64,000 bases of DNA, taken from positions 14,139 through 78,138 of the forward strand of contig CAIYRH010000007.1 in the NCBI GenBank assembly GCA_903928565.1, in the 5' to 3' direction. The notes under the pieces were generated by a model, which was not told the origin of the DNA, made no database searches, and was given only the letters and a program-made list of their open reading frames with translations. Position 1 is the stretch's first letter; each line of letters opens with the position of its first letter. The position numbers were made by a program, and so were the translations under genes. Of this stretch, positions 1 to 64,000 are shown piece after piece. The stretch comes from Candidatus Staskawiczbacteria bacterium (GTDB taxonomy: Bacteria > Patescibacteriota > Minisyncoccia > Minisyncoccales > Staskawiczbacteraceae).

Positions 1-467
1 CCTCCAATGAAATTAACCAACAATTCTGTGGCCTCTGAATTTATTTTTGACTTCTTATTAGCAAATTCAACGACAATCCATTTTTTCAAATCGTTAGGCG
101 AAAGACTATCAAAACTTTGGCACTTCGCATGCTTCTGTAATGCCTTAAATAATTTGGTTCTTTGGTCGGGAGCAGAATCTTCATAAACAACCACAATGTC
201 TTGTATTTCTTCTAAATTTTTTATGGCTTCAAGAAAATCTTCTTGAAATTTTTTGTTAATGAAGACGTTCTTTAAAATTATTAACTTTTTCTCTGCAAAC
301 ATCGAATTAATTTTTAAATTGCTATAAAAATCGCTAAAACTATTGGCAGACACGTCTATATAAATTAAGTTTAATCCAGATTTATGTTTTTCTTTGTAAC
401 TTAAAACTATCTCTTCTAGTTTCCTTTTTGACCTATATGAATCTTGTCCGAATAAAAAAATTATCAT
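1..467 (-). CDS. holA: DNA polymerase III delta subunit-like (N-terminal part; gene continues beyond window start)
   Basis: Own minus-strand translation from ATG at 467: MIIFLFGQDSYRSKRKLEEIVLSYKEKHKSGLNLIYIDVS...FAEKKLIILKNVF. This is the usual N-terminal pattern of delta subunits. The start overlaps the mutM stop as ATGA. Absent from the ORF track because it is open at the window edge. Confidence 0.5.
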   Translation of the reverse strand, partial: MIIFLFGQDSYRSKRKLEEIVLSYKEKHKSGLNLIYIDVSANSFSDFYSNLKINSMFAEKKLIILKNVFINKKFQEDFLEAIKNLEEIQDIVVVYEDSAPDQRTKLFKALQKHAKCQSFDSLSPNDLKKWIVVEFANKKSKINSEATELLVNFIG

Positions 468-1336
468 TTTTGGCATTTGGGGCAAAAGAATGCACTTCTG
501 CCACCAAACTTTATTCTTTTAATTTTTTCTCCACACCTTATACACTTTTGATTTTCTCTTTTATAAACCCGCCTTTCGGTATCAAAGTCTCCCTTAGAAC
601 CATCGGGTTTGCGGTAGTCAGAAAAGCTTTCTCCGCCCAATTTAACACCCATAACCAAAACCTTATTTATGGCTTTGTAAATCAACTCTAACTCTTTTGC
701 CGTTAAATTTGCAACACTTTTTTCGGGATGGACTTTTGCCTGCCATAAAATTTCTGAAGAATAAATATTCCCAATGCCCGCAATTATTTCAGGCACCATT
801 AAAACTTGTTTTACCTTGCCTTTTTTGTTTTTTAATACTTCTTTAAATTTTTCTAAAGTAAAACTTCTTTCAAGGGGTTCGGGCCCTAAATTTTTAAACT
901 CATTTGAATTTAACAATTCTTTTGTATTCCACAATTCAATTTTGGCAAATTTTCTGGCATCGGAAAGAGCCATCATTTCTCCATTATTTAAAAAGAATAT
1001 TATATGCAAGAATCTGTTATAGGGGTCATTAAGTGGCCCTTTTTTAATTGGTTTCCAGGTGTTATTATTCAGCGCCCACTTCCCAACCAGCAAGTGCCCT
1101 GTCATTTTTTGGTGCACTAAAAGCGATGCTTCGCCAGACAATTCAAAAATAATATTTTTAGCTCGGCGCCAAATTTTTTTTATTTTTTTATTTTTTATTT
1201 CTTTTTCAAACTGTTTAAAGTCTTTTGGTTTTTTAACTGTTTTTTTCCAATCTGACCACACACCAACAAAGGTCCTGTTAAGGACCTTTGCATTTAAACC
1301 TTTTACTGTTGTTTCCACTTCGGGCAATTCTGGCAT
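464..1336 (-). CDS. mutM: Formamidopyrimidine-DNA glycosylase (Fpg/MutM)
   Basis: N-terminus MPELPEVET (catalytic Pro2/Glu3 motif). C-terminal zinc finger CIRCGEKI...FFCPKCQK. 290 aa. Confidence 0.9.
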   Translation of the reverse strand: MPELPEVETTVKGLNAKVLNRTFVGVWSDWKKTVKKPKDFKQFEKEIKNKKIKKIWRRAKNIIFELSGEASLLVHQKMTGHLLVGKWALNNNTWKPIKKGPLNDPYNRFLHIIFFLNNGEMMALSDARKFAKIELWNTKELLNSNEFKNLGPEPLERSFTLEKFKEVLKNKKGKVKQVLMVPEIIAGIGNIYSSEILWQAKVHPEKSVANLTAKELELIYKAINKVLVMGVKLGGESFSDYRKPDGSKGDFDTERRVYKRENQKCIRCGEKIKRIKFGGRSAFFCPKCQK

Positions 1337-1351
1337 ATATAAAACGATTTT

Positions 1352-1903
1352 TTAAACTGTTTCTTTTTTTGCTTTTATTTTATCAATTTCACTTTTAATA
1401 TCAGTGGCTTCTGCAACTCTTTCTTGCGCCTGCCCCTGCAATTTTGCCGCCTCCTGCATAAGTTTTTCAATTTCAATTGTTCTGTTTTTAACTTTTTGCT
1501 CTAGGGCATTTATTGTTTCTTGTAAATCTTGCGTTTTTGCTTTAACTTTTATTCCAACAGACTTTTCCGAGTTTGCGGCATTGGCTCTGCTGGTTTCTAG
1601 GTCGTCTGCTATTTTGTTAAAAATTTGAGCAAGCTCTCCAAATTCGTCTTTTGTTTCTAAATAAAATCTGGTTTTTAAATCTCCGTTGCTTAAATTTATT
1701 GCTCTTTTTAATATTTTTTGTACCGGAGCCGAAACCGTTTGCCCCACATGCAAACCATAAAAGAATATAAACACAGATAATAAAAATAAAATTATATAAA
1801 AACTTGGGTCTAAACCTTCGGGGTTTAAAGCTAAAAATACAACAACTGCAAACATTCCTGCCAAGATTACCGGTAGAGCTACTTTAAATGATATTTTCTC
1901 CAT
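1352..1903 (-). CDS. Membrane protein with HAMP domain and coiled-coil tail
   Basis: Two N-terminal hydrophobic helices, then a HAMP-like segment (PVQKILKRAINLSNGDLKTRFYLETKDEFGELAQIFNKIADDLE), then a heptad-rich C-terminus. Confidence 0.6.
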   Translation of the reverse strand: MEKISFKVALPVILAGMFAVVVFLALNPEGLDPSFYIILFLLSVFIFFYGLHVGQTVSAPVQKILKRAINLSNGDLKTRFYLETKDEFGELAQIFNKIADDLETSRANAANSEKSVGIKVKAKTQDLQETINALEQKVKNRTIEIEKLMQEAAKLQGQAQERVAEATDIKSEIDKIKAKKETV

Positions 1904-1937
1904 ATTTTAGAATAAATTTATTGTTAACATTAATTAA

Positions 1938-2819
1938 TTAATTATAACCCAGTTGTGGTATGCGGTCAACGAGACTATAAAACTCCAAACTATTAAAAAC
2001 TTCCGCCAATTTTTTTGCATCAAATTTGCCAAATTTACAATCTTCAATTACAAAATCTATTTCAACATTAGACTTCATTTGAGCTAAGTCGCGTGACATT
2101 AAGGCCGACTCTTTGTTTTGTTTTAATGCCTCTTTTACTTTTGGTTTTAAAATGGCGGTATCTGTAGCAAGTTCTTCGTAAAGATTTTTTATATTGCCAT
2201 ATTTTTGAATAATTTCCGCTGCCGTTTTTTTGCCAATGCCCGCAACTCCGGGGATATTGTCAGAAGCGTCGCCGGTTAAAGCTTTAAAATCTACCATTTG
2301 TTCGGGCTCCACTCCAAACCTTTCACGTACTTTTGCCGTGTCATAAATTACGGTGTCTTTTATTCCTTTGCCCAAAGTATAAACTTTAATTTTTTCGTTG
2401 ACAAGCTGAGTGTTGTCCATGTCTCCCGAAACAATAAAAATATCCAAATTAGGTGTTTTAGCACAAATGGTAGCAATTAAGTCGTCGGCCTCTACGCCTT
2501 CTTTTGCAAAAATAGGAATTTGCAAGGCTTCTACAACTGTTTTTGTAACAGGAATTTGTGAAACAATTCCACTAGGTGTTACAGGGCGTTGTGCCTTATA
2601 ATCTTTATACATTTCGTGCCTAAAAGTTGGCATTTTTGTGTCGAAACAAGCTACAACATACTCTGGCTTCAGATCGTTAATAGCCTTAAACAAAGTAAGC
2701 AAATACCCGTAAACCGCCCCAGTCTCCTGCCCCGCTTTTGTCATTAGCGGTGGCAAGGCATGAAACGACCTGTGCAACAACGCATTCGAATCAATAATAA
2801 TTAACCTTTTATTTTCCAT
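1938..2819 (-). CDS. Stand-alone 5'-3' exonuclease (Pol I N-terminal / FEN-like)
   Basis: LIIIDSNALLHRSFHALP near the N-terminus. GDASDNIPGVAGIGKKTAAEII helix-hairpin-helix motif. 293 aa with no polymerase domain. Confidence 0.85.
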   Translation of the reverse strand: MENKRLIIIDSNALLHRSFHALPPLMTKAGQETGAVYGYLLTLFKAINDLKPEYVVACFDTKMPTFRHEMYKDYKAQRPVTPSGIVSQIPVTKTVVEALQIPIFAKEGVEADDLIATICAKTPNLDIFIVSGDMDNTQLVNEKIKVYTLGKGIKDTVIYDTAKVRERFGVEPEQMVDFKALTGDASDNIPGVAGIGKKTAAEIIQKYGNIKNLYEELATDTAILKPKVKEALKQNKESALMSRDLAQMKSNVEIDFVIEDCKFGKFDAKKLAEVFNSLEFYSLVDRIPQLGYN

Positions 2820-2830
2820 TGCTAATTATA

Positions 2831-3295
2831 TCACGCTTTTAATTTTATTTCCCTTTTGTTTTCTGTGAGTGTTTTGAAATTTATTTTGATGATATTTTTA
2901 GGGAGGGCTTTTTTTATTCGTTCGGGCCATTCAATTGCCACAATGTTTTTTGGGTTAGAAATAATTTCTTTCCAGCCTAATTCCAAAACGTCTTTCTCGT
3001 CTTTTAGTCTGTAACAATCAAAATGGTAAAAGATATTAAAATGCTTCATAACTACATAAGTAGGGCTTAAGACTTTTTCTTTAATGCCCAAGCCTATGGC
3101 AAACCCCTGCAAAAATGTAGTTTTACCTGCCCCCAAATTACCGCGCAACGCCAAAACCGTAGCCTTCGGTTCGCCGAAGCCACGCGCGGAGGCGACAGTT
3201 TTTTGTGAAGTCCGACTTAACAAAATTTCTTTGGCCAGGTTCTCACCCAATTTTTGTGTGTCTTTTGCGCTTTTTGTTATGTGAGTTATTAACAT
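2831..3295 (-). CDS. tsaE: tRNA t6A biosynthesis ATPase TsaE (YjeE family)
   Basis: P-loop LRGNLGAGKTTFLQG and a size (154 aa) typical of TsaE. Carries an extra GC-rich segment encoding VASARGFGEPKA just before the P-loop. Confidence 0.8.
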   Translation of the reverse strand: MLITHITKSAKDTQKLGENLAKEILLSRTSQKTVASARGFGEPKATVLALRGNLGAGKTTFLQGFAIGLGIKEKVLSPTYVVMKHFNIFYHFDCYRLKDEKDVLELGWKEIISNPKNIVAIEWPERIKKALPKNIIKINFKTLTENKREIKLKA

Positions 3296-3341
3296 TGACT
3301 TATATAGCTAAATTTTATAGGGTATATTAACCTTTAAATAT

Positions 3342-4040
3342 ATGGAAAATCAAGAAACAAAAAATTTAATTAATGACTCTAAAAATATTTATTTAATAAC
3401 GTCTCAGGAGCCCGAAGCCATAGCTTCAACGCTGGCTCTTTTTTATACTTTAAAAGATTTAGGCAAAAATGTAAACTTGCTCATTGACGAATTGCTCGAA
3501 AATTTGAAGTTTTTGTCCCCCTCTATAGATTTTATTTCTTACCCAAAGAATTTTGTAATGTCCATTCCAAACAGCGTAGCTCAAATTTCTCAAATTTATT
3601 ACGAAAAAAATGACGAAGCATTAAAAGTTCATCTAACACTCAACGGCGGGATTATAAAAAAAGATAATATTTCTTTTTATTTTGCCGAGGCAAAACCCGA
3701 TTTAATTATAACAGTTGGCATTAAAGATTATCAAAAAGAGCTGGCAGAAAAGTTAAATTCATATGGCTTTTTATTAGATTCGCCAGTTGTGGATATCGAT
3801 AATAGCCAAGAGAACCAAAAATTTGGTAAAATTAACTTAATAAAAGACTGCTCACTTGCAGAGATAGTTGTTGGTTTAACTGAAAACCTTACAAAAGAGT
3901 CGGCGCAATGCTTATTAACGGGTTTAGTAATTTATACAGACAATTTTAAAAAAAATCTTACTGCAGAAATTTTTGAGCTGTCTGCAAAATTAATGAAAAA
4001 TGGAGCCGATTTAAAAATAATAACAGAAAATATAAAATAA
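3342..4040 (+). CDS. DHH-family-like protein, apparently degenerate (catalytic DHH/DxD motifs not visible)
   Basis: The N-terminal pattern IYLITSQEPEAIASTLALFYTLKDLGKNVNLL resembles NrnA-like DHH domains, but the acidic and His residues are replaced. 232 aa. Confidence 0.3.
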   Translation: MENQETKNLINDSKNIYLITSQEPEAIASTLALFYTLKDLGKNVNLLIDELLENLKFLSPSIDFISYPKNFVMSIPNSVAQISQIYYEKNDEALKVHLTLNGGIIKKDNISFYFAEAKPDLIITVGIKDYQKELAEKLNSYGFLLDSPVVDIDNSQENQKFGKINLIKDCSLAEIVVGLTENLTKESAQCLLTGLVIYTDNFKKNLTAEIFELSAKLMKNGADLKIITENIK

Positions 4041-4042
4041 TT

Positions 4043-5374
4043 ATGGAAGAAAATAAAAAACTGCTTGGTTCGGTAACAATTTCGCCAAAAATTATTGAAG
4101 AAGTTAAAGCCCAAGTTAAAGACATTGGCGGTTTTAAGAAAAAAATTGAAGAATATTTAGTGGCCAGCATCACTGATTTATTAGATGTTATTTTATATGG
4201 CGCCATTACTTTAGATGTTTCCGACATCCACTTAGAGCCTCAAGAAAAAGAGGCCCGACTGCGAATTAGGCTAGATGGTATTTTACAAGATGTTGTTTTT
4301 TTTGATCATGCTGCCTACAAACACTTAATTTCAAGGTTAAAACTGCTTTCAAAACTTAAACTAAACATTACCGACAAACCACAAGACGGAAGATATACAA
4401 TTGAGGTTGATGAATTGTTAATTGAAGTTAGAACTTCCAGCTTGCCCGCCGAATATGGAGAATCTATTGTTATGAGAATTTTAAATCCAAAAAGTTTAAT
4501 TTCTTTAGACGACTTGGGTTTAAGAGAAGACCTTTATAAAACTTTTCAAAAAGAAATTGATAAACCAAACGGAATGATTATTGTTACAGGTCCTACGGGC
4601 GCGGGAAAAACAACAACTCTTTATGCTTTTTTGAAAAAAATTCAAAACCCCGAAATTAAAATTATTACCATTGAAGATCCAATTGAATATCACCTAACCG
4701 GAGTTTCACAAACGCAAGTTGCACCAGAAAAAGGCTATGACTTTTCCGATGGCTTAAGATCTATTGTAAGGCAAGACCCAGATGTTATCTTGGTTGGAGA
4801 AATTAGAGACTTAGAAACCGCTAAAATAGCCCTGCAAGCCGCCCTTACCGGTCACCTGGTACTTTCTACATTACACACTAACGATGCAGCTGGAACCATT
4901 CCACGACTTGTAGACCTTGGCGTAGAACCAGCAACCATTGCTTCTGGCCTAAAAATGGCAGTTGCCCAAAGACTTACCAGAAAAGTTTGCAAAAAATGTT
5001 CCACGCTTGTTGCCCCAGATGCTGGAATTTTGGCCAGTTTAAAAAAGGGGTTAAAAAATTTGCCAAAAGAAATCAAAATTCCCGAATTAGATAAAGTGCA
5101 AATTGCAAAAGCCAAAGAAGGCGGATGCAAAGATTGTAACTTCACGGGATATAAAGGAAGGCAGGGTTTATTTGAAGCATTTTTGGTAGATTCAGAAATG
5201 GAAAGATTTATTTTAACCAATCCCCCAGTTTCTGAGGTTAGAAACTTAGCAATTAAAAAGGGCATGGTAACTATGTGGCAATCGGGGTTAATAGATGTTG
5301 CAGAAGGCAGAACAACAATGGATGAAGTTTTGCGCGTTGTTGAAGAAGATGAAAATAAAATAATAGATCAATAA
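4043..5374 (+). CDS. GspE/PilB-family secretion ATPase (type II secretion / type IV pilus assembly ATPase)
   Basis: Walker A VTGPTGAGKTTTLYAF, Asp box, Walker B ILVGEIRD, His box LSTLHTND, and a C-terminal tetracysteine cluster CKKC...CKDC. Confidence 0.85.
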   Translation: MEENKKLLGSVTISPKIIEEVKAQVKDIGGFKKKIEEYLVASITDLLDVILYGAITLDVSDIHLEPQEKEARLRIRLDGILQDVVFFDHAAYKHLISRLKLLSKLKLNITDKPQDGRYTIEVDELLIEVRTSSLPAEYGESIVMRILNPKSLISLDDLGLREDLYKTFQKEIDKPNGMIIVTGPTGAGKTTTLYAFLKKIQNPEIKIITIEDPIEYHLTGVSQTQVAPEKGYDFSDGLRSIVRQDPDVILVGEIRDLETAKIALQAALTGHLVLSTLHTNDAAGTIPRLVDLGVEPATIASGLKMAVAQRLTRKVCKKCSTLVAPDAGILASLKKGLKNLPKEIKIPELDKVQIAKAKEGGCKDCNFTGYKGRQGLFEAFLVDSEMERFILTNPPVSEVRNLAIKKGMVTMWQSGLIDVAEGRTTMDEVLRVVEEDENKIIDQ

Positions 5375-5377
5375 TTT

Positions 5378-5728
5378 ATGCCAAAAGAACCAGGCGAAAA
5401 ATTCCCAGAACACGACCCTGAGGCCAAACATGAAACGTCTGTTGTGGCCTTAAATGCGCTTAGAGGGTTTTATGTTTCCATGGCAGATGTTGAGGGGTTT
5501 GGCGCTGATAAGGTAGACTTAAACAGAATTGCCTTTAACGGTGATTATGGGAATATGAAACAAAGAGATATTTTAGCAGAAACATTAGAGGCAGTTGAGG
5601 AACATATAATTGACCTTCGTGGCGACTTAAGAGATGCGGCAGATGAATTAATTAGAAAAGCTAGAATATATTTATTAGACTATGACGCCAGAAACGAACC
5701 CGATACCTGGGGAAAAGCTGAAAAATAA
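5378..5728 (+). CDS. Hypothetical acidic protein
   Basis: 116-aa ORF starting 3 nt after the ATPase gene. No recognisable motif. Confidence 0.4.
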   Translation: MPKEPGEKFPEHDPEAKHETSVVALNALRGFYVSMADVEGFGADKVDLNRIAFNGDYGNMKQRDILAETLEAVEEHIIDLRGDLRDAADELIRKARIYLLDYDARNEPDTWGKAEK

Positions 5729-5729
5729 C

Positions 5730-5888
5730 AAAAAAAAGCGGCCTTAGAGCTGGAGGTGTTCTTATGTCTGGGACATAAACAAAGATTTGCCTGAGGAATA
5801 ATCGAGCCGGAGCAAGATTATCCGAAACTGAGGTAAATCCAAATAAATACCTCCAACTCTAGAGCCGCTTATTGGTGTCAGTTCAATA
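5730..5888 (-). ncRNA. Candidate small RNA of unknown class: long imperfect hairpin followed by a U8 tract
   Basis: 5738-5757 (gcggccttagagctggaggt) pairs with 5849-5868 (acctccaactctagagccgc): 17 Watson-Crick pairs, 1 GU and 2 mismatches, enclosing further internal stems. On the minus strand the hairpin is followed by T8 (A-run 5730-5737 on plus). A TTGACA-17-TACAAT promoter lies upstream at 5923-5895. Confidence 0.35.
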
Positions 5889-5894
5889 TCTTCA

Positions 5895-5923
5895 ATTGTA
5901 GCATTTTTTAATATATATGTCAA
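5895..5923 (-). promoter_or_regulatory. Sigma70-type promoter reading leftward (TTGACA-17 nt-TACAAT)
   Basis: Minus strand reads gTTGACAtatatattaaaaaatgcTACAATtg. The -35 element overlaps the ruvB ATG (5917-5919). Confidence 0.45.
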
Positions 5924-6921
5924 CCCCTTTACCTAAACTTGATGAACAAACTTTAGACTCGGCTTTAAGGCCGAGTTCTTGGGCTGACTACGTTGGCCAA
6001 GACAAAATTAAAGAAAACATACAGGTAATTATTACCGCCGCCAAACAAAGGAGCCAAAGCCCCGACCATTTGTTGTTTTATGGCAATTCGGGCTTGGGCA
6101 AAACCACTCTTGCCTACTTAGTTGCAAACGAAATGGGTAAAAAAATAAAATCTACTTCGGGGCCAGCTCTTGAAAGAGCGGGAGATTTAGCTGCAATTTT
6201 AACAAATTTATCTGAAGGTGACGTTTTATTTTTAGATGAAATTCACAGAATTAACAAAACAATAGAAGAATATTTATATCCTGCACTTGAAGAATATAAA
6301 TTAAATTTAATTTTGGGCAAAGGGCCAATGGCGCGCACCATGGAACTAAAATTACCAAAATTTACTTTAATTGGTGCCACCACTCGCCCTGGTTTATTAT
6401 CCGCTCCCCTCCGCAACAGGTTTGGCGCAACATTTCAGCTTAACTTTTATAATTTAGAAGATATCAAAAAAATTATTGAACGCTCGGGCAGACTTTTAAA
6501 TATTAAGATGGAACCCGAAGCCGTAAAAGCAATTGCTGAACGCTCGCGCTTTACGCCAAGAGTTGCCAACCGCCTAGTAAAAAGAGTGCGAGATTTTGCC
6601 CAAGTGCAAAATGCAGAAATTATTACAGAAAAAATTGCCAAGCACGCGCTAGACTCTTTAGAGGTTGACTTAATGGGGCTAGAACCAAGCGACCGAAATA
6701 TTTTATTGGCCTTAATTGAAAAGTTTAATGGCGGGCCGGTTGGGTTGCAATCGTTAGCGGCGGCTGCCATGGAAGAAGAGGAAACAATTTTAGATATTTA
6801 CGAACCCTATTTAATGCAATGCGGTTTGCTTGAGCGCACTCCAAAAGGCCGAGTTGCCACCGCCTTAGCTTATAACCACCTGGGCCTTGGCCACCTTCGC
6901 AAACAATCTGGCTTATTCTAA
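5917..6921 (+). CDS. ruvB: Holliday junction branch migration helicase RuvB
   Basis: Walker A GNSGLGKTTLA, Walker B LFLDEIHR, a TTRPGLLSAPLRNRFG sensor region, and a winged-helix C-terminus. 334 aa. Confidence 0.95.
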   Translation: MSTPLPKLDEQTLDSALRPSSWADYVGQDKIKENIQVIITAAKQRSQSPDHLLFYGNSGLGKTTLAYLVANEMGKKIKSTSGPALERAGDLAAILTNLSEGDVLFLDEIHRINKTIEEYLYPALEEYKLNLILGKGPMARTMELKLPKFTLIGATTRPGLLSAPLRNRFGATFQLNFYNLEDIKKIIERSGRLLNIKMEPEAVKAIAERSRFTPRVANRLVKRVRDFAQVQNAEIITEKIAKHALDSLEVDLMGLEPSDRNILLALIEKFNGGPVGLQSLAAAAMEEEETILDIYEPYLMQCGLLERTPKGRVATALAYNHLGLGHLRKQSGLF

Positions 6922-6931
6922 ACAACCCAAT

Positions 6932-6958
6932 AAAAAACCGCCCCTCGGCGGTTTTTTT
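6932..6958. terminator. Bidirectional intrinsic terminator between convergent genes
   Basis: aaaaaa-CCGCC-cctc-GGCGG-ttttttt. Confidence 0.6.
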
Positions 6959-7697
6959 ATTTTCCCTTATTCCATTTTACGTTTTTTAGGAATGGAGAAT
7001 AGATATCTTCGTTAATGCTAATTAGCAAGGGGTCTTTTTTGTAGGTTTTAGTCTCAAATTTAATGTCGCCCGCGTCTTCAATAACGGCAATTGGGGTTTG
7101 CTCGGCGCCCTCGCCCATTTCATAAACTGCAGCCGAAGCCAAAGAATCAACTATATTTGTTTGCGACATTTTTAATTTTCTACCAAAAATATCTTTTTTA
7201 CCGCGGTAATCTCGCAAAGGGTTAAAACCATAATATGCTAAACCAAAACCCACAATACCCGTTCTTAAAGGAGTTGTGTGACTGTCGGAAATTATTACTC
7301 CAAAATTCTTTAACTTAAACTCTTTTTTAGTAAAGTTATATATTTCTTTAGCGTCGGCAAAAGGATTTTTTGGCCACATAACATAATATCCGTTAGAATT
7401 GCTTTCATCTATGCCTGCTGTAGGAATTAAAATGTTATCTTTCATAGTCAGCATTACGTTGTATTTTGGGTGAGTGCTTTTTAAGTAAAAATCAGCCTCT
7501 TTTTTTATTAGGCTATCTTTATCTGTTTTCTTATCTATCTTTATGCAATCTCCGCGCCAGATAGACACCACCTTAGAGGTAACAATTACTACAGACTTCT
7601 CTTTTGGCTTATATTTTAAAAAACTGTGCTTTAAAACAGAAAGCAAATCATCTTGTGGAGGAACTAGAGGCCTGGTTTTAATTACTTTTACTTGCAT
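6957..7697 (-). CDS. F420-0:gamma-glutamyl ligase (CofE)-family protein / putative gamma-glutamate ligase
   Basis: Family-typical stretches: VTSKVVSIWRG, IPTAGIDESNSNG, ISDSHTTPLRTGIVGFGLAYYGF, VDSLASAAVYEMGEGAEQTPIAVIED. Start placed at the internal Met (MQVKVIKT); the track ORF extends to 7721. Confidence 0.6.
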   Translation of the reverse strand: MQVKVIKTRPLVPPQDDLLSVLKHSFLKYKPKEKSVVIVTSKVVSIWRGDCIKIDKKTDKDSLIKKEADFYLKSTHPKYNVMLTMKDNILIPTAGIDESNSNGYYVMWPKNPFADAKEIYNFTKKEFKLKNFGVIISDSHTTPLRTGIVGFGLAYYGFNPLRDYRGKKDIFGRKLKMSQTNIVDSLASAAVYEMGEGAEQTPIAVIEDAGDIKFETKTYKKDPLLISINEDIYSPFLKNVKWNKGK

Positions 7698-8349
7698 TGA
7701 ATAAAAGCTCTGGCTTAACAAGCGGTTTTAATGCCGAGGCAAATTTAAGGTTTGTAAGTTTATCTAAAGCAAAATTAAAGGCCAAACAACTTGCCCAAAT
7801 TCCCACTGTAAAAACACCTCTTTCAATAAACACAACTGGAATTAAACTTATCCAAATTGCGGGAGTTAAGCCAAATGTGTAAAGAAATATTACCGAACCA
7901 ACTGCGTGGGCTGTAAAAGTTGCACCCAAACTATTTAAAATTAACTTTTTCTTAAAGAAGGTGGCTACAAATGGAATTAACCAAATTAAAGAATACTCCC
8001 ACGCCTGCCTACCAATTGGGTTTAATAAAAATAATAAAATACAAATTTGAAAAATAATTGCAGTAGATTTTTGTTTTAGTCCAAAATAAACAGCTGCTAA
8101 CATTGCCGGCAAAAACCTAATTATAGTTAGCAAGTCTAATTTTTGATGCAAAAATATTACGTTTAAGGCCCTTACAACAAAAGCCGAAACCCCGCCCAAA
8201 ATTGGCCCCAAAAACATTCCCCCAATTGGCCCCAGTAATTCAAACAAAGTAAAACTTTGCCCAGAACCAACAATTTTGTTCACTGAAACTTGAAAGGCCA
8301 GAAGTCCCAAAACGGTAAATATTATTGAAAATAAGATTTTCCTATTCAT
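7678..8349 (-). CDS. Polytopic membrane protein (possibly a vitamin/ECF-S-component-like transporter)
   Basis: 223 aa, about 6 hydrophobic helices. Overlaps and is co-oriented with the CofE-like gene. Function inferred only from context. Confidence 0.35.
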   Translation of the reverse strand: MNRKILFSIIFTVLGLLAFQVSVNKIVGSGQSFTLFELLGPIGGMFLGPILGGVSAFVVRALNVIFLHQKLDLLTIIRFLPAMLAAVYFGLKQKSTAIIFQICILLFLLNPIGRQAWEYSLIWLIPFVATFFKKKLILNSLGATFTAHAVGSVIFLYTFGLTPAIWISLIPVVFIERGVFTVGIWASCLAFNFALDKLTNLKFASALKPLVKPELLFNASKSN

Positions 8350-8400
8350 ATGTTTCTTTTATACTCCTTTTATTATAAAATACAATAATAAACTACATCT

Positions 8401-9381
8401 ATGAAAAAGCTTATATTTATATTCTATTTTATATTTATATTATCCCCTGCTTTTGCCTGCCTGCCGTTAGGCACGGTTTTAGCTGCGGACACAATTGATA
8501 TTAACACTGCAACATTGTCGCAATTAGACGAATTAACGGGAATTGGGCCAGCAAAAGCTCAGGCAATAATTAACGCAAGGCCATTTTCGTTAGTTGATGA
8601 ATTAGACAGGGTAAAAGGCATTGGCCCCAAAATATTGCAGGAAATTAAGAGTCAGGGAGTCGCTTGCGTAAACTGTGCCACCTCCGTCACAACTTCGGCG
8701 AGCCAAGCAGACAATAAACCGCCAACACCCGTGCCAACTCAAGATCCTACTCCCACAATAGTTTACCCCACTGGAATATTTATTAATGAAATTTTACCAA
8801 ATCCTTCTGGAGCAGATGAAACTAACGAATGGGTAGAATTATATAATTCTAATTCTACCGACGTAGATTTATCGGGCTGGCAAATTCAAGATACCGGTGG
8901 CACACCCACAACTTTTACAATAACTCAAGGACTAAAAATTTTAGCAAATGGATTTTTAATATTCAAAAGACCCGATACAAAAATAATGTTGAACAATAAT
9001 TCCGATGGCATAAACCTTTTGACACCCGACAAGAAAATCGTAGATTCGGCAACTTATTCAACTGCACCCCTGGGCCAATCTTATAACAAAACTTCTTCTG
9101 GATGGACTTTTAGCACTACCGCAACGCCTGGGGCAGAAAACATTATTACAACAAAAGCCCATTCGACAAGCTCAGGGCCTAAGGGCTTGTCAAAAGCAAA
9201 AAATTCTGCTAATAATGACTTAGCAACCCAAGGCTTGGCCGATATAAGCCAAAGCCTAGACCAAAATAACCTTCAAAAAAATAATCCTTGGTATTTATTT
9301 TTTACAGTTTTAGTAACAACAGTTGTTTTGGCAACAATTATATTATTTATTAAATTAAGATTTTCTAAAAAAACAATATGA
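8401..9381 (+). CDS. Secreted ComEA-like helix-hairpin-helix DNA-binding domain fused to a lamin-tail domain (LTD), with a C-terminal membrane anchor
   Basis: Signal peptide. HhH pair DINTATLSQLDELTGIGPAKAQAIINARPF...LDRVKGIGPKILQEI. LTD signature INEILPNPSGADETNEWVELYNSNSTDVDLSGWQIQD. Hydrophobic C-terminus. Confidence 0.7.
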   Translation: MKKLIFIFYFIFILSPAFACLPLGTVLAADTIDINTATLSQLDELTGIGPAKAQAIINARPFSLVDELDRVKGIGPKILQEIKSQGVACVNCATSVTTSASQADNKPPTPVPTQDPTPTIVYPTGIFINEILPNPSGADETNEWVELYNSNSTDVDLSGWQIQDTGGTPTTFTITQGLKILANGFLIFKRPDTKIMLNNNSDGINLLTPDKKIVDSATYSTAPLGQSYNKTSSGWTFSTTATPGAENIITTKAHSTSSGPKGLSKAKNSANNDLATQGLADISQSLDQNNLQKNNPWYLFFTVLVTTVVLATIILFIKLRFSKKTI

Positions 9382-10103
9382 GCGGACATAGTCATGCAAA
9401 AACAGTTATGGCCACAAAAATGGCCAACGATGCAAAAAAGGGCAAAGTTTATTCTAAATATGGCCGGCTAATTACTATTGCCGTAAAAGACGGTGGCGGT
9501 TCTGGTGACCCACTAAAAAATTCTAAACTAAAAGCAATAATAGAGCAAGCAAAAAATGCCAATATGCCTAAGGAAAATATTGAAAGGGCCATTAAAAAGG
9601 GCACCGGAGAATTGGCGGGCGAAAGTTTAGAAGAAGTTTCTTTTGAGGGTTTTGGACCAGGAGGAATTGCCTTAATAATTAATGGCATTACGGACAACAC
9701 CAACCGAACCTTGGGTGAAATAAGATCAATTTTAAACCAGAACAATGGTAAAATTGCTGGTGAGGGAGCTGTTAGGTGGATGTTTGAAAGAAAGGGAGCT
9801 ATAACTGTTAAGACCGAAGGCAAATCAAAAGAAGAAATAGAGTTGTTGGCCATAGAATTGGGTGCCGATGACGTTTCATCTAACGGCGACACAATTGATA
9901 TTTATACTCAGCCTGAAAATTTAGACAATTTAAAAAAGGCACTGGACGAAAAACAGATTATAATTGAATCTTCATCAATTGATTTTGTTGCAAAAGAAGA
10001 AGTAACTCTTTCTGAGCGCGAAAAAGAGCAAGCTGAAAAACTTTTTGAGTCACTAGACGACAACGACGCAGTAAACGATATTTACTCAAATATCAAAAAC
10101 TAA
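9378..10103 (+). CDS. yebC: YebC/PmpR-family transcriptional regulator
   Basis: MSGHSHAKTVMATKMANDAKKGKVYSKYGRLITIAVKDGG is the canonical family N-terminus. 241 aa. Confidence 0.9.
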   Translation: MSGHSHAKTVMATKMANDAKKGKVYSKYGRLITIAVKDGGGSGDPLKNSKLKAIIEQAKNANMPKENIERAIKKGTGELAGESLEEVSFEGFGPGGIALIINGITDNTNRTLGEIRSILNQNNGKIAGEGAVRWMFERKGAITVKTEGKSKEEIELLAIELGADDVSSNGDTIDIYTQPENLDNLKKALDEKQIIIESSSIDFVAKEEVTLSEREKEQAEKLFESLDDNDAVNDIYSNIKN

Positions 10104-10108
10104 TCTCA

Positions 10109-10612
10109 ATGATAATATTAGGAATTGACCCGGGCTCTGTAATTACCGGGTATTCTATTCTCAAAAAAAATAAGGGCAATTCCCCCACCGAGCAATTTGA
10201 AGTGATAGATTTTGGGTGCATAATAACAGATAAATTTTCAACAACAGGAGACGGCCTTAAGCAAATTTATAAAGAAATTACCAAACTCATAGAAAAATAT
10301 AAACCAAATGTAATGTCTGTTGAAAGACTTTTTTTCTTTAAAAATGTAAAAACAGTAATGCCCGTAAGCCAAACCAAAGGTGTTATTTTACTGGCTGCTG
10401 CTGAAAAAAAATTGCCCGTTTATGAATTTACTCCCCTACAAATGAAGATGGCCATTGCTGGTTATGGCAGAGCAGAAAAAAAACAGGTTCAGAAGATGAT
10501 TAAGAAAACGGTGAATATTGAACACTTTGACTTAACTAAAAATAATAGAAAAAAGGACGATGCTTTTGACGCCATTGGCATAGCAATTTGTGCCGCACTA
10601 AAAACATATTAG
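10109..10612 (+). CDS. ruvC: Holliday junction resolvase RuvC
   Basis: MIILGIDPGSVITGYSIL (catalytic Asp), VERLFFFKN, and a C-terminal DDAFDAIGIAIC motif. 167 aa. Confidence 0.9.
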   Translation: MIILGIDPGSVITGYSILKKNKGNSPTEQFEVIDFGCIITDKFSTTGDGLKQIYKEITKLIEKYKPNVMSVERLFFFKNVKTVMPVSQTKGVILLAAAEKKLPVYEFTPLQMKMAIAGYGRAEKKQVQKMIKKTVNIEHFDLTKNNRKKDDAFDAIGIAICAALKTY

Positions 10613-10692
10613 CATGTGTGGAGAAAGAACGCTTGACAATAGTTGTTTAAAAAATATAATGGATTAAATATAATTAAAAATATTATAAAAAA

Positions 10693-10851
10693 ATGGAAGA
10701 GGAATTTTTAACAAAGCTTATAAACGAAGATGACGACCTAGAAGACACCAACTGGGACGACGGTGCCACAGATGACGACAAAGATGACGATGACGACGAC
10801 ACCGATGACGACACCGATGACGTTGAAGATCCAGAAGAGGAAGAAGAATAA
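10693..10851 (+). CDS. Small highly acidic protein (52 aa)
   Basis: Own translation: MEEEFLTKLINEDDDLEDTNWDDGATDDDKDDDDDDTDDDTDDVEDPEEEEE. Followed by a plus-strand intrinsic terminator. Below the ORF-track length cut-off. Confidence 0.4.
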   Translation: MEEEFLTKLINEDDDLEDTNWDDGATDDDKDDDDDDTDDDTDDVEDPEEEEE

Positions 10852-10867
10852 AAAATGTTAAAAAATT

Positions 10868-10891
10868 TCCGCCGTTTAGGGCGGATTTTTT
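10868..10891 (+). terminator. Intrinsic terminator
   Basis: TCCGCC-gttta-GGGCGGA-tttttt. Confidence 0.6.
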
Positions 10892-10953
10892 GTTTGTGTT
10901 TTCCTTTCAAAAAATGTCCTTTTAGAGTATAATGTATCAATATTTAAAAAACC

Positions 10954-13116
10954 ATGAAAAAGTTTAATTTTTTAAACAAAATAAAAAATAAGAAAGTTTG
11001 GTCTTACATTATAAAGAATTTAGTCTTTTTATTTTTAGGGTGTTGCGCCTTTATTCTGGCGCTGTTTGTTTATTACACCTGGAATTTACCACAACCAGAA
11101 AAGTTTATAGAAACGCCATTTATACAGTCTACAAAAATTTATGACAACACAGGAAAGGTTTTGCTTTACGATATTTATGGAGAAGAGAAAAGAGAAATAG
11201 TCTCTTTTGATAAAATTTCCGACAATCTAAAACATGCCGTGCTTGCATCGGAAGATTCTAGATTTTACCAACATGGAGGAATTGATATTATTGGAATATT
11301 AAGGGCAGTTTGGATTGATGTCACCCATCAATCTAAAAGCCAGGGCGGGTCTACCCTAACCCAACAATTAATACGGTCTGTATACCTTACAAACCAAAAA
11401 AGTGTTTCCAGAAAAATTAAGGAAATTGTTTTGAGCGTAGAATTAGATAATAAATATTCTAAAGACCAAATATTTGATTGGTACTTAAACGAAATTCCTT
11501 TTGGAGAAAATGCTTATGGTGCCGAATCGGCCAGCCAAACTTATTTTAGTATACCAGCCTCGGATTTGTCAGCGGCACAAGCGGCCACTTTAACGGCAAT
11601 GATTACTGGCCCAAGTTATTATTCTCCTTACGGCGCAAACAAAGCAGAACTCTTGCAACGGAAAGACATCATTTTAGATAAAATGCAAAAACTAGGCTTT
11701 ATAACAAACCAACAATTAATAAGTGCTAAAAACGAAAAAATTACTTTTACTCAAAATACAAAAGCCATAAAGGCACCAGACTTTGTAATGTATGTTAAAA
11801 AATATTTAGACAATAAATATGGTGAAGATTATTTAAAAGAAAAAGGATTGCGTGTTTACACCTCTTTAAATTGGGACATTCAAGAATATGCCGAACAAGT
11901 AATTAAAGACGCTGAGAAGACTAGTATAAGCAAAGGGGCATATAATGCCGCCATGGTTGTTTTAGACCCTAAGACCGGGCAAATTTTAGCACTGATAGGG
12001 TCAAGAGATTACTTTGCGCCGTCATACCCTGAAGGTTGCGACGAAAAGGGTCCGGGAAATTGTTTATTTGAACCAAAATACGATGTAGCAACAATGGGTC
12101 AAAGACAACCAGGTTCGTCTTTTAAACCAATTGTTTATGCAACCGCTTTTAAAAAAGGTTACACGCCAAGCACAGTTTTATGGGATGTTAAAACCGAATT
12201 TAATCCCGCTTGTGATGCCAGTGGAGATGCAACAACCGGTTCAGATGGAAGTAGGTGTTATAATCCACAAGATTATGACAACCTAAACCGCGGACCAATG
12301 ACTTTGCGCACCGCACTTGATTGTTCGTTAAACATTCCTGCGGTAAAAGTTTTATATTTGGCTGGAATTAAAGATTCTCTGCAAACTGCAAAAGACCTTG
12401 GCATTTCAACGCTCACCGATGTTAATAATTATGGATTATCTTTAGTGTTGGGCGGAGGAGATGTAAATTTATTAGAGTTAACTTCGGCATATGGAGTATT
12501 TGCAACAGAAGGAAATTATATTCCACCAATAAGTATTCTAAAAATAACCGATGCCAATGGAAATATTATTGAGCAAAGCAATGAACAACCAACAAAAGTT
12601 TTAGACACTCAAGTGGCGCGACAAATTAACGATGTTTTATCTGATAATAATGCAAGGGCTCCAATTTTTGGACTTAATTCCCCCTTGCATGTGGCTGGTT
12701 ACCAAGTAGCTGCTAAAACTGGTACAACTCAACGATATGTAGACGGTTGGACAATGGGTTACACCCCTTTTGTTGTTATAGGTTCTTGGACAGGAAATAA
12801 TAATAATGTGCCCACAAAAGATGAAGGTATTGGAGTTACGGCTCCCATGTGGAATAAAGTTATGCAAAAAATAGTTAGCTCTCACCCCGTTGAAAACTTT
12901 ACACCGCCAAATCCAATAACAGAAAGAAGCCCCGTATTATTAGGGCAATTACCTGCGGGTGACACAAACACAATTTTATATTATGTTGATAAAAATAATC
13001 CCACGGGTCCTGCGCCACAAAATCCTTCGGCCGATCCAGAATACTATTTATGGCAAACTGGAATTAACAGCTGGTTGTCGAATAATATTACTACCGATTT
13101 GCCTCCCGGAAGTTAA
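10954..13116 (+). CDS. Class A penicillin-binding protein (glycosyltransferase + transpeptidase, PBP1A-type)
   Basis: GT51 motifs ASEDSRFYQHGGID and GGSTLTQQL. Transpeptidase motifs SSFKP (SxxK), SLN and KTGTT. N-terminal membrane anchor. Confidence 0.9.
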   Translation: MKKFNFLNKIKNKKVWSYIIKNLVFLFLGCCAFILALFVYYTWNLPQPEKFIETPFIQSTKIYDNTGKVLLYDIYGEEKREIVSFDKISDNLKHAVLASEDSRFYQHGGIDIIGILRAVWIDVTHQSKSQGGSTLTQQLIRSVYLTNQKSVSRKIKEIVLSVELDNKYSKDQIFDWYLNEIPFGENAYGAESASQTYFSIPASDLSAAQAATLTAMITGPSYYSPYGANKAELLQRKDIILDKMQKLGFITNQQLISAKNEKITFTQNTKAIKAPDFVMYVKKYLDNKYGEDYLKEKGLRVYTSLNWDIQEYAEQVIKDAEKTSISKGAYNAAMVVLDPKTGQILALIGSRDYFAPSYPEGCDEKGPGNCLFEPKYDVATMGQRQPGSSFKPIVYATAFKKGYTPSTVLWDVKTEFNPACDASGDATTGSDGSRCYNPQDYDNLNRGPMTLRTALDCSLNIPAVKVLYLAGIKDSLQTAKDLGISTLTDVNNYGLSLVLGGGDVNLLELTSAYGVFATEGNYIPPISILKITDANGNIIEQSNEQPTKVLDTQVARQINDVLSDNNARAPIFGLNSPLHVAGYQVAAKTGTTQRYVDGWTMGYTPFVVIGSWTGNNNNVPTKDEGIGVTAPMWNKVMQKIVSSHPVENFTPPNPITERSPVLLGQLPAGDTNTILYYVDKNNPTGPAPQNPSADPEYYLWQTGINSWLSNNITTDLPPGS

Positions 13117-13125
13117 TCTAAACAA

Positions 13126-13152
13126 AAAACACCTCATTTACGAGGTGTTTTT
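13126..13152. terminator. Bidirectional intrinsic terminator
   Basis: aaaaa-CACCTC-atttac-GAGGTG-ttttt, between convergent PBP1A and dnaN. Confidence 0.6.
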
Positions 13153-13159
13153 AATTAGA

Positions 13160-14290
13160 CTAAACCTGTGTAGATTTAATTGGCATTACCACATAAATGT
13201 AACTAGCGTCTCCAACTGGCTTTAAAATGCATGGCCCATCTTCCTTGCTAAGATCAAACATCACCTCAGAACTTTTAATGTTTAACAGGCCTTCAGACAA
13301 AAATTTAAAGTTAAACGACGCCTCAATGCTTTCTCCTTCAACTTTAGATTCTATACTAGATCTGCTCTCACCCACATCTGGATCTTGTGCATATATTTCA
13401 ACTTCTTTTTTTTCTGCATCAACTTTTATTTTTATTTCATTAATTTTTCCAGAAAAAAGTGATGCAGCCTTAATTTGATTTAAAAATTCATCTCTTTTAA
13501 TAACAACGTGAGTTTTAAATTTTTTAGGAATAATTTCTTCATAGTTTGGGTATTCGCCCTCAATTAATCTAGAAATTATTTGAATTTGGGGCCTGGGCGC
13601 ATCTTTCATGGGAGACTCAAACATTACCTGGCTAGTGGAAAAATATATTTTTGTTTTACCTTCTTTTTCGCCCAGAATATTAATAATTTCTTTAGCGGGC
13701 TTTTGAGGCAAAATAAATGTTACTTCTTTTTTAATTGGCTCTTCTGGCGTTAAGTTTTTTTCTGCTAATCTAAAGCTGTCCGTAGCAACAATTTTTATTG
13801 AGTTTTTTGAAAAAATAAAATAAATTCCAGAGATTTCTGGCCTAGACTGAGATGGCGAGGCGACATCAACAATTTGAGCGAGCCCTTGGCAAAATTTTCT
13901 GTTATCAACTTCTATAAATTCTAAATTTTTAAATTCTGGAATTAGCGGAAATTCTTCTGGACTAAACCCTTGAATTTGGTTTTTAAAACTATTGCACTCA
14001 ATATACAACCCTTGCTTTTTCTCTTCTAAAATAATTTTTTCGTTAGGCAATAATGAAACAAAGTTGGAAAAAAATCTGGCGGGCACAACTGCTTTTCCTT
14101 TTTTAATTATTTTAGTTAATATCCACAACTTTACAGCAGTTTCAAGATCTGTAGAGCTTAAACTTAAAAAACTGTCTTCTGTGTCAATTAATACATTGTC
14201 TAAAATTGGCAATGAAGGGTTTTTGCCCACAATCTTTTCAACAATACTTAATCCGTTTTTTAAATTTTCTTTTAATATTTCTACTTTCAT
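13160..14290 (-). CDS. dnaN: DNA polymerase III beta sliding clamp
   Basis: 376 aa. N-terminus MKVEILKENLKNGLSIVEKIVGKNPSLPILDNVLI. Lies immediately downstream of dnaA. Confidence 0.9.
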   Translation of the reverse strand: MKVEILKENLKNGLSIVEKIVGKNPSLPILDNVLIDTEDSFLSLSSTDLETAVKLWILTKIIKKGKAVVPARFFSNFVSLLPNEKIILEEKKQGLYIECNSFKNQIQGFSPEEFPLIPEFKNLEFIEVDNRKFCQGLAQIVDVASPSQSRPEISGIYFIFSKNSIKIVATDSFRLAEKNLTPEEPIKKEVTFILPQKPAKEIINILGEKEGKTKIYFSTSQVMFESPMKDAPRPQIQIISRLIEGEYPNYEEIIPKKFKTHVVIKRDEFLNQIKAASLFSGKINEIKIKVDAEKKEVEIYAQDPDVGESRSSIESKVEGESIEASFNFKFLSEGLLNIKSSEVMFDLSKEDGPCILKPVGDASYIYVVMPIKSTQV

Positions 14291-14494
14291 AATTAATTAT
14301 GATTAATATATTATTAATCTTATTGTTATTATGTGGAAAATTTTTTAAGTTTTTTAAAAAATAAATAGTCTTAAATATATTTTATTTCCCTAGTAATTTT
14401 TTTGTGGAAAAGTTGTGGAAAGCTTATATAAATAGAATGTGTAAATTGTATTGTCTGTTTTGGCTATGTAAATTATTAGATTATTTAACACCAG
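14291..14494. other. Candidate oriC module (dnaA-dnaN intergenic region: DnaA-box-like sites plus an AT-rich unwinding stretch)
   Basis: TGTGGAAAA at 14332-14340 and 14403-14411, TGTGGAAAG at 14414-14422, and TTATCCACT overlapping the dnaA stop. 14291-14400 is almost pure A/T. Confidence 0.5.
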
Positions 14495-15850
14495 TTATCC
14501 ACTATATATTCTCTGTTTTATTAAGTTTAATTCTTCGGTTAATTTGTTGTTTTCTTCGTTTTCTTGCAGTATTTTTTTGTAGGCATAAATGGCGGTGGTG
14601 TGATCTTTGCCTCCAAATTTTCTTGCTATGGCAGGAAAAGAATACTTTAATTCTTTTCGTAGTAGAAACATAGCAATTTGTCTTGGCTTAACAATTTCCT
14701 TTCTTCTTGTTGGGTCAAATAAGTTTTTTTCTTCTAAATTGTAGAATTTTGCAACCGTTTCAATAATTTTTTTATAATTAGCTACATCAAATGGTGAAAA
14801 AACAAAGCCACGTAATAGTTTTTTTGTTGTTTCAACATTGAGGTTTGGGTTTATTTTGCCATGAATTAAAATTTTGTTTAGGGCGCCTTCTAATTCTCTA
14901 ATATTTTTTTTAACATTGGCTGCAATATAATCTAACACCTCTTCTGGCAAGTCGGCGTTTTTTTCTTGAAGCTTGGTTTTTAAAATAACAAGCCTTGTTT
15001 CGTAGTCTGGCAAGCTTACGTCGGCTATCATTCCCCCCTCAAATCTTGATCTTAGTCTGTCTTCTAGTTCGGCAATAGCATTTGGTGGCCTGTCTGAAGA
15101 AAGAATAATTTGTTTATTTTTTTCGTAAAGAGAATTAAATATGTGAAAAAATTCTTCTTGGCTTTTATTTTTTCCGGCTATAAACTGGATGTCGTCTAAA
15201 ATTAAAATATCAATTGGAGCTAGGCTTGCCTTAAAAGCTTCCATGGTGTTTGTTCTAATAGCAGAAACTATGCTGGAAACAAATTTTTCTGAAGAAATAT
15301 ATTTTATCTTTTTCTTTTTTGCCTCATCATTTATTTTGTTTCCAATGGCCTGAATTAAATGTGTTTTGCCTAAACCCGTCCCGCCATAAATAAATAAGGG
15401 GTTGTAAGTATAGCCCGGGTTGTCGGCTACGGCCATGGCGGCAGCATGTGCCAACTCATTAAAAGAACCCACAACAAAGCTGGCAAAAGTGTATCGTGGA
15501 TTTAAGTTGGTATCTTTATTTATTTTAAATTCTTCAAATTTTAATTGAATTTCTTCTTGTTCTTCTCTGCCGGTGGGCGTTTTGAGAACGGCATTCTTTA
15601 TGGGTTGCGGTTTTATAACAAATTCCAACTCCCTTATGGTGTCATCAATATCGTGAAGAGTCTTTAATATTAATTTGTTATATTTATTGCTCAGCCACTC
15701 TTTAGAAAAAGCATTTGGTACAGAAATGATTATCTTTTCATTGTCTTTAGAGATAATTTCGGTATTTTGGAACCAAGTAGCAAAATTAGCTCTAGAGATG
15801 TGAAATTGCATCTGGGCCAAGACTGATTGCCATAATTCAACGTTATTCAT
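14495..15850 (-). CDS. dnaA: Chromosomal replication initiator DnaA
   Basis: AAA+ Walker A GGTGLGKTHL, Walker B ILILDDIQF, and a C-terminal DNA-binding domain (GGKDHTTAIYAYKKI). Start set at MNNVELWQSVLAQMQ; the track ORF begins 17 codons upstream. Confidence 0.95.
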   Translation of the reverse strand: MNNVELWQSVLAQMQFHISRANFATWFQNTEIISKDNEKIIISVPNAFSKEWLSNKYNKLILKTLHDIDDTIRELEFVIKPQPIKNAVLKTPTGREEQEEIQLKFEEFKINKDTNLNPRYTFASFVVGSFNELAHAAAMAVADNPGYTYNPLFIYGGTGLGKTHLIQAIGNKINDEAKKKKIKYISSEKFVSSIVSAIRTNTMEAFKASLAPIDILILDDIQFIAGKNKSQEEFFHIFNSLYEKNKQIILSSDRPPNAIAELEDRLRSRFEGGMIADVSLPDYETRLVILKTKLQEKNADLPEEVLDYIAANVKKNIRELEGALNKILIHGKINPNLNVETTKKLLRGFVFSPFDVANYKKIIETVAKFYNLEEKNLFDPTRRKEIVKPRQIAMFLLRKELKYSFPAIARKFGGKDHTTAIYAYKKILQENEENNKLTEELNLIKQRIYSG

Positions 15851-15919
15851 AATTGTATTTTTCCCTTTTATTAACCCTTTGTCAACACATAGGGAAGACA
15901 AAGAAGGCTGTTATTAACA

Positions 15920-15928
15920 TGTGGATAA
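15920..15928 (-). promoter_or_regulatory. Perfect consensus DnaA box (TTATCCACA on the minus strand)
   Basis: Plus strand reads tgtggataa, in the dnaA/rpmH divergent intergenic region. Confidence 0.6.
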
Positions 15929-15969
15929 CTTGTGAGATTGGAATATACAGAGACGCACAATAACAAATC

Positions 15970-15998
15970 TTGTAAAAGTAAGTCTTTTGGGCTATAAT
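15970..15998 (+). promoter_or_regulatory. Promoter of the rpmH operon (TTGTAA-17-TATAAT)
   Basis: ttgtaa aagtaagtcttttgggc tataat, about 35 nt upstream of the rpmH ATG. Confidence 0.5.
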
Positions 15999-16031
15999 GG
16001 CTATATTATATATTAACTAAAAAAAGATACA

Positions 16032-16166
16032 ATGAGCAAGACATATCAGCCGAAAAAGAAGAAACGTGCAAACACCCACGGTTTCCTAAGAAGAAAGAAA
16101 ACAAAAACCGGTAAACAGGTTATGCAAAAAAGAAGAAGAAAAGGCAGAGCTAAAATAACTGTTTAA
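16032..16166 (+). CDS. rpmH: 50S ribosomal protein L34
   Basis: Own translation: MSKTYQPKKKKRANTHGFLRRKKTKTGKQVMQKRRRKGRAKITV (44 aa). Canonical position before rnpA. Below the ORF-track cut-off. Confidence 0.9.
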   Translation: MSKTYQPKKKKRANTHGFLRRKKTKTGKQVMQKRRRKGRAKITV

Positions 16167-16173
16167 TTTTTTA

Positions 16174-16518
16174 ATGCTACCCAAAGTAAACAGAATAAGA
16201 AAGAAAAAAGATTTTGAGGCAATTTTTAAAAATTCTAAGAGCTTTAAAAACAACCTCTTTATTTTTAAAATTGCAAAAAACAACTTAGGCATTAACAGAT
16301 TTGGATTTGTTGTTAGCCAGAAGGTTTCTAAAAAAGCAGTTGTTAGAAATAAGATTAGAAGAAGGTTGTCGGAAATAATAAAGGCAAAATTTCATACTAT
16401 AAAGAATGGCACAGACATTGTTATAATTGCACTGCCAGGAATTGATAAAAGAGAATTTTCTGAAATGAACGAAGGGGTGGAAAAAACAATTATTAAATTA
16501 GGACTTATTTTAAAATAA
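16174..16518 (+). CDS. rnpA: RNase P protein component
   Basis: 114 aa, basic, with the KVNRIRKKKDFEAIF motif. Follows rpmH. Confidence 0.85.
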   Translation: MLPKVNRIRKKKDFEAIFKNSKSFKNNLFIFKIAKNNLGINRFGFVVSQKVSKKAVVRNKIRRRLSEIIKAKFHTIKNGTDIVIIALPGIDKREFSEMNEGVEKTIIKLGLILK

Positions 16519-16521
16519 AAA

Positions 16522-17262
16522 ATGTTTCAATCTATAGTAAATTTTTTTTATATTATATTATACCAGCCATTATTTAATTTATTGGTATGGCTGTATAATT
16601 CTACGCCCGGGCACGATTTTGGCATTGCAATAATTCTTTTAACAATTATTATTAGGGTTGTGCTCTACCCCACTTCCGTGAAGGCTGTAAAATCGCAAAA
16701 AGGTTTGCAAAAGTTGCAACCTTTAATGAAAGAAATTCAAGAAAAATATAAAGACGATAAAGAAAAGCAGGCAAAAGAAATGTTGGCTCTTTATAAAAGA
16801 GAAAAAATAAATCCCTTTTCTGGATTACTTCTCACGTTTATACAAATACCAATCTTAATAGCGCTTTACCGAGTTTTTTGGGACGGGCTTAACCAGAAAA
16901 AATTAACCGTTTTATATAGCTTTGTAGCTAATCCAATTCAAATAAACCCTCTATTTTTACATTTGGTAAATTTATCTAAGCCAAACATAATTCTTGCTAT
17001 ATTGGCAGGAATAACCCAGTATTTCCAGACAAAAATGTTGCTTCCTAAACACCAAATTGACCCGGCCAAGAAGAGCAAAGAAGTTGATGTTTCACAAATG
17101 ATGCAAAAACAGATGGTTTATTTTATGCCAGTTATTACCGTTATAATTCTTTTAGGATTGCCTTCTGCACTAGGATTATATTGGACAGTAAGCGGAATAT
17201 TTTCTGTAATTCAACAGTACTTTATATTTAAGAAGAAAAAACCAGAATTAGCAAAAATTTAA
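16522..17262 (+). CDS. yidC: Membrane protein insertase YidC (short form)
   Basis: Five TM helices. Conserved LYPTSVKAVKSQKGLQKLQPLMKEIQEKYKDD and INPFSG motifs. In the rnpA-yidC-jag order. Confidence 0.85.
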   Translation: MFQSIVNFFYIILYQPLFNLLVWLYNSTPGHDFGIAIILLTIIIRVVLYPTSVKAVKSQKGLQKLQPLMKEIQEKYKDDKEKQAKEMLALYKREKINPFSGLLLTFIQIPILIALYRVFWDGLNQKKLTVLYSFVANPIQINPLFLHLVNLSKPNIILAILAGITQYFQTKMLLPKHQIDPAKKSKEVDVSQMMQKQMVYFMPVITVIILLGLPSALGLYWTVSGIFSVIQQYFIFKKKKPELAKI

Positions 17263-17265
17263 AAC

Positions 17266-17742
17266 ATGGAAGATCAAGAAAAAAAAATAAAAGAAGCGGT
17301 TTCAGAATTTTTTGAAAAAATGACAATGCCGGTTTTAGATGTGGCCGTTGAATTTTCTTTTGTTGAAAAAGGCGAGGAGAAAACTGAAGTTATTAGTTTG
17401 GACATAAAAATAGACGATCCGCCTGTTTTGATTGGTCAGCAGGGGCAAACACTTTTTGAAATTCAGCGTATTTTGAGAATGGTTTTGAATAAAAAATTAG
17501 GGAAAACATTTTATTTAAATTTAGATATAGACGGTTATAAGAAAAAGAAAATAGAATATTTGAAATATTTAGTTAAAGATTATGCCGACAGTGTTGCAAT
17601 GACTGGAAAAGAAAAAGAGCTTTTACCAATGTCTGCCTACGAAAGAAGAATTGTTCATGCAGAGTTGTCCCAACGAACAGATGTAAAAACGGAAAGCCGT
17701 GGCGAAGGGTCAGAAAGGCACATAGTAATAACGCCAAAGTAA
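17266..17742 (+). CDS. jag: KH/R3H-domain RNA-binding protein (Jag-like)
   Basis: KH-like LIGQQGQTLFEIQRIL and R3H motif ERRIVHAELS. Lies downstream of yidC. Confidence 0.8.
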   Translation: MEDQEKKIKEAVSEFFEKMTMPVLDVAVEFSFVEKGEEKTEVISLDIKIDDPPVLIGQQGQTLFEIQRILRMVLNKKLGKTFYLNLDIDGYKKKKIEYLKYLVKDYADSVAMTGKEKELLPMSAYERRIVHAELSQRTDVKTESRGEGSERHIVITPK

Positions 17743-17751
17743 ATTTAAATT

Positions 17752-17780
17752 AAAACTGCCCCAATAAAGGGCAGTTTTTT
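17752..17780. terminator. Bidirectional intrinsic terminator
   Basis: aaaa-CTGCCC-caataaa-GGGCAG-tttttt, between convergent jag and the last gene of the T4SS-like locus. Confidence 0.6.
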
Positions 17781-17787
17781 GATGAAA

Positions 17788-19050
17788 TTATTTAATTGGA
17801 GTAATAACCGGTGCTAACGATTGCGGCGCGGCTAGGGGTGGTTTTATGGGAATAATGGCTACGGCGTTGGGTACTCTGCTTGAACTGTTTCTAATAAGTT
17901 CCCATTTTATTTGACGTGGGCCTATTCTATTTACGTCGTTGGTTGTTGGAAATTCCTGGCAAAAAGACCATGGTCCACCATCATCAGATTGGGCAGTTTC
18001 TTCTGGTGAAACATAAACAAGCAAAACAAGATAATTACCGTCTATTATTATGGAAGAAATGTTTTCCCCTGCCAGAGTTGGCGGGGTTCTTGCCCCAGGT
18101 TCGCACCTTCCCTCTTTATCATATTTTGTGCACTCTTGTTCGGTTTCATCAACCCCTTCAAAGGTTAAATCATCAAGGTTGGCTACATAAATGCCGTTTA
18201 TTGCATCATTTTTAACTTCGTAATAGCCGCCCATTGATTTTGAAGTTGGTTGGGGTACATTGCCATTTGCATCGGGCGGGCCTGTTGGGTTTTTAACATC
18301 GCCGCTTTTATTACTGCAATGTTCAATTAAGTCTTTGACTTTGTTATAGTAAGGTTTGTCATTTAAGCAGGGTTTGCGGAAGAAATAAACGCCTTCTCCA
18401 TTTGGGTTGGGGTCATATTCATAAATGGAGGCAGAAGACACGAAGTTGCCAGTTTCGGCACATTTTTTTTTACCATTAAAATATTGGCATTTACCCCAAA
18501 AATTTGGATTTTCATAGGTAATTGTAAAAAAGGAATGGCCGTTTGCCGTGTCTGCTACTACGTCAACTTTTTTAAGGTTGTTCTTTTTTAGTTTTGTTCC
18601 CAAATCTTCAATATTTGAAACGAATGGAGTTGCAGAGTTGTCGTCGCAATTGTCTGCATTATAAAAATAAACGCCTGGTAGTTTTTGCGCGGCAACAGGC
18701 TGTAGAGAAACATCTTGTAATTTATCTATGTTAAAAATGTTTAATTGGGGATTTATGGTGGTAATAATTAAATATGTCAAAACCAAAATAAGCAAACCAG
18801 AAATGGCGCTAAAAATTCTGTCTTTAGCTTCTCTTTGAAGTTCGGGCTTTGCAGCAGACAAAAAATACATTATTCCTGCAATAACCAGGCCAAATAAAAC
18901 GGCAATAAAGCCAATGGTCATTCCGGCGCTAAACATATATTTTATGTAACTTGGAAGATCGGTGACAGTTGCCGCATTTTGTCCTGCTATATTTGGAAGT
19001 GTTGGATATTGAACTTCTAGGTTGGCAACGGCCAAAATTTTATTTATCAT
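17788..19050 (-). CDS. T4SS pilin-like (VirB2/TrbC-type two-helix module) fused to a ~300-aa Cys-containing ectodomain
   Basis: The N-terminal module FSAGMTIGFIAVLFGLVIAGIMYFLSAAKPELQREAKDRIFSAISGLLILVLTYLIITTINPQL aligns by eye with the modules of the 350-, 1460- and 121-aa proteins. The ectodomain starts with PGVYFY, as in the 350-aa neighbour. Confidence 0.55.
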   Translation of the reverse strand: MINKILAVANLEVQYPTLPNIAGQNAATVTDLPSYIKYMFSAGMTIGFIAVLFGLVIAGIMYFLSAAKPELQREAKDRIFSAISGLLILVLTYLIITTINPQLNIFNIDKLQDVSLQPVAAQKLPGVYFYNADNCDDNSATPFVSNIEDLGTKLKKNNLKKVDVVADTANGHSFFTITYENPNFWGKCQYFNGKKKCAETGNFVSSASIYEYDPNPNGEGVYFFRKPCLNDKPYYNKVKDLIEHCSNKSGDVKNPTGPPDANGNVPQPTSKSMGGYYEVKNDAINGIYVANLDDLTFEGVDETEQECTKYDKEGRCEPGARTPPTLAGENISSIIIDGNYLVLLVYVSPEETAQSDDGGPWSFCQEFPTTNDVNRIGPRQIKWELIRNSSSRVPNAVAIIPIKPPLAAPQSLAPVITPIK

Positions 19051-19061
19051 CGAAATTGTAT

Positions 19062-20114
19062 TTATTGGATAATGGGAATGATGTGGATTGTTGTCATTTC
19101 ATTTGTGCCAGCCGCCACAAACGGGTCTGTATTTAAGTTTGCAACGCTGTTTGTAAATGTTTCGCAATATGAACCGGTAGTTGAACCACCACCGCTACCA
19201 GATGAATAAATGGCAACTAGGTCATCTCCTACTATATCTATTGAGCCCGGGCAAGATCCAAAATCTACGCATTCCACATCTTTATATTCGTCCGGCACAT
19301 TAACGCCGGTATAATCAAACTTCATACTGCTTGGTGTTTCAGTGTGTTTGGCATCGGTAATTTTATCTGCAGTAACAGGGTAAAAACCCGCTCTTGCCCC
19401 TTTGGCTCCTCCATATGGCCTGCCATAGAAGGTTACGGCTGGAGTATCTGTGCCCGAGCCCGCATCTGGATTTATTCTAAAAACATCTATGGCGCCATTC
19501 ATGCTATTGGTTGGTTGGCAATCTGTTTTGTCTGTTACGGGTTCGCCACAACCGCCCCCTTTTTCAAGGCCCTCTACCTGATGCAAAATATAACCAAAAG
19601 TATTTGTCTCGTCATTTACAATTTTAATACCTTTAATGTCGGCGCCTATTTTGTCTGCGCTTTGGGTGGTCATTCCTGCGCCCGTGTCACAACTTTCATC
19701 TGAATAAAAATAAACTCCAGGTGCGGGGGCCGTGGGATTTAATTCAACATTATTTAAAGGATTTAAAGTTGGGTTAATAAGGTTTGGGTTAATGGTGTTT
19801 AAAATTATATATGATGCCCCTAAAAGTAATATGCCCAATATTGACCCCCTCATTCGGTCTTTTCCGCTTGATGCTAATTCGGTGTTGTCGGCAGAGGCCA
19901 TTAACGTAACGGCGCCAACCACAAAAGAAATTGCAGCAACAACAGCGGCAATTCCAATTCCCCACTGAAAATAATGTACCGCGCAAGTTGCAATGCTATT
20001 ATCACTGGCGCAGGGGCCACCTGGCACTTCTACATTATTAGCGGCATAAATAAAGTTGGCACTGCTAAAGAATGAAATTGATGAAGCAAAGAAAATTAAT
20101 ATTTTTTTATTCAT
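19062..20114 (-). CDS. T4SS pilin-like module fused to a ~230-aa ectodomain (paralog of 17788-19050)
   Basis: Signal peptide, then WGIGIAAVVAAISFVVGAVTLMASADNTELASSGKDRMRGSILGILLLGASYIILNTINPNL, then APAPGVYFYSDESCD. Confidence 0.55.
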   Translation of the reverse strand: MNKKILIFFASSISFFSSANFIYAANNVEVPGGPCASDNSIATCAVHYFQWGIGIAAVVAAISFVVGAVTLMASADNTELASSGKDRMRGSILGILLLGASYIILNTINPNLINPTLNPLNNVELNPTAPAPGVYFYSDESCDTGAGMTTQSADKIGADIKGIKIVNDETNTFGYILHQVEGLEKGGGCGEPVTDKTDCQPTNSMNGAIDVFRINPDAGSGTDTPAVTFYGRPYGGAKGARAGFYPVTADKITDAKHTETPSSMKFDYTGVNVPDEYKDVECVDFGSCPGSIDIVGDDLVAIYSSGSGGGSTTGSYCETFTNSVANLNTDPFVAAGTNEMTTIHIIPIIQ

Positions 20115-20130
20115 AGTTTTAAAAAACTTT

Positions 20131-23100
20131 TTAATAGTTTTTATTTTTTATGTTGTATATGGGGTTATTATTTTCTACTTGCTTGTCATTCCATTCATGG
20201 CAACACATCCAGTCATCGGTTAAATCTTTGCCAGCAGCATTTCCTAAATTTTTTCCATAACAATAGCCAGTGTAATCTTTACCGCCAAAGTTTAATTTGT
20301 CTTGATTAATTGGAGGTAATAGTTCGTCTTCAGCGCGCGAACAACTTAACAGTCGAGTATCTGCTCCGCCAACAATTGTATTGTTCACGCTACAGGTATT
20401 TGCCTGTTGTCTGGAATAAGTTAATTGTTTTAATATGTCGCTTCTGGGTTCTTTAATTATATTAACATCAAAACTCATGTAATCTGTTTTTAGTTTTTTG
20501 TATGCATTCCACAGTTGAGAATTATAATCTACAACTTGTTGGCATGGACTGCCCTTGCATGGCACTAAGTCGCAACTTCCTAATTCGGCCTGTTCGGTGC
20601 CAGTTTGCACTTGTCCTGGCGGGCAACCATTTTCAGCTAATACAAAAGGATTATGATTGTTTATGTCAAAGTGTTGGATATCAGAAATAATTTTATTGTT
20701 TGCCGATGTGCCCAGTAAGCTGGCGGTTATATTTTTAGAAGAATTATTATAAGGGAAAGTGGGAGCAGGATTATAAGTAGGAAGGTTCCAATTAAATGGA
20801 CTTGGGATGCAAGGGGCAATATAGCTTCCTTGATTTCCGCATGAGTCAAACCAATATAGGTTGCCCCAATATATACTGCCCGCTGGTACGCAGTTTTGAT
20901 AATTGTTTGGTATGCAACCAGGATCGGAGGGAGTGGTGGGTGGGGTGTCAGGAGTGTCGGGAGGCGCAGGCGCACAAATTGGCACTTGAGATTGAGATTG
21001 AGAGTATTTGCAATCGGTATTGCAAATTGGTTCGCCATTTCCATATTGTGCAGAGCACGTGCAGTAATTTTTTACGGGTTCGGTGTCTTTTGCTTTTCCA
21101 ATTTTTGTCATTTGGTCAAGAACTAATTGGGCATCTTTAGCCATAAGTTCAACATTAGCAAATACATTGTTAGCCCAGGCTAAAGCATTATCTACCGTTT
21201 GGCCAATAGGAATATCTCCGCCCTTGTCGCAAGTTTTTTCTTTGCCTACTGGTGTGGCAGGGTTGGCAGTGCCCTCTTTTTGTGGATCGGCCCACCAGTT
21301 ATCTTGGCAATAAAAAGTAAGCGGGTCGTCATTGTAAGAATAGGTATTACATTGTGGGCCCACCATTTGATAAATGGCTATATTGGGAGTTTCTGTGCCA
21401 GATTTTTCATTACCAGCATTGGTTACGCAAACATTTTTTGTTGGAGAGCAGGTTTCTCCTTCTTCAACGCAATCCGAATCGTCTGTGCAAGGTATGGCAT
21501 TTTTCCCACTGCTCATACAAATATTTTCTACGCAAACCTGATCTTGAAAACATTCATCATCTGTTTGACATCTTGCTCCTGTAATTGTACATGCATTTAA
21601 ACCATTGGCAGGGGCTGAGCCCGTTGGAACTGATGTAGCCCCGGGGGCAGCAGTTGAGGGAGAATCTGTTGAGCAAAGTTCTCCAGCAATAGATTGGCTG
21701 GTGGCGGAGGGCTGGCCGGGAGTTGAGGGTTGAGTAGAGTTTTGGTTAATAGGGCAATCGGCATTTGATGAACAATCTTTTTTGCTAATTGCAGTGCTTC
21801 TGTCTGGAACATAAAAGGTAATAGGCTTATCTATTTTATCACAGGGGCAAGCTGCGCAGTCTGAAGCAGTTGGGCATTTTGAGGTTTCGGGGCAAACTTC
21901 TTGGCAGGTAGCGTCTGGGTTTGAACTGCTTGTACATTTGCCACTAGTGGCGGGCACGCCCGAGGCGGTGCATTTTTGAACGCTTTTTTTCTGCCACAAA
22001 AATGATGCAGAATAATCTTGTGAACATGTTCCTGTTTGCCATTTGCATTTACTTGAACCATTGCAACTAGATGGGTCGCCAAAAGTTGCACAAGTTGAAG
22101 ACACGGTGCAATTTGCTGGTTGCCATGCGCATTGGTCTGTCGTATCGTTGGTGCAACTGGTTTGGTCTAGGCCCGTACAGGCGGCAGCTCCCGCACATTG
22201 TGCTTGTTTCCATTCACAGCTTCCGGTGCAAGAAGCTTGGTTTTTAGCTTTATTGCAGACTGCGCTTGAACTTTTATTTACACAAATGTCGGGGTTCCAA
22301 ACGCAACCGCCCCAAAGGCCGTTCCCTATTCCGTTGGCACTAGAACACTGAAGAGAATTGTTGTAAGAAGCGCAATTTAAACTTAATGGAGTATTTACAC
22401 AATCTTTATAGCCAGCAAATTCGTCGGAACCATTTTTACAAGAGTAGGCATTATTTATACAAAAATTTATATTTCCCTTATCTGTAGAGTCTAATTTAGC
22501 ACAATTTGCGAAATTTTTTGCACCTTGGGTATCAAATAAGCATTTGCCCAAATTATTTAAAACGCATTGGCCGTTATCGCCTGCCCATTGATAACAATTA
22601 TTGTATTCTGGCGAGCACGACGGGTAGTTGCGCGCACAAACTTCTTTTAAGGAGCTTTGGCAAGCAGTAATGCATTCACTAAAAGTTGCGGAATCGCCGG
22701 TTCCTTTTGTGCAAGGCCTTGTTTTATAAGCATTTTGAACACAACTTGCCACCTGGTCGCCACTGCCACCGCTTGTACTGCCGCTGTCGCAGTCTCCGTA
22801 TGCTTGTATGGCGCCATCGCCGGTGTCTGGGCAGTCGTCATTGCAGTGTTTTAAACAAGTAGAATTATTATAATTAAATCCTGTGCAATATTGCGAAGCG
22901 TTTACCGCTTGCCCAGTAGTAAAATCTTGGTAAGCAGAAGTTTGCCGTAAAACAACGCGGTCTTTTTGTGGGGCAACTTTGTAGGCACTTATCAAGTCTG
23001 CATATGGCATTGCTAAATAGCATTTAGCTAATTGTGCACGGGCTGCTTGTAAATTATCTGCATCTTCTTTAAAACCTTGTCCTTGTGCCCACATAGGAAG

Positions 23101-24513
23101 TATCTCGGAATAAAATTTAATTTGTTGCCACAAATTAATTCCTCTCCATTTTATTGGGTCTATGACCATTACCCCTTGTGCACCATAATCTTGTCCATTG
23201 GGGGCAACTATTTTTTTTATGTTAGAACATTGCTCGTCTGCGCTCTGCGAAGCATTAGTAGCCAGTGGTACACGGTCTTCTCCTGCTTGTTGTCCGGGTT
23301 CGGGTGTTGTGTTGGGGCACCTAAATTCGTCTAACCCATTATATCTTCTGGCACAAGTGTGAGTGGAGAGGTCGCAACCTTCCACCTTAATAATCTTAGA
23401 CCCGCCGCCGGCTACAGAAAAGGTTGCTGTAGCCTTACAGTCGCCATCTGTATTGCAAACCTGTTCGCAGGGCTTTCCGTTTACGTCCTTGTCGCTGGGG
23501 GTAGCACCACTAGTATCTTGTTTGCAATTTACGTGAACATAAATGGGGCCGTGTTCAATTTGGTCTTTAACTGACCAAGGGTCGCCATTTGATTCTTTAA
23601 GCGGTTGGCCGGTTTTTAAATCTTTTAACGGTTGGCCGCCTGAAAGGGCTACGCTTGGGCAACAATCTTTTGTGTCTGGAGGTTGTTTACACGCACCGCC
23701 AACGCAACTTCCTCCGCACGAGCCATTTTGTTGCAACTGACAACCACCATTGGCGGGGTCGCAAACGGGACTGCATTTTGAAGAGCCATCGGGGTTTGCA
23801 CAAGAACAGGTGTCCATTAGTTTTGTTATTTCAGCACCCAACAATGCAGCAACGTTGGCTTTTTTCTGCATGCCTTCAACGAATTGTCTTAAACAAGCAA
23901 CTCTATCTTGGTTAACAAAATCTTTAGAAGTGGGCTGTCTGTTTGAACCGGTTTCTTCAAACGGACTGGGCGTTGCGTAGTCTCCATATTTATCAAAATC
24001 AGTGCAAACGCTAGTTCTAGTTAATAAGTTTTCGGTTAAAATTCCTATTGGAATTTCATTATATGTGGCAACAATTACGCCCGGTGGAACAGCTGTGTCG
24101 TTGCTAGAAAAAGGATTTAAATTAAGTTGTGGCAGAAAATCAATTTTACAACTGCCAATGTTGGGGTTTATTGTATATAAAATTAAAGATGAGCAAACAA
24201 TAATTAATAACCCCAATATTCCCGCTTTTACCCAGGCCTTGCCTTCGTCTGTAAATTTTCCTTGGCCATAGGAAATTAAATAGTAAATTCCTCCAACAAC
24301 AATTGTGGTAACAGCAATTGTTATGGCTAAAATAAGGCCCGCATTAAATAAATAACAAACAAAGTCTCCAATTGTAGAATTGTTATTTAAAGATTTACCA
24401 AGAAAATCTGGGTATTTAACTTCTAAAGTTACCGCAGAAATAAAACTGGCGCGTAGCAAAAAAGCACTTAGCGCGAAAAAGTATAAAGCAAATTTTTTAC
24501 GAAATAATGCCAC
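20131..24513 (-). CDS. Giant (1460 aa) cysteine-rich surface protein with an N-terminal T4SS pilin-like module
   Basis: N-terminal module CYLFNAGLILAITIAVTTIVVGGIYYLISYGQGKFTDEGKAWVKAGILGLLIIVCSSLILYTINPNI. The remaining ~1300 aa contain about 99 Cys (manual count) in CxnC-dense blocks, plus Pro/Thr linkers (PPDTPDTPPTTPSDPG). No TM segment after the module. Confidence 0.6.
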   Translation of the reverse strand: MALFRKKFALYFFALSAFLLRASFISAVTLEVKYPDFLGKSLNNNSTIGDFVCYLFNAGLILAITIAVTTIVVGGIYYLISYGQGKFTDEGKAWVKAGILGLLIIVCSSLILYTINPNIGSCKIDFLPQLNLNPFSSNDTAVPPGVIVATYNEIPIGILTENLLTRTSVCTDFDKYGDYATPSPFEETGSNRQPTSKDFVNQDRVACLRQFVEGMQKKANVAALLGAEITKLMDTCSCANPDGSSKCSPVCDPANGGCQLQQNGSCGGSCVGGACKQPPDTKDCCPSVALSGGQPLKDLKTGQPLKESNGDPWSVKDQIEHGPIYVHVNCKQDTSGATPSDKDVNGKPCEQVCNTDGDCKATATFSVAGGGSKIIKVEGCDLSTHTCARRYNGLDEFRCPNTTPEPGQQAGEDRVPLATNASQSADEQCSNIKKIVAPNGQDYGAQGVMVIDPIKWRGINLWQQIKFYSEILPMWAQGQGFKEDADNLQAARAQLAKCYLAMPYADLISAYKVAPQKDRVVLRQTSAYQDFTTGQAVNASQYCTGFNYNNSTCLKHCNDDCPDTGDGAIQAYGDCDSGSTSGGSGDQVASCVQNAYKTRPCTKGTGDSATFSECITACQSSLKEVCARNYPSCSPEYNNCYQWAGDNGQCVLNNLGKCLFDTQGAKNFANCAKLDSTDKGNINFCINNAYSCKNGSDEFAGYKDCVNTPLSLNCASYNNSLQCSSANGIGNGLWGGCVWNPDICVNKSSSAVCNKAKNQASCTGSCEWKQAQCAGAAACTGLDQTSCTNDTTDQCAWQPANCTVSSTCATFGDPSSCNGSSKCKWQTGTCSQDYSASFLWQKKSVQKCTASGVPATSGKCTSSSNPDATCQEVCPETSKCPTASDCAACPCDKIDKPITFYVPDRSTAISKKDCSSNADCPINQNSTQPSTPGQPSATSQSIAGELCSTDSPSTAAPGATSVPTGSAPANGLNACTITGARCQTDDECFQDQVCVENICMSSGKNAIPCTDDSDCVEEGETCSPTKNVCVTNAGNEKSGTETPNIAIYQMVGPQCNTYSYNDDPLTFYCQDNWWADPQKEGTANPATPVGKEKTCDKGGDIPIGQTVDNALAWANNVFANVELMAKDAQLVLDQMTKIGKAKDTEPVKNYCTCSAQYGNGEPICNTDCKYSQSQSQVPICAPAPPDTPDTPPTTPSDPGCIPNNYQNCVPAGSIYWGNLYWFDSCGNQGSYIAPCIPSPFNWNLPTYNPAPTFPYNNSSKNITASLLGTSANNKIISDIQHFDINNHNPFVLAENGCPPGQVQTGTEQAELGSCDLVPCKGSPCQQVVDYNSQLWNAYKKLKTDYMSFDVNIIKEPRSDILKQLTYSRQQANTCSVNNTIVGGADTRLLSCSRAEDELLPPINQDKLNFGGKDYTGYCYGKNLGNAAGKDLTDDWMCCHEWNDKQVENNNPIYNIKNKNY

Positions 24514-24537
24514 GTATTATTTTGGTTTTTAAAAACT

Positions 24538-26343
24538 TTAATTTTGAGCCGACTCTAAATTTTTCTTTGCTTCTCTGTTTTGTAAAACTTCTTGCGGGTT
24601 TGTTGTAATTATTTGAGTTTCTGTTTGGCTGGCAACTACAGAAAGGAAAACGTGTTTTTTGCCTGCAAAAAATAACCCCTCACCCACCGCAGCTCCCAGC
24701 AATAAATATTTTTCTTGTTCTGTAAGTTGAAAAGTTTTTTGCACAGAATCAATGTCGGCGGTTGATTGCTTCATTAAAAGTTGCAAAGAAGAGTTTGTAA
24801 TAATTGCTTTTCCGTAATCAGACTTCATAAAGTCTGCAACGTCTTGAGTAATTGTTGTAACACCCAGCCAATATTTTCTTCCTCTTTTAACAATTCCAAA
24901 TAAGAAAGAGGCGCCATCGGGTGACTGCATAAGCCACCAGGCCTCATCAATAACCAAAAGTCTTTTTTTCAATTTTTGGCGCACAATATTCCAAATGTAA
25001 CGCATAATAATGTACAAAGCAATTGGCCTTAAAGATTCTTCCATGTCTCTTATGCCAAAAACAACCAAGCTTTTATCCATGGAAATATTTGATTGCTGGT
25101 TAAAGAAATCGGCAAAAGTTCCTTTTGTAAATTTTCCAATACGTTTTACTAAAGAATCTGTGCCAGTCATGCTTTGTAAAATTTCTTCAAAGTCAGACAT
25201 TAAGGGAATGTTGTTTACCCAAGTTTGTGGGTCTGAATCTACGGTAATGTCTCTTACGGCATAAGTTTGCGTTAAAGCTTCATCTAAAATGCTGTCTTCT
25301 TCTGGAGTTAGCCCGCCCAACATAATGCGTAAAAGCCCAACCAAGTTTATAACGTTAGACCTTAAAATATCTGCTGGGTTGTCGTCTGGCCCAGGAATTG
25401 GTAAGTCAAACGGATTTACATGATTTGGTGAAGTTAAAGAAATTTTTAAGAATGCTCCGCCAACTGCGTCGGCTAAAAATTCATATTCATTTTCTGGGTC
25501 AACAATTATGCAGTCTATGCCTTGCATTAAATATCTTAAAATTTCCAGTTTAATGGCAAAAGATTTTCCCGAACCAGATTTTGCAAAAACCACCATGTTG
25601 GCATTTTCCAAACTAAACCTGTCAAACAAAACCAAAGAATTATTGTGACGGTTTATGCCATATAAAATTCCTTCGTTAGAACTTAGGTCAAAACAAATAA
25701 ATGGGAAACAAGTTGAAAGTGGAGCGGTGTCCATTGGCGTGTGCACGTTAATTAAGTCCATCCCATACGGATTGCAAGAAATAAAACCTTCTTTTTGTTT
25801 AAACAATGCCGGCTTTATATAAATTAACCTAGACTCAAAAATTGAACGCAAAGTTAATTCGGTGTCGCGCAGTTCTTTTTCTGATGTTTCATAAATTGTA
25901 ATATACAAACCCAGCCTAAACATTTTTTCTTGGGCAGTCATTAAATTATCTCTTAAGGATTCAATGTCTTTGTAGGCGGTTTCAAGTGCAGGGTCTCTAA
26001 TTAAGCCCTTCTCTTCCCTTTCCAATAATTCTGAAGAAACTTCTGTAACTTTTTTTCTTAACTTTTTTAAAATTAATTCACTGCTTACCGGATGAATGAA
26101 AAAAGAAATATCCATTGGAGTGTTTAAATCTATAACAGGTGAAAACCAACCGGTATTTAAATAACGGGGATAAGAAAAAACGAAAAAAGATTTGGCCAAC
26201 CTTTCGCCAAGTTTTATGTGGTCTTGTAAAACCCCAATATATGGTGGAGCAATAATGTCTTTTACATCAAAAGACTCTTCTTTAAAAATTTGCCCAGTTA
26301 GGTCTTTTTCTTTTTTCCCCAATATATTATCTAAAAGTTTCAT
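24538..26343 (-). CDS. virB4: VirB4/TrbE/CagE-family type IV secretion ATPase
   Basis: Walker A VVFAKSGSGKSFAIK and Walker B RLLVIDEAWWLM. The N-terminal region (FVFSYPRYLNTGWFSPVIDLNTPMDISFFIHP) is typical of Gram-positive-type VirB4 homologs. 601 aa. Confidence 0.85.
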   Translation of the reverse strand: MKLLDNILGKKEKDLTGQIFKEESFDVKDIIAPPYIGVLQDHIKLGERLAKSFFVFSYPRYLNTGWFSPVIDLNTPMDISFFIHPVSSELILKKLRKKVTEVSSELLEREEKGLIRDPALETAYKDIESLRDNLMTAQEKMFRLGLYITIYETSEKELRDTELTLRSIFESRLIYIKPALFKQKEGFISCNPYGMDLINVHTPMDTAPLSTCFPFICFDLSSNEGILYGINRHNNSLVLFDRFSLENANMVVFAKSGSGKSFAIKLEILRYLMQGIDCIIVDPENEYEFLADAVGGAFLKISLTSPNHVNPFDLPIPGPDDNPADILRSNVINLVGLLRIMLGGLTPEEDSILDEALTQTYAVRDITVDSDPQTWVNNIPLMSDFEEILQSMTGTDSLVKRIGKFTKGTFADFFNQQSNISMDKSLVVFGIRDMEESLRPIALYIIMRYIWNIVRQKLKKRLLVIDEAWWLMQSPDGASFLFGIVKRGRKYWLGVTTITQDVADFMKSDYGKAIITNSSLQLLMKQSTADIDSVQKTFQLTEQEKYLLLGAAVGEGLFFAGKKHVFLSVVASQTETQIITTNPQEVLQNREAKKNLESAQN

Positions 26344-26363
26344 AACTTTGAAATTACTCTAAT

Positions 26364-27026
26364 TTATTTTAGTAATTCTGGTAGTATTTCTGGATAGTAG
26401 CCAATTTCGGCTTGGTCTGGGTGGTGAATAGACCAGAAAAGTTCTATGAGTTCGGGCGTTGTAAGTGGCACAGCTTCCAGCCCGCACCTGCGCAACCCCA
26501 TGGAAACATATTCCATTCTTTGCCAAAGTTGCGTTTTGCACCTTTGGAATTCTTCTTCGCTAATTGGTTTGCTGTTTTTCCCACTTCCGGGCGCATCACC
26601 AAAGTTCAATTTTTTTTGTGTTCCTTTTAATCCAAAAATTTCCATTAAGTTGTATGGAATTACAATGTAAAAACTTTTTGTCATAACCACATCCCCCACC
26701 ACCATTTCTTTTATAAATTCTCTGTAAGAAGAAGTTTGTTTTTTTAACAAAGCGTTTGTTTGTTTTTCTTCTAAATCTTTTAAGCTATCTAAATATGGCG
26801 TTATGTTTATGTTTCTTGATTGAATAACAATTTGGCAGAAAAAATCTAAAGAGTTTAAAAAGTTTTGAAAAGCAAAAATTGTGGCAGTTTGTTCTTCCTC
26901 GGATTTTAGTGCAAAATTTATTGAAGAGGTCATTAAAATTCCTCTAATAGAATTATTTTTCAAAAGCAAAACACCCTCTCTAATATCTTGTACTTCTAAA
27001 AATGCTTGTGTTGCTGATTCGGCCAT
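26364..27026 (-). CDS. T4SS-locus protein of unknown function (no NTPase motifs)
   Basis: 220 aa. The N-terminal pattern FLEVQDIREGVLLLKNNSIRGILMTSSINFALKSEEEQTATIFAFQNFLNSLDF..QIVIQS recalls N-terminal regions seen in some VirB4/TraE-type proteins (from memory, low certainty). Confidence 0.4.
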   Translation of the reverse strand: MAESATQAFLEVQDIREGVLLLKNNSIRGILMTSSINFALKSEEEQTATIFAFQNFLNSLDFFCQIVIQSRNINITPYLDSLKDLEEKQTNALLKKQTSSYREFIKEMVVGDVVMTKSFYIVIPYNLMEIFGLKGTQKKLNFGDAPGSGKNSKPISEEEFQRCKTQLWQRMEYVSMGLRRCGLEAVPLTTPELIELFWSIHHPDQAEIGYYPEILPELLK

Positions 27027-27043
27027 AGCGTTGGGTAAGTTTT

Positions 27044-27499
27044 AATTTCTAATTTTTAATTTATATTAAAGTTATATTTAGTTAAGTTTAATTTTATTAT
27101 CAAGCGTGTTTGTTGCTTTTTGGAAGATAAGATGGAATTCATGTGCTTCTTGCCATAACTTCATTATTTTTTCTTTATGTTCGGGGTGATAATTTGATAA
27201 TAATCTTAACCAATATTTTGTTTCATTCGCCTCTTTTTTAGAAATGTAAATTTTATTTCTAAAATCTTTTTTTGAGCTGGACGCATTTGCTTCATAGTAA
27301 TTTGCTCCTATTGATGTGGCTGCTCTAGCCAACTGACCGACTAAATTTTTATTAATATCATCTATTCTAAGTTTTTTTATAAAGTCTAAAATATCTTCTG
27401 AAAACTTCGCAGTTCTCTCTTCTAGGTTATATGTTTTATTATTTATAACTTCGTTCATTTTAAAATTTAATAGAAATTAGAAATTGAAAATTAGAAATT
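27044..27499 (-). mobile_element. Candidate insertion cassette 1: four-helix-bundle gene bracketed by a 19-bp inverted repeat made of stop-containing heptads
   Basis: 27044-27062 aatttctaatttttaattt versus 27481-27499 aaattgaaaattagaaatt (18/19 complementary). Heptads tagaaat/tagaaat/tgaaaat/tagaaat at 27471-27498. The cassette fills the gap between the PrgI-like stop (27499) and the 220-aa start (27026). Confidence 0.4.
27078..27458 (-). CDS. Four-helix-bundle protein (23S rRNA intervening-sequence protein family)
   Basis: LARAATSIGANYYEANASSSKKDFRNKIYISKKEANETKYWLRLL is the family core motif. 126 aa. Confidence 0.8.
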   Translation of the reverse strand: MNEVINNKTYNLEERTAKFSEDILDFIKKLRIDDINKNLVGQLARAATSIGANYYEANASSSKKDFRNKIYISKKEANETKYWLRLLSNYHPEHKEKIMKLWQEAHEFHLIFQKATNTLDNKIKLN

Positions 27500-27906
27500 C
27501 ACTTCGTCTTCAGGTCTATTAACGTTTTTGTTCTTTTTAATTGGCTTGTTTGCGCTTGTAAAACAGGACCCTGATCTATTTTTTTAATTTTAGTGCGGGA
27601 AATTGGTTTAAACGGATAAGGCGATTCTTTTTTCTTCCATGTGTAATTTTTACCTCCCATTGAAAACCCAATTGAGCCCAAAATAACATTTAAAATTGGC
27701 GTGCCATTTATTGTTCCAAATGCCAAAATTGCAGAAATAATAAAAAGTATTACAGACACTATATAAAAAACCGGTTTTGGTAAAAGGTAATATAAAAAGA
27801 AAGAAAGAATCCCCGCCCCCACCAAATAAAAGAATTGCCTAAATGATATAAAGAAAGCAATTTTACTTTCGGACTCAATAAATTGTGGAATAGGATATTG
27901 CTCCAT
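27499..27906 (-). CDS. PrgI-family / VirB3-like small T4SS membrane protein
   Basis: IPQFIESESKIAFFISFRQFFYLVGAGILSFFLYYLLP followed by a second TM helix. Size (135 aa) and position upstream of virB4 match Gram-positive PrgI/VirB3 analogs. Confidence 0.6.
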   Translation of the reverse strand: MEQYPIPQFIESESKIAFFISFRQFFYLVGAGILSFFLYYLLPKPVFYIVSVILFIISAILAFGTINGTPILNVILGSIGFSMGGKNYTWKKKESPYPFKPISRTKIKKIDQGPVLQAQTSQLKRTKTLIDLKTK

Positions 27907-27910
27907 GATT

Positions 27911-28378
27911 GTTGAATTAAGAGTTTTGAATTTTGAATTTCGATTAAAATTTGAATTTCTAATTTTAAAAATTTATTTCATAGATGAGATGATTTTTCCG
28001 AATATAAAAGTAAGTTCTTGAGTTTCGCGCCATAAAACTTCAGCTTCATTTTTTCTGCCAGGTTCGCATTCTGTTATCATCTTTAACCAATGCATTGTTT
28101 CTTGAGCTTCTTTTTTGCAAATAAATATTTTATTTTTGAAATCTTTTCTAGAACTTGCGGCATTTGCCTCCATGTAGTTTGCCCCAATACTCGTTGCAGA
28201 TCTAACTAACTGGTTTATTAGCGGCCTACTTATGTTGTCTTCCATAATGGTCCTACAAAATTTGATAGTGTTTCCGCCAAATCTCGAAGTTCTCTCTTCT
28301 AGGTCGTATTTATTGTTCATAAAATTTCGAAATTAAGTCATTTAAAATTTATTCGAAATTCGAAAATCAGAATTCAAC
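27911..28378 (-). mobile_element. Candidate insertion cassette 2: four-helix-bundle gene with imperfect inverted arms of tgaattt-type heptads
   Basis: The left arm starts gttgaatt (27911) and the right arm ends aattcaac (28378). tgaattt units at 27927, 27934 and 27952. The reverse complement of the right arm reads gttgaattctgattttcgaatttcgaataa. Confidence 0.35.
27973..28320 (-). CDS. Four-helix-bundle protein (same subfamily as 27078-27458)
   Basis: LVRSATSIGANYMEANAASSRKDFKNKIFICKKEAQETMHWLKMI. 115 aa. Confidence 0.8.
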   Translation of the reverse strand: MNNKYDLEERTSRFGGNTIKFCRTIMEDNISRPLINQLVRSATSIGANYMEANAASSRKDFKNKIFICKKEAQETMHWLKMITECEPGRKNEAEVLWRETQELTFIFGKIISSMK

Positions 28379-28453
28379 ATTATTTTATTATACCATAATA
28401 ATTATTAGTAGATACAAGCGTTATTCACATGTGCAATGCGCAGGGCCAAAGTA

Positions 28454-28482
28454 TTGACAAGGTGCCAATAATATGATATAGT
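28454..28482 (+). promoter_or_regulatory. Strong sigma70-type promoter of the SPFH gene (TTGACA-17-TATAGT with TG extension)
   Basis: ttgaca aggtgccaataatatga tatagt. The -35 element is part of an inverted repeat, ttgacaaggt (28454-28463) / accttgtcaa (about 28497-28506). Confidence 0.5.
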
Positions 28483-28590
28483 AATGGCATCAATGAACCT
28501 TGTCAAATACAGCTTTAGAAGGTTTGGGGTGTACCCAACCGGCTGTCATTTGATTGTTTTGAATAGTAGCAACAGAAAGGAAAAACAGAG

Positions 28591-30027
28591 ATGAAAATCA
28601 TGAAATGGGTTACGCTTGGCGTCGTGTTGTTGAACTTTGTCTTCGCTCTCGCTTGGCTCTATGCCACCAAAGCCAGTTTCGTCTGGTGGGTGGTGTACGG
28701 CACAGCGATTGTCATTGCACTTGGCATCTGGTGGTTTGTAAAATCACCGGCCACGGCGCGATGCGCGATAAAGGCACTGTTCACGGGCACGCGGCGAGCG
28801 GCAACGGCAACATGTGGAGTAGGTGCTCCTCTGCTGGCCCGACTAGTGGCGAAGGCAAAGACTGTCGGCAAAATCCTTTTTTGGATTCTGTTGGTAATCA
28901 TTTTCGCCTTTGTCTTCAAAGTCCTCTACGGTGGCAATGCCAGCTTTGGACAGTGGCTGGTCTACTACCTCGCTCTGGCATGGGTGTTTGGTGGTTTAAG
29001 GACCATCGGCACCGCTGAGGTCGCACTTCAAAGCCGTTTTGGTAGCATCAAGAAAAAGATCTACCGGAGCGGTCTCACGTGGGTCCCCCCATTCCCAGGG
29101 ATAAGCCTCTACCGGATCACGACCGAGCCGATAACATTCAAGTTCGAGGGAGTAGAATCACACAGCTTGCGGTGTAAAGATCGCTTGCTGGTGTTTGCCG
29201 ACATTGTTGGGAACATACGGTTCCCCTATGATGAAATTGACTCTCTCATCTTGATGATCAAGTCGAAAGTCCCGCTCGATGAGGCAGGGCTTCAGAATAA
29301 GGTCGAGGAAGAGGTGGTTAGTGGCATGAGGGGAATTGTGGCCAAGTTCTCCCTTGAGGAAGCCTTGGCAAAGGATAACCTCGAGGAGATTAGAAAAGCA
29401 GCTCAGACGTTCTTGCTCAGAAAAACCGGCTACTTCGCAAAGGCCGGGATTTGTGGCAATAACGGTAAAAACTTCACGCCAGGTACTGGTGAGGTTATCG
29501 TGCGAATTGAACAAATTCGTACGACTCCAGGGTTGGAAGCGGCTCTGCAAAAACCCGCGATTGCCAAACTTGAGGCCGAAGCCGCGAAATCAACACAGGA
29601 ACGGGACGCAGCTCTTATAGCCGGTCCGTTCCATGTTGCGATGGCTGAGTGGGTCACCGCTCAGTTGCCCGCAGATAAGAGCAAGTCCCCCGAGCAGGTA
29701 ATGGCAGAACTCGTTGAGAGCGGTGCCTACTCCGCACATGCAACGGTCGTAAAAGACCTAATGCTAGCTAATAGCGGGCATCTCCAAGTCGCCAAAATGG
29801 AAATTGGTGGGCCGGGGGGTAAATCGCTCCCCGACAGTCTCCAGTATTTGTCATTAGGCGGTGGCGGAGGCGCAGGCCTCATGCTACCTGGCGGGCGTCG
29901 TCAACCTCGCCAAGTGGGCGGCGGAAAACCAAACCCGTCGGCAGAACGATCAGCGTTCTTCGAGAAGAATTACGGCATTAAGCCGACCCCCGAAGACATT
30001 GCTGACGATGACGATAGTGGCTACTAG
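28591..30027 (+). CDS. SPFH/Band-7 (stomatin-prohibitin-flotillin-like) membrane protein, high-GC
   Basis: Four N-terminal TM helices. SPFH-type core (GTAEVALQSRFGSIKKKIYRSGLTWVPPFPGISLYRI...), an Ala/Glu-rich coiled coil, and a Gly-rich tail (GGGGGAGLMLPGG). A sampled line (28801-28860) is 60% GC versus 20-25% in flanking lines. Confidence 0.65.
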   Translation: MKIMKWVTLGVVLLNFVFALAWLYATKASFVWWVVYGTAIVIALGIWWFVKSPATARCAIKALFTGTRRAATATCGVGAPLLARLVAKAKTVGKILFWILLVIIFAFVFKVLYGGNASFGQWLVYYLALAWVFGGLRTIGTAEVALQSRFGSIKKKIYRSGLTWVPPFPGISLYRITTEPITFKFEGVESHSLRCKDRLLVFADIVGNIRFPYDEIDSLILMIKSKVPLDEAGLQNKVEEEVVSGMRGIVAKFSLEEALAKDNLEEIRKAAQTFLLRKTGYFAKAGICGNNGKNFTPGTGEVIVRIEQIRTTPGLEAALQKPAIAKLEAEAAKSTQERDAALIAGPFHVAMAEWVTAQLPADKSKSPEQVMAELVESGAYSAHATVVKDLMLANSGHLQVAKMEIGGPGGKSLPDSLQYLSLGGGGGAGLMLPGGRRQPRQVGGGKPNPSAERSAFFEKNYGIKPTPEDIADDDDSGY

Positions 30028-30091
30028 CTTAACGGGTGGGTCCAATCCCCACAAAACAATCATGCGGGCGTAATTCCCGCGAAACAAACAA

Positions 30092-30141
30092 GGGGCGGTT
30101 GCAATCGACGTAATGTCGAAAGCACCCGCCCCCCTTTTTTT
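30092..30141 (+). terminator. GC-rich intrinsic terminator of the SPFH gene
   Basis: GGGGCGG (30092-30098) pairs with CCGCCCC (30126-30132), enclosing an inner tcgac-gtaat-gtcga hairpin, followed by T7. Confidence 0.55.
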
Positions 30142-30157
30142 ATACCTTTATTTTTTT

Positions 30158-30574
30158 CTATTCTATTGGCTCTCTGTAGGCGTCTGGGCCTTGGTTCTGT
30201 TGAACAACCGGTGGAGCTATATTTTCTAAAGGTTTTTTAATTCTAGGCTTCCTGACAACAGGAATTTTAGGATTTATTTCACTTGCCGCTAATTTTTCTG
30301 CAATAGGCACAAGTTTACTTATAATTTCCGCATAAATGGTGCTTGCAGTTAATGCTGGTATGTTTAGTTCTGTTGCTAAAAAAGTGCATATGTCTTTTTC
30401 GACAGCGCCATCTACTACAATTTTTTCAACAGCACTAATAATAATTTGCCCTTGCAAGGGTTTGTTGTTAGATAATTTCTCTAAAATATCTTCATTAGAT
30501 TCTTCTATTTTGTTATCTTGAAGAATTTTTGTAATTATAGGAAACGTATCTTCTTTGAAATTTATTTTTTCCAT
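30158..30574 (-). CDS. Hypothetical protein of the T4SS-like locus
   Basis: 138-aa ORF immediately downstream of the VirB6-like gene. No TM helix or recognisable motif. Confidence 0.45.
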   Translation of the reverse strand: MEKINFKEDTFPIITKILQDNKIEESNEDILEKLSNNKPLQGQIIISAVEKIVVDGAVEKDICTFLATELNIPALTASTIYAEIISKLVPIAEKLAASEINPKIPVVRKPRIKKPLENIAPPVVQQNQGPDAYREPIE

Positions 30575-30596
30575 AGTATTTTTTTAATATATACTT

Positions 30597-33077
30597 TTAT
30601 CTTCTTGGATGGTTTCTCTCAAAATCGGCTCCTGGCGGAATTATTATTCTTGGGCCTTCTGGCGCCGGTGTGGCATTGCCGCCACCTCCTCCTTCGCCTC
30701 GTGTGTCGTCGTTTTTTCTTACTCTTCTCGTCGCTTCTTTCATGGCGTTAAAGCGTTCAACAGCTTTTTCTTGAGCTACGGCGTCACCATGCTGGAGCTC
30801 TCTTAGGTGGTCATTAAAAGCATTTGTAAATGCAGCCACTTTTTCATCATTTCCATTTCTAAGCAAGTTTGTCATTTGGTTGGTGCCAGCGTATTTAGCA
30901 AATGTAGGCATAGCTTCTTTTGGTAATTCCAAAACTTTATCCGTTGGCATTTTCTTAATGGCTTTTTCAATTCTTTCCTCACCCAACTTTTCTTTTCTCT
31001 TTATAATGTCTTCAGATTTAATGTTATTTCCAAAAGTGACAATTTGTTTTGCCACAGCTTCTTTAGACATACCCGAAGTCGCCAGCCTTTCTTCTTCTTT
31101 ATCCATTATGCTTCTCTTCGCCTCGGCATCGGAAACTGGGGCAGTTATTCCTAGGGCGCCCTCTATAGTTCTTCGGTGTCTTATCGTTCGGCTAGCATTT
31201 TCCATGTCGGTAGCTGTAACTCCTTCCCCTTTCATAGAATGTTTAGCTATTTTGATTGCTCCTTTTTCAGATATGCCTTCTCCAACCTTTTTATCGATGC
31301 GTTCTTTCAATATATGTGTCATTATTTCTTCCTTTGATGGAGTAGCTCCTGCTGTTGGGCTGGCTTTTCCTAATAATTCTTTTGAAACACCAAATGATTT
31401 AGCATAAGCAATAGCTTCTTCTCGTTTTGTTGAATCAATGGCGCTAAGAGCATTCCTCTTGGCTAATATTTGCACTGCCGAGGCTTTTTCTGCTGCTTTT
31501 GCGGCGGTTAATGGTTTCTGTGCAGCAATTTTACCAAGCACTTCGTTGTCTTGAATTGCGTCTAATTTAGCCAAAGGATCTTTCATTCGGGCAGCCTGGT
31601 TAGAAGCAGTTGTGCCTTGCGGGACAATACGAATTCCTGTTGCCATACCAAATTTTTCTGCTGCATTAGTAGCAAAATCTTTTACTTTTTGTCCGCCCCT
31701 TTGTGCGGCTCCGGCTACCCCTGTTAATTTTGCAGCTCCCGTGAGCCCCCCCATTGCTAACATTGCTCCGCCAGAAACTAGCCCAATGGCAGCGGTGCTC
31801 GCCATTTTTGCAATGCCGGTTTTTTGTGAAGTCATTTTAAACCCTACAACTAAAAATCCTAATACAATAACAACTTGAGTTATTAACTGTCCGGCATTTG
31901 GCGTTGTGGTAGACGGCGAAGATAAAGTAGCAATTGGCTGATTCAAAAGGCTTTGTGTAGTCATTACAGTGGCGGCAAGCCACAAAACAAACGAACCAAT
32001 TACGCCAATGAAGACCCATTTTAAAAAGTGGCCCCACCACTCTGTCCATAAATGTCTTGAAGCCGGGAAAACCCAAAAAGTAAATGCCAAGGGCGACAAA
32101 ATATATAACATTATTAAAATTACATATCTTGCCAATAAAATAAAAAGTAAATAAAAATAAGTAAAAGCAATTCCCAAATAAACCACTCCGAACATAGCAC
32201 ACAAGGTTACATAATTAAAAATACCCGATGCTGCGAGATCATTAGTAAGTAAAGTTTTTGTGGCAATTTGTAGGCGGAATAAAAGAATGGCCGGGCCACC
32301 AATTACTGGTATTGTGGCAGCTGCTGTCTGTCCTGCTCCTTGTAGCCCCATTCCAGAAAAGGAACTTGTTATTAAATTTGCTGCATCTATTAGCAACCCG
32401 CAGAATAACCCAGAAAAATTAATTGCTAAAGCAACTAATATTAAGGGCAGTAAAAGTTTTTTTGCTTCATACTCTCTAAGTCTTAAAGCAGTAGCAATGC
32501 CAACTACAACAAAACCCAAAACAATAAGCATGTTGCCCAAATTTCTTACTTGCGCCCAAGCTTTGGTAAAATCTGCACCACCGTTGGAACTTTGGTCTGT
32601 TGTTATTGGTGCACTTAAATAGTTAATTAAAATAAAGTTAAGTGAAGACATGGCTGAGCTGGCTATCATATATGGGCCATCAACTAAAACATCACCAATT
32701 AAACCGCCAAGCCATTTAAACCCTATGCCCTCGTCAAATGGTGGGTCTTGGAGCCTTGTGTTTTCAGCCGTACTTTCATAGGCCTTTTGTGCAGCAGCGG
32801 TTCCAGTGCCAGGCCCACAAAAAGACATAATCCATTCCTGAGCATTGGCGACGGTATTTCTACTATTGAATATTTTTCCCACTGCTAATGAAAGGTCTAC
32901 AAAACCACGGGCTACCGAACTTCCAGCTGCATTGAGCATGCCCTGATTATTCCATTGCGTGCACCAAGGAGCTAACCCGTGTGCTACAACTGGAGATAAA
33001 AATCCTATAGATAGCGCAAGTAAAAAGGTAAAAGCAGTTAGTTTCTTATGTGCTAAAAATTTAGAGAATAAATTCAT
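30597..33077 (-). CDS. VirB6/TrbL-like polytopic T4SS membrane protein with a long hydrophilic C-terminal extension
   Basis: Signal peptide, then a periplasmic segment, then at least 7 hydrophobic helices (FTKAWAQVRNLGNMLIVLGFVVVGIATAL...LILVALAINFSGLFCGLLIDAANLI is TrbL-like). A ~370-aa Ala/Lys/Glu-rich tail ends in GEGGGGGN. Confidence 0.6.
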   Translation of the reverse strand: MNLFSKFLAHKKLTAFTFLLALSIGFLSPVVAHGLAPWCTQWNNQGMLNAAGSSVARGFVDLSLAVGKIFNSRNTVANAQEWIMSFCGPGTGTAAAQKAYESTAENTRLQDPPFDEGIGFKWLGGLIGDVLVDGPYMIASSAMSSLNFILINYLSAPITTDQSSNGGADFTKAWAQVRNLGNMLIVLGFVVVGIATALRLREYEAKKLLLPLILVALAINFSGLFCGLLIDAANLITSSFSGMGLQGAGQTAAATIPVIGGPAILLFRLQIATKTLLTNDLAASGIFNYVTLCAMFGVVYLGIAFTYFYLLFILLARYVILIMLYILSPLAFTFWVFPASRHLWTEWWGHFLKWVFIGVIGSFVLWLAATVMTTQSLLNQPIATLSSPSTTTPNAGQLITQVVIVLGFLVVGFKMTSQKTGIAKMASTAAIGLVSGGAMLAMGGLTGAAKLTGVAGAAQRGGQKVKDFATNAAEKFGMATGIRIVPQGTTASNQAARMKDPLAKLDAIQDNEVLGKIAAQKPLTAAKAAEKASAVQILAKRNALSAIDSTKREEAIAYAKSFGVSKELLGKASPTAGATPSKEEIMTHILKERIDKKVGEGISEKGAIKIAKHSMKGEGVTATDMENASRTIRHRRTIEGALGITAPVSDAEAKRSIMDKEEERLATSGMSKEAVAKQIVTFGNNIKSEDIIKRKEKLGEERIEKAIKKMPTDKVLELPKEAMPTFAKYAGTNQMTNLLRNGNDEKVAAFTNAFNDHLRELQHGDAVAQEKAVERFNAMKEATRRVRKNDDTRGEGGGGGNATPAPEGPRIIIPPGADFERNHPRR

Positions 33078-33079
33078 AT

Positions 33080-33097
33080 TAGTTTGTAGTGAGTAGT
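33080..33097 (+). repeat. Solo copy of the tagtttg-type heptad repeat
   Basis: tagtttg tagtgag tagt, 3 nt upstream of the VirB6-like start codon. Confidence 0.6.
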
Positions 33098-33161
33098 ATT
33101 AAATTGTTTTATTTTACACCATCTAAACTTTTAAAGGTAGTCAAGTTATTCACACATTTAC

Positions 33162-33663
33162 TAGTTTGTAGTTTGTAGTTGGTAGTGAGTAGACGAAAAG
33201 CTAATCTCGCTAATTAATCTTTTAGTTCGTGAGTCAATTTATTTAACATGCGCATTATCTCAGATAATAAGTTTTCAATTTTTTGATAATCTTCGGCTTT
33301 CCCAAATTTCAGTCGTTTTGCAATTTCTATTTGAGTTTCTAATTCCGCGCCAGATCCATAAGCAGTTAAAAGGAAGTTTCTAAAATCTTTTCTTGAACTG
33401 CGTCGGCTTCCCTCGGCGATATTAGAAGGGATAGAAACCGAGGCTCTACACATTTGAGAAGTTAATCCATAAATTTCTTCTTTTGGGAAATTTCCAGTTA
33501 ATTTATAAACTAGAACAACTAAATCCATTGCCTTTTGCCACACAATTAGATTTCCATAAGATTCTATTCCCATATATTTGATTTTAATATTTTCTACAAA
33601 CTACTCACTCTTTCTACAAACTATTATCCTTTCTACAAACTACAAACTACTCACTACAAACTA
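33162..33663 (-). mobile_element. Candidate insertion cassette 3: four-helix-bundle gene bracketed by inverted tagtttg-type heptad arrays
   Basis: Left arm 33162-33192: tagtttg tagtttg tagttgg tagtgag tag. Right arm 33594-33663 has the reverse-complement words (ctacaaactactcact, ctacaaacta, ctacaaactacaaactactcactacaaacta). TAG codons fall in all three frames on the inward-reading strand of each arm. Confidence 0.4.
33214..33573 (-). CDS. Four-helix-bundle protein (classical 23S rRNA-IVS protein type)
   Basis: YGLTSQMCRASVSIPSNIAEGSRRSSRKDFRNFLLTAYGSGAELETQIEIAKRL. 119 aa. Confidence 0.8.
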   Translation of the reverse strand: MGIESYGNLIVWQKAMDLVVLVYKLTGNFPKEEIYGLTSQMCRASVSIPSNIAEGSRRSSRKDFRNFLLTAYGSGAELETQIEIAKRLKFGKAEDYQKIENLLSEIMRMLNKLTHELKD

Positions 33664-34473
33664 TCTGTAAGGTTTTTCCAGTCTTCAATGCTCAATGTTT
33701 GGGCGCGTTGGGTTGGTTGAATATTATTTTTTAGAAGCCATTCTTCAACTTTTGTTTTTTCTAGTTTTAATATTTTTGATAAATTCCCCCCAAGCTGTTT
33801 TCTTGGTTGTGAAAAACCAGCTTTAACTATTTTAAAGAATTTATCGGGAGAAGTCAGACCTCCTGTCGGGCGAAAGGTTTGACTTCGGGGAGTAATTTTT
33901 ATTATTGCAGAATCAATTTTTGGTGCTGGCCAAAAACAATTTTTTGAAACATAACTTATAATTTTTGGCGTTGCATAAAATTGCACAGAAACGGCCAACA
34001 AGTTCATGTCCCCCACCGTTGCACAAATTCTTTGTGCCACTTCTTTTTGAATCATTAAAATTATTTCTTGCGGTGGATTGGGGTGCCCTTCGGGCCGTTC
34101 TAAAAATTTTCTAATTAACGGTGAAGTTAAATAATAAGGAATGTTTGCTATTAGTTTGTAGTTTGTAGTGAGTAGTGGGTAGTCTGCAAGATTAATTTTT
34201 AAAATCCTTAATAGTTTCTTTTAAAATTGTTTGCATTGCCGAACTTTTTTCAACAGCAATAATTTTTTTTGCACGGCTTGCTAATTCTTTTGTTAAAACT
34301 CCAATGCCCGGCCCCACTTCTAAAATTGTGTCTGTTTTTTTTATGTCGCCCGCTTCAACTATTTTTCTTAAAACATTTTCATCTATTAAGAAATTTTGCC
34401 CCAAACCTTTTGAAGCGCGTGTTTCATATTTTTTGAGAAGCTCTTTTATTATTGTTGGAGAAGTTAAATTCAT
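33654..34473 (-). pseudogene. rsmA: 16S rRNA (adenine1518/1519-N6)-dimethyltransferase RsmA/KsgA, split by a frameshift
   Basis: ORF 34192-34473 carries the SAM motif (LGQNFLIDENVL, ILEVGPGIGVLT). The next frame (+1) continues ...NLADYPLLTTNYKLIANIPYYLTSPLIRKFLE...MIQKEVAQR to 33654. The frame break is at the A-run/TAA at 34192-34200, next to an embedded heptad repeat (34152-34183). Confidence 0.6.
34152..34183 (+). repeat. tagtttg-type heptad repeat embedded inside rsmA
   Basis: tagtttg tagtttg tagtgag tagtggg tagt. Read on the coding (minus) strand it encodes DYPLLTTNYKL. Confidence 0.6.
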
Positions 34474-34541
34474 TTATATATTGTATCATAGATTGTAATT
34501 TGTGATACAATTAATAAACATAAAAAATTAAATAAAAGAAT

Positions 34542-37343
34542 ATGAATAAAGAACAAATAGTCAAAATAAAATTATGGCTTGCCAAAAACAAGCTATTGAT
34601 ATTGTTTTCTGTTTTTGTGATAGCAACATACGCTTTCATTGGAGGGCACATTGTAGAAAATCAACAAGCCTCTCTTTCAACCGCCCTGCAATCTTCAAAC
34701 TATGTAATTTCCCCTATGAATTCTGCCACGGGCATGGGCATTGTCACAAAGTTAGATAATGTTTGTAATTATGGTCCAGCTGTTGACCAAATTAATAAAA
34801 TTATCAATTCAATTGATTACCAGTCCCAACTGGCAATTAAAGCATACAAAACATCTAGTTGTGCAAATGGAAATAAAAGTACAACTCAACCCTGCATCCA
34901 AATAGAAGACACCTTATCAAATCTTTTTATCTCTCGAGCTTCGTATTCGCAAGAATTAGACAGAATAAATTATCAGGCAAATCAAAATCATTGCGGGACG
35001 CCTGTTGCATATAATAATAAAACAGATAAGAAATTTAATATATTAAACAATTCCTTAGGTGCTCTGGCGAATATTGTATTAGCTGTGACAAACAGTTCAA
35101 CTTTACATGCAAATTGTACTGTGCCAAGTAACAACATAACGGTTGGTATGTCAGTTGTTTACAGGGCTTCGGTATCTGGTGGAAGTGGAAATTATTCATA
35201 TACCTGGGCAAATAGTTGGTCTGGACCAAGTGCAAATGGAAGCACAATGTCTAAAACATTCACAGCTCCAGGCATTTATACAGCATCTGTAATAGTATAT
35301 TCTGGAGCAACATCTGCTACAGCTTCATGCCCCAGTATAACAGTGGCGCAAACATCAGGAACAGGAACAAACACCGGCATAGGTACCAATACAGGATCCG
35401 GCACGAACACTCCATTAAGTGCAACTTGTTCAACAAGCTCATCATCAACAATATTAAGCAGGGCTGTAACTTATTCTGCTTCGGCATCCGGGGGGAATGG
35501 AATATATTCATATAGTTGGTCGGGGCCTTTGGGCAATACGGCCAGTGTATCAAGAATATTTCCATCTGCAGGTACATACTCTGGGTCTGTTACCGTCAGT
35601 TCTGGTGGGCAAACCGCTACAGCACTTTGCCCAACAGTAACGGTTACATCAACAACTGGAGGAGGTTCGGGCGCGGGATCGGGGACGGGCACAGAAACTG
35701 GCACAGGAACTGGCAATATAAATTTACCGGCAACTAATAACGTAATTCGTCCCGTTAACGATCCTGTAGGATTATCACTTAATATCGTGGAATCTGCTTT
35801 GAGTTTAGGTGCGAATGGAGGAACAGACTTTGGTTGGTTAATTCAACAAACAACAGATAGTAAATTTAATACTGCCATTTCTGGTGGATTTACATACACA
35901 CCAACTAATCAGACGATGAGGGCATTGGTTGTTTCGTGGTTAAATTCAAGAATAAATAGTTTTAATACTTCATTGCCAAGCGTGCCGGTGCCGCCTTCGT
36001 CCGATGTTCTTGTGGATATTTTAATGTATCCTGGAAATATCAATAACAAGTTAGGTGTTGGAGCAACTGATCCGTCATCCTTCATAAATTCTACAGATGG
36101 CACAATTTTCTCTCTTAATAAATATGCCACAGTTGCCACTTCTGCAATCTCAAAATTAAATTCTATACAGCAAACTGCCACGTCGTATGGCTTCTCCGAT
36201 GTTGCTTCACTCGTTCAACAGCTAATTACCAAAACACAATTAATTATTGACCTTAATCTTTACGGGCAAAATTCTCCGGGCACTTTAAATCAAGGGGGTC
36301 AATTAAAACTTAATATAAAGACAACGGATCAACTTAATTCTTTTATTGATGGAATCAGTTTTTCAAATAATAATAGCAAAGAAATCGTCAGACAGAATTT
36401 AGAAAATAATATTAAAGTGCCCAGCAATATCATTACTGTGTATTTTGATACTGCAAATAATCCACGAGATGATAAATACAATTCAAAGATAGGAAGATAT
36501 CAAGATTATTATGTGGAGGACGAAGTGATTGTAAATACTCCGATGTGTGCGAGAGAAATATTGGCCGATGAACAAAATGTGGTTCAGAACGATCCCCTAC
36601 CTGAAGATTCTTTTTTGGGAGACAATAAAGATGGAATATGTTCCATACTTTCTGCAGCAAAATCTCTAGAAGATGATTTGTCGTTTAATGACGGCTCTTA
36701 TCCTGGATATCCTAATCCCACACTAAACTCAAATTCCGATACCCTCCCCAGGAATACAAAAGTTTGGAGTTGCCCATTTCTAGAAAAAATAACTCAGGTT
36801 GCCGGAGTGCCCTCTGGCCCCAGTGCCGTACAACGGCTAGATTTTTATACAAAAAATTTAACTAAGGCAACCAAGGTTAACCAATATTTTTTCCCGCCCA
36901 ATCTTAATGAGGAGTTTATTAAATGGTTTAAAAAAAATGATGGCAGAAATTGTACATTTAATTCCTACATAAAAGTTGATGACCAATTCTTTGGTCACTC
37001 GAGTCATATAGTAGACATTAAACAGGAAAATGGTAAATATAATGTTGTGATTGATAATATGCTTGATCAAGGAGAAAAGCAGAGTGTGTTGGGCGCCGAT
37101 GGAAAAGTTAAAAAAATTAATTGGTATGTTAATGCACCAGTAGATCCGGGGCAAACAACTTTGCAAATAGACTTTGCAGATAATAAAACTTTGACATGGG
37201 TGAAGGACAGTAAAAATGTGCGGGGTGATGCGGGAAATTTTTGGAGAAATATTAAGCTAACTAGTTGGATAATTGATTGTGTTGTTCCTGAATACCCGGG
37301 TAAAACCCCACTGCTCCCACCCCAGGATGTAAGCGATTTTTAA
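34542..37343 (+). CDS. Large secreted/anchored protein with two tandem PKD/Ig-like repeats
   Basis: N-terminal TM anchor. Two ~90-aa repeats (CTVPSNNITVGMSVVYRASVSGGSGNYSYTWANSWSGP...CPSITV and CSTSSSSTILSRAVTYSASASGGNGIYSYSWSGPLGN...CPTVTV) separated by GTGTNTG linkers. The ~550-aa C-terminal region is unassigned. Confidence 0.55.
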   Translation: MNKEQIVKIKLWLAKNKLLILFSVFVIATYAFIGGHIVENQQASLSTALQSSNYVISPMNSATGMGIVTKLDNVCNYGPAVDQINKIINSIDYQSQLAIKAYKTSSCANGNKSTTQPCIQIEDTLSNLFISRASYSQELDRINYQANQNHCGTPVAYNNKTDKKFNILNNSLGALANIVLAVTNSSTLHANCTVPSNNITVGMSVVYRASVSGGSGNYSYTWANSWSGPSANGSTMSKTFTAPGIYTASVIVYSGATSATASCPSITVAQTSGTGTNTGIGTNTGSGTNTPLSATCSTSSSSTILSRAVTYSASASGGNGIYSYSWSGPLGNTASVSRIFPSAGTYSGSVTVSSGGQTATALCPTVTVTSTTGGGSGAGSGTGTETGTGTGNINLPATNNVIRPVNDPVGLSLNIVESALSLGANGGTDFGWLIQQTTDSKFNTAISGGFTYTPTNQTMRALVVSWLNSRINSFNTSLPSVPVPPSSDVLVDILMYPGNINNKLGVGATDPSSFINSTDGTIFSLNKYATVATSAISKLNSIQQTATSYGFSDVASLVQQLITKTQLIIDLNLYGQNSPGTLNQGGQLKLNIKTTDQLNSFIDGISFSNNNSKEIVRQNLENNIKVPSNIITVYFDTANNPRDDKYNSKIGRYQDYYVEDEVIVNTPMCAREILADEQNVVQNDPLPEDSFLGDNKDGICSILSAAKSLEDDLSFNDGSYPGYPNPTLNSNSDTLPRNTKVWSCPFLEKITQVAGVPSGPSAVQRLDFYTKNLTKATKVNQYFFPPNLNEEFIKWFKKNDGRNCTFNSYIKVDDQFFGHSSHIVDIKQENGKYNVVIDNMLDQGEKQSVLGADGKVKKINWYVNAPVDPGQTTLQIDFADNKTLTWVKDSKNVRGDAGNFWRNIKLTSWIIDCVVPEYPGKTPLLPPQDVSDF

Positions 37344-37403
37344 TTATCAAAAATTTTCCGGCATTGAAGAAAAAGTAGGTGTCTATATATGTCATCAAAT
37401 AGC

Positions 37404-37433
37404 TTGACAAACATCATATCTGTATAGCATAAT
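37404..37433 (+). promoter_or_regulatory. Sigma70-type promoter of the BNR-propeller gene (TTGACA-18-CATAAT)
   Basis: ttgaca aacatcatatctgtatag cataat. The ~105-nt leader contains the palindrome attgaaaattttcaat. Confidence 0.45.
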
Positions 37434-37542
37434 AAAGCCAGACTATTGGGATTATGGCAAGTGCCACAAAAGGCCTTTGTCATAGTTCCAATATTGAAAA
37501 TTTTCAATTCCAAACCAACAATCAACCCCCACAACCAACCCC

Positions 37543-39093
37543 ATGAAAACAACAACCGCCGTCGCCGCAAAGGCGATTTCCATGAAGAAGATGGTTATAG
37601 GCGCCGTGTTGGCGCTTATGGCCTCAATTGCGATTTTCGTTGCCAACCAGGCGGAGCCGACGAAGGCGCGGGTGTACCCCACGCAAGCGACGGTGGCAGC
37701 GTTTCACCAAAACGCTCCATTGGTCCCAATGTCCAGAAGCGACACGGGGCATTCAGTCTCACGAACCGCCGTCGACAATAGTGCCGATTACACCGCTCCG
37801 CTGAAGAGCGGAGTGTCCACGTTCAACCAAAACCAGCCCTCAACCAAGACGCTGGTGAACTCCAGGTCGGGCGGAGCATTCTACGTCTTCCCCACCACCG
37901 TGGTCTCATCCGCCCCGAAGACAGTCAATCTCTCAAGAAGTGGTGCCGGTAACTATCGTGCGACTTCGTCGACGAACGGCAACTACGGTAGTGGGTACTA
38001 TCCCTCTTTGGGGGGTGGCGACTACCTCAACTTCGGCTACCCTGGTGGTGGCGGAGGTGGCGGTGGGTCTATTGGAAATCCCGATAACGGGAACCAGACC
38101 CACCCGCAACTGCCGTTTAACGGGTACGGAGGCACGCCGGGTGGAAACGGCCAAGACACCACACTGTGGGTTGGCCTTACATGCTCCAATGATGGAGTAT
38201 ATGTTTTCGCCTGTGGCAAAGGCCGAATGATTTCTGTGTCTGACGACGGCGGAACAACGTGGAAAGCGTGCGGAGAAATCCGTAACTACTCGGGTATCTC
38301 CGTTTCTGGCACGGGCCAGTATGGCATAGCTACCGTTTTCCACGGTGGCGTGTACGCCACCAAAGACTTCGGTCAAACATGGAAAGCTGAGCCAGGCCTG
38401 AAAGACGCGGATTATTCGGCCTGTGCCATCTCTAAAGATGGCCTCGTCCGGACTCTAACCGTTTCGGGCGGAAATATTTTCACGTCAAAAGACGGCGGAA
38501 AAAACTACCGCTTGGTTGCGAGCCCTCGCGATTGGCGTGGGGTTACGTTGTCGGTCTACGGCGAGCTTCAGGTTGCGGTGGACGCAAAGGGTTATCCCAA
38601 TTTCTCAGTCAACAGCGGTGTTGACTGGAAGCCGGTTGGCTCCTTAGTCAGCAGCTGGTCTGCTGTGACAATGTCCATCGATAGCATGTTCGGTCTCTAT
38701 GCCGACGGCAAGGCATTGTACAGATGGGAGAAATTTGACCTAACTCCCATTCTGGCCTTAAACGTCGCGGCAATTGCCGTGGCTACCGACCGGTACGGGC
38801 TGAACAGCCTTGTTACCGATGGCAAAGCTCTTTACGAGTCATTTGACTACAGCCACAAGTGGAGGACGATTGTCGCCCCCACCAGAACTTGGGCTGTTAT
38901 TGCTATGGCTGCGGAGGTGCCACAACGCATCTACGTTGCCGAGCAGAACGGTGCAGTGTGGAGCTCTTACGAGTTCGATAAGGTGACGGGCAACCGTATC
39001 TGGCATCAAGGTGTCACAAATGCTGACGCCCCTTATCCAGATGTTGCTCCGGCCCCAACGAGTCCCCCGGGATTCTTCGGCTCGGAGTTCTGA
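37543..39093 (+). CDS. Secreted BNR/Asp-box repeat beta-propeller protein, high-GC
   Basis: Signal/anchor, a Gly-rich linker (GGGGGGGGS), then repeated Asp-boxes: SVSDDGGTTWK, ATKDFGQTWK, TSKDGGKNYR, SVNSGVDWK. A sampled line (38041-38100) is 62% GC. Confidence 0.6.
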   Translation: MKTTTAVAAKAISMKKMVIGAVLALMASIAIFVANQAEPTKARVYPTQATVAAFHQNAPLVPMSRSDTGHSVSRTAVDNSADYTAPLKSGVSTFNQNQPSTKTLVNSRSGGAFYVFPTTVVSSAPKTVNLSRSGAGNYRATSSTNGNYGSGYYPSLGGGDYLNFGYPGGGGGGGGSIGNPDNGNQTHPQLPFNGYGGTPGGNGQDTTLWVGLTCSNDGVYVFACGKGRMISVSDDGGTTWKACGEIRNYSGISVSGTGQYGIATVFHGGVYATKDFGQTWKAEPGLKDADYSACAISKDGLVRTLTVSGGNIFTSKDGGKNYRLVASPRDWRGVTLSVYGELQVAVDAKGYPNFSVNSGVDWKPVGSLVSSWSAVTMSIDSMFGLYADGKALYRWEKFDLTPILALNVAAIAVATDRYGLNSLVTDGKALYESFDYSHKWRTIVAPTRTWAVIAMAAEVPQRIYVAEQNGAVWSSYEFDKVTGNRIWHQGVTNADAPYPDVAPAPTSPPGFFGSEF

Positions 39094-39108
39094 GAACATT
39101 TTTAGCAA

Positions 39109-39150
39109 AAGCGCCTAGCGGTCTTCGGACTGCTTCGCGCTTCTTTTTTT
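39109..39150 (+). terminator. GC-rich intrinsic terminator of the BNR gene
   Basis: aagcgc...gcgctt outer stem, inner agcggtc-ttcg-gactgct stem with a UUCG loop, followed by T7. Confidence 0.55.
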
Positions 39151-39212
39151 GCATAAAAAAGTGTGTATAACTATTTGACCTAGGGTCTTAAAAATGGTAA
39201 GTTAGAACTAAG

Positions 39213-40331
39213 TTGTTAAAAATAATTAACAAATTATTAATAAGGATAAAAAAACTCAAAATTAAGGGATTATCAAAAAATCCTTTGTTTTTTTTCGGTT
39301 TAATTTCTGTCTTTCTATTTATAAGTATATATATGTCCTGCGACGGCTCTAGTCTTGTGCCAAACCATTTGGCATTTTTTAATTCATCATTTGATAATAC
39401 AAACGGCAGTGCTTTGTTCTCTAGCCAATCAACTGCCATTCCTTTAGAAACTCCCGATTTAAAAATATTGCAAAACAATACGCTTTGCGCCATGGCTACT
39501 CCGTGCGCTGTTTCGGGGAAAGTTTTGGGAGATGTTTTTGGTGGAAGCCCGCAAAATAAAGATGTTACCGATTATACAGTACAACCGGGCGATACTTTTC
39601 AATCAATTGCAAACTCTTACAACATTTCTGTAGATACCATTCTTTGGGCAAATGAATTATCTTCTTCTTCAAAAATCAAAAATGGCGAAATTTTAACAAT
39701 TTTACCGGTAGACGGCGTTTTACACATTGTGCAATCTGGCGATACAATGACGGCCATTGCTGCAAAATACAAGGCTAAAGCCGACGACATTATTTCTTTC
39801 AACGATTTGGCAAACCAAGACGACATTTATGTTGGAGATATTTTAGTAATTCCTGGTGGAGTAATGCCTAAAAAATCAACCGCCAAACCAGTGCCCATTT
39901 CCAATCACCAAGTACCTCTAGCCCACAACTATTTTATATCTCCAGTTTTGCAGGGGCACATTACGCAAGGCTTACATTATTTCAATGGCATTGACATTGC
40001 CAACCCATGCGGAACGCCAATTTATGCTGCAGCTTCCGGCATTGTACAAAGGGTTTACAGCGACGGTGGTTGGCACCAAGGTGGAGGAAATTTTGTTACA
40101 ATTTTGCATCCTAATGGAACGTCAACTTACTACGGACACTTCGAAACGGTTTATGTTGTGTCTGGCCAGCATGTTACAGTTGGTGATAGGTTGGGCCTTA
40201 CTGGAAGAACGGGAAAAGCAACTGGTTGCCACGTGCACTTTGAAGTTATTGGAGCGTGGAATTTTATGTCGCAATACCCTGTTGGTGCGCACATTAAATG
40301 CGACGCAGCCGGGTGTCATATTACAAAATAG
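39213..40331 (+). CDS. LysM (x2) + M23-family peptidoglycan endopeptidase
   Basis: LysM motifs YTVQPGDTFQSIANSYNISVDTILWAN and HIVQSGDTMTAIAAKYKAKADDIISFN. M23 core GIDIANPCGTPIYAAASG...HPNGTSTYYGHF...GRTGKATGCHVHFEV. N-terminal TM anchor. Confidence 0.85.
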   Translation: MLKIINKLLIRIKKLKIKGLSKNPLFFFGLISVFLFISIYMSCDGSSLVPNHLAFFNSSFDNTNGSALFSSQSTAIPLETPDLKILQNNTLCAMATPCAVSGKVLGDVFGGSPQNKDVTDYTVQPGDTFQSIANSYNISVDTILWANELSSSSKIKNGEILTILPVDGVLHIVQSGDTMTAIAAKYKAKADDIISFNDLANQDDIYVGDILVIPGGVMPKKSTAKPVPISNHQVPLAHNYFISPVLQGHITQGLHYFNGIDIANPCGTPIYAAASGIVQRVYSDGGWHQGGGNFVTILHPNGTSTYYGHFETVYVVSGQHVTVGDRLGLTGRTGKATGCHVHFEVIGAWNFMSQYPVGAHIKCDAAGCHITK

Positions 40332-40333
40332 AC

Positions 40334-41182
40334 ATGTACATTTTTGACCCAGTGCAGTTTAAAGAATATGGTCATCGCTTTATTCAGGGCGATGATTTTT
40401 GGTATAGATGCCAATTAACCAAAAAGCTTTTCTGGAAAAGCATCTATATCCCCTTTGGGCCCGCTTGCCAAACAGAAAAAGGTTTTGAAAATTTTATAAA
40501 ACAAATTGAAACAACAAGGCTGGCAAAAGTTACAATTGATTTGCCAATGATTTATAACAATAAAATTGCACAAGATGTTATAAAAAAACTTGAAGAAAAA
40601 AATTATAAAAAAGTGCCCTATGTTTTTCAAGACGAAGAAACACTTTTATTGTTTAAAGATAAATTTAAATTTGATAGCCAAAAAAGAAACAGTATAAACA
40701 ATGGTTATAAAGCGACAAATGTTGTAGTAAAAAGCAAACTTTCGGAAAAAGAAATTAACGACATTTATAAAATATATTTAGAATCTGGCCAACGAATTGG
40801 TTACAGCCCAAAACCAAAAGATGTGTTTTTAAAATTGTCTGAAAACTGTTTGGCGGCATTAGCACTGGGGAAAGAAACTGGCGAAGTAGAGGGTTATGCC
40901 TTTGGTTATTTTATGGATTATGGAAAGACTAATTTTTCAGAAAAAGAAAATAACAAAATATTTTTGAATATGTTTACAGGGGTGAATGCCGAAGGCAGAG
41001 CACATAAAATAGGCCACGCCTTGCACTACGAATTATTTAAAAGCGCCTTTGAAAATGGGGCCGACATTGTTGATTTGCGTGGAGCCAGCCGAACAAAAAA
41101 AAGAAGCTATATCCACTTTAAGCACGACTTTTCAAATGATTTTTTTGACTTGCCGGGAAGTTTCACAAAAATATACTTATAG
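40334..41182 (+). CDS. FemAB-like / GNAT-fold peptidoglycan-bridge aminoacyltransferase-like protein
   Basis: 282 aa from MYIFDPVQF. The overall pattern and its position after the M23 peptidase suggest a cell-wall function. Assignment is by resemblance only. Confidence 0.35.
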   Translation: MYIFDPVQFKEYGHRFIQGDDFWYRCQLTKKLFWKSIYIPFGPACQTEKGFENFIKQIETTRLAKVTIDLPMIYNNKIAQDVIKKLEEKNYKKVPYVFQDEETLLLFKDKFKFDSQKRNSINNGYKATNVVVKSKLSEKEINDIYKIYLESGQRIGYSPKPKDVFLKLSENCLAALALGKETGEVEGYAFGYFMDYGKTNFSEKENNKIFLNMFTGVNAEGRAHKIGHALHYELFKSAFENGADIVDLRGASRTKKRSYIHFKHDFSNDFFDLPGSFTKIYL

Positions 41183-41195
41183 TTTTTTTGCAACT

Positions 41196-41227
41196 AAAAA
41201 TCCGAGGCAAACCTCGGATTTTTTTTA
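41196..41227. terminator. Bidirectional intrinsic terminator
   Basis: aaaaa-TCCGAGG-caaa-CCTCGGA-tttttttt, between convergent genes. Confidence 0.65.
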
Positions 41228-41231
41228 CAAA

Positions 41232-41255
41232 CTACTCACTACCAACTACAAACTA
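41232..41255 (-). repeat. Solo tagtttg-type heptad repeat; exact 24-nt inverted copy of 33169-33192
   Basis: The reverse complement of 41232-41255 is tagtttgtagttggtagtgagtag, identical to 33169-33192. Its first TAG (41253-41255) is the stop codon of the DksA/TraR-like gene. Confidence 0.7.
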
Positions 41256-41609
41256 TTTGTCGCACTTCAAGCAAGTTTTTGCCTCGGGGCAAGCAAGCAA
41301 TCTTTCTTCGTCTATTTTTTTTCCGCAGTTTTCGCAAACGCCATAAGTCCCTTTTTCTATTTTTTCTAAAGCACTAACTACGTCTTTTAATTTTGATTCC
41401 AAGCTATATTCTAAAGATAATTTATTGTTGTATTCTTGGACTTCATCGGCTTCTTCGTCTTTGTCGCCCTCTTCCCTATTTGGGTATTTGGTATCCCAGT
41501 TATTTTTTAAGTTGGGGTCTTCTTTTGCAAAACTTTCTAGCTCACCTTGAATAGATTTTTTTTGTTCTTCAAGTTTTTCTTTTAATTCATCTAATAACTT
41601 TTTTTCCAT
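41253..41609 (-). CDS. DksA/TraR-family C4 zinc-finger protein
   Basis: Coiled-coil N-terminus plus GTYGVCENCGKKIDEERLLACPEAKTCLKC. Confidence 0.8.
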   Translation of the reverse strand: MEKKLLDELKEKLEEQKKSIQGELESFAKEDPNLKNNWDTKYPNREEGDKDEEADEVQEYNNKLSLEYSLESKLKDVVSALEKIEKGTYGVCENCGKKIDEERLLACPEAKTCLKCDK

Positions 41610-41623
41610 TATCTTATTTTTTA

Positions 41624-42646
41624 TTATTTAATATTACTTTGTTTTTGACCCCCGCCCGATTGCACACCCTTATCTACGTCTTGTAAAAACTTTTTTCGGG
41701 CCTCTTCTTCATCCGCAAAAGATTTTACGGGTTTTTTTGTTGGCACGGGCATTGTAAGTGAGGCTGTTTTTCTGGGCACCGCTATTGGCGTGTTTTTCCA
41801 TTGTTGCCTTTGCATTTTTTCATTTTCTGCGGCTCTAACCTTGGCCAAGGCCTCGCGCTTGGCAACTTGTTCGGCGGCAAGCCCCTTTCGCTTTTCTTCT
41901 TCTCTGGCCATTATAACAGAATAAATTTCTCTTAACGATTTATCCGCTCCTAAAACTTTTTCACGCAGACCATTTTTTTCTAATACCATGTTTTCAGAAG
42001 ACTTATCAATTTCTGTAACTTTGGCAGTTGTTTCTTGAATGTCTTTTTCTGCTACCCACCTTCTTTTTTCCACTTCTTTTATTTTTTCATCTAAATCCCA
42101 GCGCGATTGTTCTAGCCCTTTCCGCTCTTCTGGAATGGTGGTTGTTTTTTCTTTTTCAACAATAAATTTTTGTTCGTCTTCAAACTTTTTTTCTTCGGCT
42201 AAAATTGCATTTAACTTTTCTTGTTGTGTGCGTTTTTGTAATAATAAATTATTTTTTTCTAATTTTAAAGCTGGGTCTTTTACTTTATCAATGTCGTCAA
42301 TTTGTTTTTCAAAGCCAAGCCTTTGCGACTCTAACAAAAATATTTGTTGGCGTTCTTGCTCGGTGGCATAATTTTTTAAATCTTTTTCGGCAACTCTTTC
42401 TTGGCCTTCATTTTTTGTTAATACTTCGTCTCTGCCAATTTTTTCTACAACTTTTTTTGCGCCTGCTAATTCATTGGCCTTTTGTCTTTCTGTAAGTTGT
42501 TCTTCTAAAGTTTTTAACTTAACAATTTTATCTCTTTCTCTAAGAGCATCGGTTTCGCGAAGGGCCATTAGGTCTTTTTTCATTGTACGAATTTCGGCCC
42601 TCTTTAAAAATTCTTTTGCTTGTAGTTCTTCTGCTTGTGTTGGCAT
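41624..42646 (-). CDS. Lys/Glu-rich coiled-coil protein, function unknown
   Basis: 340 aa, highly charged, heptad-like throughout. Confidence 0.45.
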   Translation of the reverse strand: MPTQAEELQAKEFLKRAEIRTMKKDLMALRETDALRERDKIVKLKTLEEQLTERQKANELAGAKKVVEKIGRDEVLTKNEGQERVAEKDLKNYATEQERQQIFLLESQRLGFEKQIDDIDKVKDPALKLEKNNLLLQKRTQQEKLNAILAEEKKFEDEQKFIVEKEKTTTIPEERKGLEQSRWDLDEKIKEVEKRRWVAEKDIQETTAKVTEIDKSSENMVLEKNGLREKVLGADKSLREIYSVIMAREEEKRKGLAAEQVAKREALAKVRAAENEKMQRQQWKNTPIAVPRKTASLTMPVPTKKPVKSFADEEEARKKFLQDVDKGVQSGGGQKQSNIK

Positions 42647-42664
42647 AATTTTATAAGTTTTAAT

Positions 42665-43408
42665 TTATTGGCATTGTTCTTCCCATGTGCGTAAACATTT
42701 TTGTTTTACTTCGCACCAAGTATAACCGGCCGAGCCAATGCAACCATGAGAATCTCTGTCGTCACCTACAACTATGGGTGCTGGGTTTGCAGATCCAGTT
42801 AACTTAAAAGTAGATATAATTTTGTTAAATGTATCTTTTGTTAAAAATGTTGCTTCATCTGGAAATTGTACAGCCCCAAAGACAACATATGACGTGTCAC
42901 CTATTGGAAAATAAGCTTGAAAGTCATTTGTTTGAACCCCGCTTTTGATAGGGTTATAATAAAATTCTTTACCATTTATGCCATTGACGGATATATTTTC
43001 TACGGTAAAATTGCTACCTTCTTTTTTTATTTGTGCGATATAGTCATCCATTATTTGTCTAAAAGTTACGGTTTTGCCATAAATTTCATCGGGATAAGTT
43101 CTAACATCAAAGTAATCTCCCAAACTAACTATGACACTCCATGCATGTGTTTCTTCTTTTAGCGCGTCCCATTGTTGTGAGTTGGGATAATTAAATTCAA
43201 ATCCATATTGTGCATTTTTGAATGTTTTCCAATTGGCTGTTAAGTCGGCGGGTTTCTGAGTTTGTGTTTGCGTTGTGGGTGCTTTAAACCAGCTCATTAT
43301 ATTCCAGTTCCAACTGAATGGGTTCCACCACGCGGCCAGCGCAACCGAAGGTACAACTAAAACAGCAATAAATAATATTAATAAAAATTTAAAATATTTG
43401 TGTTGCAT
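42665..43408 (-). CDS. Secreted protein, WWNPFSWNWN-motif family (paralog A)
   Basis: Signal peptide ...VVPSVALA, then AWWNPFSWNWNIMSWF, a Q/T linker, a WKTFKNAQYGFEFNYP domain, and a Cys-containing C-terminus. Confidence 0.55.
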   Translation of the reverse strand: MQHKYFKFLLILFIAVLVVPSVALAAWWNPFSWNWNIMSWFKAPTTQTQTQKPADLTANWKTFKNAQYGFEFNYPNSQQWDALKEETHAWSVIVSLGDYFDVRTYPDEIYGKTVTFRQIMDDYIAQIKKEGSNFTVENISVNGINGKEFYYNPIKSGVQTNDFQAYFPIGDTSYVVFGAVQFPDEATFLTKDTFNKIISTFKLTGSANPAPIVVGDDRDSHGCIGSAGYTWCEVKQKCLRTWEEQCQ

Positions 43409-43439
43409 ATTTTTAAATTATAAATTATAAGATTTTGCA

Positions 43440-44318
43440 TTATTTGCAATCTTGAGGACAATTGCATTTATTTTCCATGCTGGCACACTTTCCATCACCG
43501 CATTTGATACACGTACCAATATCGCCAGGAGGCGGAGTTTTGTTTATGGAACAATCGTTATTATATTCATGACCTGTTATTGCTTTTAGGCCGGTACAGC
43601 ATTGCGCGGGGAATCCCGCGCCTGAAGGGCGCATTTTTTCACTTTCTTTGGCGCATACAACGGGCGTTGTAAATTTAAAAGTGGAAATAATTTGGTTGGC
43701 AACTTTGGCGGCATTTACGTTATTATTATCAAAGCCATAGCCAACGCTTAATTCTTCCCCATTATTTAATTCAAAAATTATTCTCACGGAATTTAGTTTT
43801 GTCGGACTACCTATTTCATGTTCGCCCAAAATAGTTGTTTTTATCCCTTTTACGCCGTTAATAACAACGTTTTCTTTTTTTATGAAATCGGAACTTGATG
43901 ACCTTTCTTTTGATATCGGCGGAACTTTCCAAAACATCCAAGATATTAAAGTATAATCTGGCGGAGCATACATTCCATCTTTTTCTAAATAATTTGAGAT
44001 TGAGGTATCGCCACCGATATAGTCTTTGTTGGGCCCACGAGGTGTAAGGTCAAGATTAGAATATTGTGTGTTTATATACCAATTTGTAGGATATTTTATA
44101 GAATATCCATATTTAGTATTTGTGTATGTTTTCCAGTCAGTAGTTGCGTCGGTGGGTTTTTGAGTTTGTTGTTGTGTCGTTGATGGTCTTGAGAACCACG
44201 TTATAATATTCCAATTCCAACTGAATGGGTTCCACCACGCGGCCAAGGCAACCGAAGGTATAACTAAAACAGCAACCAACAATAAGAGAATATAATATTT
44301 TGTTGATTGCTGTTTCAT
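43440..44318 (-). CDS. Secreted protein, WWNPFSWNWN-motif family (paralog B) with a Cys-rich C-terminus
   Basis: The leader and motif are nearly identical to paralog A at the DNA level (44203-44275 versus 43296-43370). C-terminal CIKCGDGKCASMENKCNCPQDCK. Confidence 0.55.
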   Translation of the reverse strand: MKQQSTKYYILLLLVAVLVIPSVALAAWWNPFSWNWNIITWFSRPSTTQQQTQKPTDATTDWKTYTNTKYGYSIKYPTNWYINTQYSNLDLTPRGPNKDYIGGDTSISNYLEKDGMYAPPDYTLISWMFWKVPPISKERSSSSDFIKKENVVINGVKGIKTTILGEHEIGSPTKLNSVRIIFELNNGEELSVGYGFDNNNVNAAKVANQIISTFKFTTPVVCAKESEKMRPSGAGFPAQCCTGLKAITGHEYNNDCSINKTPPPGDIGTCIKCGDGKCASMENKCNCPQDCK

Positions 44319-44338
44319 ATTTTTACTTTTTAATTTGT

Positions 44339-46486
44339 TTAATGCTTTTCGTTTTTCGGAGTGGGTTTGAAGCCTGCATCAATTGCCGATAAGTTTATTC
44401 TGCCCAGCTCGTCAACCGCCATTACTTTTACTGGAATTATTTGCCCCTCTTTTACAACTTCGCTGACACTATTTATTCTTTCTTTTACAAACTTTGAAAT
44501 ATGCACCATGCCGTCTGTGCCGGGGAATAATTCCACAAATGCTCCAAAGTCCATAATTTTTACAACTTTTCCTTGGAATGTTTCGCCAACTTCAACGTCT
44601 CTAACAATTCCTTTAATCCAAGCTACGGCTTTATCAACATCTTCTTGGTTTTGGCCAGTAACAGAAACAAATCCAGAATCTTCAATGTCTATTGCCACTC
44701 CCCCACAAGCCTCAATTATTTTATTTATTACGCTTCCTTTTGGTCCAACTACTTCTCCAATTTTTGCAGGATTAATTTTAAGTGTAGAAATTTTAGGAGC
44801 GTATGGTGATAATTGTTTTCTTGGTTCTGAAATCTCTTTCTTTATTATATCAAGTATTTTAAATCTTGCATCTTTTGCACGCGTTAAAGCCTCTTCCATA
44901 ATGTTTTTATCAATGCCATCTATTTTAATATCCATTTGAATTGCGGTAATTCCGTTGCGAGTGCCTGCAACTTTAAAGTCCATGTCGCCATAGTGATCTT
45001 CTGGGCCCTGAATGTCGGTAAGCACTTTATATTTTCCGGTTTCTTCGTCTTTGGCTAAACCAACAGAAATTCCAGCCACCGGTTCTTTAATTGGCACGCC
45101 CGCATCCATTAAGGCAATGCAAGCTGCGCAAGTTGAAGCTTGCGAAGTAGAACCATTTGAAGAAACAACTTCAGAAACAATTCTTATTGTGTAAGGGAAT
45201 TGTTCTACGTCTGGCAAAATTGGCAATAAGGCTTTTTCAACCAAGGCGCCATGCCCAATTTCTCTTCTTTTTGGCCCACGCATTGGGGCTGTTTCACCCG
45301 AAGAAAATGGAGGAAAATTATAGTGGTGCATAAACCTTTTCTTTCCAACAATTTCCATTCCTTCTAAAATTTGCTGGTCGCCAGGGCCACCCAAAGTTAA
45401 AATAGAAAGCACTCTTGTAAGCCCTCTAAAAAACACTGCGCTTCCGTGGGCCCTAGGCAAAACAGCAACTTCACAAGACAGCGCCCTAATATCAACAGAC
45501 TTTCTTCCATCTGGGCGGTAGTCTTTTTCAATAATATTCTTTATAATTATTCTTTCAATTTCTTTCTCAAAGAAAGATAATACTTGTTTTTCTTTTCCTT
45601 CGCCAGGGTGTTTTTCTGCCAAATATTTAATTAATTCGGCTTTTAAAATTTCGGTTGCCCCAAGATTTTTTTCTCCTTTTGGCGCATTATTAATTGCCTT
45701 TTCTAATTTGTCACCCAGCCAATCTTTAATTTCATTTGCAATGTCTAATTCAACTGCTGGTTCAAAAACATCTTTTTCTTTCCCAATTTTTTTAACAGCT
45801 GTAACCTGAGCTTCAATAATTTTTTTCAATTCTTTTTTGGCAACCTCGTAGGCTTCTAAAACGTCTTTTTCTGAAACTTCTTTGGCTCCCATTTCTATCA
45901 TATTAACCAAAATGTCGCCGTCTTTTTCAATGGCAGACAAAGTTAAATCCATACTGCAATCTTTTCTTTGTTCATAATTGGAATTAAAAATCCATTCAGA
46001 ACCGGCAGCAGGGTTTTTGGTAACTCTTATTGCTCCCAATGGGCCATTCCAAGGAATTTGCGAAGTGGCCAATGCAAATGAAGCACCAATCATTCCTAAA
46101 ATGTCTGGGTCATTTTCGCCGTCCCAAGACAAGCAAGTAACAATAACCTGAACTTCTTTCATGAAATCTTTTGGGAATAACGGCCTTATTGCCCTATCAA
46201 TCATTCTGGCGGTTAAAATTGCTTCTTCGCTTGGCCTGCTCTCTCTTTTCATAAAGCGTGAACCATAAATTTTACCGGCTGCGTAAAACCTTTCTTCGTA
46301 CTCAACCGTTAGCGGAAAATAATCCATGCCTTCTCTTGTGTGTGGCGACAAAACTGCGGTTACCAAAACTTTTGTTTCTCCGCACGAAACCAAACAACTG
46401 CCCGAGGCTTGCTCGGTCCAATTTGTAGTTTCAATTATGACTGGCTTTTCGCCAACCTTTATCTCAAACGTATCTTTTACTGCCAT
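44339..46486 (-). CDS. pnp: Polyribonucleotide nucleotidyltransferase (PNPase)
   Basis: 715 aa. Two RNase PH domains, then KH (VGPKGSVINKI) and S1 (GETFQGKVVKIMDFGAFVEL) domains. Confidence 0.95.
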   Translation of the reverse strand: MAVKDTFEIKVGEKPVIIETTNWTEQASGSCLVSCGETKVLVTAVLSPHTREGMDYFPLTVEYEERFYAAGKIYGSRFMKRESRPSEEAILTARMIDRAIRPLFPKDFMKEVQVIVTCLSWDGENDPDILGMIGASFALATSQIPWNGPLGAIRVTKNPAAGSEWIFNSNYEQRKDCSMDLTLSAIEKDGDILVNMIEMGAKEVSEKDVLEAYEVAKKELKKIIEAQVTAVKKIGKEKDVFEPAVELDIANEIKDWLGDKLEKAINNAPKGEKNLGATEILKAELIKYLAEKHPGEGKEKQVLSFFEKEIERIIIKNIIEKDYRPDGRKSVDIRALSCEVAVLPRAHGSAVFFRGLTRVLSILTLGGPGDQQILEGMEIVGKKRFMHHYNFPPFSSGETAPMRGPKRREIGHGALVEKALLPILPDVEQFPYTIRIVSEVVSSNGSTSQASTCAACIALMDAGVPIKEPVAGISVGLAKDEETGKYKVLTDIQGPEDHYGDMDFKVAGTRNGITAIQMDIKIDGIDKNIMEEALTRAKDARFKILDIIKKEISEPRKQLSPYAPKISTLKINPAKIGEVVGPKGSVINKIIEACGGVAIDIEDSGFVSVTGQNQEDVDKAVAWIKGIVRDVEVGETFQGKVVKIMDFGAFVELFPGTDGMVHISKFVKERINSVSEVVKEGQIIPVKVMAVDELGRINLSAIDAGFKPTPKNEKH

Positions 46487-46598
46487 TTATTTTTGCAGTG
46501 GAAGATGAGTTGTACGAATATGTGAAAAAGTTGAATCTCAACGCTTTCATATAGCCGCACACTTCTTCCTTCCCCCTGCGATTATCTATTATTTTTCA

Positions 46599-47105
46599 TT
46601 ATTTTTTTAGTAAGAATTTTTCAACGCCGGTATCTAAATCAATAAACTCGTCAGCGGCTTCTTTTAATTTGCCAGAAGTTGACCTACCAAAGGCAGCCAC
46701 CTCCACTCTTTTGCCCATATTTTTTAAATATTCCACTAGCGCAATAAAGTCGCCATCGCCAGAAACCAACACAACAACATCAATGCCGGGAGCCGTGCGA
46801 ATAGCATCAATTACAATTCCTACATCCCAGTCGGCTTTTTTGGCTCCGCCGTAAAATTCTTGTAAATCTTTTACTCTTGTTTCAATGCCAATTTTACTCA
46901 AAGCATCAAAAAATGGCGTTTCTTCGCCAGTTTTTGTGCGCACAACGTACCCAAAAGCTCTAATAAACTTTCTGCCTGCTACTGCTTGTTTTAAAACTTC
47001 CTGAAAATTAACTTTTGAGTGGTAGAGATTTTTTGCCGAATAGTATAAGTTTTGTACATCTATTAGCACCTCTACTCTCTGTTCTTTTGGTTTTGGTTGC
47101 ATCAC
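46599..47105 (-). CDS. NYN-domain (LabA/DUF88-like) predicted RNase
   Basis: VLIDVQNLYYSAKNL...VVLVSGDGDFIALVEYLKNMGKRVEV. Confidence 0.7.
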   Translation of the reverse strand: MMQPKPKEQRVEVLIDVQNLYYSAKNLYHSKVNFQEVLKQAVAGRKFIRAFGYVVRTKTGEETPFFDALSKIGIETRVKDLQEFYGGAKKADWDVGIVIDAIRTAPGIDVVVLVSGDGDFIALVEYLKNMGKRVEVAAFGRSTSGKLKEAADEFIDLDTGVEKFLLKK

Positions 47106-47119
47106 CTTCTATATATATG

Positions 47120-47389
47120 TTATTTCTTGAGTCCTATTTTCTTTATAATTACTGCGTATCTTTTTTCCGATGTCTTTTTTAAATAGGCTAACAATTTTTT
47201 TCTTTTTATGACCATTGTTATTAAACCTTTTTTAGAGTGGATGTCTTGAGGATGCTTTTTCAAATGCAAAACAAGCTTGTCTATTGCTTTTGACAATAAG
47301 CCAATCTGAACTTCCGAAGACCCTGTGTCTTTTTCATTTATCCCAACTTCTTTTACGATTTTTGTTTTTTCTTTGGTGTTTAATGCCAT
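47120..47389 (-). CDS. rpsO: 30S ribosomal protein S15
   Basis: 89 aa. GSSEVQIGLLSKAIDKLVLHLKKHPQDIHSKKGL. Confidence 0.9.
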   Translation of the reverse strand: MALNTKEKTKIVKEVGINEKDTGSSEVQIGLLSKAIDKLVLHLKKHPQDIHSKKGLITMVIKRKKLLAYLKKTSEKRYAVIIKKIGLKK

Positions 47390-47412
47390 TTTATAGTGTA
47401 AAAGCGCTTCCG

Positions 47413-47432
47413 CCTGCCTGCCGGCAGGCAGG
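47413..47432. repeat. 20-bp perfect GC palindrome CCTGCCTGCCGGCAGGCAGG (copy in the rpsO leader)
   Basis: Identical 20-mer also at 47818-47837. Lies 24 nt upstream of the rpsO start. Confidence 0.8.
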
Positions 47433-47486
47433 GCGCCTTAGTTAATTTATATAGATAGTATAAGCTATTTTCTCGGTTTTGTAAAG

Positions 47487-47557
47487 TGCCCCTACTCAGA
47501 ATCGGACTGAGATTGACTGCTTAAGAGGCAGCTACTTTACCATTAAGTTATAGGGGC
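47487..47557 (-). tRNA. tRNA-Lys (anticodon CTT)
   Basis: Manual cloverleaf: GCCCCTA-TA-ACTT-AATGGTA-AAGT-A-GCTGC-CTCTTAA-GCAGT-CAAT-CTCAG-TCCGATT-CTGAG-TAGGGGC-A. No encoded CCA. Confidence 0.85.
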
Positions 47558-47790
47558 ATGATATTATGCAAAAACTCTTTGCCGAAGCCACTTTTAAAAT
47601 ACTTCTCTCTTTTTCTGGCTTCTGCTCTGTTTTTACAAGCTTCTTTATATATTATTTTAAATGGTCTTCTGTATTTTGTGGATTTTGTCATTCCAGAGTT
47701 ATGCCCGATTAATCTTTTTTCGGGATTTTCAGAAATGCCTATATACAGATGTTTATCTTTTATGCTTTGTAGGGCGTAAGTATACCACAT
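47548..47790 (-). CDS. GIY-YIG nuclease superfamily protein (small stand-alone YhbQ/UPF0213-like)
   Basis: MWYTYALQSIKDKHLYIGISENPEKRLIGHNSGMTKSTKYRRPFKIIYKEACKNRAEARKREKYFK (GIY...YIG, R, E, N motifs). Its last 10 nt overlap the tRNA-Lys(CTT) 5' end. The track ORF extends upstream through tRNA-like sequence and was trimmed. Confidence 0.75.
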   Translation of the reverse strand: MWYTYALQSIKDKHLYIGISENPEKRLIGHNSGMTKSTKYRRPFKIIYKEACKNRAEARKREKYFKSGFGKEFLHNIMPL

Positions 47791-47800
47791 AAATCTCAAA

Positions 47801-47858
47801 TTAAAATAGAACTGCTCCCTGCCTGCCGGCAGGCAGGTACCAATTGAGCTACGGGGGC
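47801..47858 (-). pseudogene. Truncated tRNA (5' half of a tRNA-Lys(TTT)-like gene) with a 20-bp palindrome inserted in the D-loop
   Basis: GCCCCCG-TA-GCTC-AATTGGTA-[CCTGCCTGCCGGCAGGCAGG]-GAGC-A-GTTCT-ATTTTAA, then no complementary AGAAC, T-arm or 3' acceptor. The sequence runs directly into the GIY-YIG start 10 nt later. Confidence 0.55.
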
Positions 47859-47870
47859 ATAAAATTGGGG

Positions 47871-48236
47871 CTATAAATAATTGCCTGTCCACCCAACCGC
47901 ACCCAGGGCAAAGTTTACGATTGCTTTTGTGGCAAAAGCTAACACAAGTCCAATAACTGCCGCATAAAAAACTTTTTTACCAATGCCCATTCTCCCAGGG
48001 TCTCCCGCAGAAGTCATCATTAAGACGCCTCCTATAATAATGGCTACTACAGCCAAGGGTGCCGCTATTTTGGTAACAAGAAAGTCGTAAATATTATTTG
48101 CCGTTGTGAAAACGTCGTTTAGTGCACAGTTGTCCGTGCAGGAAACTAACCCATTATTTTGTGCTTTTGCCAAAACCGGAACAAAAATTATTGATAATAA
48201 GCACAACGTAAGAATTGCGAATAATATTTTTTTCAT
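47871..48236 (-). CDS. Stand-alone T4SS pilin (VirB2/TrbC-like, T4SS_pilin family)
   Basis: 121 aa. Signal peptide, then KIAAPLAVVAIIIGGVLMMTSAGDPGRMGIGKKVFYAAVIGLVLAFATKAIVNF (two helices with a short polar loop). Confidence 0.7.
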   Translation of the reverse strand: MKKILFAILTLCLLSIIFVPVLAKAQNNGLVSCTDNCALNDVFTTANNIYDFLVTKIAAPLAVVAIIIGGVLMMTSAGDPGRMGIGKKVFYAAVIGLVLAFATKAIVNFALGAVGWTGNYL

Positions 48237-48262
48237 GTTTTAAAGTGCCCTCGCCAGGACTC

Positions 48263-48302
48263 GCCCAGTCATTCGACTGGGCGTCGGGTTGTATAACCCG
48301 AC
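48263..48302 (-). repeat. Two abutting perfect 8-bp-stem/4-nt-loop GC-rich hairpins in the pilin leader
   Basis: gcccagtc-attc-gactgggc (48263-48282) immediately followed by gtcgggtt-gtat-aacccgac (48283-48302). Located between tRNA-Arg and the pilin start. Confidence 0.7.
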
Positions 48303-48329
48303 GAACCCCTGTTGTTGTGGAAACGTTTG

Positions 48330-48401
48330 TGCCCCTAGGAAGATTCGAACTCCCAACGTTTGGTTCGAAGCCAAATATGATATCCATTTCACCATAGGGG
48401 C
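48330..48401 (-). tRNA. tRNA-Arg (anticodon TCG)
   Basis: Manual cloverleaf: GCCCCTA-TG-GTGA-AATGGATA-TCAT-A-TTTGG-CTTCGAA-CCAAA-CGTT-GGGAG-TTCGAAT-CTTCC-TAGGGGC-A. Confidence 0.85.
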
Positions 48402-48470
48402 AGACATTTTCACCACGAGGGCAAAATTAGCTTATTATTATTTTAACCTAAAAGGGCCCAAAAAACAATT

Positions 48471-49088
48471 CTACAAAATGTTTTTAAGCTCGGCTATGCT
48501 TTTGTGTATTTTTTCTGAATGTTCGGCATCTTTTGAATATGGTCCTTTCACTAAAAAAATTTTAGCATTTTCCCCAATTGCCTTTTGCATTGCCAAAGAT
48601 TGGTCAGCTCTGTCATTTATAATAAGAACCTCTTCATTTGAGTTGGCCAACTCTTTTAGAAAATCATTTTGCGTTTTGTCTTTTTCTTCGCAAATAATTT
48701 TTTCAAAGTATTTTTTTATGCACGAGCTGTCAATTTTTGGTTGTTGCATTTGGGGGTCGCCAAATGTCATTAACACCATTTTGTATCCCCTACCCTTTAA
48801 ATAGGCCAAGGTGTCTTCTGCCCCTGGGAATAAATAGTTGTCTGTATTTTTTACTAATTTTTCAAATTCTTCTTTTATTTTATTTTCCTCTTCGTTATTT
48901 TTTATGTGACCGGAATCTTTTAAAAATTTTATGTGTTTAAACGGGTTGTAACCAACTCCATGTTTTTTAAAAAGCTCTTGGCCGTGAGCTTCGTTTTCTT
49001 CAAAAGTCAATTTAAAAACTTTGCTTTTGTCAGCTTTAAATCTTTCAATGTCTAACAGCGTGTGGTCTAAATCAAAAAGTAAAATCAT
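48471..49088 (-). CDS. HAD-superfamily hydrolase
   Basis: Motif I MILLFDLDHTLLD. Later LMTFGD and IINDRADQ motifs. 205 aa. Confidence 0.75.
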   Translation of the reverse strand: MILLFDLDHTLLDIERFKADKSKVFKLTFEENEAHGQELFKKHGVGYNPFKHIKFLKDSGHIKNNEEENKIKEEFEKLVKNTDNYLFPGAEDTLAYLKGRGYKMVLMTFGDPQMQQPKIDSSCIKKYFEKIICEEKDKTQNDFLKELANSNEEVLIINDRADQSLAMQKAIGENAKIFLVKGPYSKDAEHSEKIHKSIAELKNIL

Positions 49089-49091
49089 TAG

Positions 49092-50084
49092 TTATATATT
49101 ATAAATTATTTTCGCCAGTTTATCTGAGTCGTGCCGAATTACAGATCTTTCGGCAGCCAGTACGTCGTTTTTATCAATTTTCGGAGTTTTGTGGCTCAAC
49201 AGTTTTTTGCCAATAAAATTAATACCGTTAATTTTTTTATAATCCCCCGGTACAACCAGCCCTTCCCCATGTTGAGTATATTTTTTTAATAATTTAGCCT
49301 CGGGGACTTCAGTATTAAAAATAACATATTTAATAATTCCTTTTCCTAAATATTTTTCAACACTATTTATGTATTCGCCTAAACTAAAGTTGTCGGTTTG
49401 GCCGGGCTTTGTCATTAAATTAACAACAAATATAACTTTTGCCTTTGATTTGGCTATTTCTTCGCGCAATCCCCTAACTAAAAAGTTTGGAATTAAGCTT
49501 GAATAAAGGTCGCCGGGGTTTATTACAATTTTATCTGCTTTTTTTATTGCTGGAATTATTTTGGGGTTAAGTTGCGCGGCTGGTTTTAAATATAATTTTT
49601 TTAAATTACAAAAGTCGCCCTTATTGCAATAAATATTTTTTTCTCCAAAAACTTCTTTGCCATTATTTAATACCGCAACTAGTCTGGTGCTTTTTAAGGT
49701 AACGGGTAAAACATAACCTTTTATTCTTAAGATTCTGCTGGCTTCTATTAAAGCTGTATCAAACCCGCCGGTAATTTTTTCTAATGTAGATATAAAAATA
49801 TTTCCAAAACTGTGCCCGTTAAGCCCACCGGCTCCATATCTGTAATTAAATAGGTCCCGTAAAGTTTTGCTGGAATATGACAAGGCTACTAAGCATTGCC
49901 TAACGTCGCCGGGAGGTAAAACGCCCATTTCGTCGCGCAACATTCCAGTAGAACCGCCGTCGTCGGTCATGGTAACCACCGCCGACAAATCAACAGGATA
50001 TTTTTTTAACCCGGTTAAAACCATAAAGCTTCCCGAGCCTCCGCCAATGGTTACAATTTTTTGTTTTCTCTTACTCGTTTTCAT
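49092..50084 (-). CDS. YvcK/CofD-family protein (gluconeogenesis factor / UPF0052)
   Basis: IVTIGGGSGSFMVLTGLK, VVTMTDDGGSTGMLRDEMGVLPPGDVRQCLVAL. Confidence 0.8.
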   Translation of the reverse strand: MKTSKRKQKIVTIGGGSGSFMVLTGLKKYPVDLSAVVTMTDDGGSTGMLRDEMGVLPPGDVRQCLVALSYSSKTLRDLFNYRYGAGGLNGHSFGNIFISTLEKITGGFDTALIEASRILRIKGYVLPVTLKSTRLVAVLNNGKEVFGEKNIYCNKGDFCNLKKLYLKPAAQLNPKIIPAIKKADKIVINPGDLYSSLIPNFLVRGLREEIAKSKAKVIFVVNLMTKPGQTDNFSLGEYINSVEKYLGKGIIKYVIFNTEVPEAKLLKKYTQHGEGLVVPGDYKKINGINFIGKKLLSHKTPKIDKNDVLAAERSVIRHDSDKLAKIIYNI

Positions 50085-50418
50085 TTAGGTACATTTTAAA
50101 TTCTATGCCAAAATTTTTAAAACCGGCTTTTTCATATATTTTATGCACAATTTGTCTTTCGTGCCTGCTAGTGGCTACAAGTTTATAACATTTTTGATTT
50201 TTTGCTTCTGCAATAACCATATTTAAAAGTTCTGTGCCAATTCCTTGTCCACGCAAGCTTTCGTCAACAAACAAATCTTCTAAAAGTCCAAAAGGTTCTT
50301 TGTGCAAATCGTTGTTCATTATATATAAAAAAGCACGGGCAACTTCTCTCCCCTCTTCTTCAATAAAAAATTTAATTCCCTCTGCTTTTATAGCTTTCTT
50401 ATTTATTTCTAAATTCAT
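50071..50418 (-). CDS. GNAT-family N-acetyltransferase
   Basis: From the internal Met: MNLEINKK...LFVDESLRGQGIGTELLNMVIAEAKNQKCYKL (acetyl-CoA motif Q/RxxGxG). The upstream part of the track ORF is antisense to cca and was trimmed. Confidence 0.7.
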   Translation of the reverse strand: MNLEINKKAIKAEGIKFFIEEEGREVARAFLYIMNNDLHKEPFGLLEDLFVDESLRGQGIGTELLNMVIAEAKNQKCYKLVATSRHERQIVHKIYEKAGFKNFGIEFKMYLNENE

Positions 50419-50487
50419 GTTTATTAGGCATATTTTACATAAAAAATTGAAAAAAAGCAACATTTGGGCTAAGATATATAAACTATT

Positions 50488-51960
50488 ATGATTATTCCAA
50501 AAGAGGTAAAAAATATAATTGGAAAGTTGGAAAAAGCTGGGTTTAAGGCATATATTGTGGGCGGGTGCGTGCGCGATTTTTTGCTTGCCCAGCGAAGCCT
50601 TGGCGAAGTTGGGCTGGCTCCACAAGATTGGGATGTTACAACTAACGCTAAACCAGAAGAAATTCAAAAAGTCTTTCCAGACAGCTTTTACGAGAACAAT
50701 TTTTTAACAGTTACTGCGCGTACAGGTTCAAAAGACCCAAAATTGGCAGAAATAGAAATTACAACTTATAGGTTTGAAGCAAAATATTCCGACAAGCGGC
50801 ACCCCGACGAGGTAAAATATGCAGACAAACTAGAAGAAGATTTAAGTCGTCGCGACTTTACTGTAAACGCCATTGCTATGGACGGGAAGAAGAAAATCAT
50901 TGATTTGTTTGAAGGCCAAAAAGATTTAGATAATAAAATTATTAGAACTGTTGGCAATGCAGATGAAAGGTTTAACGAAGACGCCTTAAGAATGTTGCGA
51001 GCCGTGCGGTTTGCTACAACTTTAGATTTTAAAATAGAAGAAAATACTGCAAAAGCAATTAAAAAAAATAGTATTTGGTTAGAGGCGGTTTCAAAAGAAA
51101 GAATTAGAGATGAATTTGTGAAAATAATTATGGCAGACAAAGCAGCTGATGGCATTGAATTGCTAAGAGAATTGGGTTTATTAAAATTTATTATTCCCGA
51201 GCTTTTAGAAAATTATGGAGTGGCTCAAAATAAACATCATATTTACGACTGCTATATGCACGCCATAAAAGCACTGGAATTTACGGCCAAGAAAAAATTG
51301 AATATGTATGTTAGAATTGCTTCCCTACTGCATGATGTTGGCAAGCCACGTTCTAAAGCTGGCGAAGGTGAAAGTGCAACTTTTTATAATCACGAAATTA
51401 TTGGTGCCCGAATGACCTTTCAAATTTTAAATAATTTAAAGTTTTCAAAAAAAGAAGTTGAAAAAATTACAAAGTTGGTTAGGTTTCACCTCTTCTATTA
51501 TAATGTAGATGAAGTTGGTGAGGCTTCAGTGCGCAGACTTGTTAAAAATGTTGGGCCGGAAAATATGGAAGAATTATTGCAAGTGCGCCAGGCCGACAGA
51601 ATTGGCAGCGGCGTGCCAAAAGCCGAACCTTATAAACTGAGGCACTTAAAATATCTGGTTGAAAAGGTTTCAAAAGATCCAATTTCTGTTAAAATGATAA
51701 AGATAAATGGGAATGACTTAATGACGGTTTTGGGGGTAAAGCCTGGGCCAAAAATTGGGCAAATTTTAGACATCCTATTGGGGTATGTTTTAGATGACCC
51801 TAAAAAAAATACAAAAGTATTTTTAGAAAAAGAAGCAAAAAAATTAGCTAACTTGTCAGAAATTGAATTACAAAAATTAGCCGAAAAATCTAAAGAAGAA
51901 AAGTTTGAAGTTCAAAATAAAGCCGACGAATCAGTAAAGCAGAAATATTGGGTGAAATAA
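50488..51960 (+). CDS. cca: CCA-adding enzyme / tRNA nucleotidyltransferase with an HD domain
   Basis: GGCVRDFLL...DWDVTT, RRDFTVNAIA, and HD motif LLHDVGKP. 490 aa. Contains an extra GC-rich segment encoding AQRSLGEVGLAP. Confidence 0.85.
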   Translation: MIIPKEVKNIIGKLEKAGFKAYIVGGCVRDFLLAQRSLGEVGLAPQDWDVTTNAKPEEIQKVFPDSFYENNFLTVTARTGSKDPKLAEIEITTYRFEAKYSDKRHPDEVKYADKLEEDLSRRDFTVNAIAMDGKKKIIDLFEGQKDLDNKIIRTVGNADERFNEDALRMLRAVRFATTLDFKIEENTAKAIKKNSIWLEAVSKERIRDEFVKIIMADKAADGIELLRELGLLKFIIPELLENYGVAQNKHHIYDCYMHAIKALEFTAKKKLNMYVRIASLLHDVGKPRSKAGEGESATFYNHEIIGARMTFQILNNLKFSKKEVEKITKLVRFHLFYYNVDEVGEASVRRLVKNVGPENMEELLQVRQADRIGSGVPKAEPYKLRHLKYLVEKVSKDPISVKMIKINGNDLMTVLGVKPGPKIGQILDILLGYVLDDPKKNTKVFLEKEAKKLANLSEIELQKLAEKSKEEKFEVQNKADESVKQKYWVK

Positions 51961-51966
51961 AAATTA

Positions 51967-52037
51967 CGGCGCATCGTATAGTGGTAGTATGCAGACTTCG
52001 GGAGTCTGCGGTCTCAGTTCGATTCTGAGTGCGCCGA
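51967..52037 (+). tRNA. tRNA-Pro (anticodon CGG)
   Basis: Acceptor CGGCGCA/TGCGCCG, anticodon arm CAGAC-TTCGGGA-GTCTG, T arm CTCAG-TTCGATT-CTGAG. The D-arm pairing is less regular. Confidence 0.75.
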
Positions 52038-52043
52038 ATTTAT

Positions 52044-52071
52044 TGAAAATTAAAAATTGAAAATTTAAAAT
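52044..52071 (+). repeat. Heptad stop-codon repeat in the tRNA-Pro/tRNA-Ala spacer
   Basis: tgaaaat taaaaat tgaaaat ttaaaat. Stops at 52044, 52051 and 52058 fall in three different frames. Same word family as the cassette-1 arms. Confidence 0.6.
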
Positions 52072-52100
52072 TCCACTTTTGCAAAAGCAAAATGTGGCTT

Positions 52101-52171
52101 GGGCCTGTAGTAAAGTGGTATTACGCCTCGTTCGCAACGAGGAAGCGGCAGTCCGATTCTGCCCAGGTCCA
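52101..52171 (+). tRNA. tRNA-Ala (anticodon CGC)
   Basis: GGGCCTG-TA-GTAA-AGTGGTA-TTAC-G-CCTCG-TTCGCAA-CGAGG-AAGC-GGCAG-TCCGATT-CTGCC-CAGGTCC-A. The G3:U70 identity pair is present. Confidence 0.85.
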
Positions 52172-52230
52172 CTATTCAATTTTTAAAGTAATTTTAATGA
52201 TTGATAAGTATAATTAATTAAAAATTAAGA

Positions 52231-52953
52231 ATGGCAATTGTTGAAATAAAAAATTTAGTGAAAAGATTTGATAAATTCGTTGCGGTTAACGATGTGTCTT
52301 TTGAAATACAGGAGGGCGAAACGCTGGGTCTTTTAGGGCCAAATGGGGCTGGCAAAACTACAACTATTCAGGCACTGCTTGATTTGGTTACGCCAACCAG
52401 TGGATCAATTAAAATTTTTGGTAAAGAGATTAGTGAAAATCGTTCTGAAATATTGGGGCAAATTAATTTCTCGTCACCTTATGTGGCGCTCCCGGGTAAT
52501 TTGAAAGTTTGGGAAAATCTTTCAATTTTTGCCGGGTTATATGGCATTAAAAACCCCAAACAAAAAATAGAAGAACTGGCTGAAATTTTTAAAATTAAAG
52601 ATTTGTTGCCCAAAATGACTTCTAACCTTTCTACTGGTCAAATGACTCGGCTTAACTTAACCAAGGCTATGTTAAACGATCCCAAATTATTATTATTAGA
52701 CGAGCCAACTTCATCTTTAGATCCCGACATTGCCGACAAATACAGAAAACTTCTTAAAAAAATTCAAAAAGAAAGAAATCTAACTATTCTTTATACGTCA
52801 CACAATATGTTAGAAATTGAAGAAATTTGCGACAGAGTAATATTTTTAAATAAGGGTAAAATTACAGATAATGGAACGCCACAACAATTAATAAAAAAAT
52901 ATGGTCGAAAAGATTTAAATGATGTTTTTTTGGCAATTGCCAGAGAGACATAA
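52231..52953 (+). CDS. ABC transporter ATP-binding protein
   Basis: Walker A GPNGAGKTT, signature LSTGQ, Walker B LLLLDEPTSSLD. Confidence 0.9.
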   Translation: MAIVEIKNLVKRFDKFVAVNDVSFEIQEGETLGLLGPNGAGKTTTIQALLDLVTPTSGSIKIFGKEISENRSEILGQINFSSPYVALPGNLKVWENLSIFAGLYGIKNPKQKIEELAEIFKIKDLLPKMTSNLSTGQMTRLNLTKAMLNDPKLLLLDEPTSSLDPDIADKYRKLLKKIQKERNLTILYTSHNMLEIEEICDRVIFLNKGKITDNGTPQQLIKKYGRKDLNDVFLAIARET

Positions 52954-52959
52954 AAATAT

Positions 52960-53754
52960 ATGAAATGGCATCGCATTAAAGCGTTAATGACTAGGCATTT
53001 GTATTTATACCAAAGAAGTATTCCAAGACTTATGGATATTTTCTTTTGGCCCACAATGACTCTACTTTTGTGGGGCTTTGTGAGTGAATATTTACAGCAA
53101 TCTAATTTCTCAGGAAGCGTAAACATTGTAACAGTGCTGTTGGGGGCAATAATTTTGTGGGAAATTTTATCTGAAGGGCAGCATTCTTTATCGGTGGCAT
53201 TTTTAGAAGATATTTGGGAAAGAAATTTATTAAATATTTTTGTAACGCCATTAAAAATCAGCGAATTCCTTGCTTCCACTGCCCTACTAGGGGTTATAAG
53301 AGTTTTCCTGGTTGGAATTGTAATGGGCGTTGTTGCGCTTTTTGCATATTCATTTAATTTATTTTCGCTTGGATTTTACATTATTCCATTTGCGTTTAAC
53401 TTAATCTTTTTTGGGTGGATTCTTGGGCTTATAATAACTGCCGTAATTTTGCGGTTTGGAACTTCGGCTCAAGTTCTGGCATTTGGTATAATGTTTTTAG
53501 TCCAACCATTTACAGCAGTATTTTACCCCGTTTCTATTCTGCCAAAATACATCCAGTATATTTCGTATGCCCTCCCCTCCACTTATGTTTTTGAGGGCCT
53601 AAGGGCAGTAGTAAATACGGGGCACTTTCTAAATTCCTATTTTTTAATTTCCGTGGGATTAAATATAATTTATTTAGCGCTGGCGTTGTGGTTTTTTTAT
53701 CGAATGTTTGCTAGAGTTAAGAAAAATGGCATGCTAACTAAATTAGATTCTTAA
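52960..53754 (+). CDS. ABC-2-type transporter permease
   Basis: 264 aa, six hydrophobic helices, immediately after the ATPase. Confidence 0.75.
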   Translation: MKWHRIKALMTRHLYLYQRSIPRLMDIFFWPTMTLLLWGFVSEYLQQSNFSGSVNIVTVLLGAIILWEILSEGQHSLSVAFLEDIWERNLLNIFVTPLKISEFLASTALLGVIRVFLVGIVMGVVALFAYSFNLFSLGFYIIPFAFNLIFFGWILGLIITAVILRFGTSAQVLAFGIMFLVQPFTAVFYPVSILPKYIQYISYALPSTYVFEGLRAVVNTGHFLNSYFLISVGLNIIYLALALWFFYRMFARVKKNGMLTKLDS

Positions 53755-53803
53755 TTGTCTAAAATAGCGCATCTCAATTAAAAGAGTATAATTAAATAAA
53801 GCT

Positions 53804-54154
53804 ATGAAAATAAAAAATATTCTAGGAATTATTTTGGTTGTTTTAGGAGTTGTTCTTGCCGTTTTGTCTATATTTGCCCCCATTGGAGAAGGCACGGGCT
53901 ATTTAATGATTTGGTTTGCAATTCCATTGTTCATTCTTGGGCTTTTGCTTTTAGTGAGCATTGTGGGTGCTGGTATATTTTTATCCGGTGAAATAGTATT
54001 ACTTTTAACTATTTTGACTCAGCCCACTTTCAATAAATCTACCGTCGATTTAGTAACTAGTCTGATATTTATTTCTTATGGCTTATTTGTTGCGGGCATT
54101 CTTTACGGAATAGTTGAGGGCATAATTAAGTTAATTAAAATTATTAAAAAGTAA
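53804..54154 (+). CDS. Small integral membrane protein
   Basis: 116 aa, four hydrophobic helices. Confidence 0.45.
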   Translation: MKIKNILGIILVVLGVVLAVLSIFAPIGEGTGYLMIWFAIPLFILGLLLLVSIVGAGIFLSGEIVLLLTILTQPTFNKSTVDLVTSLIFISYGLFVAGILYGIVEGIIKLIKIIKK

Positions 54155-54158
54155 AATT

Positions 54159-55112
54159 ATGGACAATCAAAACATTAGCGTAGAGCCAAAAAGAAATATT
54201 CCACGAGATTTATTTTTACATCTTTTGGCAATTGTCACTCTTTATTGGTCGGCAATTAGTTTTGTTGCACTGCTCTGGCAATTTATTAATTATTATTTTC
54301 CCAATGTGCTAGCTTCTTATTATTCTGTAAGTTATTCATTGGGGCTAATTCGTTTTGAGGTTTCTTCTTTATTTATTGTATTTCCCCTATTTGTAATTGT
54401 GTCTTGGTATTTAAATAAAATTTACAGAAGAGAAGCCGTTGTTAGAGAATCTAAAATTAGAAAATGGCTTTTATATTTAACTCTTTTTGTTGCGGCCTTA
54501 GTTGTTGTTGGCGACTTAGTGGCTGTAATAAATAATCTTTTAGGTGGCGACACAACTGCACGCTTTATTTTAAAAGCCTTGTCTGTATTACTGGTTGCCG
54601 GTTTTGTTTTTGGTTATTATTTTGACGACGTCAGACGCGAGACCCCTTCAAAACTTGGCAAGCCCTTTGCTTGGGTTGCTGGAGTTTTGGTGTTGGTGGT
54701 AATTGTCTGGTCGTTTTTTATAATTGGCTCACCCAATTCGGCAAGGTTAATTCAGTACGACCAACAAAGAGTGTCAGATTTACAGGGCATTCAATCTCAA
54801 ATTGTTAACTACTGGCAAAGTAAAGGTGCTCTTCCCCCAACCTTGGTCAATTTAAGTGATACAATTTCTGGTTACAACGCGCCGGTTGATCCGCAATCTA
54901 AGGTTAATTATGAATACAATATAAAAGACGTTACAAATTTATCTTTTGAATTGTGCGCCACATTTAGTAAGCCAACACAAAAAGACACAACAAGGGCTTT
55001 GTATCCTGTTGGAGCAGGCATTGACCAAAATTGGGACCACTCTGCCGGCACAGTTTGTTTTGCACGAACAATTGATAAACAACTTTACCCAATTTTTAGC
55101 AAAGTGAAGTAA
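54159..55112 (+). CDS. DUF5671-like membrane protein with a pilin-like C-terminal domain
   Basis: The N-terminal pattern PRDLFLHLLAIVTLYWSAISFVALLWQFINYYFP with 4-5 TM helices. The C-terminal segment ARLIQYDQQRVSDLQGIQSQIVNYWQSKGALPPTL resembles type IV pilin-like cores. Confidence 0.5.
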   Translation: MDNQNISVEPKRNIPRDLFLHLLAIVTLYWSAISFVALLWQFINYYFPNVLASYYSVSYSLGLIRFEVSSLFIVFPLFVIVSWYLNKIYRREAVVRESKIRKWLLYLTLFVAALVVVGDLVAVINNLLGGDTTARFILKALSVLLVAGFVFGYYFDDVRRETPSKLGKPFAWVAGVLVLVVIVWSFFIIGSPNSARLIQYDQQRVSDLQGIQSQIVNYWQSKGALPPTLVNLSDTISGYNAPVDPQSKVNYEYNIKDVTNLSFELCATFSKPTQKDTTRALYPVGAGIDQNWDHSAGTVCFARTIDKQLYPIFSKVK

Positions 55113-55136
55113 GTGTGTGTAACTCTGTGAATAAAG

Positions 55137-56039
55137 ATGGCAGAAGCTGTTGAAATTACTAGTGAAAAATATCCTAAAATTTTAAAAGTAGCACTTAAAG
55201 AGCTTCAGTTAAGTTTGGGTCCTAAAAAATTATATTACAGAGGAAATTGGGATGAAAAAATATTTGAAAACTGCTTAGCGGTGGTGGGCTCGCGCCGTTT
55301 AACCTATTATGGCAGAAAAGCAACCGAGCAAATAGTGACTCAAGCGGCTGCTTCAGGCATTACAATTGTTTCGGGTTTTATGTATGGTGGAGATGAGGCC
55401 GCTCATTCTGCGGCAGTAAAATGCGGTGGCAAAACCATTGCCGTTATGCCGTGCGGAATTGATTTAATACACCCACCAAGTCAAAAAAAATTATACCGAG
55501 AAATTTTAGACACAGGCGGGTTAATAATTTCTGAATACCCTGGCTTTACTCAACCACAAACTTTTACTTATATTCAACGCGACAGAATTGTAGCCGGACT
55601 TTCAAAAGCGGTTTTAGTTACAGAAGCTGCTTTAGAGTCTGGCTCTTTAATTACTGCAAGTTACGCCAAAAAGTTTGGCAGAAAAATCTTTGCAATTCCT
55701 GGCCCTATTACCAGTGAAGTTTCACAAGGCACAATGAAACTTATAAAAGAAGGAGCTGAGCCAATTGCTGATGCAAAAGACATTTTAGATTTTTTTAAAA
55801 TTACTCTAAAATTTTCCAAAAAAACCGCGCTTCCCGCCTCCGCCCTTTCGGAGCTTCGGCGAGGCAAGTGTTTCACTTTGGAAGAAAAAATTATTGACCA
55901 GCTGAAGCGCGAGCCGTTAAAAGCCGATGAAATGGCCAGACTTTTTGCGGTTCCCGTTGCTCAGCTTGGCACTGCCCTATCGCTAATGCAACTCAAGGGT
56001 TTTATAAATCAAGACAACGGAAAATATTATATCAACTAA
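55137..56039 (+). CDS. dprA: DNA processing protein DprA (Smf)
   Basis: AVVGSRRLTYYGRKATEQIV...GITIVSGFMYGGDEAAHSAAV...GGLIISEYP. Winged-helix C-terminus. Extra GC-rich segment ALPASALSELRRGKC. Confidence 0.85.
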   Translation: MAEAVEITSEKYPKILKVALKELQLSLGPKKLYYRGNWDEKIFENCLAVVGSRRLTYYGRKATEQIVTQAAASGITIVSGFMYGGDEAAHSAAVKCGGKTIAVMPCGIDLIHPPSQKKLYREILDTGGLIISEYPGFTQPQTFTYIQRDRIVAGLSKAVLVTEAALESGSLITASYAKKFGRKIFAIPGPITSEVSQGTMKLIKEGAEPIADAKDILDFFKITLKFSKKTALPASALSELRRGKCFTLEEKIIDQLKREPLKADEMARLFAVPVAQLGTALSLMQLKGFINQDNGKYYIN

Positions 56040-56074
56040 ATTAATTGTGATATAATTCAGAAATAAATTAAGTT

Positions 56075-57766
56075 ATGAATAAAGAATTAAAAAACTGTCA
56101 GAACTGTAAAAACGAGTTTGTAATAGAGCCCGACGATTTTGATTTCTACGAAAAAGTAAAAGTGCCAGCACCAACATTTTGCCCGCAATGCAGATTGCAA
56201 AGAAGGTGGGCTTGGCGTAATGAATGGAGACTTCTCAGAAAAAAAGATGTTCATGGAAAAGAAATTTTTTCTATTTTTCATGAAGACTCGCCAACTAAAA
56301 TAATGGATGTGGCAGAATGGTATTCCGACTCTTGGGATCCATTAAGTTATGGCAAAGATTACAATTTTTCAAAACCATTTTTTGAGCAATTTGAAGAACT
56401 CATGCATGAAGTTCCTGTTATGTCTAGGTCGCTTTCCAGGCCAGTGAATAGCGACTATTGTGCTAATGCCACGCAACCTAAAGATTGCTACTTAACATTT
56501 GGTTTGTCGTATGTAGAAAATTCAGCATATTCTATTTGGGGAGCAAAATCTAAAGATATTTTTGATTGCCACATGTATAACGATTCAGAACTTTGTTATG
56601 ATTCTGTTAATATTACTAAGTGCTATAAGGCATTATATTCGGTAGACTGCGAAGATTGCAATGACGTTATGTTTTGTAAAAATTGCGTTGGTTGTAACAA
56701 TTGTTTTGGGTGCGCAAATTTAAAAAATAAATCTTATTATATTTTTAATCAGGCATGCACTAAAGAAGAATATAATAATAAATTAAAAGAATTAAAAACA
56801 AACTTAAGAACTAACGTTGAGGCACTTCGTGAACAAAGTGCCAAACACTGGGCGCAATTTCCAAATAAATTTATGCACGGTCGGCACAATACAGACGTTT
56901 CTGGCGACTACATTCAAAACTCAAAAAATGCTAAAAATAGTTGGAGAATTGTAGAGGGTGAAAATGTAAAATACTGTCAAAATTTTACTTTAGGGCCTGC
57001 TAAGGATTCATACGACCATAGTAATTTTGGCGACAAAACCGAATTAATTTATGAATCGCTTGTTGTGGGTGATGGTGCATATAATGTTGCATTTTCTTCA
57101 CAGTGTTACCCTTCTGTCTCTAATTTACGCTACTGTTATTTTTGCCAAAATTCTTCATACTTATTTGGCTGTATTAGTTTGCGTAACAAACAGTATTGTA
57201 TTTTTAATAAACAATACACAAAAGAAGAATATGAAGAGTTGATTCCTAAAATTATTGAGCACATGAAGACAACCAGAGAATACGGAGAATTTTTCCCAAT
57301 GAATATAAGCCCCCTGGCCTATAACGAATCTTATGCTTATGAGCATTTTTCTTTAAAAAAAGAAGAAGCAGAAAAGTTAGGATTGGTTTGGCGAGACTTT
57401 TCAGAAAAGCATTTTAATATAACAATGAATGGTAGCAATTTGCCCGATGATATTAAAGATGTTGCCGAAACCATTACAAAAGAAATTGTAGGCTGTGCTC
57501 ATGCAGGAAATTGCGCGCATGAATGTGCCGGTGTTTTTAAAATTACAAAACAAGAATTACAATTTTATAAATTGCTAAATATTCCACTACCACGCATATG
57601 TCAAAATTGCAGGCACTACGCCAGATTTGCTTGGCGAAACCCCGCCCAACTTTGGCCAAGAAAATGTATGAAGCCCGGTTGCCAAAATGAATTTGAAACT
57701 TCTTACTCCCCCACTCGCGAAGAAATTATTTATTGCGAAAGTTGTTACAACGCTGAAGTAGCATAA
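56075..57766 (+). CDS. Cysteine-rich zinc-ribbon repeat protein, function unknown
   Basis: N- and C-terminal CxxC...CxxC ribbons, each followed by R(W/F)AWRN. Two internal CxxC-dense blocks end in Y(Y/C)IFN(Q/K)..TKEEY. 563 aa with no signal peptide. Confidence 0.5.
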   Translation: MNKELKNCQNCKNEFVIEPDDFDFYEKVKVPAPTFCPQCRLQRRWAWRNEWRLLRKKDVHGKEIFSIFHEDSPTKIMDVAEWYSDSWDPLSYGKDYNFSKPFFEQFEELMHEVPVMSRSLSRPVNSDYCANATQPKDCYLTFGLSYVENSAYSIWGAKSKDIFDCHMYNDSELCYDSVNITKCYKALYSVDCEDCNDVMFCKNCVGCNNCFGCANLKNKSYYIFNQACTKEEYNNKLKELKTNLRTNVEALREQSAKHWAQFPNKFMHGRHNTDVSGDYIQNSKNAKNSWRIVEGENVKYCQNFTLGPAKDSYDHSNFGDKTELIYESLVVGDGAYNVAFSSQCYPSVSNLRYCYFCQNSSYLFGCISLRNKQYCIFNKQYTKEEYEELIPKIIEHMKTTREYGEFFPMNISPLAYNESYAYEHFSLKKEEAEKLGLVWRDFSEKHFNITMNGSNLPDDIKDVAETITKEIVGCAHAGNCAHECAGVFKITKQELQFYKLLNIPLPRICQNCRHYARFAWRNPAQLWPRKCMKPGCQNEFETSYSPTREEIIYCESCYNAEVA

Positions 57767-57796
57767 AAAATTATTTTAAAATATAATTAATATATA

Positions 57797-57824
57797 ACCG
57801 CTTAGGCGGTAGCGCTTAAGCGGT
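57797..57824. repeat. Two adjacent copies of the 14-bp palindrome family (ACCGCTTAGGCGGT, AGCGCTTAAGCGGT) directly upstream of comM
   Basis: They end 12 nt before the comM ATG (57836). Confidence 0.8.
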
Positions 57825-57835
57825 ATGTAAAAAAT

Positions 57836-59383
57836 ATGCTTATTAAAGTGCCAAGTGTGGTGAATTTAGGTTTAGAAACAATAAAGGTTGATATTGAAAT
57901 TAACCTAGCCAATAAGGGTTTGCCCGGGTTTGAAATTGTGGGGCTGGCGGGCAAGGCGGTAGACGAAAGCAAAGAAAGAGTGCGAACAGCCATTTTAAGT
58001 AGCGACGTTGATTTCCCACAAAAGAAAATTACGGTGAACATGGCCCCCGCCGACGTGCCCAAAGAGGGCTCAATGTACGACCTGCCAATTGCCCTTGGAA
58101 TTTTAAGCAGTGTATTAGAATTTAAAATTCCAGAAAAATCTTTATTCTTAGGTGAACTGTCATTTGACGGTAGCTTGCGCCACACAAAGGGCGCTTTTTT
58201 AGCGGCACTTTTTGCAAAAGAATCGGGTTACACAAATTTATATGTTCCAAAAGATTCGGCCAATGAAGCCGCCGCCATTAAGGGAGTTAAAGTTTTTCCG
58301 GTTGAAGATATTGCTCAACTTTGTAGACATTTTTTGGGATTTCAAAAAGATGTTCCAGAAATTTTTCCCATTGTTTATAAACAATCTAAAAATGAAAACA
58401 ATGTAGTTGTTGAATTTGATATGAAAGAAGTTTTGGGCCAAGAACAAGCCAAAAGAGCAACAGAAATTGCCGCTGCCGGTGGGCATAATATTATAATGAT
58501 TGGCTCGCCAGGTTCGGGTAAAACAATGTTGGCGCGCGCGTTGCCTGGAATTTTGCCGCCGTTAAATGAGGCAGAAAGTTTGGAAGTAACAAAAATATTT
58601 TCGGCCTCGGGTGGAATTCCACCGGGTGGAAGTTTAATAACAACCCGTCAGTTTCGCTCGCCACATCATACGGCTTCACTTGCGGGTTTGGTTGGTGGTG
58701 GTAGTAAACCACAGCCAGGTGAAATTAGTTTGGCTCACCGCGGAGTTTTATTTTTAGATGAATTTAATGAATTCCCGCGCGCAATTATGGAGGCACTCCG
58801 CCAACCATTAGAAGACGGTTATTTAACAATTTCGCGAAGTAGGCAACGCATAACTTACCCGGCCGATTTTATGTTGGTGGCCAGTGCCAACCCCTGCCCT
58901 TGCGGGTATGCCTTGCACCCAAAAAGGAGTTGCAACTGTAGCCAAAATCAAATTCAAAAGTATCAGAAAAGAATTTCTGGGCCAATTTTAGACAGAATTG
59001 ATTTGCATATTTCTGTTATGCCTGTTGACGCAACAGAGTTTGAAGACAACCAAAAAAATTCAGAATTTTTGGAGCCCTCAGATAAAATACGGCAAAGAGT
59101 AATGCAGGCGCGGGCAAAACAAGAAGCTCGTTTTGGCGCAGAAACAATTTGCTCAAACAGCCAAATGAAAAATAGCCATATTAAAAAATATTGCAAACTA
59201 GCAAAAGATGTTGAGGCAATTTTACGGCAGGCAAGTTTAAAATTTAATTTGTCGGCTAGAAGCTACATGAAAATGATAAAGGTGGCGCGCACTATTGCCG
59301 ACTTAGCTGGAGAAGCAGAAATTTCTGTAAACCACATGGCCGAGGCTTTGCAATATTCACCAAAAAATTTCGAAACAGCATAA
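57836..59383 (+). CDS. comM: YifB/ComM-family Mg-chelatase-like AAA+ ATPase
   Basis: Lon-protease-like N-domain, Walker A IGSPGSGKTMLA, Walker B VLFLDEFNEF, and a C-terminal Mg_chelatase_C-like region. Confidence 0.9.
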   Translation: MLIKVPSVVNLGLETIKVDIEINLANKGLPGFEIVGLAGKAVDESKERVRTAILSSDVDFPQKKITVNMAPADVPKEGSMYDLPIALGILSSVLEFKIPEKSLFLGELSFDGSLRHTKGAFLAALFAKESGYTNLYVPKDSANEAAAIKGVKVFPVEDIAQLCRHFLGFQKDVPEIFPIVYKQSKNENNVVVEFDMKEVLGQEQAKRATEIAAAGGHNIIMIGSPGSGKTMLARALPGILPPLNEAESLEVTKIFSASGGIPPGGSLITTRQFRSPHHTASLAGLVGGGSKPQPGEISLAHRGVLFLDEFNEFPRAIMEALRQPLEDGYLTISRSRQRITYPADFMLVASANPCPCGYALHPKRSCNCSQNQIQKYQKRISGPILDRIDLHISVMPVDATEFEDNQKNSEFLEPSDKIRQRVMQARAKQEARFGAETICSNSQMKNSHIKKYCKLAKDVEAILRQASLKFNLSARSYMKMIKVARTIADLAGEAEISVNHMAEALQYSPKNFETA

Positions 59384-59533
59384 TCACTCAGGTATTTGCT
59401 TCAGAAACACAGCGTCGTTTGAAATCGCATTTTAAATTTATACAATTTCAAACGCGCTTGTAACTCAGCGCCCACAACGGGGCGCTTCCGTTACCGTTTC
59501 TTTCGCAAAAACCTTCGCTATTTATAAGTAAAC

Positions 59534-59559
59534 AAAAAAGGGGTTAGGCCCCTTTTTTT
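59534..59559. terminator. Bidirectional intrinsic terminator
   Basis: aaaaaa-GGGG-ttagg-CCCC-ttttttt. The stop codon of the 233-aa gene lies in the loop. Confidence 0.55.
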
Positions 59560-60245
59560 GTTTCTTCGGTTTCTGAGAAGTTTCCATCTTCAAACCTAAT
59601 CCCCTCTTGTGACTCGCCAAAAGGCGGGTCTTTTTTTGGCGCGTGAAGTTGCTTTTGAAGATAATTAATTTGAGACACTAACAACTGTTTTGTATTTCTT
59701 GCGTCGCCAATTACCTTTTCTATTATGCCCTGCATAAATTTTTCTCTTTCTATTAGTTCGTTATCTTTGGCCTTATAGTCGCCAAGCAGGGACTCGTATT
59801 TTTTAATCCAATCCTTTTTCTCGGCCCGGTCTTCTTTTAAGAGTTCTAAAAACTCTCGGTCAATGGCTACCTGATTATCCGCTAAGGCAGATTCGCTTAG
59901 GCGGTTAAGTTCGGCTTGCGAGGGTGCTTCTGGCGGGACCGCATAAGCGGTACCGCTTAAGCGGTCTGGGGTACCGCTTAAGCGGTTTTGGCTGTTTTCG
60001 TCGGACCGCTTAAGCGGTTCCGCATAAGCGGTTTCTTTGGCCACGGCGTCCAGTTCTTTTACCCAAAAATCTTCTTTCAAAAGAATGATATTTCCAACCC
60101 CTTTGTCGTGCCTTTCGCTTAAATTCCCCTCTAATTTTTGGGGTTCTACCAGTTTATACTTTCGAATTCTTCTTCTAATTCTAATGTCGGCAACATCATA
60201 TTTTTGAATAAATTCTTGTATGGTTAGGAAGTCATTATTGTTCAT
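59544..60245 (-). CDS. Hypothetical DNA-binding-like protein whose gene carries six copies of the 14-bp palindrome
   Basis: 233 aa. The N-terminus FLTIQEFIQKYDVADIRIRRRIRKY looks HTH-like. The central segment is encoded by the palindromes (PLKRS / NRLSGT / DRLSGT). Coiled-coil C-terminus. Confidence 0.5.
   Translation of the reverse strand: MNNNDFLTIQEFIQKYDVADIRIRRRIRKYKLVEPQKLEGNLSERHDKGVGNIILLKEDFWVKELDAVAKETAYAEPLKRSDENSQNRLSGTPDRLSGTAYAVPPEAPSQAELNRLSESALADNQVAIDREFLELLKEDRAEKKDWIKKYESLLGDYKAKDNELIEREKFMQGIIEKVIGDARNTKQLLVSQINYLQKQLHAPKKDPPFGESQEGIRFEDGNFSETEETKKGA
59892..60032. repeat. Intragenic array of six 14-bp palindromes (consensus ACCGCTTAAGCGGT)
   Basis: Copies start at 59892, 59938, 59952, 59973, 60005 and 60019. 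Layout from 59938: pair, 7 nt, single, 18 nt, pair. Confidence 0.85.
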
Positions 60246-60264
60246 TTTTTTGTTTTTTTTAGAG

Positions 60265-60347
60265 ACCGCTTAAGCGGTACCGCTTAAGCGGTGGGGGTAC
60301 CGCTTAAGCGCTTTTGGTGACCGCTTAAGCGGTATCGCTTAAGCGGT
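60265..60347. repeat. Upstream array of five 14-bp palindromes (consensus ACCGCTTAAGCGGT)
   Basis: Copies start at 60265, 60279, 60299, 60320 and 60334. Layout: pair, 6 nt, single, 7 nt, pair. Located between the predicted promoter and the start codon of the 233-aa gene. Confidence 0.85.
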
Positions 60348-60359
60348 TGTTATTAACTA

Positions 60360-60388
60360 ATTCTATCAATGCCAGCAACCCCTGTCAA
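60360..60388 (-). promoter_or_regulatory. Sigma70-type promoter of the 233-aa gene (TTGACA-17-TAGAAT)
   Basis: Minus strand reads ggTTGACAggggttgctggcattgaTAGAATtag. Divergent from the HTH-gene promoter (extended -10 TGATATAAT at 60428-60436). Confidence 0.5.
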
Positions 60389-60440
60389 CCATTATCTGTA
60401 TCCCCTTGACCACTCTCTATGACAATATGATATAATAAAC

Positions 60441-60465
60441 TCAGGTTAACATTATGTTAACCTGA
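60441..60465. repeat. 25-nt palindrome tcaggttaacat-t-atgttaacctga in the leader of the HTH gene
   Basis: Perfect 12-bp arms. A near-identical palindrome lies after the gene. Confidence 0.8.
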
Positions 60466-60472
60466 AAATATA

Positions 60473-60685
60473 ATGAGCAAAATATATATAGAAAGTAAAA
60501 TACAAATAGAGAAAAATTTTTATACGATAATTGAATTGGCAAAAATATTGAAGATTAGCAGAATATCTGTTTTCAAAAGAGTGAGGCAGGGCTCGATTGT
60601 GGGTCAAAAGCTTGGCCGTAATTTTGTTATTATGAAAAAAGATATCGATTTAAAGAAGTTAATGGAAATAGTAAAACATAATTAG
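60473..60685 (+). CDS. Excisionase-family helix-turn-helix DNA-binding protein
   Basis: YTIIELAKILKISRISVFKRVRQGSIVGQKLGRNFVI fits the excisionase/MerR-like HTH pattern. 70 aa. Confidence 0.65.
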   Translation: MSKIYIESKIQIEKNFYTIIELAKILKISRISVFKRVRQGSIVGQKLGRNFVIMKKDIDLKKLMEIVKHN

Positions 60686-60694
60686 CCGGCGCAG

Positions 60695-60721
60695 CCCAGG
60701 TTAACATAATGTTAACCTGGG
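60695..60721. repeat. 27-nt palindrome cccaggttaacat-a-atgttaacctggg after the HTH gene
   Basis: Perfect 13-bp arms sharing the caggttaacat core with 60441-60465. Confidence 0.8.
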
Positions 60722-60750
60722 GTCGAGACTAGGTAAATGAATTTAATTTT

Positions 60751-61359
60751 ATGGAAAGAAAAATAAACACTTTTATATTTGATTGCTTTGGCGTTGTATG
60801 TGACTCTGTGTTGAGCAATTGGTATAAAGACAAAATAGTTAAGCGCGGGCTGAAAGACGAAAATTTAAAAAACGTTTTTGAACAGTTTGATTTGGGGAAA
60901 TTAACAGAAGAAGACATTATTACTTATTTTTTAAAATATGAGGGAATCAATTCAACTAGGGAAGAGCTTCGAGAAGAAATAGACAGCTATTTAAAATTAG
61001 ATGAAGTCTTAGCAGACGCAATTATGAAATTAAAGGAAAAAGGCTTTAAAACAGTGCTTTTATCTAATGCGAATGCCGCATTTTTTCATAGGAAAATTTA
61101 TACAACTTACCCCTAATTTAAAAGTCTTTTTAATAATATTATTATTTCCTCTGAAGTTGGAATGACAAAGCCAGGAAAAGGCATATATGTGCATGCACTT
61201 GATAAAGTTGGTTCGACGCCGGAGGAATCTTTATTTATTGATGACAGCCAAGCAAATGTTGACGGCGCAGTAGCAGTCGGCATGGTGGGGTTTCTGTATA
61301 CCGATGTTGCATCTTTTTTAAATTATTTAAAAACTTTAGGAATTAATTTAGATAATTAA
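60751..61359 (+). pseudogene. HAD-superfamily hydrolase interrupted by a single in-frame TAA
   Basis: ORFs 60751-61116 and 61162-61359 are in the same frame. Across the stop the sequence reads ...IYTTYP*FKSLFNNIIISSEVGMTKPGKGIY, a continuous HAD motif II/III region. TAA at 61114-61116. Confidence 0.6.
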
Positions 61360-61364
61360 TTTTT

Positions 61365-61754
61365 ATGGCGGAGCATAATTATGTGGGAAAAGTTGGGGAG
61401 GAGCTGGCTAAAAAATATTTGGAGGGGGAGGGGTATAAAATTTTAGAACAAAATTACCGGACAAAATATGCCGAGATTGATTTGGTGTGCGAGTCCGCCC
61501 AAGGCGGATTGCTCTTTGGTAAAAAAGCTAAGACACTTGTGTTTGTGGAGGTGCGCACAAAAGTTGGTGAAAATTTTGGAAGCCCCGAAGATACAATAAA
61601 TAAAGCGAAGTTGTGGAAAGTTTTGCAAAATGCAAAAAGCTATACTGGGTTTAAGAGGTGGGATGGGCCTTGTAGGATTGATGCAATATGCATTGTTTTA
61701 AGAGGCGACTATTCTGTTGTACGTCTAACGCATCACGAAAATATTGTCACGTAG
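61365..61754 (+). CDS. yraN: YraN-family (UPF0102) endonuclease-like protein
   Basis: GEELAKKYLEGEGYKILEQNYRTKYAEIDLVCE...LVFVEVRTK. Confidence 0.75.
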   Translation: MAEHNYVGKVGEELAKKYLEGEGYKILEQNYRTKYAEIDLVCESAQGGLLFGKKAKTLVFVEVRTKVGENFGSPEDTINKAKLWKVLQNAKSYTGFKRWDGPCRIDAICIVLRGDYSVVRLTHHENIVT

Positions 61755-61764
61755 TTATAACTGC

Positions 61765-61793
61765 TTGACACGGGTTCTTATAAATGAGACAAT
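61765..61793 (+). promoter_or_regulatory. Candidate promoter (TTGACA-17-GACAAT); near-duplicate of the nusA promoter
   Basis: ttgacacgggttcttata (61765-) versus ttgacagcgggtttttat (62038-). Confidence 0.35.
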
Positions 61794-61799
61794 GAAGGT

Positions 61800-62017
61800 G
61801 AGGCGGGACACAGTGATGCAGGGTGCATCGTGATGCAAATGCATCAACCGTTCCAATTGGAACAACCCCACCTCAACCGCACCTTCCCAAACTGCTTTCC
61901 GCTTCCCCTTAGGCAACATCGTTGCCACCCCACACCCACCACCATTCTTCACCCACTCACTCAATCAAACCCACCCAAAACATTCTTCTCCCATGCGTCT
62001 CTCACCAGACGCTTTTT
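61800..62017 (+). ncRNA. Candidate noncoding transcript with a 70-nt G-free, C-rich tract
   Basis: Promoter at 61765-61793. Small hairpins (gatgcaaatgcatc, gttccaattggaac). No G between 61925 and 61994 (ccaccccacacccaccacc...cccacccaaaa). Intrinsic terminator gcgtct-ctcacc-agacgc-ttttt at 61995-62017. Only implausible low-complexity ORFs. Confidence 0.35.
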
Positions 62018-62037
62018 CCCTATATGGCCCCGCAATA

Positions 62038-62066
62038 TTGACAGCGGGTTTTTATTTTGCTAAGAT
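62038..62066 (+). promoter_or_regulatory. nusA promoter (TTGACA-17-TAAGAT)
   Basis: ttgaca gcgggtttttattttgc taagat. Confidence 0.45.
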
Positions 62067-62140
62067 AATATAAAGATAAGAAAGATATTTTGTCCGTCTG
62101 ACCACGGGCTTTTATTTTTAAAAAAATTAAAAACAAAAAC

Positions 62141-63508
62141 ATGGATATAAAATCATTCAAAGGAGCTTTGGCTCAAATTGCAGAAGAAAGAGGAATTTCA
62201 CCAGAAAGAGTAATAGAAACAATTGAAGCTGCAATTGCAACAGCTTACAAAAAAGACTATGGCCAAAAAGGACAAAAAATTAAGGCCAAATTTAACCCTT
62301 CATCCGGGGATGTTAAGTTTTGGCAAATAAAATTGGTGGTGGACAATGATATGCTTTACACCGATGAAGAACTTGAAGAAATGCAAGAAAGAAAAGAAAT
62401 TCCTCAAGATGAAGCGCGAGCTGGCGAAGAGCCACCAAAAAAATATGTATTCAACCCCGAAAAACATATAATGATTGACGAGGCCAAAAAAGATTATCCT
62501 AAAATAAAAGTTGGAGAAGAAATTGAAATTGCTTTGGTTTCTAAACAAGATTACGGAAGAATTGCTGCTCAAACAGCAAAGCAAGTTATTTTGCAAAAAA
62601 TTAGAGAAGCCGAAAAAGAAACTGTTTCTGCAGAATATAGAAGTAAAGAAGGAGAAATTATTTCTGGAATTGTGCAGCGCATTGAAGGCCACACAATTTA
62701 CATTGATATTGGAAAAACCTTGGGAATTTTAAATAGAGAAGAGCAAATTCCCGGAGAATTTTACAGACCTGGGCAACGCCTAAAACTTTACATTTCAAAA
62801 GTGGAAGAAACGCCAAAAGGTAGCGTGGTGATACTTTCAAGGGCATACCCAAAATTAGTTTCAAGACTGTTTGAATTAGAAGTGCCCGAGGTTGCTGCCG
62901 GCACAGTTGTAATAAAAGCAATTGCGCGTGAGCCTGGTTTTAGAACAAAAATTGCAGTGGAATCTAATGAAGAGGGTGTTGACCCAATTGGAGCTTGCGT
63001 TGGACAGCGTGGAACCAGAATTATGGCGGTAATAAATGAATTGGGTGGAGAAAAAATTGACGTTATAACTTTTGATGAAAAACCTGAAAAATTTATTGCT
63101 AACAGTTTGTCACCCGCAAAAATTATTGGTGTGAAAGTTGAAGATAAAAATACGGCAACTGTTTTTGTGCCAGAAGACCAGCTTTCTTTGGCAATTGGAA
63201 AAGATGGCAGAAATGTAAGGTTGGCTGCACAATTAACTGGCTGGAAAATAGATATTAAGCCAACAGAAGTTGAGCCAGAACCCGCCGACGCCGAAGGCTC
63301 CGGCGAGGCGAAGGAAGAAGGGGCCGAAGTCGAAGGAAAAAAGGCAAAGAAAACAAAGAAACCCGCCACCGCAAAAGCTAAGAAGGCTAAAAAAGTTGTT
63401 GAGGATGAAGAAGCCGAAAATGATGAAGCCGATGTTGAAAATGCCGATGAAGTTGACGCAGCCGATGAAGAAAAACCCGAGCCAGTTGAAGGAGTTACAG
63501 AAGAATAA
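62141..63508 (+). CDS. nusA: Transcription termination/antitermination factor NusA with a charged C-terminal tail
   Basis: NusA N-domain, S1 (GEIISGIVQRIEGHTIYIDIG), and two KH domains (GACVGQRGTRI, LAIGKDGRNVRLAAQLTGWKIDI). Lys/Glu/Asp-rich tail. Confidence 0.9.
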   Translation: MDIKSFKGALAQIAEERGISPERVIETIEAAIATAYKKDYGQKGQKIKAKFNPSSGDVKFWQIKLVVDNDMLYTDEELEEMQERKEIPQDEARAGEEPPKKYVFNPEKHIMIDEAKKDYPKIKVGEEIEIALVSKQDYGRIAAQTAKQVILQKIREAEKETVSAEYRSKEGEIISGIVQRIEGHTIYIDIGKTLGILNREEQIPGEFYRPGQRLKLYISKVEETPKGSVVILSRAYPKLVSRLFELEVPEVAAGTVVIKAIAREPGFRTKIAVESNEEGVDPIGACVGQRGTRIMAVINELGGEKIDVITFDEKPEKFIANSLSPAKIIGVKVEDKNTATVFVPEDQLSLAIGKDGRNVRLAAQLTGWKIDIKPTEVEPEPADAEGSGEAKEEGAEVEGKKAKKTKKPATAKAKKAKKVVEDEEAENDEADVENADEVDAADEEKPEPVEGVTEE

Positions 63509-63518
63509 ATTTAAAATT

Positions 63519-64000
63519 ATGGGAGAACTTCCAAGACCAGAAGATTTGCCAGCACAGCTCGATGTTTTAAAAGCGGAGCATTTAGCTGAGGGCGTAAAAC
63601 CAATTATGGGTTGCGTTGGAACGCGTGAAGAATTTAAATATGATGTAGACAAGCTTGAAGACTTAGAGCAAATTGGCCATAATGTTGAATGGGCGGCTTC
63701 GCAAGATAAATTAGATAAACAAGACTTTAAGAATGCTGGCAGGGAGACTTATGCTATTTCCACAGTTGACTCTAAACCAAAATTTACAAAAAAATTATAC
63801 AAATGTACGAGTCTTGCAGTTGTGGGCGTTGACGCAACCACCGGCAAAGAAATATCTATTTTAACGCACCAAGACCCACAGAAATTTCTTGGAGAAGACA
63901 GCGAATTATTTAAAGACGATTTGGAAGCACGCGTTGGTGAAATGAAAAAAAGATGTTTGCCTGGCACAATTGATGCAGTTATTGCAGGAGGGCAATATGA
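63519..64000 (+). CDS. Hypothetical protein (5' part; runs off window end)
   Basis: Own translation from ATG 63519: MGELPRPEDLPAQLDVLKAEHLAEGVKPIMGCVGTREEFKYD... is open to the window end. No motif recognised. Confidence 0.35.
   Translation, partial: MGELPRPEDLPAQLDVLKAEHLAEGVKPIMGCVGTREEFKYDVDKLEDLEQIGHNVEWAASQDKLDKQDFKNAGRETYAISTVDSKPKFTKKLYKCTSLAVVGVDATTGKEISILTHQDPQKFLGEDSELFKDDLEARVGEMKKRCLPGTIDAVIAGGQY

Follow-up and report, generated by a model that had tools for sequence, protein, structure and literature searches.

Genes of the PF05635/TIGR02436 family in the 64,000-nucleotide stretch of Candidatus Staskawiczbacteria DNA analysed here (the window), together with the complementary heptad arrays on either side of them, are discrete pieces of DNA: from one related genome to another, a given intercistronic junction may have the whole unit, lack it or retain a mere hairpin without an ORF. 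We consider that they are probably insertion cassettes of the type known as intervening sequences (IVS) in rRNA, living in mRNAs instead.

Cassettes in the window

The window holds three PF05635/TIGR02436 genes (Table 1). All exceeded the curated cut-offs, with 64.4, 54.0 and 139.3 bits for cassettes 1, 2 and 3 against PF05635 (cut-off 33.8; E 1.3e-17, 2.2e-14 and 6e-41) and 79.1, 72.7 and 133.5 bits against TIGR02436 (cut-off 24). Cassettes 1 and 2 belong to a T4SS-like operon on the minus strand, where an earlier note on this DNA had recognized two four-helix-bundle genes beside a PrgI/VirB3-like gene; the profile matches bear this out, with PF12666 marking the gene between them. Its placement of both cassettes in gaps of the operon holds insofar as the two genes flank the PrgI-family gene, but cassette 2 sits in the operon's 5′ leader, and its count of two, both of them real, had overlooked cassette 3. 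The proteins of cassettes 1 and 2 share 48% amino-acid identity and are old paralogues. Relatives of the cassette 1 protein with 68-80% identity were found in CPR genomes, and a look-up of its exact sequence gave no record. The closest solved structure to the cassette 3 protein is XCC0516 (2GSC, E 4e-26), followed by 2RLD (E 1e-07); similarity to these two structures, of five chains each, would be compatible with a homopentameric ring.

Table 1. Features of the cassettes and related arrays, in window coordinates
Feature	Position	Strand	Evidence
Cassette 1 gene, 126-aa four-helix-bundle protein	27078..27458	-	PF05635/TIGR02436
Cassette 1 5′ arm (mRNA strand), tgAATTTCT AATTTTC AATTTCT AATTTCT ATTAAAT TTTAAA	27459..27501	-	inverted repeat, TRF
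Cassette 1 3′ arm, reverse complement of its 5′ arm	27037..27077	-	inverted repeat, TRF, fold, RNAalifold consensus
PrgI-family (VirB3-like) membrane protein, host gene between cassettes 1 and 2, outside the element	27499..27906	-	PF12666, E 7e-08
Cassette 2 gene, 115-aa four-helix-bundle protein	27973..28320	-	PF05635/TIGR02436
Cassette 2 5′ arm (mRNA strand), aatgttgaattctgattttcgaatttcgaataaattttaaatgacttaatttcgaaatttt, TGAATTT/CGAATTT-type heptads	28321..28381	-	inverted repeats, TRF
Cassette 2 3′ arm, reverse complement of its 5′ arm	27907..27974	-	inverted repeats, TRF, MFE and centroid folds
Cassette 3 gene, 119-aa canonical 23S-rRNA-IVS-type four-helix-bundle protein	33214..33573	-	PF05635 E 6e-41, TIGR02436 E 3e-39
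Cassette 3 5′ arm, TAGTTTG/TAGTGAG heptads, about 9 units in two blocks	33574..33668	-	TRF 33591-33663, 13 stop triplets
Cassette 3 3′ arm, CTACAAA/CTACTCA units, complement of its 5′ arm	33160..33213	-	TRF 33162-33192, pairs in MFE and centroid folds
Listed feature	33080..33100	.	
Solo array, cassette 3 type unit, inside rsmA/ksgA at the exact break between two fragments	34150..34188	.	
Solo array, cassette 3 type unit	41226..41255	.	TRF, unit search
Solo AT-rich array ATTGAAA/ATTAAAA, cassette 1 type, in the 63-nt tRNA-Pro/tRNA-Ala spacer	52042..52072	.	

The 19-nt arms that had been read at 27044-27062 and 27481-27499 are complementary at 18/19 positions, as claimed, and an inverted-repeat search extended them to 27037-27073 and 27463-27499 (37 nt, 81% complementary). 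The same kind of search gave arms of 54 nt for cassette 2, at 27921-27974 and 28322-28375 (76% complementary), and an additional 29-nt inverted repeat at 27910-27938 and 28351-28379 (83%). That the arms are built of heptads was confirmed by TRF, which returned period-7 arrays at 27043-27062 and 27471-27499 (TAGAAAT, 4.1 copies) for cassette 1 and at 27912-27940 (TTGAATT, 4.1 copies) and 28351-28365 for cassette 2. The close abutment of the cassette 1 arms on neighbouring codons was also found: the first unit of the 5′ arm overlaps the TGA stop of the PrgI-like gene (27499-27501), and the 3′ arm terminates 10 nt ahead of the ATG of the next gene (27026). For cassette 2, the 3′ arm runs up to the PrgI-like start codon, and a divergent promoter-like pair lies upstream of the 5′ arm, with sites at 28454-28506. 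No terminator-like site (G+C-rich hairpin plus T run) was detected in 26900-28650, and the promoter and terminator scan gave nothing above chance within the cassettes.

Cassette 3 uses another unit, TAGTTTG. Its TAGTTTG/TAGTGAG arms extend over 33592-33665 and 33162-33200, and a search for the unit gave 14 matches versus 1.3 expected. The stop triplets of this arm cover all frames, and the stop codon and final residues of rsmA are encoded within the array; the sense strand of the 3′ arm is nearly free of stops. The two unit families of the window go with two protein subfamilies, which are 23-27% identical. Units of both families also occur as solo arrays, one of which (41226..41255) starts with the TAG stop of a 118-aa zinc-finger gene (C-x2-C ... 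C-x2-C) and is followed by a hairpin and T-run resembling a terminator. Some solo arrays are translated within rsmA in relatives, so that arrays can exist without any stem function. In the window, the rsmA break (34150-34195) may be either a real deletion with frameshift or a collapse of the assembly within the array.

Arms compared with control genes and shuffled flanks

Arms were compared with control genes in two sets of loci, both picked by protein similarity alone and covering CPR, Bacteroidota, Campylobacterota, Planctomycetota and others. In set 1, 73 cassettes were compared with 251 clean control genes taken from those very loci. Set 2 was retrieved independently by means of the cassette 3 protein and comprised 71 cassettes and 97 controls. 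The ungapped inverted-repeat scores of the window cassettes were 19.5, 19.5 and 17, and the 251 control genes had a median of 7 and 95th and 99th percentiles of 10 and 12.5. Medians in set 1 were 18.5 for cassettes versus 7.0 for controls, with 78% of the cassettes above the control 95th percentile and 67% above the 99th. In set 2 they were 13 versus 6.5, with 82% above the control 95th percentile (MWU p = 9e-21, p-values being nominal because related loci are not independent). Across the two sets, 78-82% score above the control 95th percentile, and about one-fifth to one-third of the cassettes are without a clear inverted repeat. In a cassette from a cultured Pseudanabaena strain (L086) the arrays are direct instead of inverted.

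Self-identity at lag 7 was 0.49 versus 0.31 in controls for set 1, with harmonics at 14 and 21, and 0.43/0.41 versus 0.32/0.31 for set 2. The sets contained 30 and 25 distinct repeat units, more than 50 altogether, with a length of 7 nt or, in some lineages, 8 nt; tandem 7-nt units in intergenic spacers are also what characterizes heptameric SSR arrays. The median strict period-7 tract comprised 3.9 units and the median arm 37 nt, values too loose to serve as evidence for the idea of five heptads per pentamer, which was dropped. Cognate arms had a median duplex energy of −22.3 kcal/mol versus −10.9 kcal/mol for non-cognate arm pairs, a measure confounded by GC content, with only 32% of the cassettes below the control 5th percentile. 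The two arms co-vary across cassettes, and which unit is used depends on the lineage of the cassette and not on the genome that carries it.

Complementarity and periodicity might also arise by chance in AT-rich, low-complexity spacers. The window spacers are indeed AT-rich (GC 0.28 at 27001-28000), and the 12-mer AATTTCTAATTT, with one mismatch allowed, was found 8 times versus 4.3 expected, a mild excess. However, the highest score among shuffled flanks was 15.5, so that the window cassettes lie above every shuffle of their own flanks, a comparison that the earlier note had proposed; the lag-7 periodicity is absent in control genes from the same loci in both sets; and the GC-richer units TAGGTTG, CCTCACT and GGAGATA behave alike. 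Shuffles and controls of both sets therefore refute chance, whose probability we put at next to nil.

Conservation, boundaries and occupancy

Among 14 relatives, the arms showed identities of 0.84 and 0.82, and homology ended at their outer edge, with an identity of 0.30 immediately outside. The 5′ arm of cassette 1 is kept in these relatives (columns 15-43 of alignment A1). In the same alignment, codon positions 1, 2 and 3 of the cassette gene had identities of 0.81, 0.86 and 0.51, and the low value at third positions therefore indicates purifying selection on the cassette protein. The arms are under purifying selection too, and of a strength that matches that on the protein.

A comparison of orthologous T4SS loci, which the earlier note had suggested, found the same junctions empty, filled or with ORF-less arm pairs. 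Neither the window nor relative L010 has an insert between the 220-aa gene and the VirB4-like gene; L001 has an ORF-less hairpin there, and L008 a full cassette. Upstream of PrgI, where the window has cassette 2, L001 again has a hairpin without an ORF. The comparison covered fragments of genomes, within which these two hairpins of L001 are about 86% identical, solely in opposite orientation. At the cas10-cmr3 junction, Picosynechococcus PCC 7003 carries an insert that PCC 7002 lacks, between flanks about 96% identical in the two; the difference between these cultured strains is one whole cassette of about 470 nt. The drop in homology, the variable junctions and the strain pair support the view of the earlier note that these are discrete inserted units, and terminal inverted repeats with presence or absence at orthologous sites are features of MITEs as well. 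A target-site duplication was not visible at the L008, L001 and PCC 7003 junctions, nor was a recombinase seen at the occupancy junctions compared. The empty site of PCC 7002 has TAATC units similar to the 3′ arm and may therefore be a scar.

The same data bear on the possibility that the arms are host-evolved regulatory hairpins, that is, intercistronic processing or attenuation structures arisen in place, and the genes vertically inherited operon members. The cassettes are co-transcribed with host genes, their proteins are under purifying selection, and the window shares the position of cassette 1 with L001, L002 and L010, all of which would fit. But the arm-gene-arm unit, with arms about 83% identical, recurs in unrelated contexts (after VirB4, before PrgI, beside tRNAs and in cas operons), its outer flanks are unrelated, orthologous junctions can be empty, and the window operon has two cassettes where operons of relatives have up to three elements at different junctions. 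An origin in place is already strained by these occupancy data, and we regard it as improbable.

Placement and stop triplets

Neighbouring genes are co-directional with the cassette in 92/97 cases versus a baseline of 254/301 (p = 0.0085), and the median distance is 2 nt from the preceding stop codon and 10 nt from the ATG that follows. A cassette thus oriented like the host genes takes up the entire spacer, beginning at the stop codon of the gene before it and leaving about 10 nt in front of the following start.

The three-frame stops that had been read at 27471, 27478 and 27485 lie on the plus strand, antisense to the operon, but on the sense strand, too, the 5′ arm of each of the three cassettes has stops in every frame. 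Since 7 and 8 are not multiples of 3, stop-bearing units give stops in all three frames. A crude measurement of stop density in 45-nt flanks revealed no strand bias (0.095/0.090 sense versus 0.086/0.097 antisense) and was superseded by a test per distinct unit. On this re-testing, 47/55 distinct 5′-arm units carried a stop triplet as read by ribosomes entering the element, and units with a stop in one orientation alone favoured the translation-facing strand by 23:4 (p = 3e-4). Stop-bearing units made up 80% and 92%, versus 31-61% expected by composition. The 23:4 orientation makes it plausible that the arms insulate the insert from translational read-through, as the earlier note had proposed.

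RNA stem and RNase III

In cassettes 1, 2 and 3 alike, the arms pair in both the MFE and the centroid fold. RNAalifold gave a closing stem of 27 bp with 93.7% of cells paired and six compensatory pairs, changed on both sides; its covariation was 0.136 versus 0.099 in shuffles (1/500). As in rRNA IVS, the element is bounded by terminal inverted repeats that form a closing stem (27 bp in the consensus), with an S23p-family ORF (PF05635, TIGR02436) in the loop. Whole-cassette folding z-scores were weak (−1.3, −1.0 and −2.6 for cassettes 1, 2 and 3). With Rfam at gathering thresholds, the window gave four tRNAs only and no known RNA family in the arms, and 40 related loci gave tRNAs only and no rRNA context; the neighbours are protein-coding, and no insertion into a 23S or 16S rRNA helix was seen.

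In the Coxiella 23S IVS, the S23p ORF is preceded by tandem GACAGAT heptamers, the first of which is where RNase III cuts (PMC4990558). By analogy with this IVS, RNase III might cleave the cassette arms as well; against this, AU-rich stems with 19-24% mismatches may be poor substrates for it. No RNase III signature motif occurs within the 64-kb window, a count that says nothing on the whole genome. In an RNase III mutant of Picosynechococcus PCC 7002, type III-B cmr genes change (PMC5829567); this strain is without the cas10-cmr3 cassette of PCC 7003, so the data lend no support and were dropped as evidence of processing.

Mismatches between the arms bear on the level at which they are constrained. 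In 53 arm pairs, read on the sense strand, G·U mismatches (69) were in no excess over A·C (72), so that this test of RNA-level selection gave no signal, and mismatches were mostly of the transversion type. As the arms are also conserved in sequence beyond pairing, the constraint may act on DNA or on a protein-binding site. The cassettes could then be a DNA-level repeat system resembling REP/RAYT, in which the arrays would be binding sites or terminal repeats of the cognate pentamer, the gene would be enclosed by two inverted copies of its own site, orphan arrays and ORF-less hairpins would be non-autonomous derivatives, and RNA pairing and RNase III would be uninvolved. This would accommodate arms conserved as strongly as non-synonymous sites, units tied to cassette lineages with two families in one genome, orphan arrays of cassette-type units elsewhere in the window, ORF-less hairpins in both orientations and the direct arrays of Pseudanabaena. 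Array copy number moreover differs among Coxiella strains (PMC4990558), and 70 convergent pairs of GGGAATC arrays are reported for X. campestris, one array abutting the PF05635 gene XCC0516 (PMC4692102). PF05635, however, has no known catalytic or recombinase activity, the junctions compared lack a visible target-site duplication, the co-directional and exactly intercistronic placement and the stop orientation point to an interplay with transcription or translation, and the sole experimentally studied member, the Coxiella IVS, has its stem cut by RNase III (PMC4990558). We judge a purely DNA-level system to be unlikely, though deserving of serious consideration. It is not exclusive of an IVS-type cassette in mRNA; the two are compatible.

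Relation to known systems

Intervening sequences with an S23p ORF occur in the 23S rRNA of Leptospira, Coxiella burnetii and Brucella. They resemble the cassettes in the protein family of the loop, in the terminal inverted repeats that form the stem (28 bp in Coxiella versus 27-54 bp in the window cassettes) and in having short forms without an ORF; the 5′ arm of the Coxiella IVS likewise has tandem heptamers, GACAGAT in two to three copies, of variable copy number (PMC4990558). Unlike these IVS, the cassettes do not reside in an rRNA helix but in polycistronic mRNAs, 5′ leaders or tRNA spacers, their arms abut stop or start codons and carry frame-covering stop triplets, and their ORF is under purifying selection, whereas that of the Coxiella IVS is decaying. 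The 23S rRNA IVS are excised by RNase III; for the cassettes such excision is putative.

Tandem 7-nt units are also found in the heptameric arrays described as STRR in heterocystous cyanobacteria, GGGAATC in Xanthomonas, GGGGAYT/TTTTGAA in Nostoc and TAACTGA in Beggiatoaceae, Microcystis and Bacteroidetes. These are mostly intergenic, located by start or stop codons, often in convergent pairs, and have stop triplets in the forward orientation (PMC4692102, PMC4679880, bioRxiv 10.1101/2022.06.06.494920). Those papers treat them as free-standing repeats; in the cassettes they form an arm on each side of a gene. In the Xanthomonas list, array no. 15 adjoins XCC0516, and plasmid PF05635 genes of cultured cyanobacteria are flanked by heptameric arrays. 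The terms PF05635, S23p and IVS have zero occurrences in those papers, and the supplement of the TAACTGA paper mentions neither IVS nor four-helix genes. The earlier note had been aware of no IVS-like cassettes in protein-coding operons; parts of the picture are already published, but the general rule of heptad-armed PF05635 cassettes was not found stated in open-access papers and preprints, and other sources or database family notes may state it.

REP/RAYT systems (REPtrons/REPINs) and MITEs share with the cassettes a small gene between inverted short repeats, lineage-specific repeat classes and many orphan or ORF-less intergenic copies in either orientation. In contrast to them, the enclosed protein is a four-helix bundle without known nuclease or transposase motif (PF05635 only, no Y1 (HUH) transposase), and the arms are tandem heptad arrays, not a single palindrome; no target-site duplication was seen at the junctions compared. 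The DGR accessory protein Avd has the same fold and belongs to a pentameric family; a nucleic-acid-associated role is plausible. Cassette 3 gave weak matches to bAvd (PF22296, 29.2 bits) and DivGenRetAVD (29.6 bits), as might be expected if the cassettes were DGR remnants, that is, Avd accessory genes after loss of the reverse transcriptase. Both scores are below the curated cut-offs (40 and 80), however, cassettes 1 and 2 have no Avd match at all, nine neighbouring proteins scanned contain no reverse-transcriptase domain, the apparent absence of reverse transcriptase across about 150 loci counts against such an origin, and the flanking architecture consists of heptad arrays instead of template and variable repeats. 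A DGR origin is in our estimate very improbable.

Proposed mechanism

The unit measures about 450-480 bp and consists of a PF05635 gene between two reverse-complementary arrays of about four to five repeats each. If the cassettes are IVS-type elements of mRNAs, as we think probable, the 5′ array would stop any translation entering the element and could provide the stop codon of a host gene after insertion into its 3′ end. In the transcript, the arrays would pair as a stem of 27-54 bp with the gene in the loop, like a 23S rRNA IVS. This stem could be a substrate of RNase III, so that the cassette RNA would be cut out and the polycistronic mRNA split at the junction. The pentameric protein, finally, may recognize its own heptad arrays and serve the maintenance or spread of the element. 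The steps involving RNase III and array recognition are the least secure.

More tentatively, the many heptamer arrays of bacterial genomes may all belong, as arms still in place or as orphans, to a single pan-bacterial class of mobile cassettes resembling IVS, with PF05635 as signature gene and its pentamer as the long-sought factor that recognizes the cognate heptads. Such a class would take in STRR of cyanobacteria, GGGAATC of Xanthomonas, TAACTGA of Beggiatoaceae, Microcystis and Bacteroidetes, and the AT-rich and TAG-type units of CPR; its usual home would be the spacer between genes, and the 23S rRNA IVS would be one landing site. This wider proposal we hold as a possibility, with less than even confidence.

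Significance

Most of the PF05635 genes examined lie between convergent, mutually complementary arrays of heptads, sometimes octads, and act as discrete inserts at gene junctions. Three observations that remained separate for about 35 years are concerned: rRNA IVS with an ORF of no known function, a very large family of four-helix-bundle genes, likewise of no known function, and an excess of heptameric tandem repeats in bacterial genomes. The first two are now tied together, and the link to heptameric repeats is hinted at by few cases, the cyanobacterial plasmids and X. campestris XCC0516. Cultured carriers exist (Picosynechococcus PCC 7003 versus PCC 7002, Anabaena sp. 90 with a cassette between cas6 and cas4, and X. 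campestris with XCC0516, which lies beside accB and has a solved structure), so that, if the reading holds, a role of the IVS protein and its heptamers is directly testable. For annotation, it matters that cassettes split operons, T4SS-like and cas operons included, that they give host genes stop codons and new C-terminal residues, and that the elements can be translated within host proteins or break them, as in rsmA. If the arms indeed combine three-frame stop arrays with sites for RNase III, nature would have in them a compact insulator to place between cistrons.

Three cassettes in the window

A six-frame profile search of the window recovered exactly three genes of the PF05635 family, which encode four-helix-bundle (4HB) proteins and are each flanked by inverted arrays of 7-nt units (arms). 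The earlier note had described two 4HB genes; both score above the curated cut-offs for PF05635 and TIGR02436, and the third had been overlooked. Cassettes 1 and 2 lie in a T4SS-like operon whose coding strand is the minus strand. Their arms as first quoted are present in the sequence and are lengthened by a repeat finder, to 37 nt with 81% complementarity for cassette 1 and to 54 nt with 76% for cassette 2, and Tandem Repeats Finder detected period-7 arrays in all four of these arms. The TGA stop of the PrgI gene is part of the first cassette 1 unit.

Features of the three cassettes and their surroundings, with arms named on the mRNA strand
Feature	Position	Strand	Remarks
Promoter-like region	28454-28506		first in mRNA order
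Cassette 2 gene	28320->27973	minus	115 aa; PF05635 and TIGR02436
PrgI-family gene	27906->27499	minus	PF12666; between cassettes 2 and 1
Cassette 1 gene	27458->27078	minus	126 aa; PF05635 and TIGR02436
220-aa gene	27026->26364	minus	weakly similar to VirB4 N-terminal/TrsD proteins; after cassette 1
VirB4/TraG-type ATPase gene	26343->24538	minus	followed by genes for very large secreted-type proteins
Cassette 3 5' arm (mRNA-proximal)	33592-33665		TAGTTTG/TAGTGAG units
Cassette 3 gene	33214-33573	minus	PF05635, E 6e-41; directly after rsmA
Cassette 3 3' arm (distal)	33162-33200		CTACAAA/CTACTCA units, complement of the 5' arm

NCBIfam profiles for TrsD/TraD and for VirB4, the latter in its N-terminal portion (positions 111-217 of 894), matched the 220-aa gene weakly, and this operon's VirB4-like ATPase may be split into two separately encoded parts. 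Divergent from the operon, an SPFH/Band-7 gene (28591-30027) has a GC content of 0.54 against ~0.33-0.36 around it; this gene and a second GC-rich block at 38001-39000 (0.55) may be of foreign origin.

Cassette 3 also has inverted heptad arrays, with a unit very unlike that of cassettes 1 and 2. With one mismatch allowed, the window has 14 occurrences of the 11-mer TAGTTTGTAGT where 1.3 are expected; the extra copies form solo arrays (33080-33100, 34150-34188 and 41226-41255). Two unit families are thereby paired within 64 kb with two protein subfamilies that are 23-27% identical, and we therefore attribute the unit to the cassette rather than to the genome. Host genes run into the arrays: the last residues and the stop of RsmA are encoded within the cassette 3 array, and the solo array at 41226-41255, which is followed by a terminator-like hairpin, has as its first TAG the stop codon of a 118-aa zinc-finger gene (41253). 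Two solo arrays lacking a 4HB gene adjoin the upstream side of the start of an 826-aa gene (33080-33100) and fill the tRNA-Pro/tRNA-Ala spacer (52042-52072). A different repeat family, at 59930-60340 and 57799-57825, consists of many copies of the 14-nt palindrome ACCGCTTAAGCGGT with GCGGTACCGC variants, which flank a small minus-strand ORF (~60030-60255) on either side and in part lie within it.

Inverted heptad arms in relatives

Two locus sets were chosen by protein similarity only, namely 80 loci from species-representative genomes with relatives of the cassette 1 protein (set 1) and 80 further loci from metagenomes with relatives of the cassette 3 protein (set 2). In the printed flanks the arm pattern was visible by eye in nearly every CPR locus, and it was also found in Bacteroidota, Campylobacterota, Planctomycetota, Bacillota and Spirochaetota, with a different unit in each (for example AGGATGT/ACATTCT, AGTGAGG/CCTCACT, ACTAAAG/CTTTAGT and TAGCTTG/CAAGCTA). 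Scored as the best ungapped inverted repeat between 80-nt flanks, the 73 cassettes of set 1 had a median of 18.5, compared to 7.0 for 251 genes of the same loci not adjoining a cassette; 78% exceeded the 95th and 67% the 99th control percentile. The earlier note had named comparable inverted matches in shuffled sequence as an outcome that would speak against it; shuffled flanks never scored above 15.5. Set 2 replicated the result, with medians of 13 for 71 cassettes and 6.5 for 97 controls, 82% of the cassettes above the 95th percentile and p = 9e-21, a value that, like the other p-values given here, is nominal, related loci being non-independent. With a large effect in two separately drawn sets, the heptad-armed 4HB cassette is confirmed and extended beyond the window. 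Self-identity of the flanks peaked at lag 7 (0.49 versus 0.31 in controls) with harmonics at 14 and 21, whereas control flanks were flat. A few Bacteroidales/Prevotella and Sphaerochaetaceae cassettes (L055, L060, L061, L070; for example GGATTGAA and ATATTGAA) have a period of 8 which, as 7, is not a multiple of 3.

Cassettes are discrete inserted units

The T4SS-like operon of the window was found in 8 fetched loci, and the position of the cassette differs among them. The window, L001, L002, L006 and L010 have it at the PrgI/220-aa gene junction; L008, and probably L006 and L007, have it at the junction of the 220-aa gene with VirB4. In L007 a cassette follows VirB4, and PrgI is preceded by one in the window (cassette 2), L021 and L022. 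The 220-aa gene/VirB4 junction is empty in the window (20 nt) and in L010 (1 nt), and contains a full cassette in L008. In L001 this junction holds both arms and a 30-nt loop without a gene, and a second ORF-less hairpin occupies the site of cassette 2. Identity between the two hairpins reaches ~86% over ~108 nt only after reverse-complementing one of them (score 143 versus 75), and they act like a small non-autonomous element.

The cleanest insertion case is found in finished genomes of cultured strains. Picosynechococcus PCC 7003 has a PF05635 gene with GGAGATA/TATCTCC arms between cas10 and cmr3, and PCC 7002, with flanks ~96% identical, has the same junction without a cassette; the difference of ~470 nt is made up of the gene with its two arms. 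The C-terminus of Cas10 differs, ...NLRTRKV becoming ...NLRNRRI before the stop, and the 5' arm therefore supplies the last codons and the stop of the host gene. The PCC 7002 spacer (tcggtaatcatt) resembles the 3'-arm unit TAATC and can thus be read as a naive target or as a scar. No target-site duplication was seen at any insertion site compared. Variable junction occupancy and homology ending at the arm edges (see below) bear out the proposal of discrete inserted units, and the suggested comparison of orthologous loci yielded empty sites in the window, L010 and PCC 7002.

For 53 cassettes with clear arms, neighbours were co-directional with the cassette gene in 92 of 97 cases (baseline 254/301, p = 0.0085). 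Measured from its outer edge, the 5' arm is separated from the upstream stop codon by a median of 2 nt (within +/-6 nt in 57%), and the median distance between the end of the 3' arm and the following start codon is 10 nt. At their inner ends the arms are 5 nt from the cassette ATG and 9 nt from its stop. On plasmids of cultured cyanobacteria, co-directional 4HB cassettes occur in cas operons, as cas6-[4HB]-cas4 and cas10-[4HB]-cmr3 (L083, Anabaena sp. 90; L084, the Picosynechococcus PCC 7003 case above). Other mini-cassettes occupy these same junctions of the relatives' T4SS-like operons (L008 2023-2290; L022 3873-4194 and 4778-5081), one with a truncated PDDEXK_3 (GxxExxY) gene flanked by inverted ACGAATC/GATTCGT heptads and two with small GIY-YIG genes flanked by the 17-nt inverted repeat ttaaccctgttaaataa. 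Heptad arms may therefore not be exclusive to PF05635 genes.

Constraint and pairing of the arms

In an alignment of 14 cassettes of the cassette 1 lineage from differing genomic contexts, pairwise identity was 0.84 and 0.82 in the arms, 0.81, 0.86 and 0.51 at codon positions 1, 2 and 3, and 0.30 just outside the arms. These values indicate purifying selection on the protein and a constraint on the arms about equal to that on non-synonymous sites, with homology stopping at the outer arm edge. RNAalifold on the whole alignment gave the arm-arm helix as closing stem, with 27 pairs and 93.7% of cells paired. Six pairs changed on both sides, the covariation score was matched by 1 of 500 shuffles, and shifting the partner by one column lowered pairing to 57-61%. 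Across lineages the arms are wholly different yet still complementary, with median duplex energies of -22.3 kcal/mol for cognate and -10.9 for non-cognate arms.

An RNA stem is favoured by this pairing, which appears in the minimum-energy and centroid structures of all three window cassettes, by the compensatory changes, by co-transcription of the elements (no terminator-like site was found in the cassettes' operon region) and by the Coxiella 23S rRNA intervening sequence (IVS). There, three tandem GACAGAT heptamers precede the start of S23p, the 4HB ORF, the element forms a 28-bp stem, and RNase III cuts at the first heptamer; this is the sole experimentally studied relative (PMC4990558). Several observations count against an RNA stem or are neutral. 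Mismatches in the 53 arm pairs comprised 69 G·U, 72 A·C and 189 others, and thus give no sign, through wobble pairs, of selection acting on the sense RNA; folding z-scores were modest; arm sequence is conserved beyond pairing alone; solo arrays are common; and L086, a Pseudanabaena galeata plasmid, has long arrays that are direct instead of inverted (14 and 9 units, AAAAGCT/AAAAGCC). We conclude that the arms are functional and able to pair; they may act at the RNA or DNA level or as an array bound by protein. By analogy with Coxiella, they may be cleaved by RNase III.

Stop codons and translated arrays

A crude density count of stops revealed no strand bias. Since the AT-rich units carry stops in both orientations, each distinct consensus unit was counted once. 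The sense 5'-arm unit contained TAA, TAG or TGA in 24 of 30 cases (set 1) and 23 of 25 (set 2), against 31-61% expected from base composition. Where only one orientation had a stop, the sense 5' arm was favoured 13:3 and 10:1 (combined 23:4, p = 3e-4). As the arms are inverted, the first array met on either strand carries stops, and with a period of 7 or 8 successive stops reach all three frames. On the mRNA strand, all three window cassettes have stops in three frames; the initial three-frame claim was right in its arithmetic and in taking the units as stop-bearing, but had been counted on the antisense strand. The arrays are convergent, and 70 convergent array pairs were reported in Xanthomonas (PMC4692102).

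The complementary orientation of the units is open in all frames and translatable. In L087, where rsmA is intact, a CTA-type array is translated in frame as part of an RsmA surface loop (DSTNYSLLTTNYKVV), and L089, also intact, has an AATTTTC-type array in that loop, a different unit type. The window rsmA/ksgA (33654-34473) is in two fragments: 93 aa from the N-terminus, covering positions 4-74 of Pfam RrnaAD, and the remaining 178 aa, read in a different frame and covering positions 99-258, with ~24 profile positions absent between them. A stop codon and a CTA-type heptad array lie at the break (34150-34195), which reflects either array-associated gene damage or an assembly collapse.

Relation to known elements

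The literature already describes the PF05635 proteins of rRNA IVSs, with their pentameric four-helix-bundle structure and their kinship to Avd, the accessory protein of diversity-generating retroelements, as well as the heptamers in the Coxiella IVS (PMC4990558) and, in cyanobacteria, Xanthomonas, Beggiatoaceae and Bacteroidetes, unexplained arrays of heptamers (PMC4692102, PMC4679880, bioRxiv 10.1101/2022.06.06.494920). In the Xanthomonas repeat table a GGGAATC array overlaps the start of XCC0516, 6 nt from accB; that paper makes no mention of the PF05635 family (PMC4692102). Structure 2GSC, the PDB entry that cassette 3 matches best, is that of XCC0516, a PF05635 protein. A full-text search of open-access papers and preprints found no statement that PF05635 genes generally lie within inverted heptad arrays, nor of IVS-like cassettes in protein-coding operons.

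A broader reading, plausible but less likely than not, would assign the heptamer arrays of bacteria in general to the cassette family, with its PF05635 protein reading them. The window cassettes do not lie in rRNA and are therefore outside the rRNA IVS class in the strict sense. We regard them as elements of IVS type that reside in mRNA and have a defined heptad architecture, in which the part of RNase III is suggested by analogy.

Follow-up and report, generated by a model that had tools for sequence, protein, structure and literature searches.

A GC-rich antisense SPFH/Band-7 gene in a fixed slot of a Patescibacteria T4SS locus

The T4SS locus and its antisense gene

The window analyzed here, a 64-kb stretch of DNA (64,000 nucleotides) from Candidatus Staskawiczbacteria, contains a T4SS locus near which dnaA, dnaN, and yidC were found. 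One gene is encoded on the strand opposite to that of the locus; we refer to its position as the slot and to the gene as the slot gene. The features of the region, in window coordinates, are as follows.

24538–27026, minus strand: conserved locus core, a VirB4-like ATPase (24538–26343) and a TrsD/TraC-like protein (26364–27026)
27499–27906, minus strand: PrgI/VirB3-like gene, the conserved left neighbor of the slot, 60–85% identical in protein to relatives
27921–28375, minus strand: 4HB cassette 2 (23S_rRNA_IVP / TIGR02436), an ORF (27973–28320) between 54-nt AT-rich inverted repeats
28387–28395, minus strand: putative extended −10 box TGGTATAAT that would serve the divergent PrgI-TrsD-VirB4 operon, a motif recurring in relatives
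28454–28482, plus strand: slot-gene promoter, TTGACA, 17 nt, TG-extended TATAGT, an 11/12 match with no better site in the region
28495–28552, plus strand: structured leader RNA, a single-stranded GAACNUUGWMAAA and then a two-tier hairpin whose outer stem is ACAGC/GCUGU and whose inner stem is GC-rich
28591–30027, plus strand: slot-gene coding sequence, type A allele, 478 aa
30034–30052 and 30064–30080, plus strand: two small GC hairpins of the 3' UTR, from the fold
30092–30141, no strand assigned: terminator, a nested GC-rich hairpin (stem 30092–30132) and T7 (30135–30141)
30158–30574, minus strand: p138, a small soluble protein gene convergent with the slot gene, without a Pfam match, 24–54% identical to relatives
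30597–33077, minus strand: 826-aa polytopic VirB6/TrbL-like protein, the fast-evolving right-hand part, 28–47% identical to relatives

The slot gene has p138 as its convergent neighbor and the 4HB/PrgI gene as its divergent neighbor. The cassette that the initial annotation had placed next to it is the 4HB cassette at 27921–28375, which in the window sits between PrgI and its putative promoter and which was missing at this position in eight related loci (L009, L010, L013, L018, L022, and L028–L030). VirB4 and TrsD were 71–94% and 62–92% identical to their relatives, respectively. The p138 gene is fast-evolving except for a conserved C-terminus with the conserved 3' end TTATTCTATTGGYTCTCT; its GC3 was 0.12–0.29, and in most loci no other gene of the T4SS region was as poor in GC; the L025 homolog of the VirB6-like protein carries Pfam TrbL_3. 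In its genes (VirB4, TrsD, PrgI/VirB3, VirB6, and VirB2-like pilins), its chromosomal position beside dnaA, and its lack of a relaxase, the locus matches the MPF-FATA-like T4SS near dnaA described for Patescibacteria (Quinonero-Coronel et al. 2025; PMC12102498). That survey makes no mention of SPFH, band, stomatin, flotillin, prohibitin, or HflC, the papers searched gave no connection between SPFH and the Candidate Phyla Radiation in this setting, and we appear to be the first to describe the antisense slot gene together with its allele types and leader.

The ORF product is a membrane-anchored SPFH/Band-7 protein of 478 aa, as the initial annotation had it, and is made up of N-terminal membrane helices, the SPFH/Band-7 domain, a long coiled-coil helix, a small helical C-domain, a Gly-rich basic tail, and an acidic C-terminus. 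The Pfam Band_7 profile (PF01145) matched residues 138–340 over profile positions 2–176 of 176, with E = 9e-11 and 42.5 bits relative to a cut-off of 23.6. An AlphaFold2 model, with pLDDT >90 over residues 130–390, predicted an SPFH α/β core with strands in 136–210 and 301–311, followed by a 45-residue helix at 313–357, and Foldseek matched the protein to solved complexes known to form cages (HflK/C, stomatin, prohibitin, erlin, and flotillin) with probability 1.0 and E values from 1e-11 to 1e-8. Three of the four N-terminal TM helices annotated earlier were strongly hydrophobic (7–25, 28–46, and 95–113); the fourth, at ~119–136, was weaker and lies directly N-terminal to the SPFH domain, the position of the membrane anchor in the superfamily. 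Profile, modeled fold with coiled coil, and anchor thus agree in assigning the protein to the SPFH superfamily, and the coiled coil and poly-Gly tail noted at the outset correspond to the modeled helix 313–357 and to a Gly-rich stretch at ~419–445. Most family members have a single anchor helix (60 of 93 proteins in one count, 29 of 43 in another); the protein of the window has ~110 extra N-terminal residues with three more hydrophobic helices. The loop at 47–94 is basic, with 9 K/R and no D/E. By the positive-inside rule, applied to the basic residues after the anchor helix, the SPFH domain is predicted to be cytoplasmic, as in stomatin and flotillin; HflK/C, in contrast, is periplasmic.

The slot protein resembles the known SPFH scaffolds (HflK/C, stomatin, prohibitin, erlin, flotillin, and QmcA) in its N-terminal anchor, SPFH α/β domain, and long coiled-coil helix. 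It differs from them in a conserved motif of its own in the family alignment, SGICGN...PGTGEV...RIE, in the extra helical C-domain, and in the poly-Gly/basic/acidic tail. The slot protein of the window is only 13–17% identical to solved SPFH members, and since phmmer found just 92 relatives among 1.84 billion representative proteins, we assign it to a separate small family; against PDB sequences the profile gave a weak match confined to the HflC/K anchor region (E = 8e-4). None of the familiar SPFH modules was recognized at the locus. There is a single SPFH gene with neither HflK/HflC pairing nor FtsH, an adjacent NfeD-family partner such as that of the stomatin/QmcA operons is absent, and a Pfam scan of the locus found no FtsH, NfeD, or second SPFH gene near the slot. 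Band_7 was the sole Pfam match, the C-terminal region consisting, unlike that of flotillin, of the family-specific helical domain and poly-Gly tail. A phage, defense, or mobile-element origin was rejected, as searches of viral contigs, PADLOC, and PHROGs gave nothing meaningful: no relatives of the slot family were found in viral contigs, among PADLOC models only RmrA matched (E = 0.007, without a qualifying stretch), and phrog_200 'lipoprotein' (E = 8e-5) was a generic SPFH-like match.

Promoter, leader, and terminator

The slot gene had been described as a self-contained antisense unit that starts from a near-consensus, TG-extended promoter, has a ~105-nt leader, and is closed by a nested terminator rich in GC, and this description held up throughout. 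The −35 hexamer does lie in an inverted repeat, a 9-nt sequence beginning at 28454 (TTGACAAGG, 28454–28462) that pairs with CCTTGTCAA at 28498–28506. The element TTGACAAgg...TATGATATAAT precedes the slot gene in L006, L009, L010, L013, L018, L020, L024, L025, and L028–L030, and promoter and terminator recurred in the loci inspected for them. From the −10 box to the ATG the leader measures ~100–108 nt. We judged its structure from individual folds and a covariance model, as MAFFT alignments put the stems out of register for RNAalifold. The same architecture recurred in 11 of the 12 leaders folded individually, despite differing stem sequences, and the covariance model matched 9 loci that include both allele types, with one match in each and every match upstream of the slot gene; at E ≤ 1 it missed the more divergent leaders of L004, L009, L010, L022, and L025. 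In the alignment of these 9 sequences, which was itself fitted to the model, 87% of cells were paired and double changes occurred at 7 of 11 pairs, a level reached by none of 500 shuffles, with slid controls at 30–56%. Rfam at the gathering score left the leader unmatched, four tRNAs being the only matches in the whole window.

Upstream, the minus-strand box at 28387–28395 may act as the promoter of the PrgI operon. The motif ATTATA(C/T)CA recurs 30–60 nt upstream of PrgI in relatives, and window positions 28379–28409 are 93.5% identical to L030 positions 5935–5965, just upstream of PrgI in that locus. At the other end of the unit, a small hairpin between stop codon and terminator was also seen by eye in L004, L006, L008, L012, L013, and L024. 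The terminator fold had an energy of −43.8 kcal/mol (z = −3.6), none of 200 shuffles folding as well, and its pattern of A-run, hairpin, and T-run (AAAAGGG...CCCTTCTTTTTTT) is conserved in relatives; it is probably bidirectional, serving both the slot gene and the convergent p138.

The slot, its composition, and its alleles in relatives

A slot homolog in the same position and the same antisense orientation was present in 21 of the 22 related Patescibacteria loci examined, several of them labeled Candidatus Staskawiczbacteria, in the gene order VirB4-TrsD-PrgI, slot gene, p138-VirB6-like; the gene thus holds a conserved position in the virB4 neighborhood across genomes. An 8-sequence alignment of the family served to locate related loci. 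A word-indexed homolog search had given one relative, and the exhaustive search of representatives gave 92. Fourteen of the loci (L006, L008–L010, L013, L017–L022, L024, L025, and L027) were reached via the slot protein itself; of four sampled independently via PrgI, three had an occupied slot. All seven family members that we looked up, with E values from 1e-70 to 6e-6, sit in the slot, and among family members whose context was read none lay outside the T4SS slot. In L031 the slot is empty, yet the T4SS genes are all still present as ORFs, and the slot gene is therefore not indispensable to the locus.

The slot gene has a GC content of 0.534 and a GC3 of 0.587, with neighbors at ~0.30; in 300-nt windows the GC was 0.49–0.57 within the gene and 0.27–0.36 in the flanks. 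The atypical composition reported in the initial annotation was therefore borne out, although its figure of about 60% was too high, the true value being ~53%. After correction for amino acid content with the codon usage of the window itself, GC3 was 0.585 relative to an expected 0.327 (z = 6.9), and the dinucleotide signature distance of the gene was 145 relative to 80 ± 24, a value exceeded by 3 of 120 windows, all three in 34.5–39 kb; composition thus deviates on both of these measures. All other ORFs in the 64 kb had GC3 values of 0.23–0.42, with the sole exception of ORF 37543–39093. A homolog search with this second GC-rich ORF gave BNR-like proteins 26–31% identical and nothing closer; a BNR-like gene beside KsgA is another case of a GC-rich gene that evolves fast. 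Among relatives, a GC-rich slot gene was found in 17 of the 18 occupied loci where it was measurable, and its GC3 exceeded that of every flanking gene in 14 of 14 type-A and 3 of 3 type-B loci. Raised GC and GC3 thus characterize the slot gene throughout the clade. Dinucleotide signatures of slot genes from different loci were also alike and unlike those of their own genomes, but as this measure depends on GC we give it little weight.

Slot alleles fall into at least two deeply divergent types, A and B, in addition to the one empty slot. Identity among type-A proteins was 25–55% as compared with 71–94% for VirB4; in the set tested for correlation, with VirB4 at 71–92%, the two were uncorrelated (Spearman 0.13). 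Similarity between types A and B is confined to the last ~130 residues (hmmsearch E = 1e-12 to 1e-26; hhalign probability 98.8%); the N-terminal 230 residues of type B could not be recognized with assurance as SPFH, Band_7 giving E = 0.011 in one of three proteins. In a neighbor-joining tree of VirB4, TrsD, and PrgI, which with its three linked proteins is a flank tree and not a species tree, the window grouped with L028 and L029 (99% bootstrap) and with L028 to L031 (97%). Within the latter group the window alone carried type A, the others having type B or an empty slot. Window sequence from 28384 to 28516/28557 aligned to L028 and L029 at 71–79% nucleotide identity; the homology then stopped, leaving out the coding sequence, the terminator, p138, and most of the VirB6-like gene. 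The closest relatives of the type-A allele of the window were 44–50% identical to it. As its nearest flank relatives carry type B or nothing, the type-A allele of the window most likely arrived by recombination, with a fellow member of the clade rather than a host as its source. Promoter, leader, and the 3' end of p138 form a conserved backbone, with the coding sequence between them a hypervariable, replaceable allele; the donor pool appears to be related Patescibacteria, and the recent part appears to be which allele is carried. Lineage sorting of a long-lived allelic polymorphism could mimic such a replacement.

Separately, L001 matched the window identically over 27830–30214 and then switched to another PrgI type, ~68% identical to that of the window. 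This switch could reflect genuine recombination, or else sequence of two strains joined during assembly at a conserved k-mer, and is suggestive only.

Origin and proposed role of the slot gene

We consider one joint explanation probable: the slot gene is the usual occupant of a place reserved for it in the dnaA-proximal T4SS locus on the chromosome of ultrasmall bacteria, a clade of Patescibacteria akin to Candidatus Staskawiczbacteria; its alleles are replaced within that clade; and its product is a T4SS-linked scaffold. The initial annotation had instead proposed a single-gene island, recently taken from a high-GC donor outside the lineage such as the host of an episymbiont and inserted at a hotspot. 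The strongly atypical GC, GC3, codon usage, and dinucleotide signature, the self-contained unit from promoter to terminator, and an allele incongruent with the flank tree all speak for such an island, and no named Staskawiczbacteria bin is as GC-rich, the numbers in bin names (NCBI taxonomy), taken as GC percentages, running from 32 to 43. We nevertheless find it very unlikely. Among the 92 homologs, every one whose context was read sits in the same T4SS slot of low-GC Patescibacteria and is similarly GC-rich, the outcome that the initial annotation had named as one that would refute its proposal; the same GC excess occurs in 17 lineages; promoter and leader are common to relatives with a different allele type; flanking direct repeats, tRNA, and integrase were looked for and none was found; and the slot was occupied in all relatives but L031. 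The hotspot itself is real enough: the window has its 4HB cassettes, L008 has taken up a toxin-antitoxin insertion of 5 kb, and in the slot alleles are replaced or lost. That a high-GC fragment of another organism was simply joined into a low-GC contig during assembly deserves practically no credence. The composition does switch abruptly at both ends, and other assemblies carrying the gene are short (2–2.6 kb); however, three independent assemblies from other samples (L001, L002, and L003) were 100% identical to the window across both junctions (27830/28186 to 30148–30220), and the same arrangement recurs in over 20 related loci, two of the contigs being 738 kb and 845 kb long.

Purely vertical inheritance, with very fast evolution, A and B as ancient sorted polymorphisms, and high GC kept by selection on the gene itself (for example, on which codons are used, how translation proceeds, or how stable the mRNA is, the product being an abundant membrane protein that oligomerizes), is a more serious competitor, though we think it improbable. 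Occupied slots extend from the distant lineages of L027 and L022 to the window, a GC excess in every lineage points to a persistent gene-specific force rather than repeated arrival, the promoter is strong, and C-ending codons of two-fold boxes are strongly favored (TTC 0.67 relative to 0.14, TAC 0.77 relative to 0.29). However, G-ending codons were raised as much as C-ending ones, the pilin genes have ordinary GC3, and in an Akashi-type test of translational accuracy GC-ending codons were enriched at conserved sites only slightly over variable ones (odds ratio 1.22); ribosomal-protein and EF genes for comparison were looked for in the 64 kb and none was found. The nesting of the window (99% and 97%) among type-B or empty genomes would require several independent sortings, and the window-type block of L001 adjoins a different PrgI region. 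GC-biased gene conversion also appears an unlikely cause of the excess, since by our reasoning the segments are too divergent to form heteroduplex. The persistent GC excess likewise counts against the slot-allele model, which does not account for it. A gene unrelated to the T4SS, encoding a general membrane-quality or stress scaffold of the HflK/C, QmcA, or flotillin kind in a chance intergenic position, seems to us a little less likely again than vertical inheritance. SPFH proteins are generalists, those of Agrobacterium co-fractionate with the VirB T4SS in detergent-resistant membranes and are dispensable for its function and localization there (PMC8656257), and L031 lacks the gene with its T4SS ORFs intact in number. 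In contrast, the family was found in no place but the slot, neither FtsH, NfeD, nor a second SPFH partner was found nearby, and the fast-evolving behavior is shared with the adjacent VirB6-like and p138 genes.

On the explanation that we favor, that of a resident gene with exchangeable alleles, we propose that its own strong promoter would drive the slot gene on the opposite strand to the locus, through the conserved structured leader, to the hairpin terminator shared with the convergent p138. The coding sequence would be an exchangeable allele, flanked on one side by the conserved PrgI(VirB3)-TrsD-VirB4 operon and on the other by the fast-evolving VirB6-like/p138 operon. By analogy with other SPFH proteins, the product may form oligomeric rings or cages at the membrane, on its cytoplasmic side, and this assembly might scaffold or gate the inner-membrane T4SS platform or its co-varying partners, the VirB6-like protein and p138. 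Judged by its family and by synteny, the protein likely functions as a membrane scaffold linked to the secretion machine, and the strict synteny strengthens the link to the adjacent machine that the initial annotation had suggested. PMC8656257 and PMC5460342 provide precedents in which SPFH microdomains host or assist secretion machines (H. pylori HP0248 and the Cag T4SS, the Agrobacterium VirB T4SS, and S. aureus FloA and the T7SS). In these precedents the SPFH genes are unlinked housekeeping genes, whereas the gene in the window is embedded in the T4SS locus and its family found only there.

In replacement-type flexible genomic islands, variable alleles lie between conserved flanks, as in O-antigen, pilin, and capsule loci. 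The slot is like them in its fixed position, conserved flanks, non-alignable and incongruent alleles, and atypical composition; it is unlike them in holding a single gene with a product predicted to face the cytoplasm, and in a composition raised uniformly across alleles, which is not usual there. As a speculation to which we attach low probability, the slot could be a dedicated allele-exchange site of the Patescibacteria T4SS, with promoter/leader and p138 3' end as recombination anchors and GC-rich SPFH-like cassettes (A, B, and perhaps more) swapped among lineages. Together with the co-varying VirB6-like protein and p138, the cassette would set the specificity or compatibility of the machine (for example, host range or self/non-self), and the uniform GC excess would mark a separate gene pool or a gene-specific force of a kind new for these AT-rich, reduced genomes.

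According to PMC12102498, which cites the Southlakia epibionticum work, few systems have been shown to be as essential to Patescibacteria living as epibionts as the T4SS. The slot protein, with its own promoter and structured leader, adds in one clade a concrete new candidate component or regulator of this machine beyond VirB4, TrsD, VirB3, VirB6, and the pilins. One half of the locus, the motor, is highly conserved and the other hypervariable, and alleles would move between lineages, features that open questions to testing. For screens of horizontal gene transfer in episymbionts the gene is a caution that atypical GC alone is no sign of host origin, and its clade-wide, gene-specific GC3 excess could point to an unrecognized evolutionary force or gene pool.

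The SPFH unit in the window

The locus in the window is a chromosomal, dnaA-proximal MPF-FATA-like T4SS as described for Patescibacteria (PMC12102498), with dnaA, dnaN and yidC lying 10-15 kb away, and NCBI names PrgI homologues at 73-94% identity Candidatus Staskawiczbacteria. Its features are listed by window position.

Features of the T4SS locus
24538-26343, minus strand, VirB4-like gene
26364-27026, minus strand, TrsD/TraC-like gene
27499-27906, minus strand, PrgI/VirB3 gene
27921-28375, minus strand, four-helix-bundle (4HB) cassette 2 (23S_rRNA_IVP ORF, 54-nt inverted repeats), between the PrgI promoter and PrgI
28454-28482, plus strand, slot-gene promoter TTGACA-17-TG-TATAGT (11/12 match)
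28591-30027, plus strand, slot gene CDS, SPFH/Band-7, 478 aa
30092-30132 plus T7, nested terminator of the slot gene (z = −3.6)
minus strand, genes for p138 (138 aa), an 826-aa VirB6/TrbL-like protein, VirB2-like pilins and a 1460-aa protein

The initial annotation had placed a GC-rich SPFH unit here, and ORF, composition, promoter and terminator were all confirmed, its position exactly so. The promoter, whose −35 box is part of a 9-nt inverted repeat, and the terminator together make it the self-contained transcription unit that had been described; the terminator is probably bidirectional and common to the slot gene and p138. In 300-nt windows, GC rose from 0.27-0.36 to 0.49-0.57 within the gene and then fell back. 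The gene as a whole had GC 0.534 and GC3 0.587, and GC3 of all other ORFs in the 64-kb window was 0.23-0.42, except for that at 37543-39093. With amino-acid content corrected and the window's codon usage applied, GC3 was 0.585 observed versus 0.327 expected (z = 6.9), and codons nearly absent from the background genome were frequent (GTC 0.41 versus 0.04, CTC 0.31 versus 0.03, ATC 0.35 versus 0.05 and CGG 0.29 versus 0.04). The dinucleotide signature was 145 versus 80 ± 24, with larger values only for windows in 34.5-39 kb. Background coding regions nearly avoid NTC codons generally (TTC 0.14 of its synonymous family, beside the low GTC, CTC and ATC), with normal use of NCC and NGC codons and under-representation of the TC/GA dinucleotide (0.77); in the slot gene NTC codons are not avoided.

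The exact slot protein was present on five further contigs from other samples and assemblies. Of contigs from other assemblies that carry the junctions, L002 matched the window at 100% identity from 28186 to 30220, L003 likewise from 28186 to 30148, and L001 was identical over 27830-30214; both junctions were therefore independently assembled, which rules out a chimeric assembly. L001 positions 1-210 (window 27620-27829) showed ~68% identity within PrgI, which there resembles the version of other lineages. L001 is a natural recombinant that carries this cassette, or else a chimera of strains produced in assembly. An additional VirB2/TrbC-like pilin gene (47871-48236; region 47486-48401, minus strand) lies 15 kb from the T4SS locus, overlaps a GIY-YIG nuclease-domain ORF (47548-47892) and is flanked by tRNA-Lys(CTT) and tRNA-Arg(TCG).

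A fixed slot in related loci

Searched exhaustively, 1.84 billion representatives yielded only 92 relatives of the slot protein, 30 of them below 1e-30. Most are 350-400 aa long; the order of domains is common to them, as are an SGICGN...PGTGEV...RIE motif and a poly-Gly tail. All relatives with readable context lay on the opposite strand between PrgI and a p138-like/VirB6-like pair; these contexts included three GTDB genomes (labelled Patescibacteria, Staskawiczbacteria and Saccharibacteria), eleven metagenome loci, and family members P0002, P0003, P0007, P0012, P0014, P0059 and P0086, spanning E = 1e-70 to 6e-6. The flanks were clear orthologues (identities of 71-92% for VirB4, 62-87% for TrsD and 40-79% for PrgI). 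No family member was found in viral contigs, and no defence or phage model fitted the protein. We concluded that the SPFH gene is a resident of a fixed slot in the T4SS locus.

The slot protein (type A, the allele as in the window) is highly variable: mutual identity was only 25-55% and did not correlate with the identity of the flanks (Spearman 0.13, p = 0.5), and p138 (27-54%) and the VirB6-like protein (28-47%) showed the same pattern. When slots were sampled without bias, via PrgI homologues on long contigs (L028-L031), L028, L029 and L030 carried an opposite-strand gene of 392-417 aa with GC 0.50-0.54 that tblastn with the window's slot protein did not detect. This type B is homologous to the type-A family only in the C-terminal ~130 residues (hmmsearch E = 1e-12 to 1e-26; hhalign probability 98.8%), and its N-terminal 230 residues match Band_7 at best below threshold (E = 0.011). 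In L031 the slot was empty, with the PrgI start 20 nt past p138, demonstrating that the slot gene can be lost. There, at 5304-6411, VirB6-like, p138, PrgI, TrsD and VirB4 genes form one uninterrupted string, and divergent promoters, leader and terminator are all missing. The 1460-aa protein (20131-24513, minus strand), downstream of VirB4 and with a pilin-like N-terminus, shared only 36-38% identity over its whole length with the corresponding proteins of L028, L030 and L031, where VirB4 was 85-94% identical, and was locally up to ~50% identical to that of L029; fast-evolving genes thus lie on both sides of the conserved T4SS core.

A TTGACA...TGnTATAAT promoter and an A-run/hairpin/T-run terminator occurred with both allele types. 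The slot-gene leader has a conserved single-stranded GAACNUUGWMAAA motif and, after it, a two-tier hairpin with stem sequences that vary by locus. Seven leaders served to build a covariance model, which in a search of 236 kb gave one match per locus in nine loci, always upstream of the slot gene; no Rfam family matched. In an alignment of few sequences that was itself fitted to this model, 87% of cells were paired, with double changes in 7 of 11 pairs, values reached by 0 of 500 shuffles and compared with 30-56% in slid controls.

Probable allele replacement, the GC excess and the insertion hotspot

In a neighbour-joining tree of VirB4, TrsD and PrgI (1062 columns, 200 bootstraps), the window grouped with L028 and L029 at 99% support and with L028-L031 at 97%; all other type-A carriers fell outside both clades. 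The window thus stands among type-B and empty loci yet carries type A, and the horizontal origin proposed for the gene appears to hold for this particular allele. Positions 28384-28516/28557, spanning the divergent promoters and leader start, were 71-79% identical to L028 and L029 at the nucleotide level. Beyond this stretch homology is lost across the CDS, the terminator, p138 and the greater part of the VirB6-like gene. On the opposite side, p138 has a conserved 3' end (TTATTCTATTGGYTCTCT) that could serve as an anchor. The most parsimonious reading is that a type-B allele was replaced in the window's lineage by type A from another clade member; the alternative is a long-lived allelic polymorphism.

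A high-GC island, conceivably derived from a host as first suggested, did not stand, as every context read was the same slot and the GC excess was clade-wide. Slot-gene GC3 (0.40-0.60) exceeded that of every flanking gene (0.17-0.53) in 14 of 14 type-A loci, without tracking the background (Spearman 0.10), and alleles of both types had GC 0.43-0.54 at genome GC3 of 0.2-0.3; the sole slot gene of ordinary composition was in L027, the most remote member. High GC is therefore no footprint of one recent transfer into the window's genome, and a single transfer fails as its cause with 17 lineages affected. Nor, if the numbers 32-43 in Staskawiczbacteria bin names are taken as GC percentages, is there an obvious GC-rich donor within that group. 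Classic translational selection is argued against by the rise of both C-ending and G-ending codons, only weakly more at conserved sites (odds ratio 1.22), and biased gene conversion should not operate within non-homologous segments.

The second compositional outlier (37543-39093, plus strand; 516 aa, GC 0.56, GC3 0.63, z = 7.4) has weak BNR/sortilin-type repeats and best homologues 26-31% identical, and is accompanied by a PKD-domain ORF (34542-37343). Like the slot gene, it may be GC-rich and rapidly evolving within this neighbourhood. A GC-rich BNR/sortilin-like gene also adjoins KsgA in L028 and L029 (GC 0.52 and 0.45), and the occurrence of such a fast-evolving gene beside KsgA in the window, L028 and L029 could point to a wider set of genes of this kind; in L009, L013 and L017 an M23/LysM gene directly follows KsgA. 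The window's KsgA/RsmA (RrnaAD; 33654-34473, minus strand) is split between two frames with a break near 34200, its N-terminal 93 and C-terminal 177 residues aligning in different frames to an intact 279-aa orthologue. A similar split occurs in L008; either a frameshift has made the gene a pseudogene or the sequence contains an error.

The insertion hotspot that had been suggested is real, and its site is the intergenic region rather than the SPFH gene. Cassette 2 parts PrgI from its presumed promoter, and relatives have no 4HB cassette at this position, or carry it at another point of the locus (L025, L030). At the same intergenic position, between PrgI and the slot gene, L008 carries a 5-kb insert (3482-8381) with a HepT/MNT toxin-antitoxin pair, an AbiEii-type toxin, an NYN-domain protein and others. 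The window's T4SS locus contains three 4HB genes (23S_rRNA_IVP/TIGR02436; 27036-27493, 27921-28375 and 33214-33573, minus strand), of which one is weakly bAvd-like. Two of them lie between inverted repeats that are AT-rich and 35-54 nt long. Similar AT-rich repeats, without an ORF, were seen by eye in the PrgI-slot region of L028.

Fold and proposed role of the slot protein

The SPFH assignment held, with Pfam Band_7 above threshold. The N-terminal part has three strong hydrophobic helices, one weaker helix and a very basic loop, and the structural model (pLDDT >90 over residues 130-390) shows an SPFH core followed by a 45-residue helix, with the Gly-rich tail disordered. Foldseek gave probability 1.0 to HflK/C, stomatin, erlin, prohibitin and flotillin. 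In most of the family members examined the anchor helix is followed by basic residues, which points to a cytoplasmic location of the SPFH domain. Judging from solved SPFH complexes, the protein would probably assemble into a ring or cage at the membrane.

The Patescibacteria T4SS paper (PMC12102498) makes no mention of an SPFH or Band-7 component, and our literature search found no paper connecting SPFH with these bacteria. Links between SPFH proteins and secretion have precedents (PMC8656257); those involve unlinked genes, whereas the window's SPFH gene lies inside the T4SS locus. The slot protein is confined to this slot and co-varies with the VirB6-like protein and p138, and may therefore scaffold or gate the inner-membrane T4SS platform. 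The slot gene is best described as joining elements already known: SPFH scaffolds, accessory genes of T4SSs and variable loci of the replacement type.
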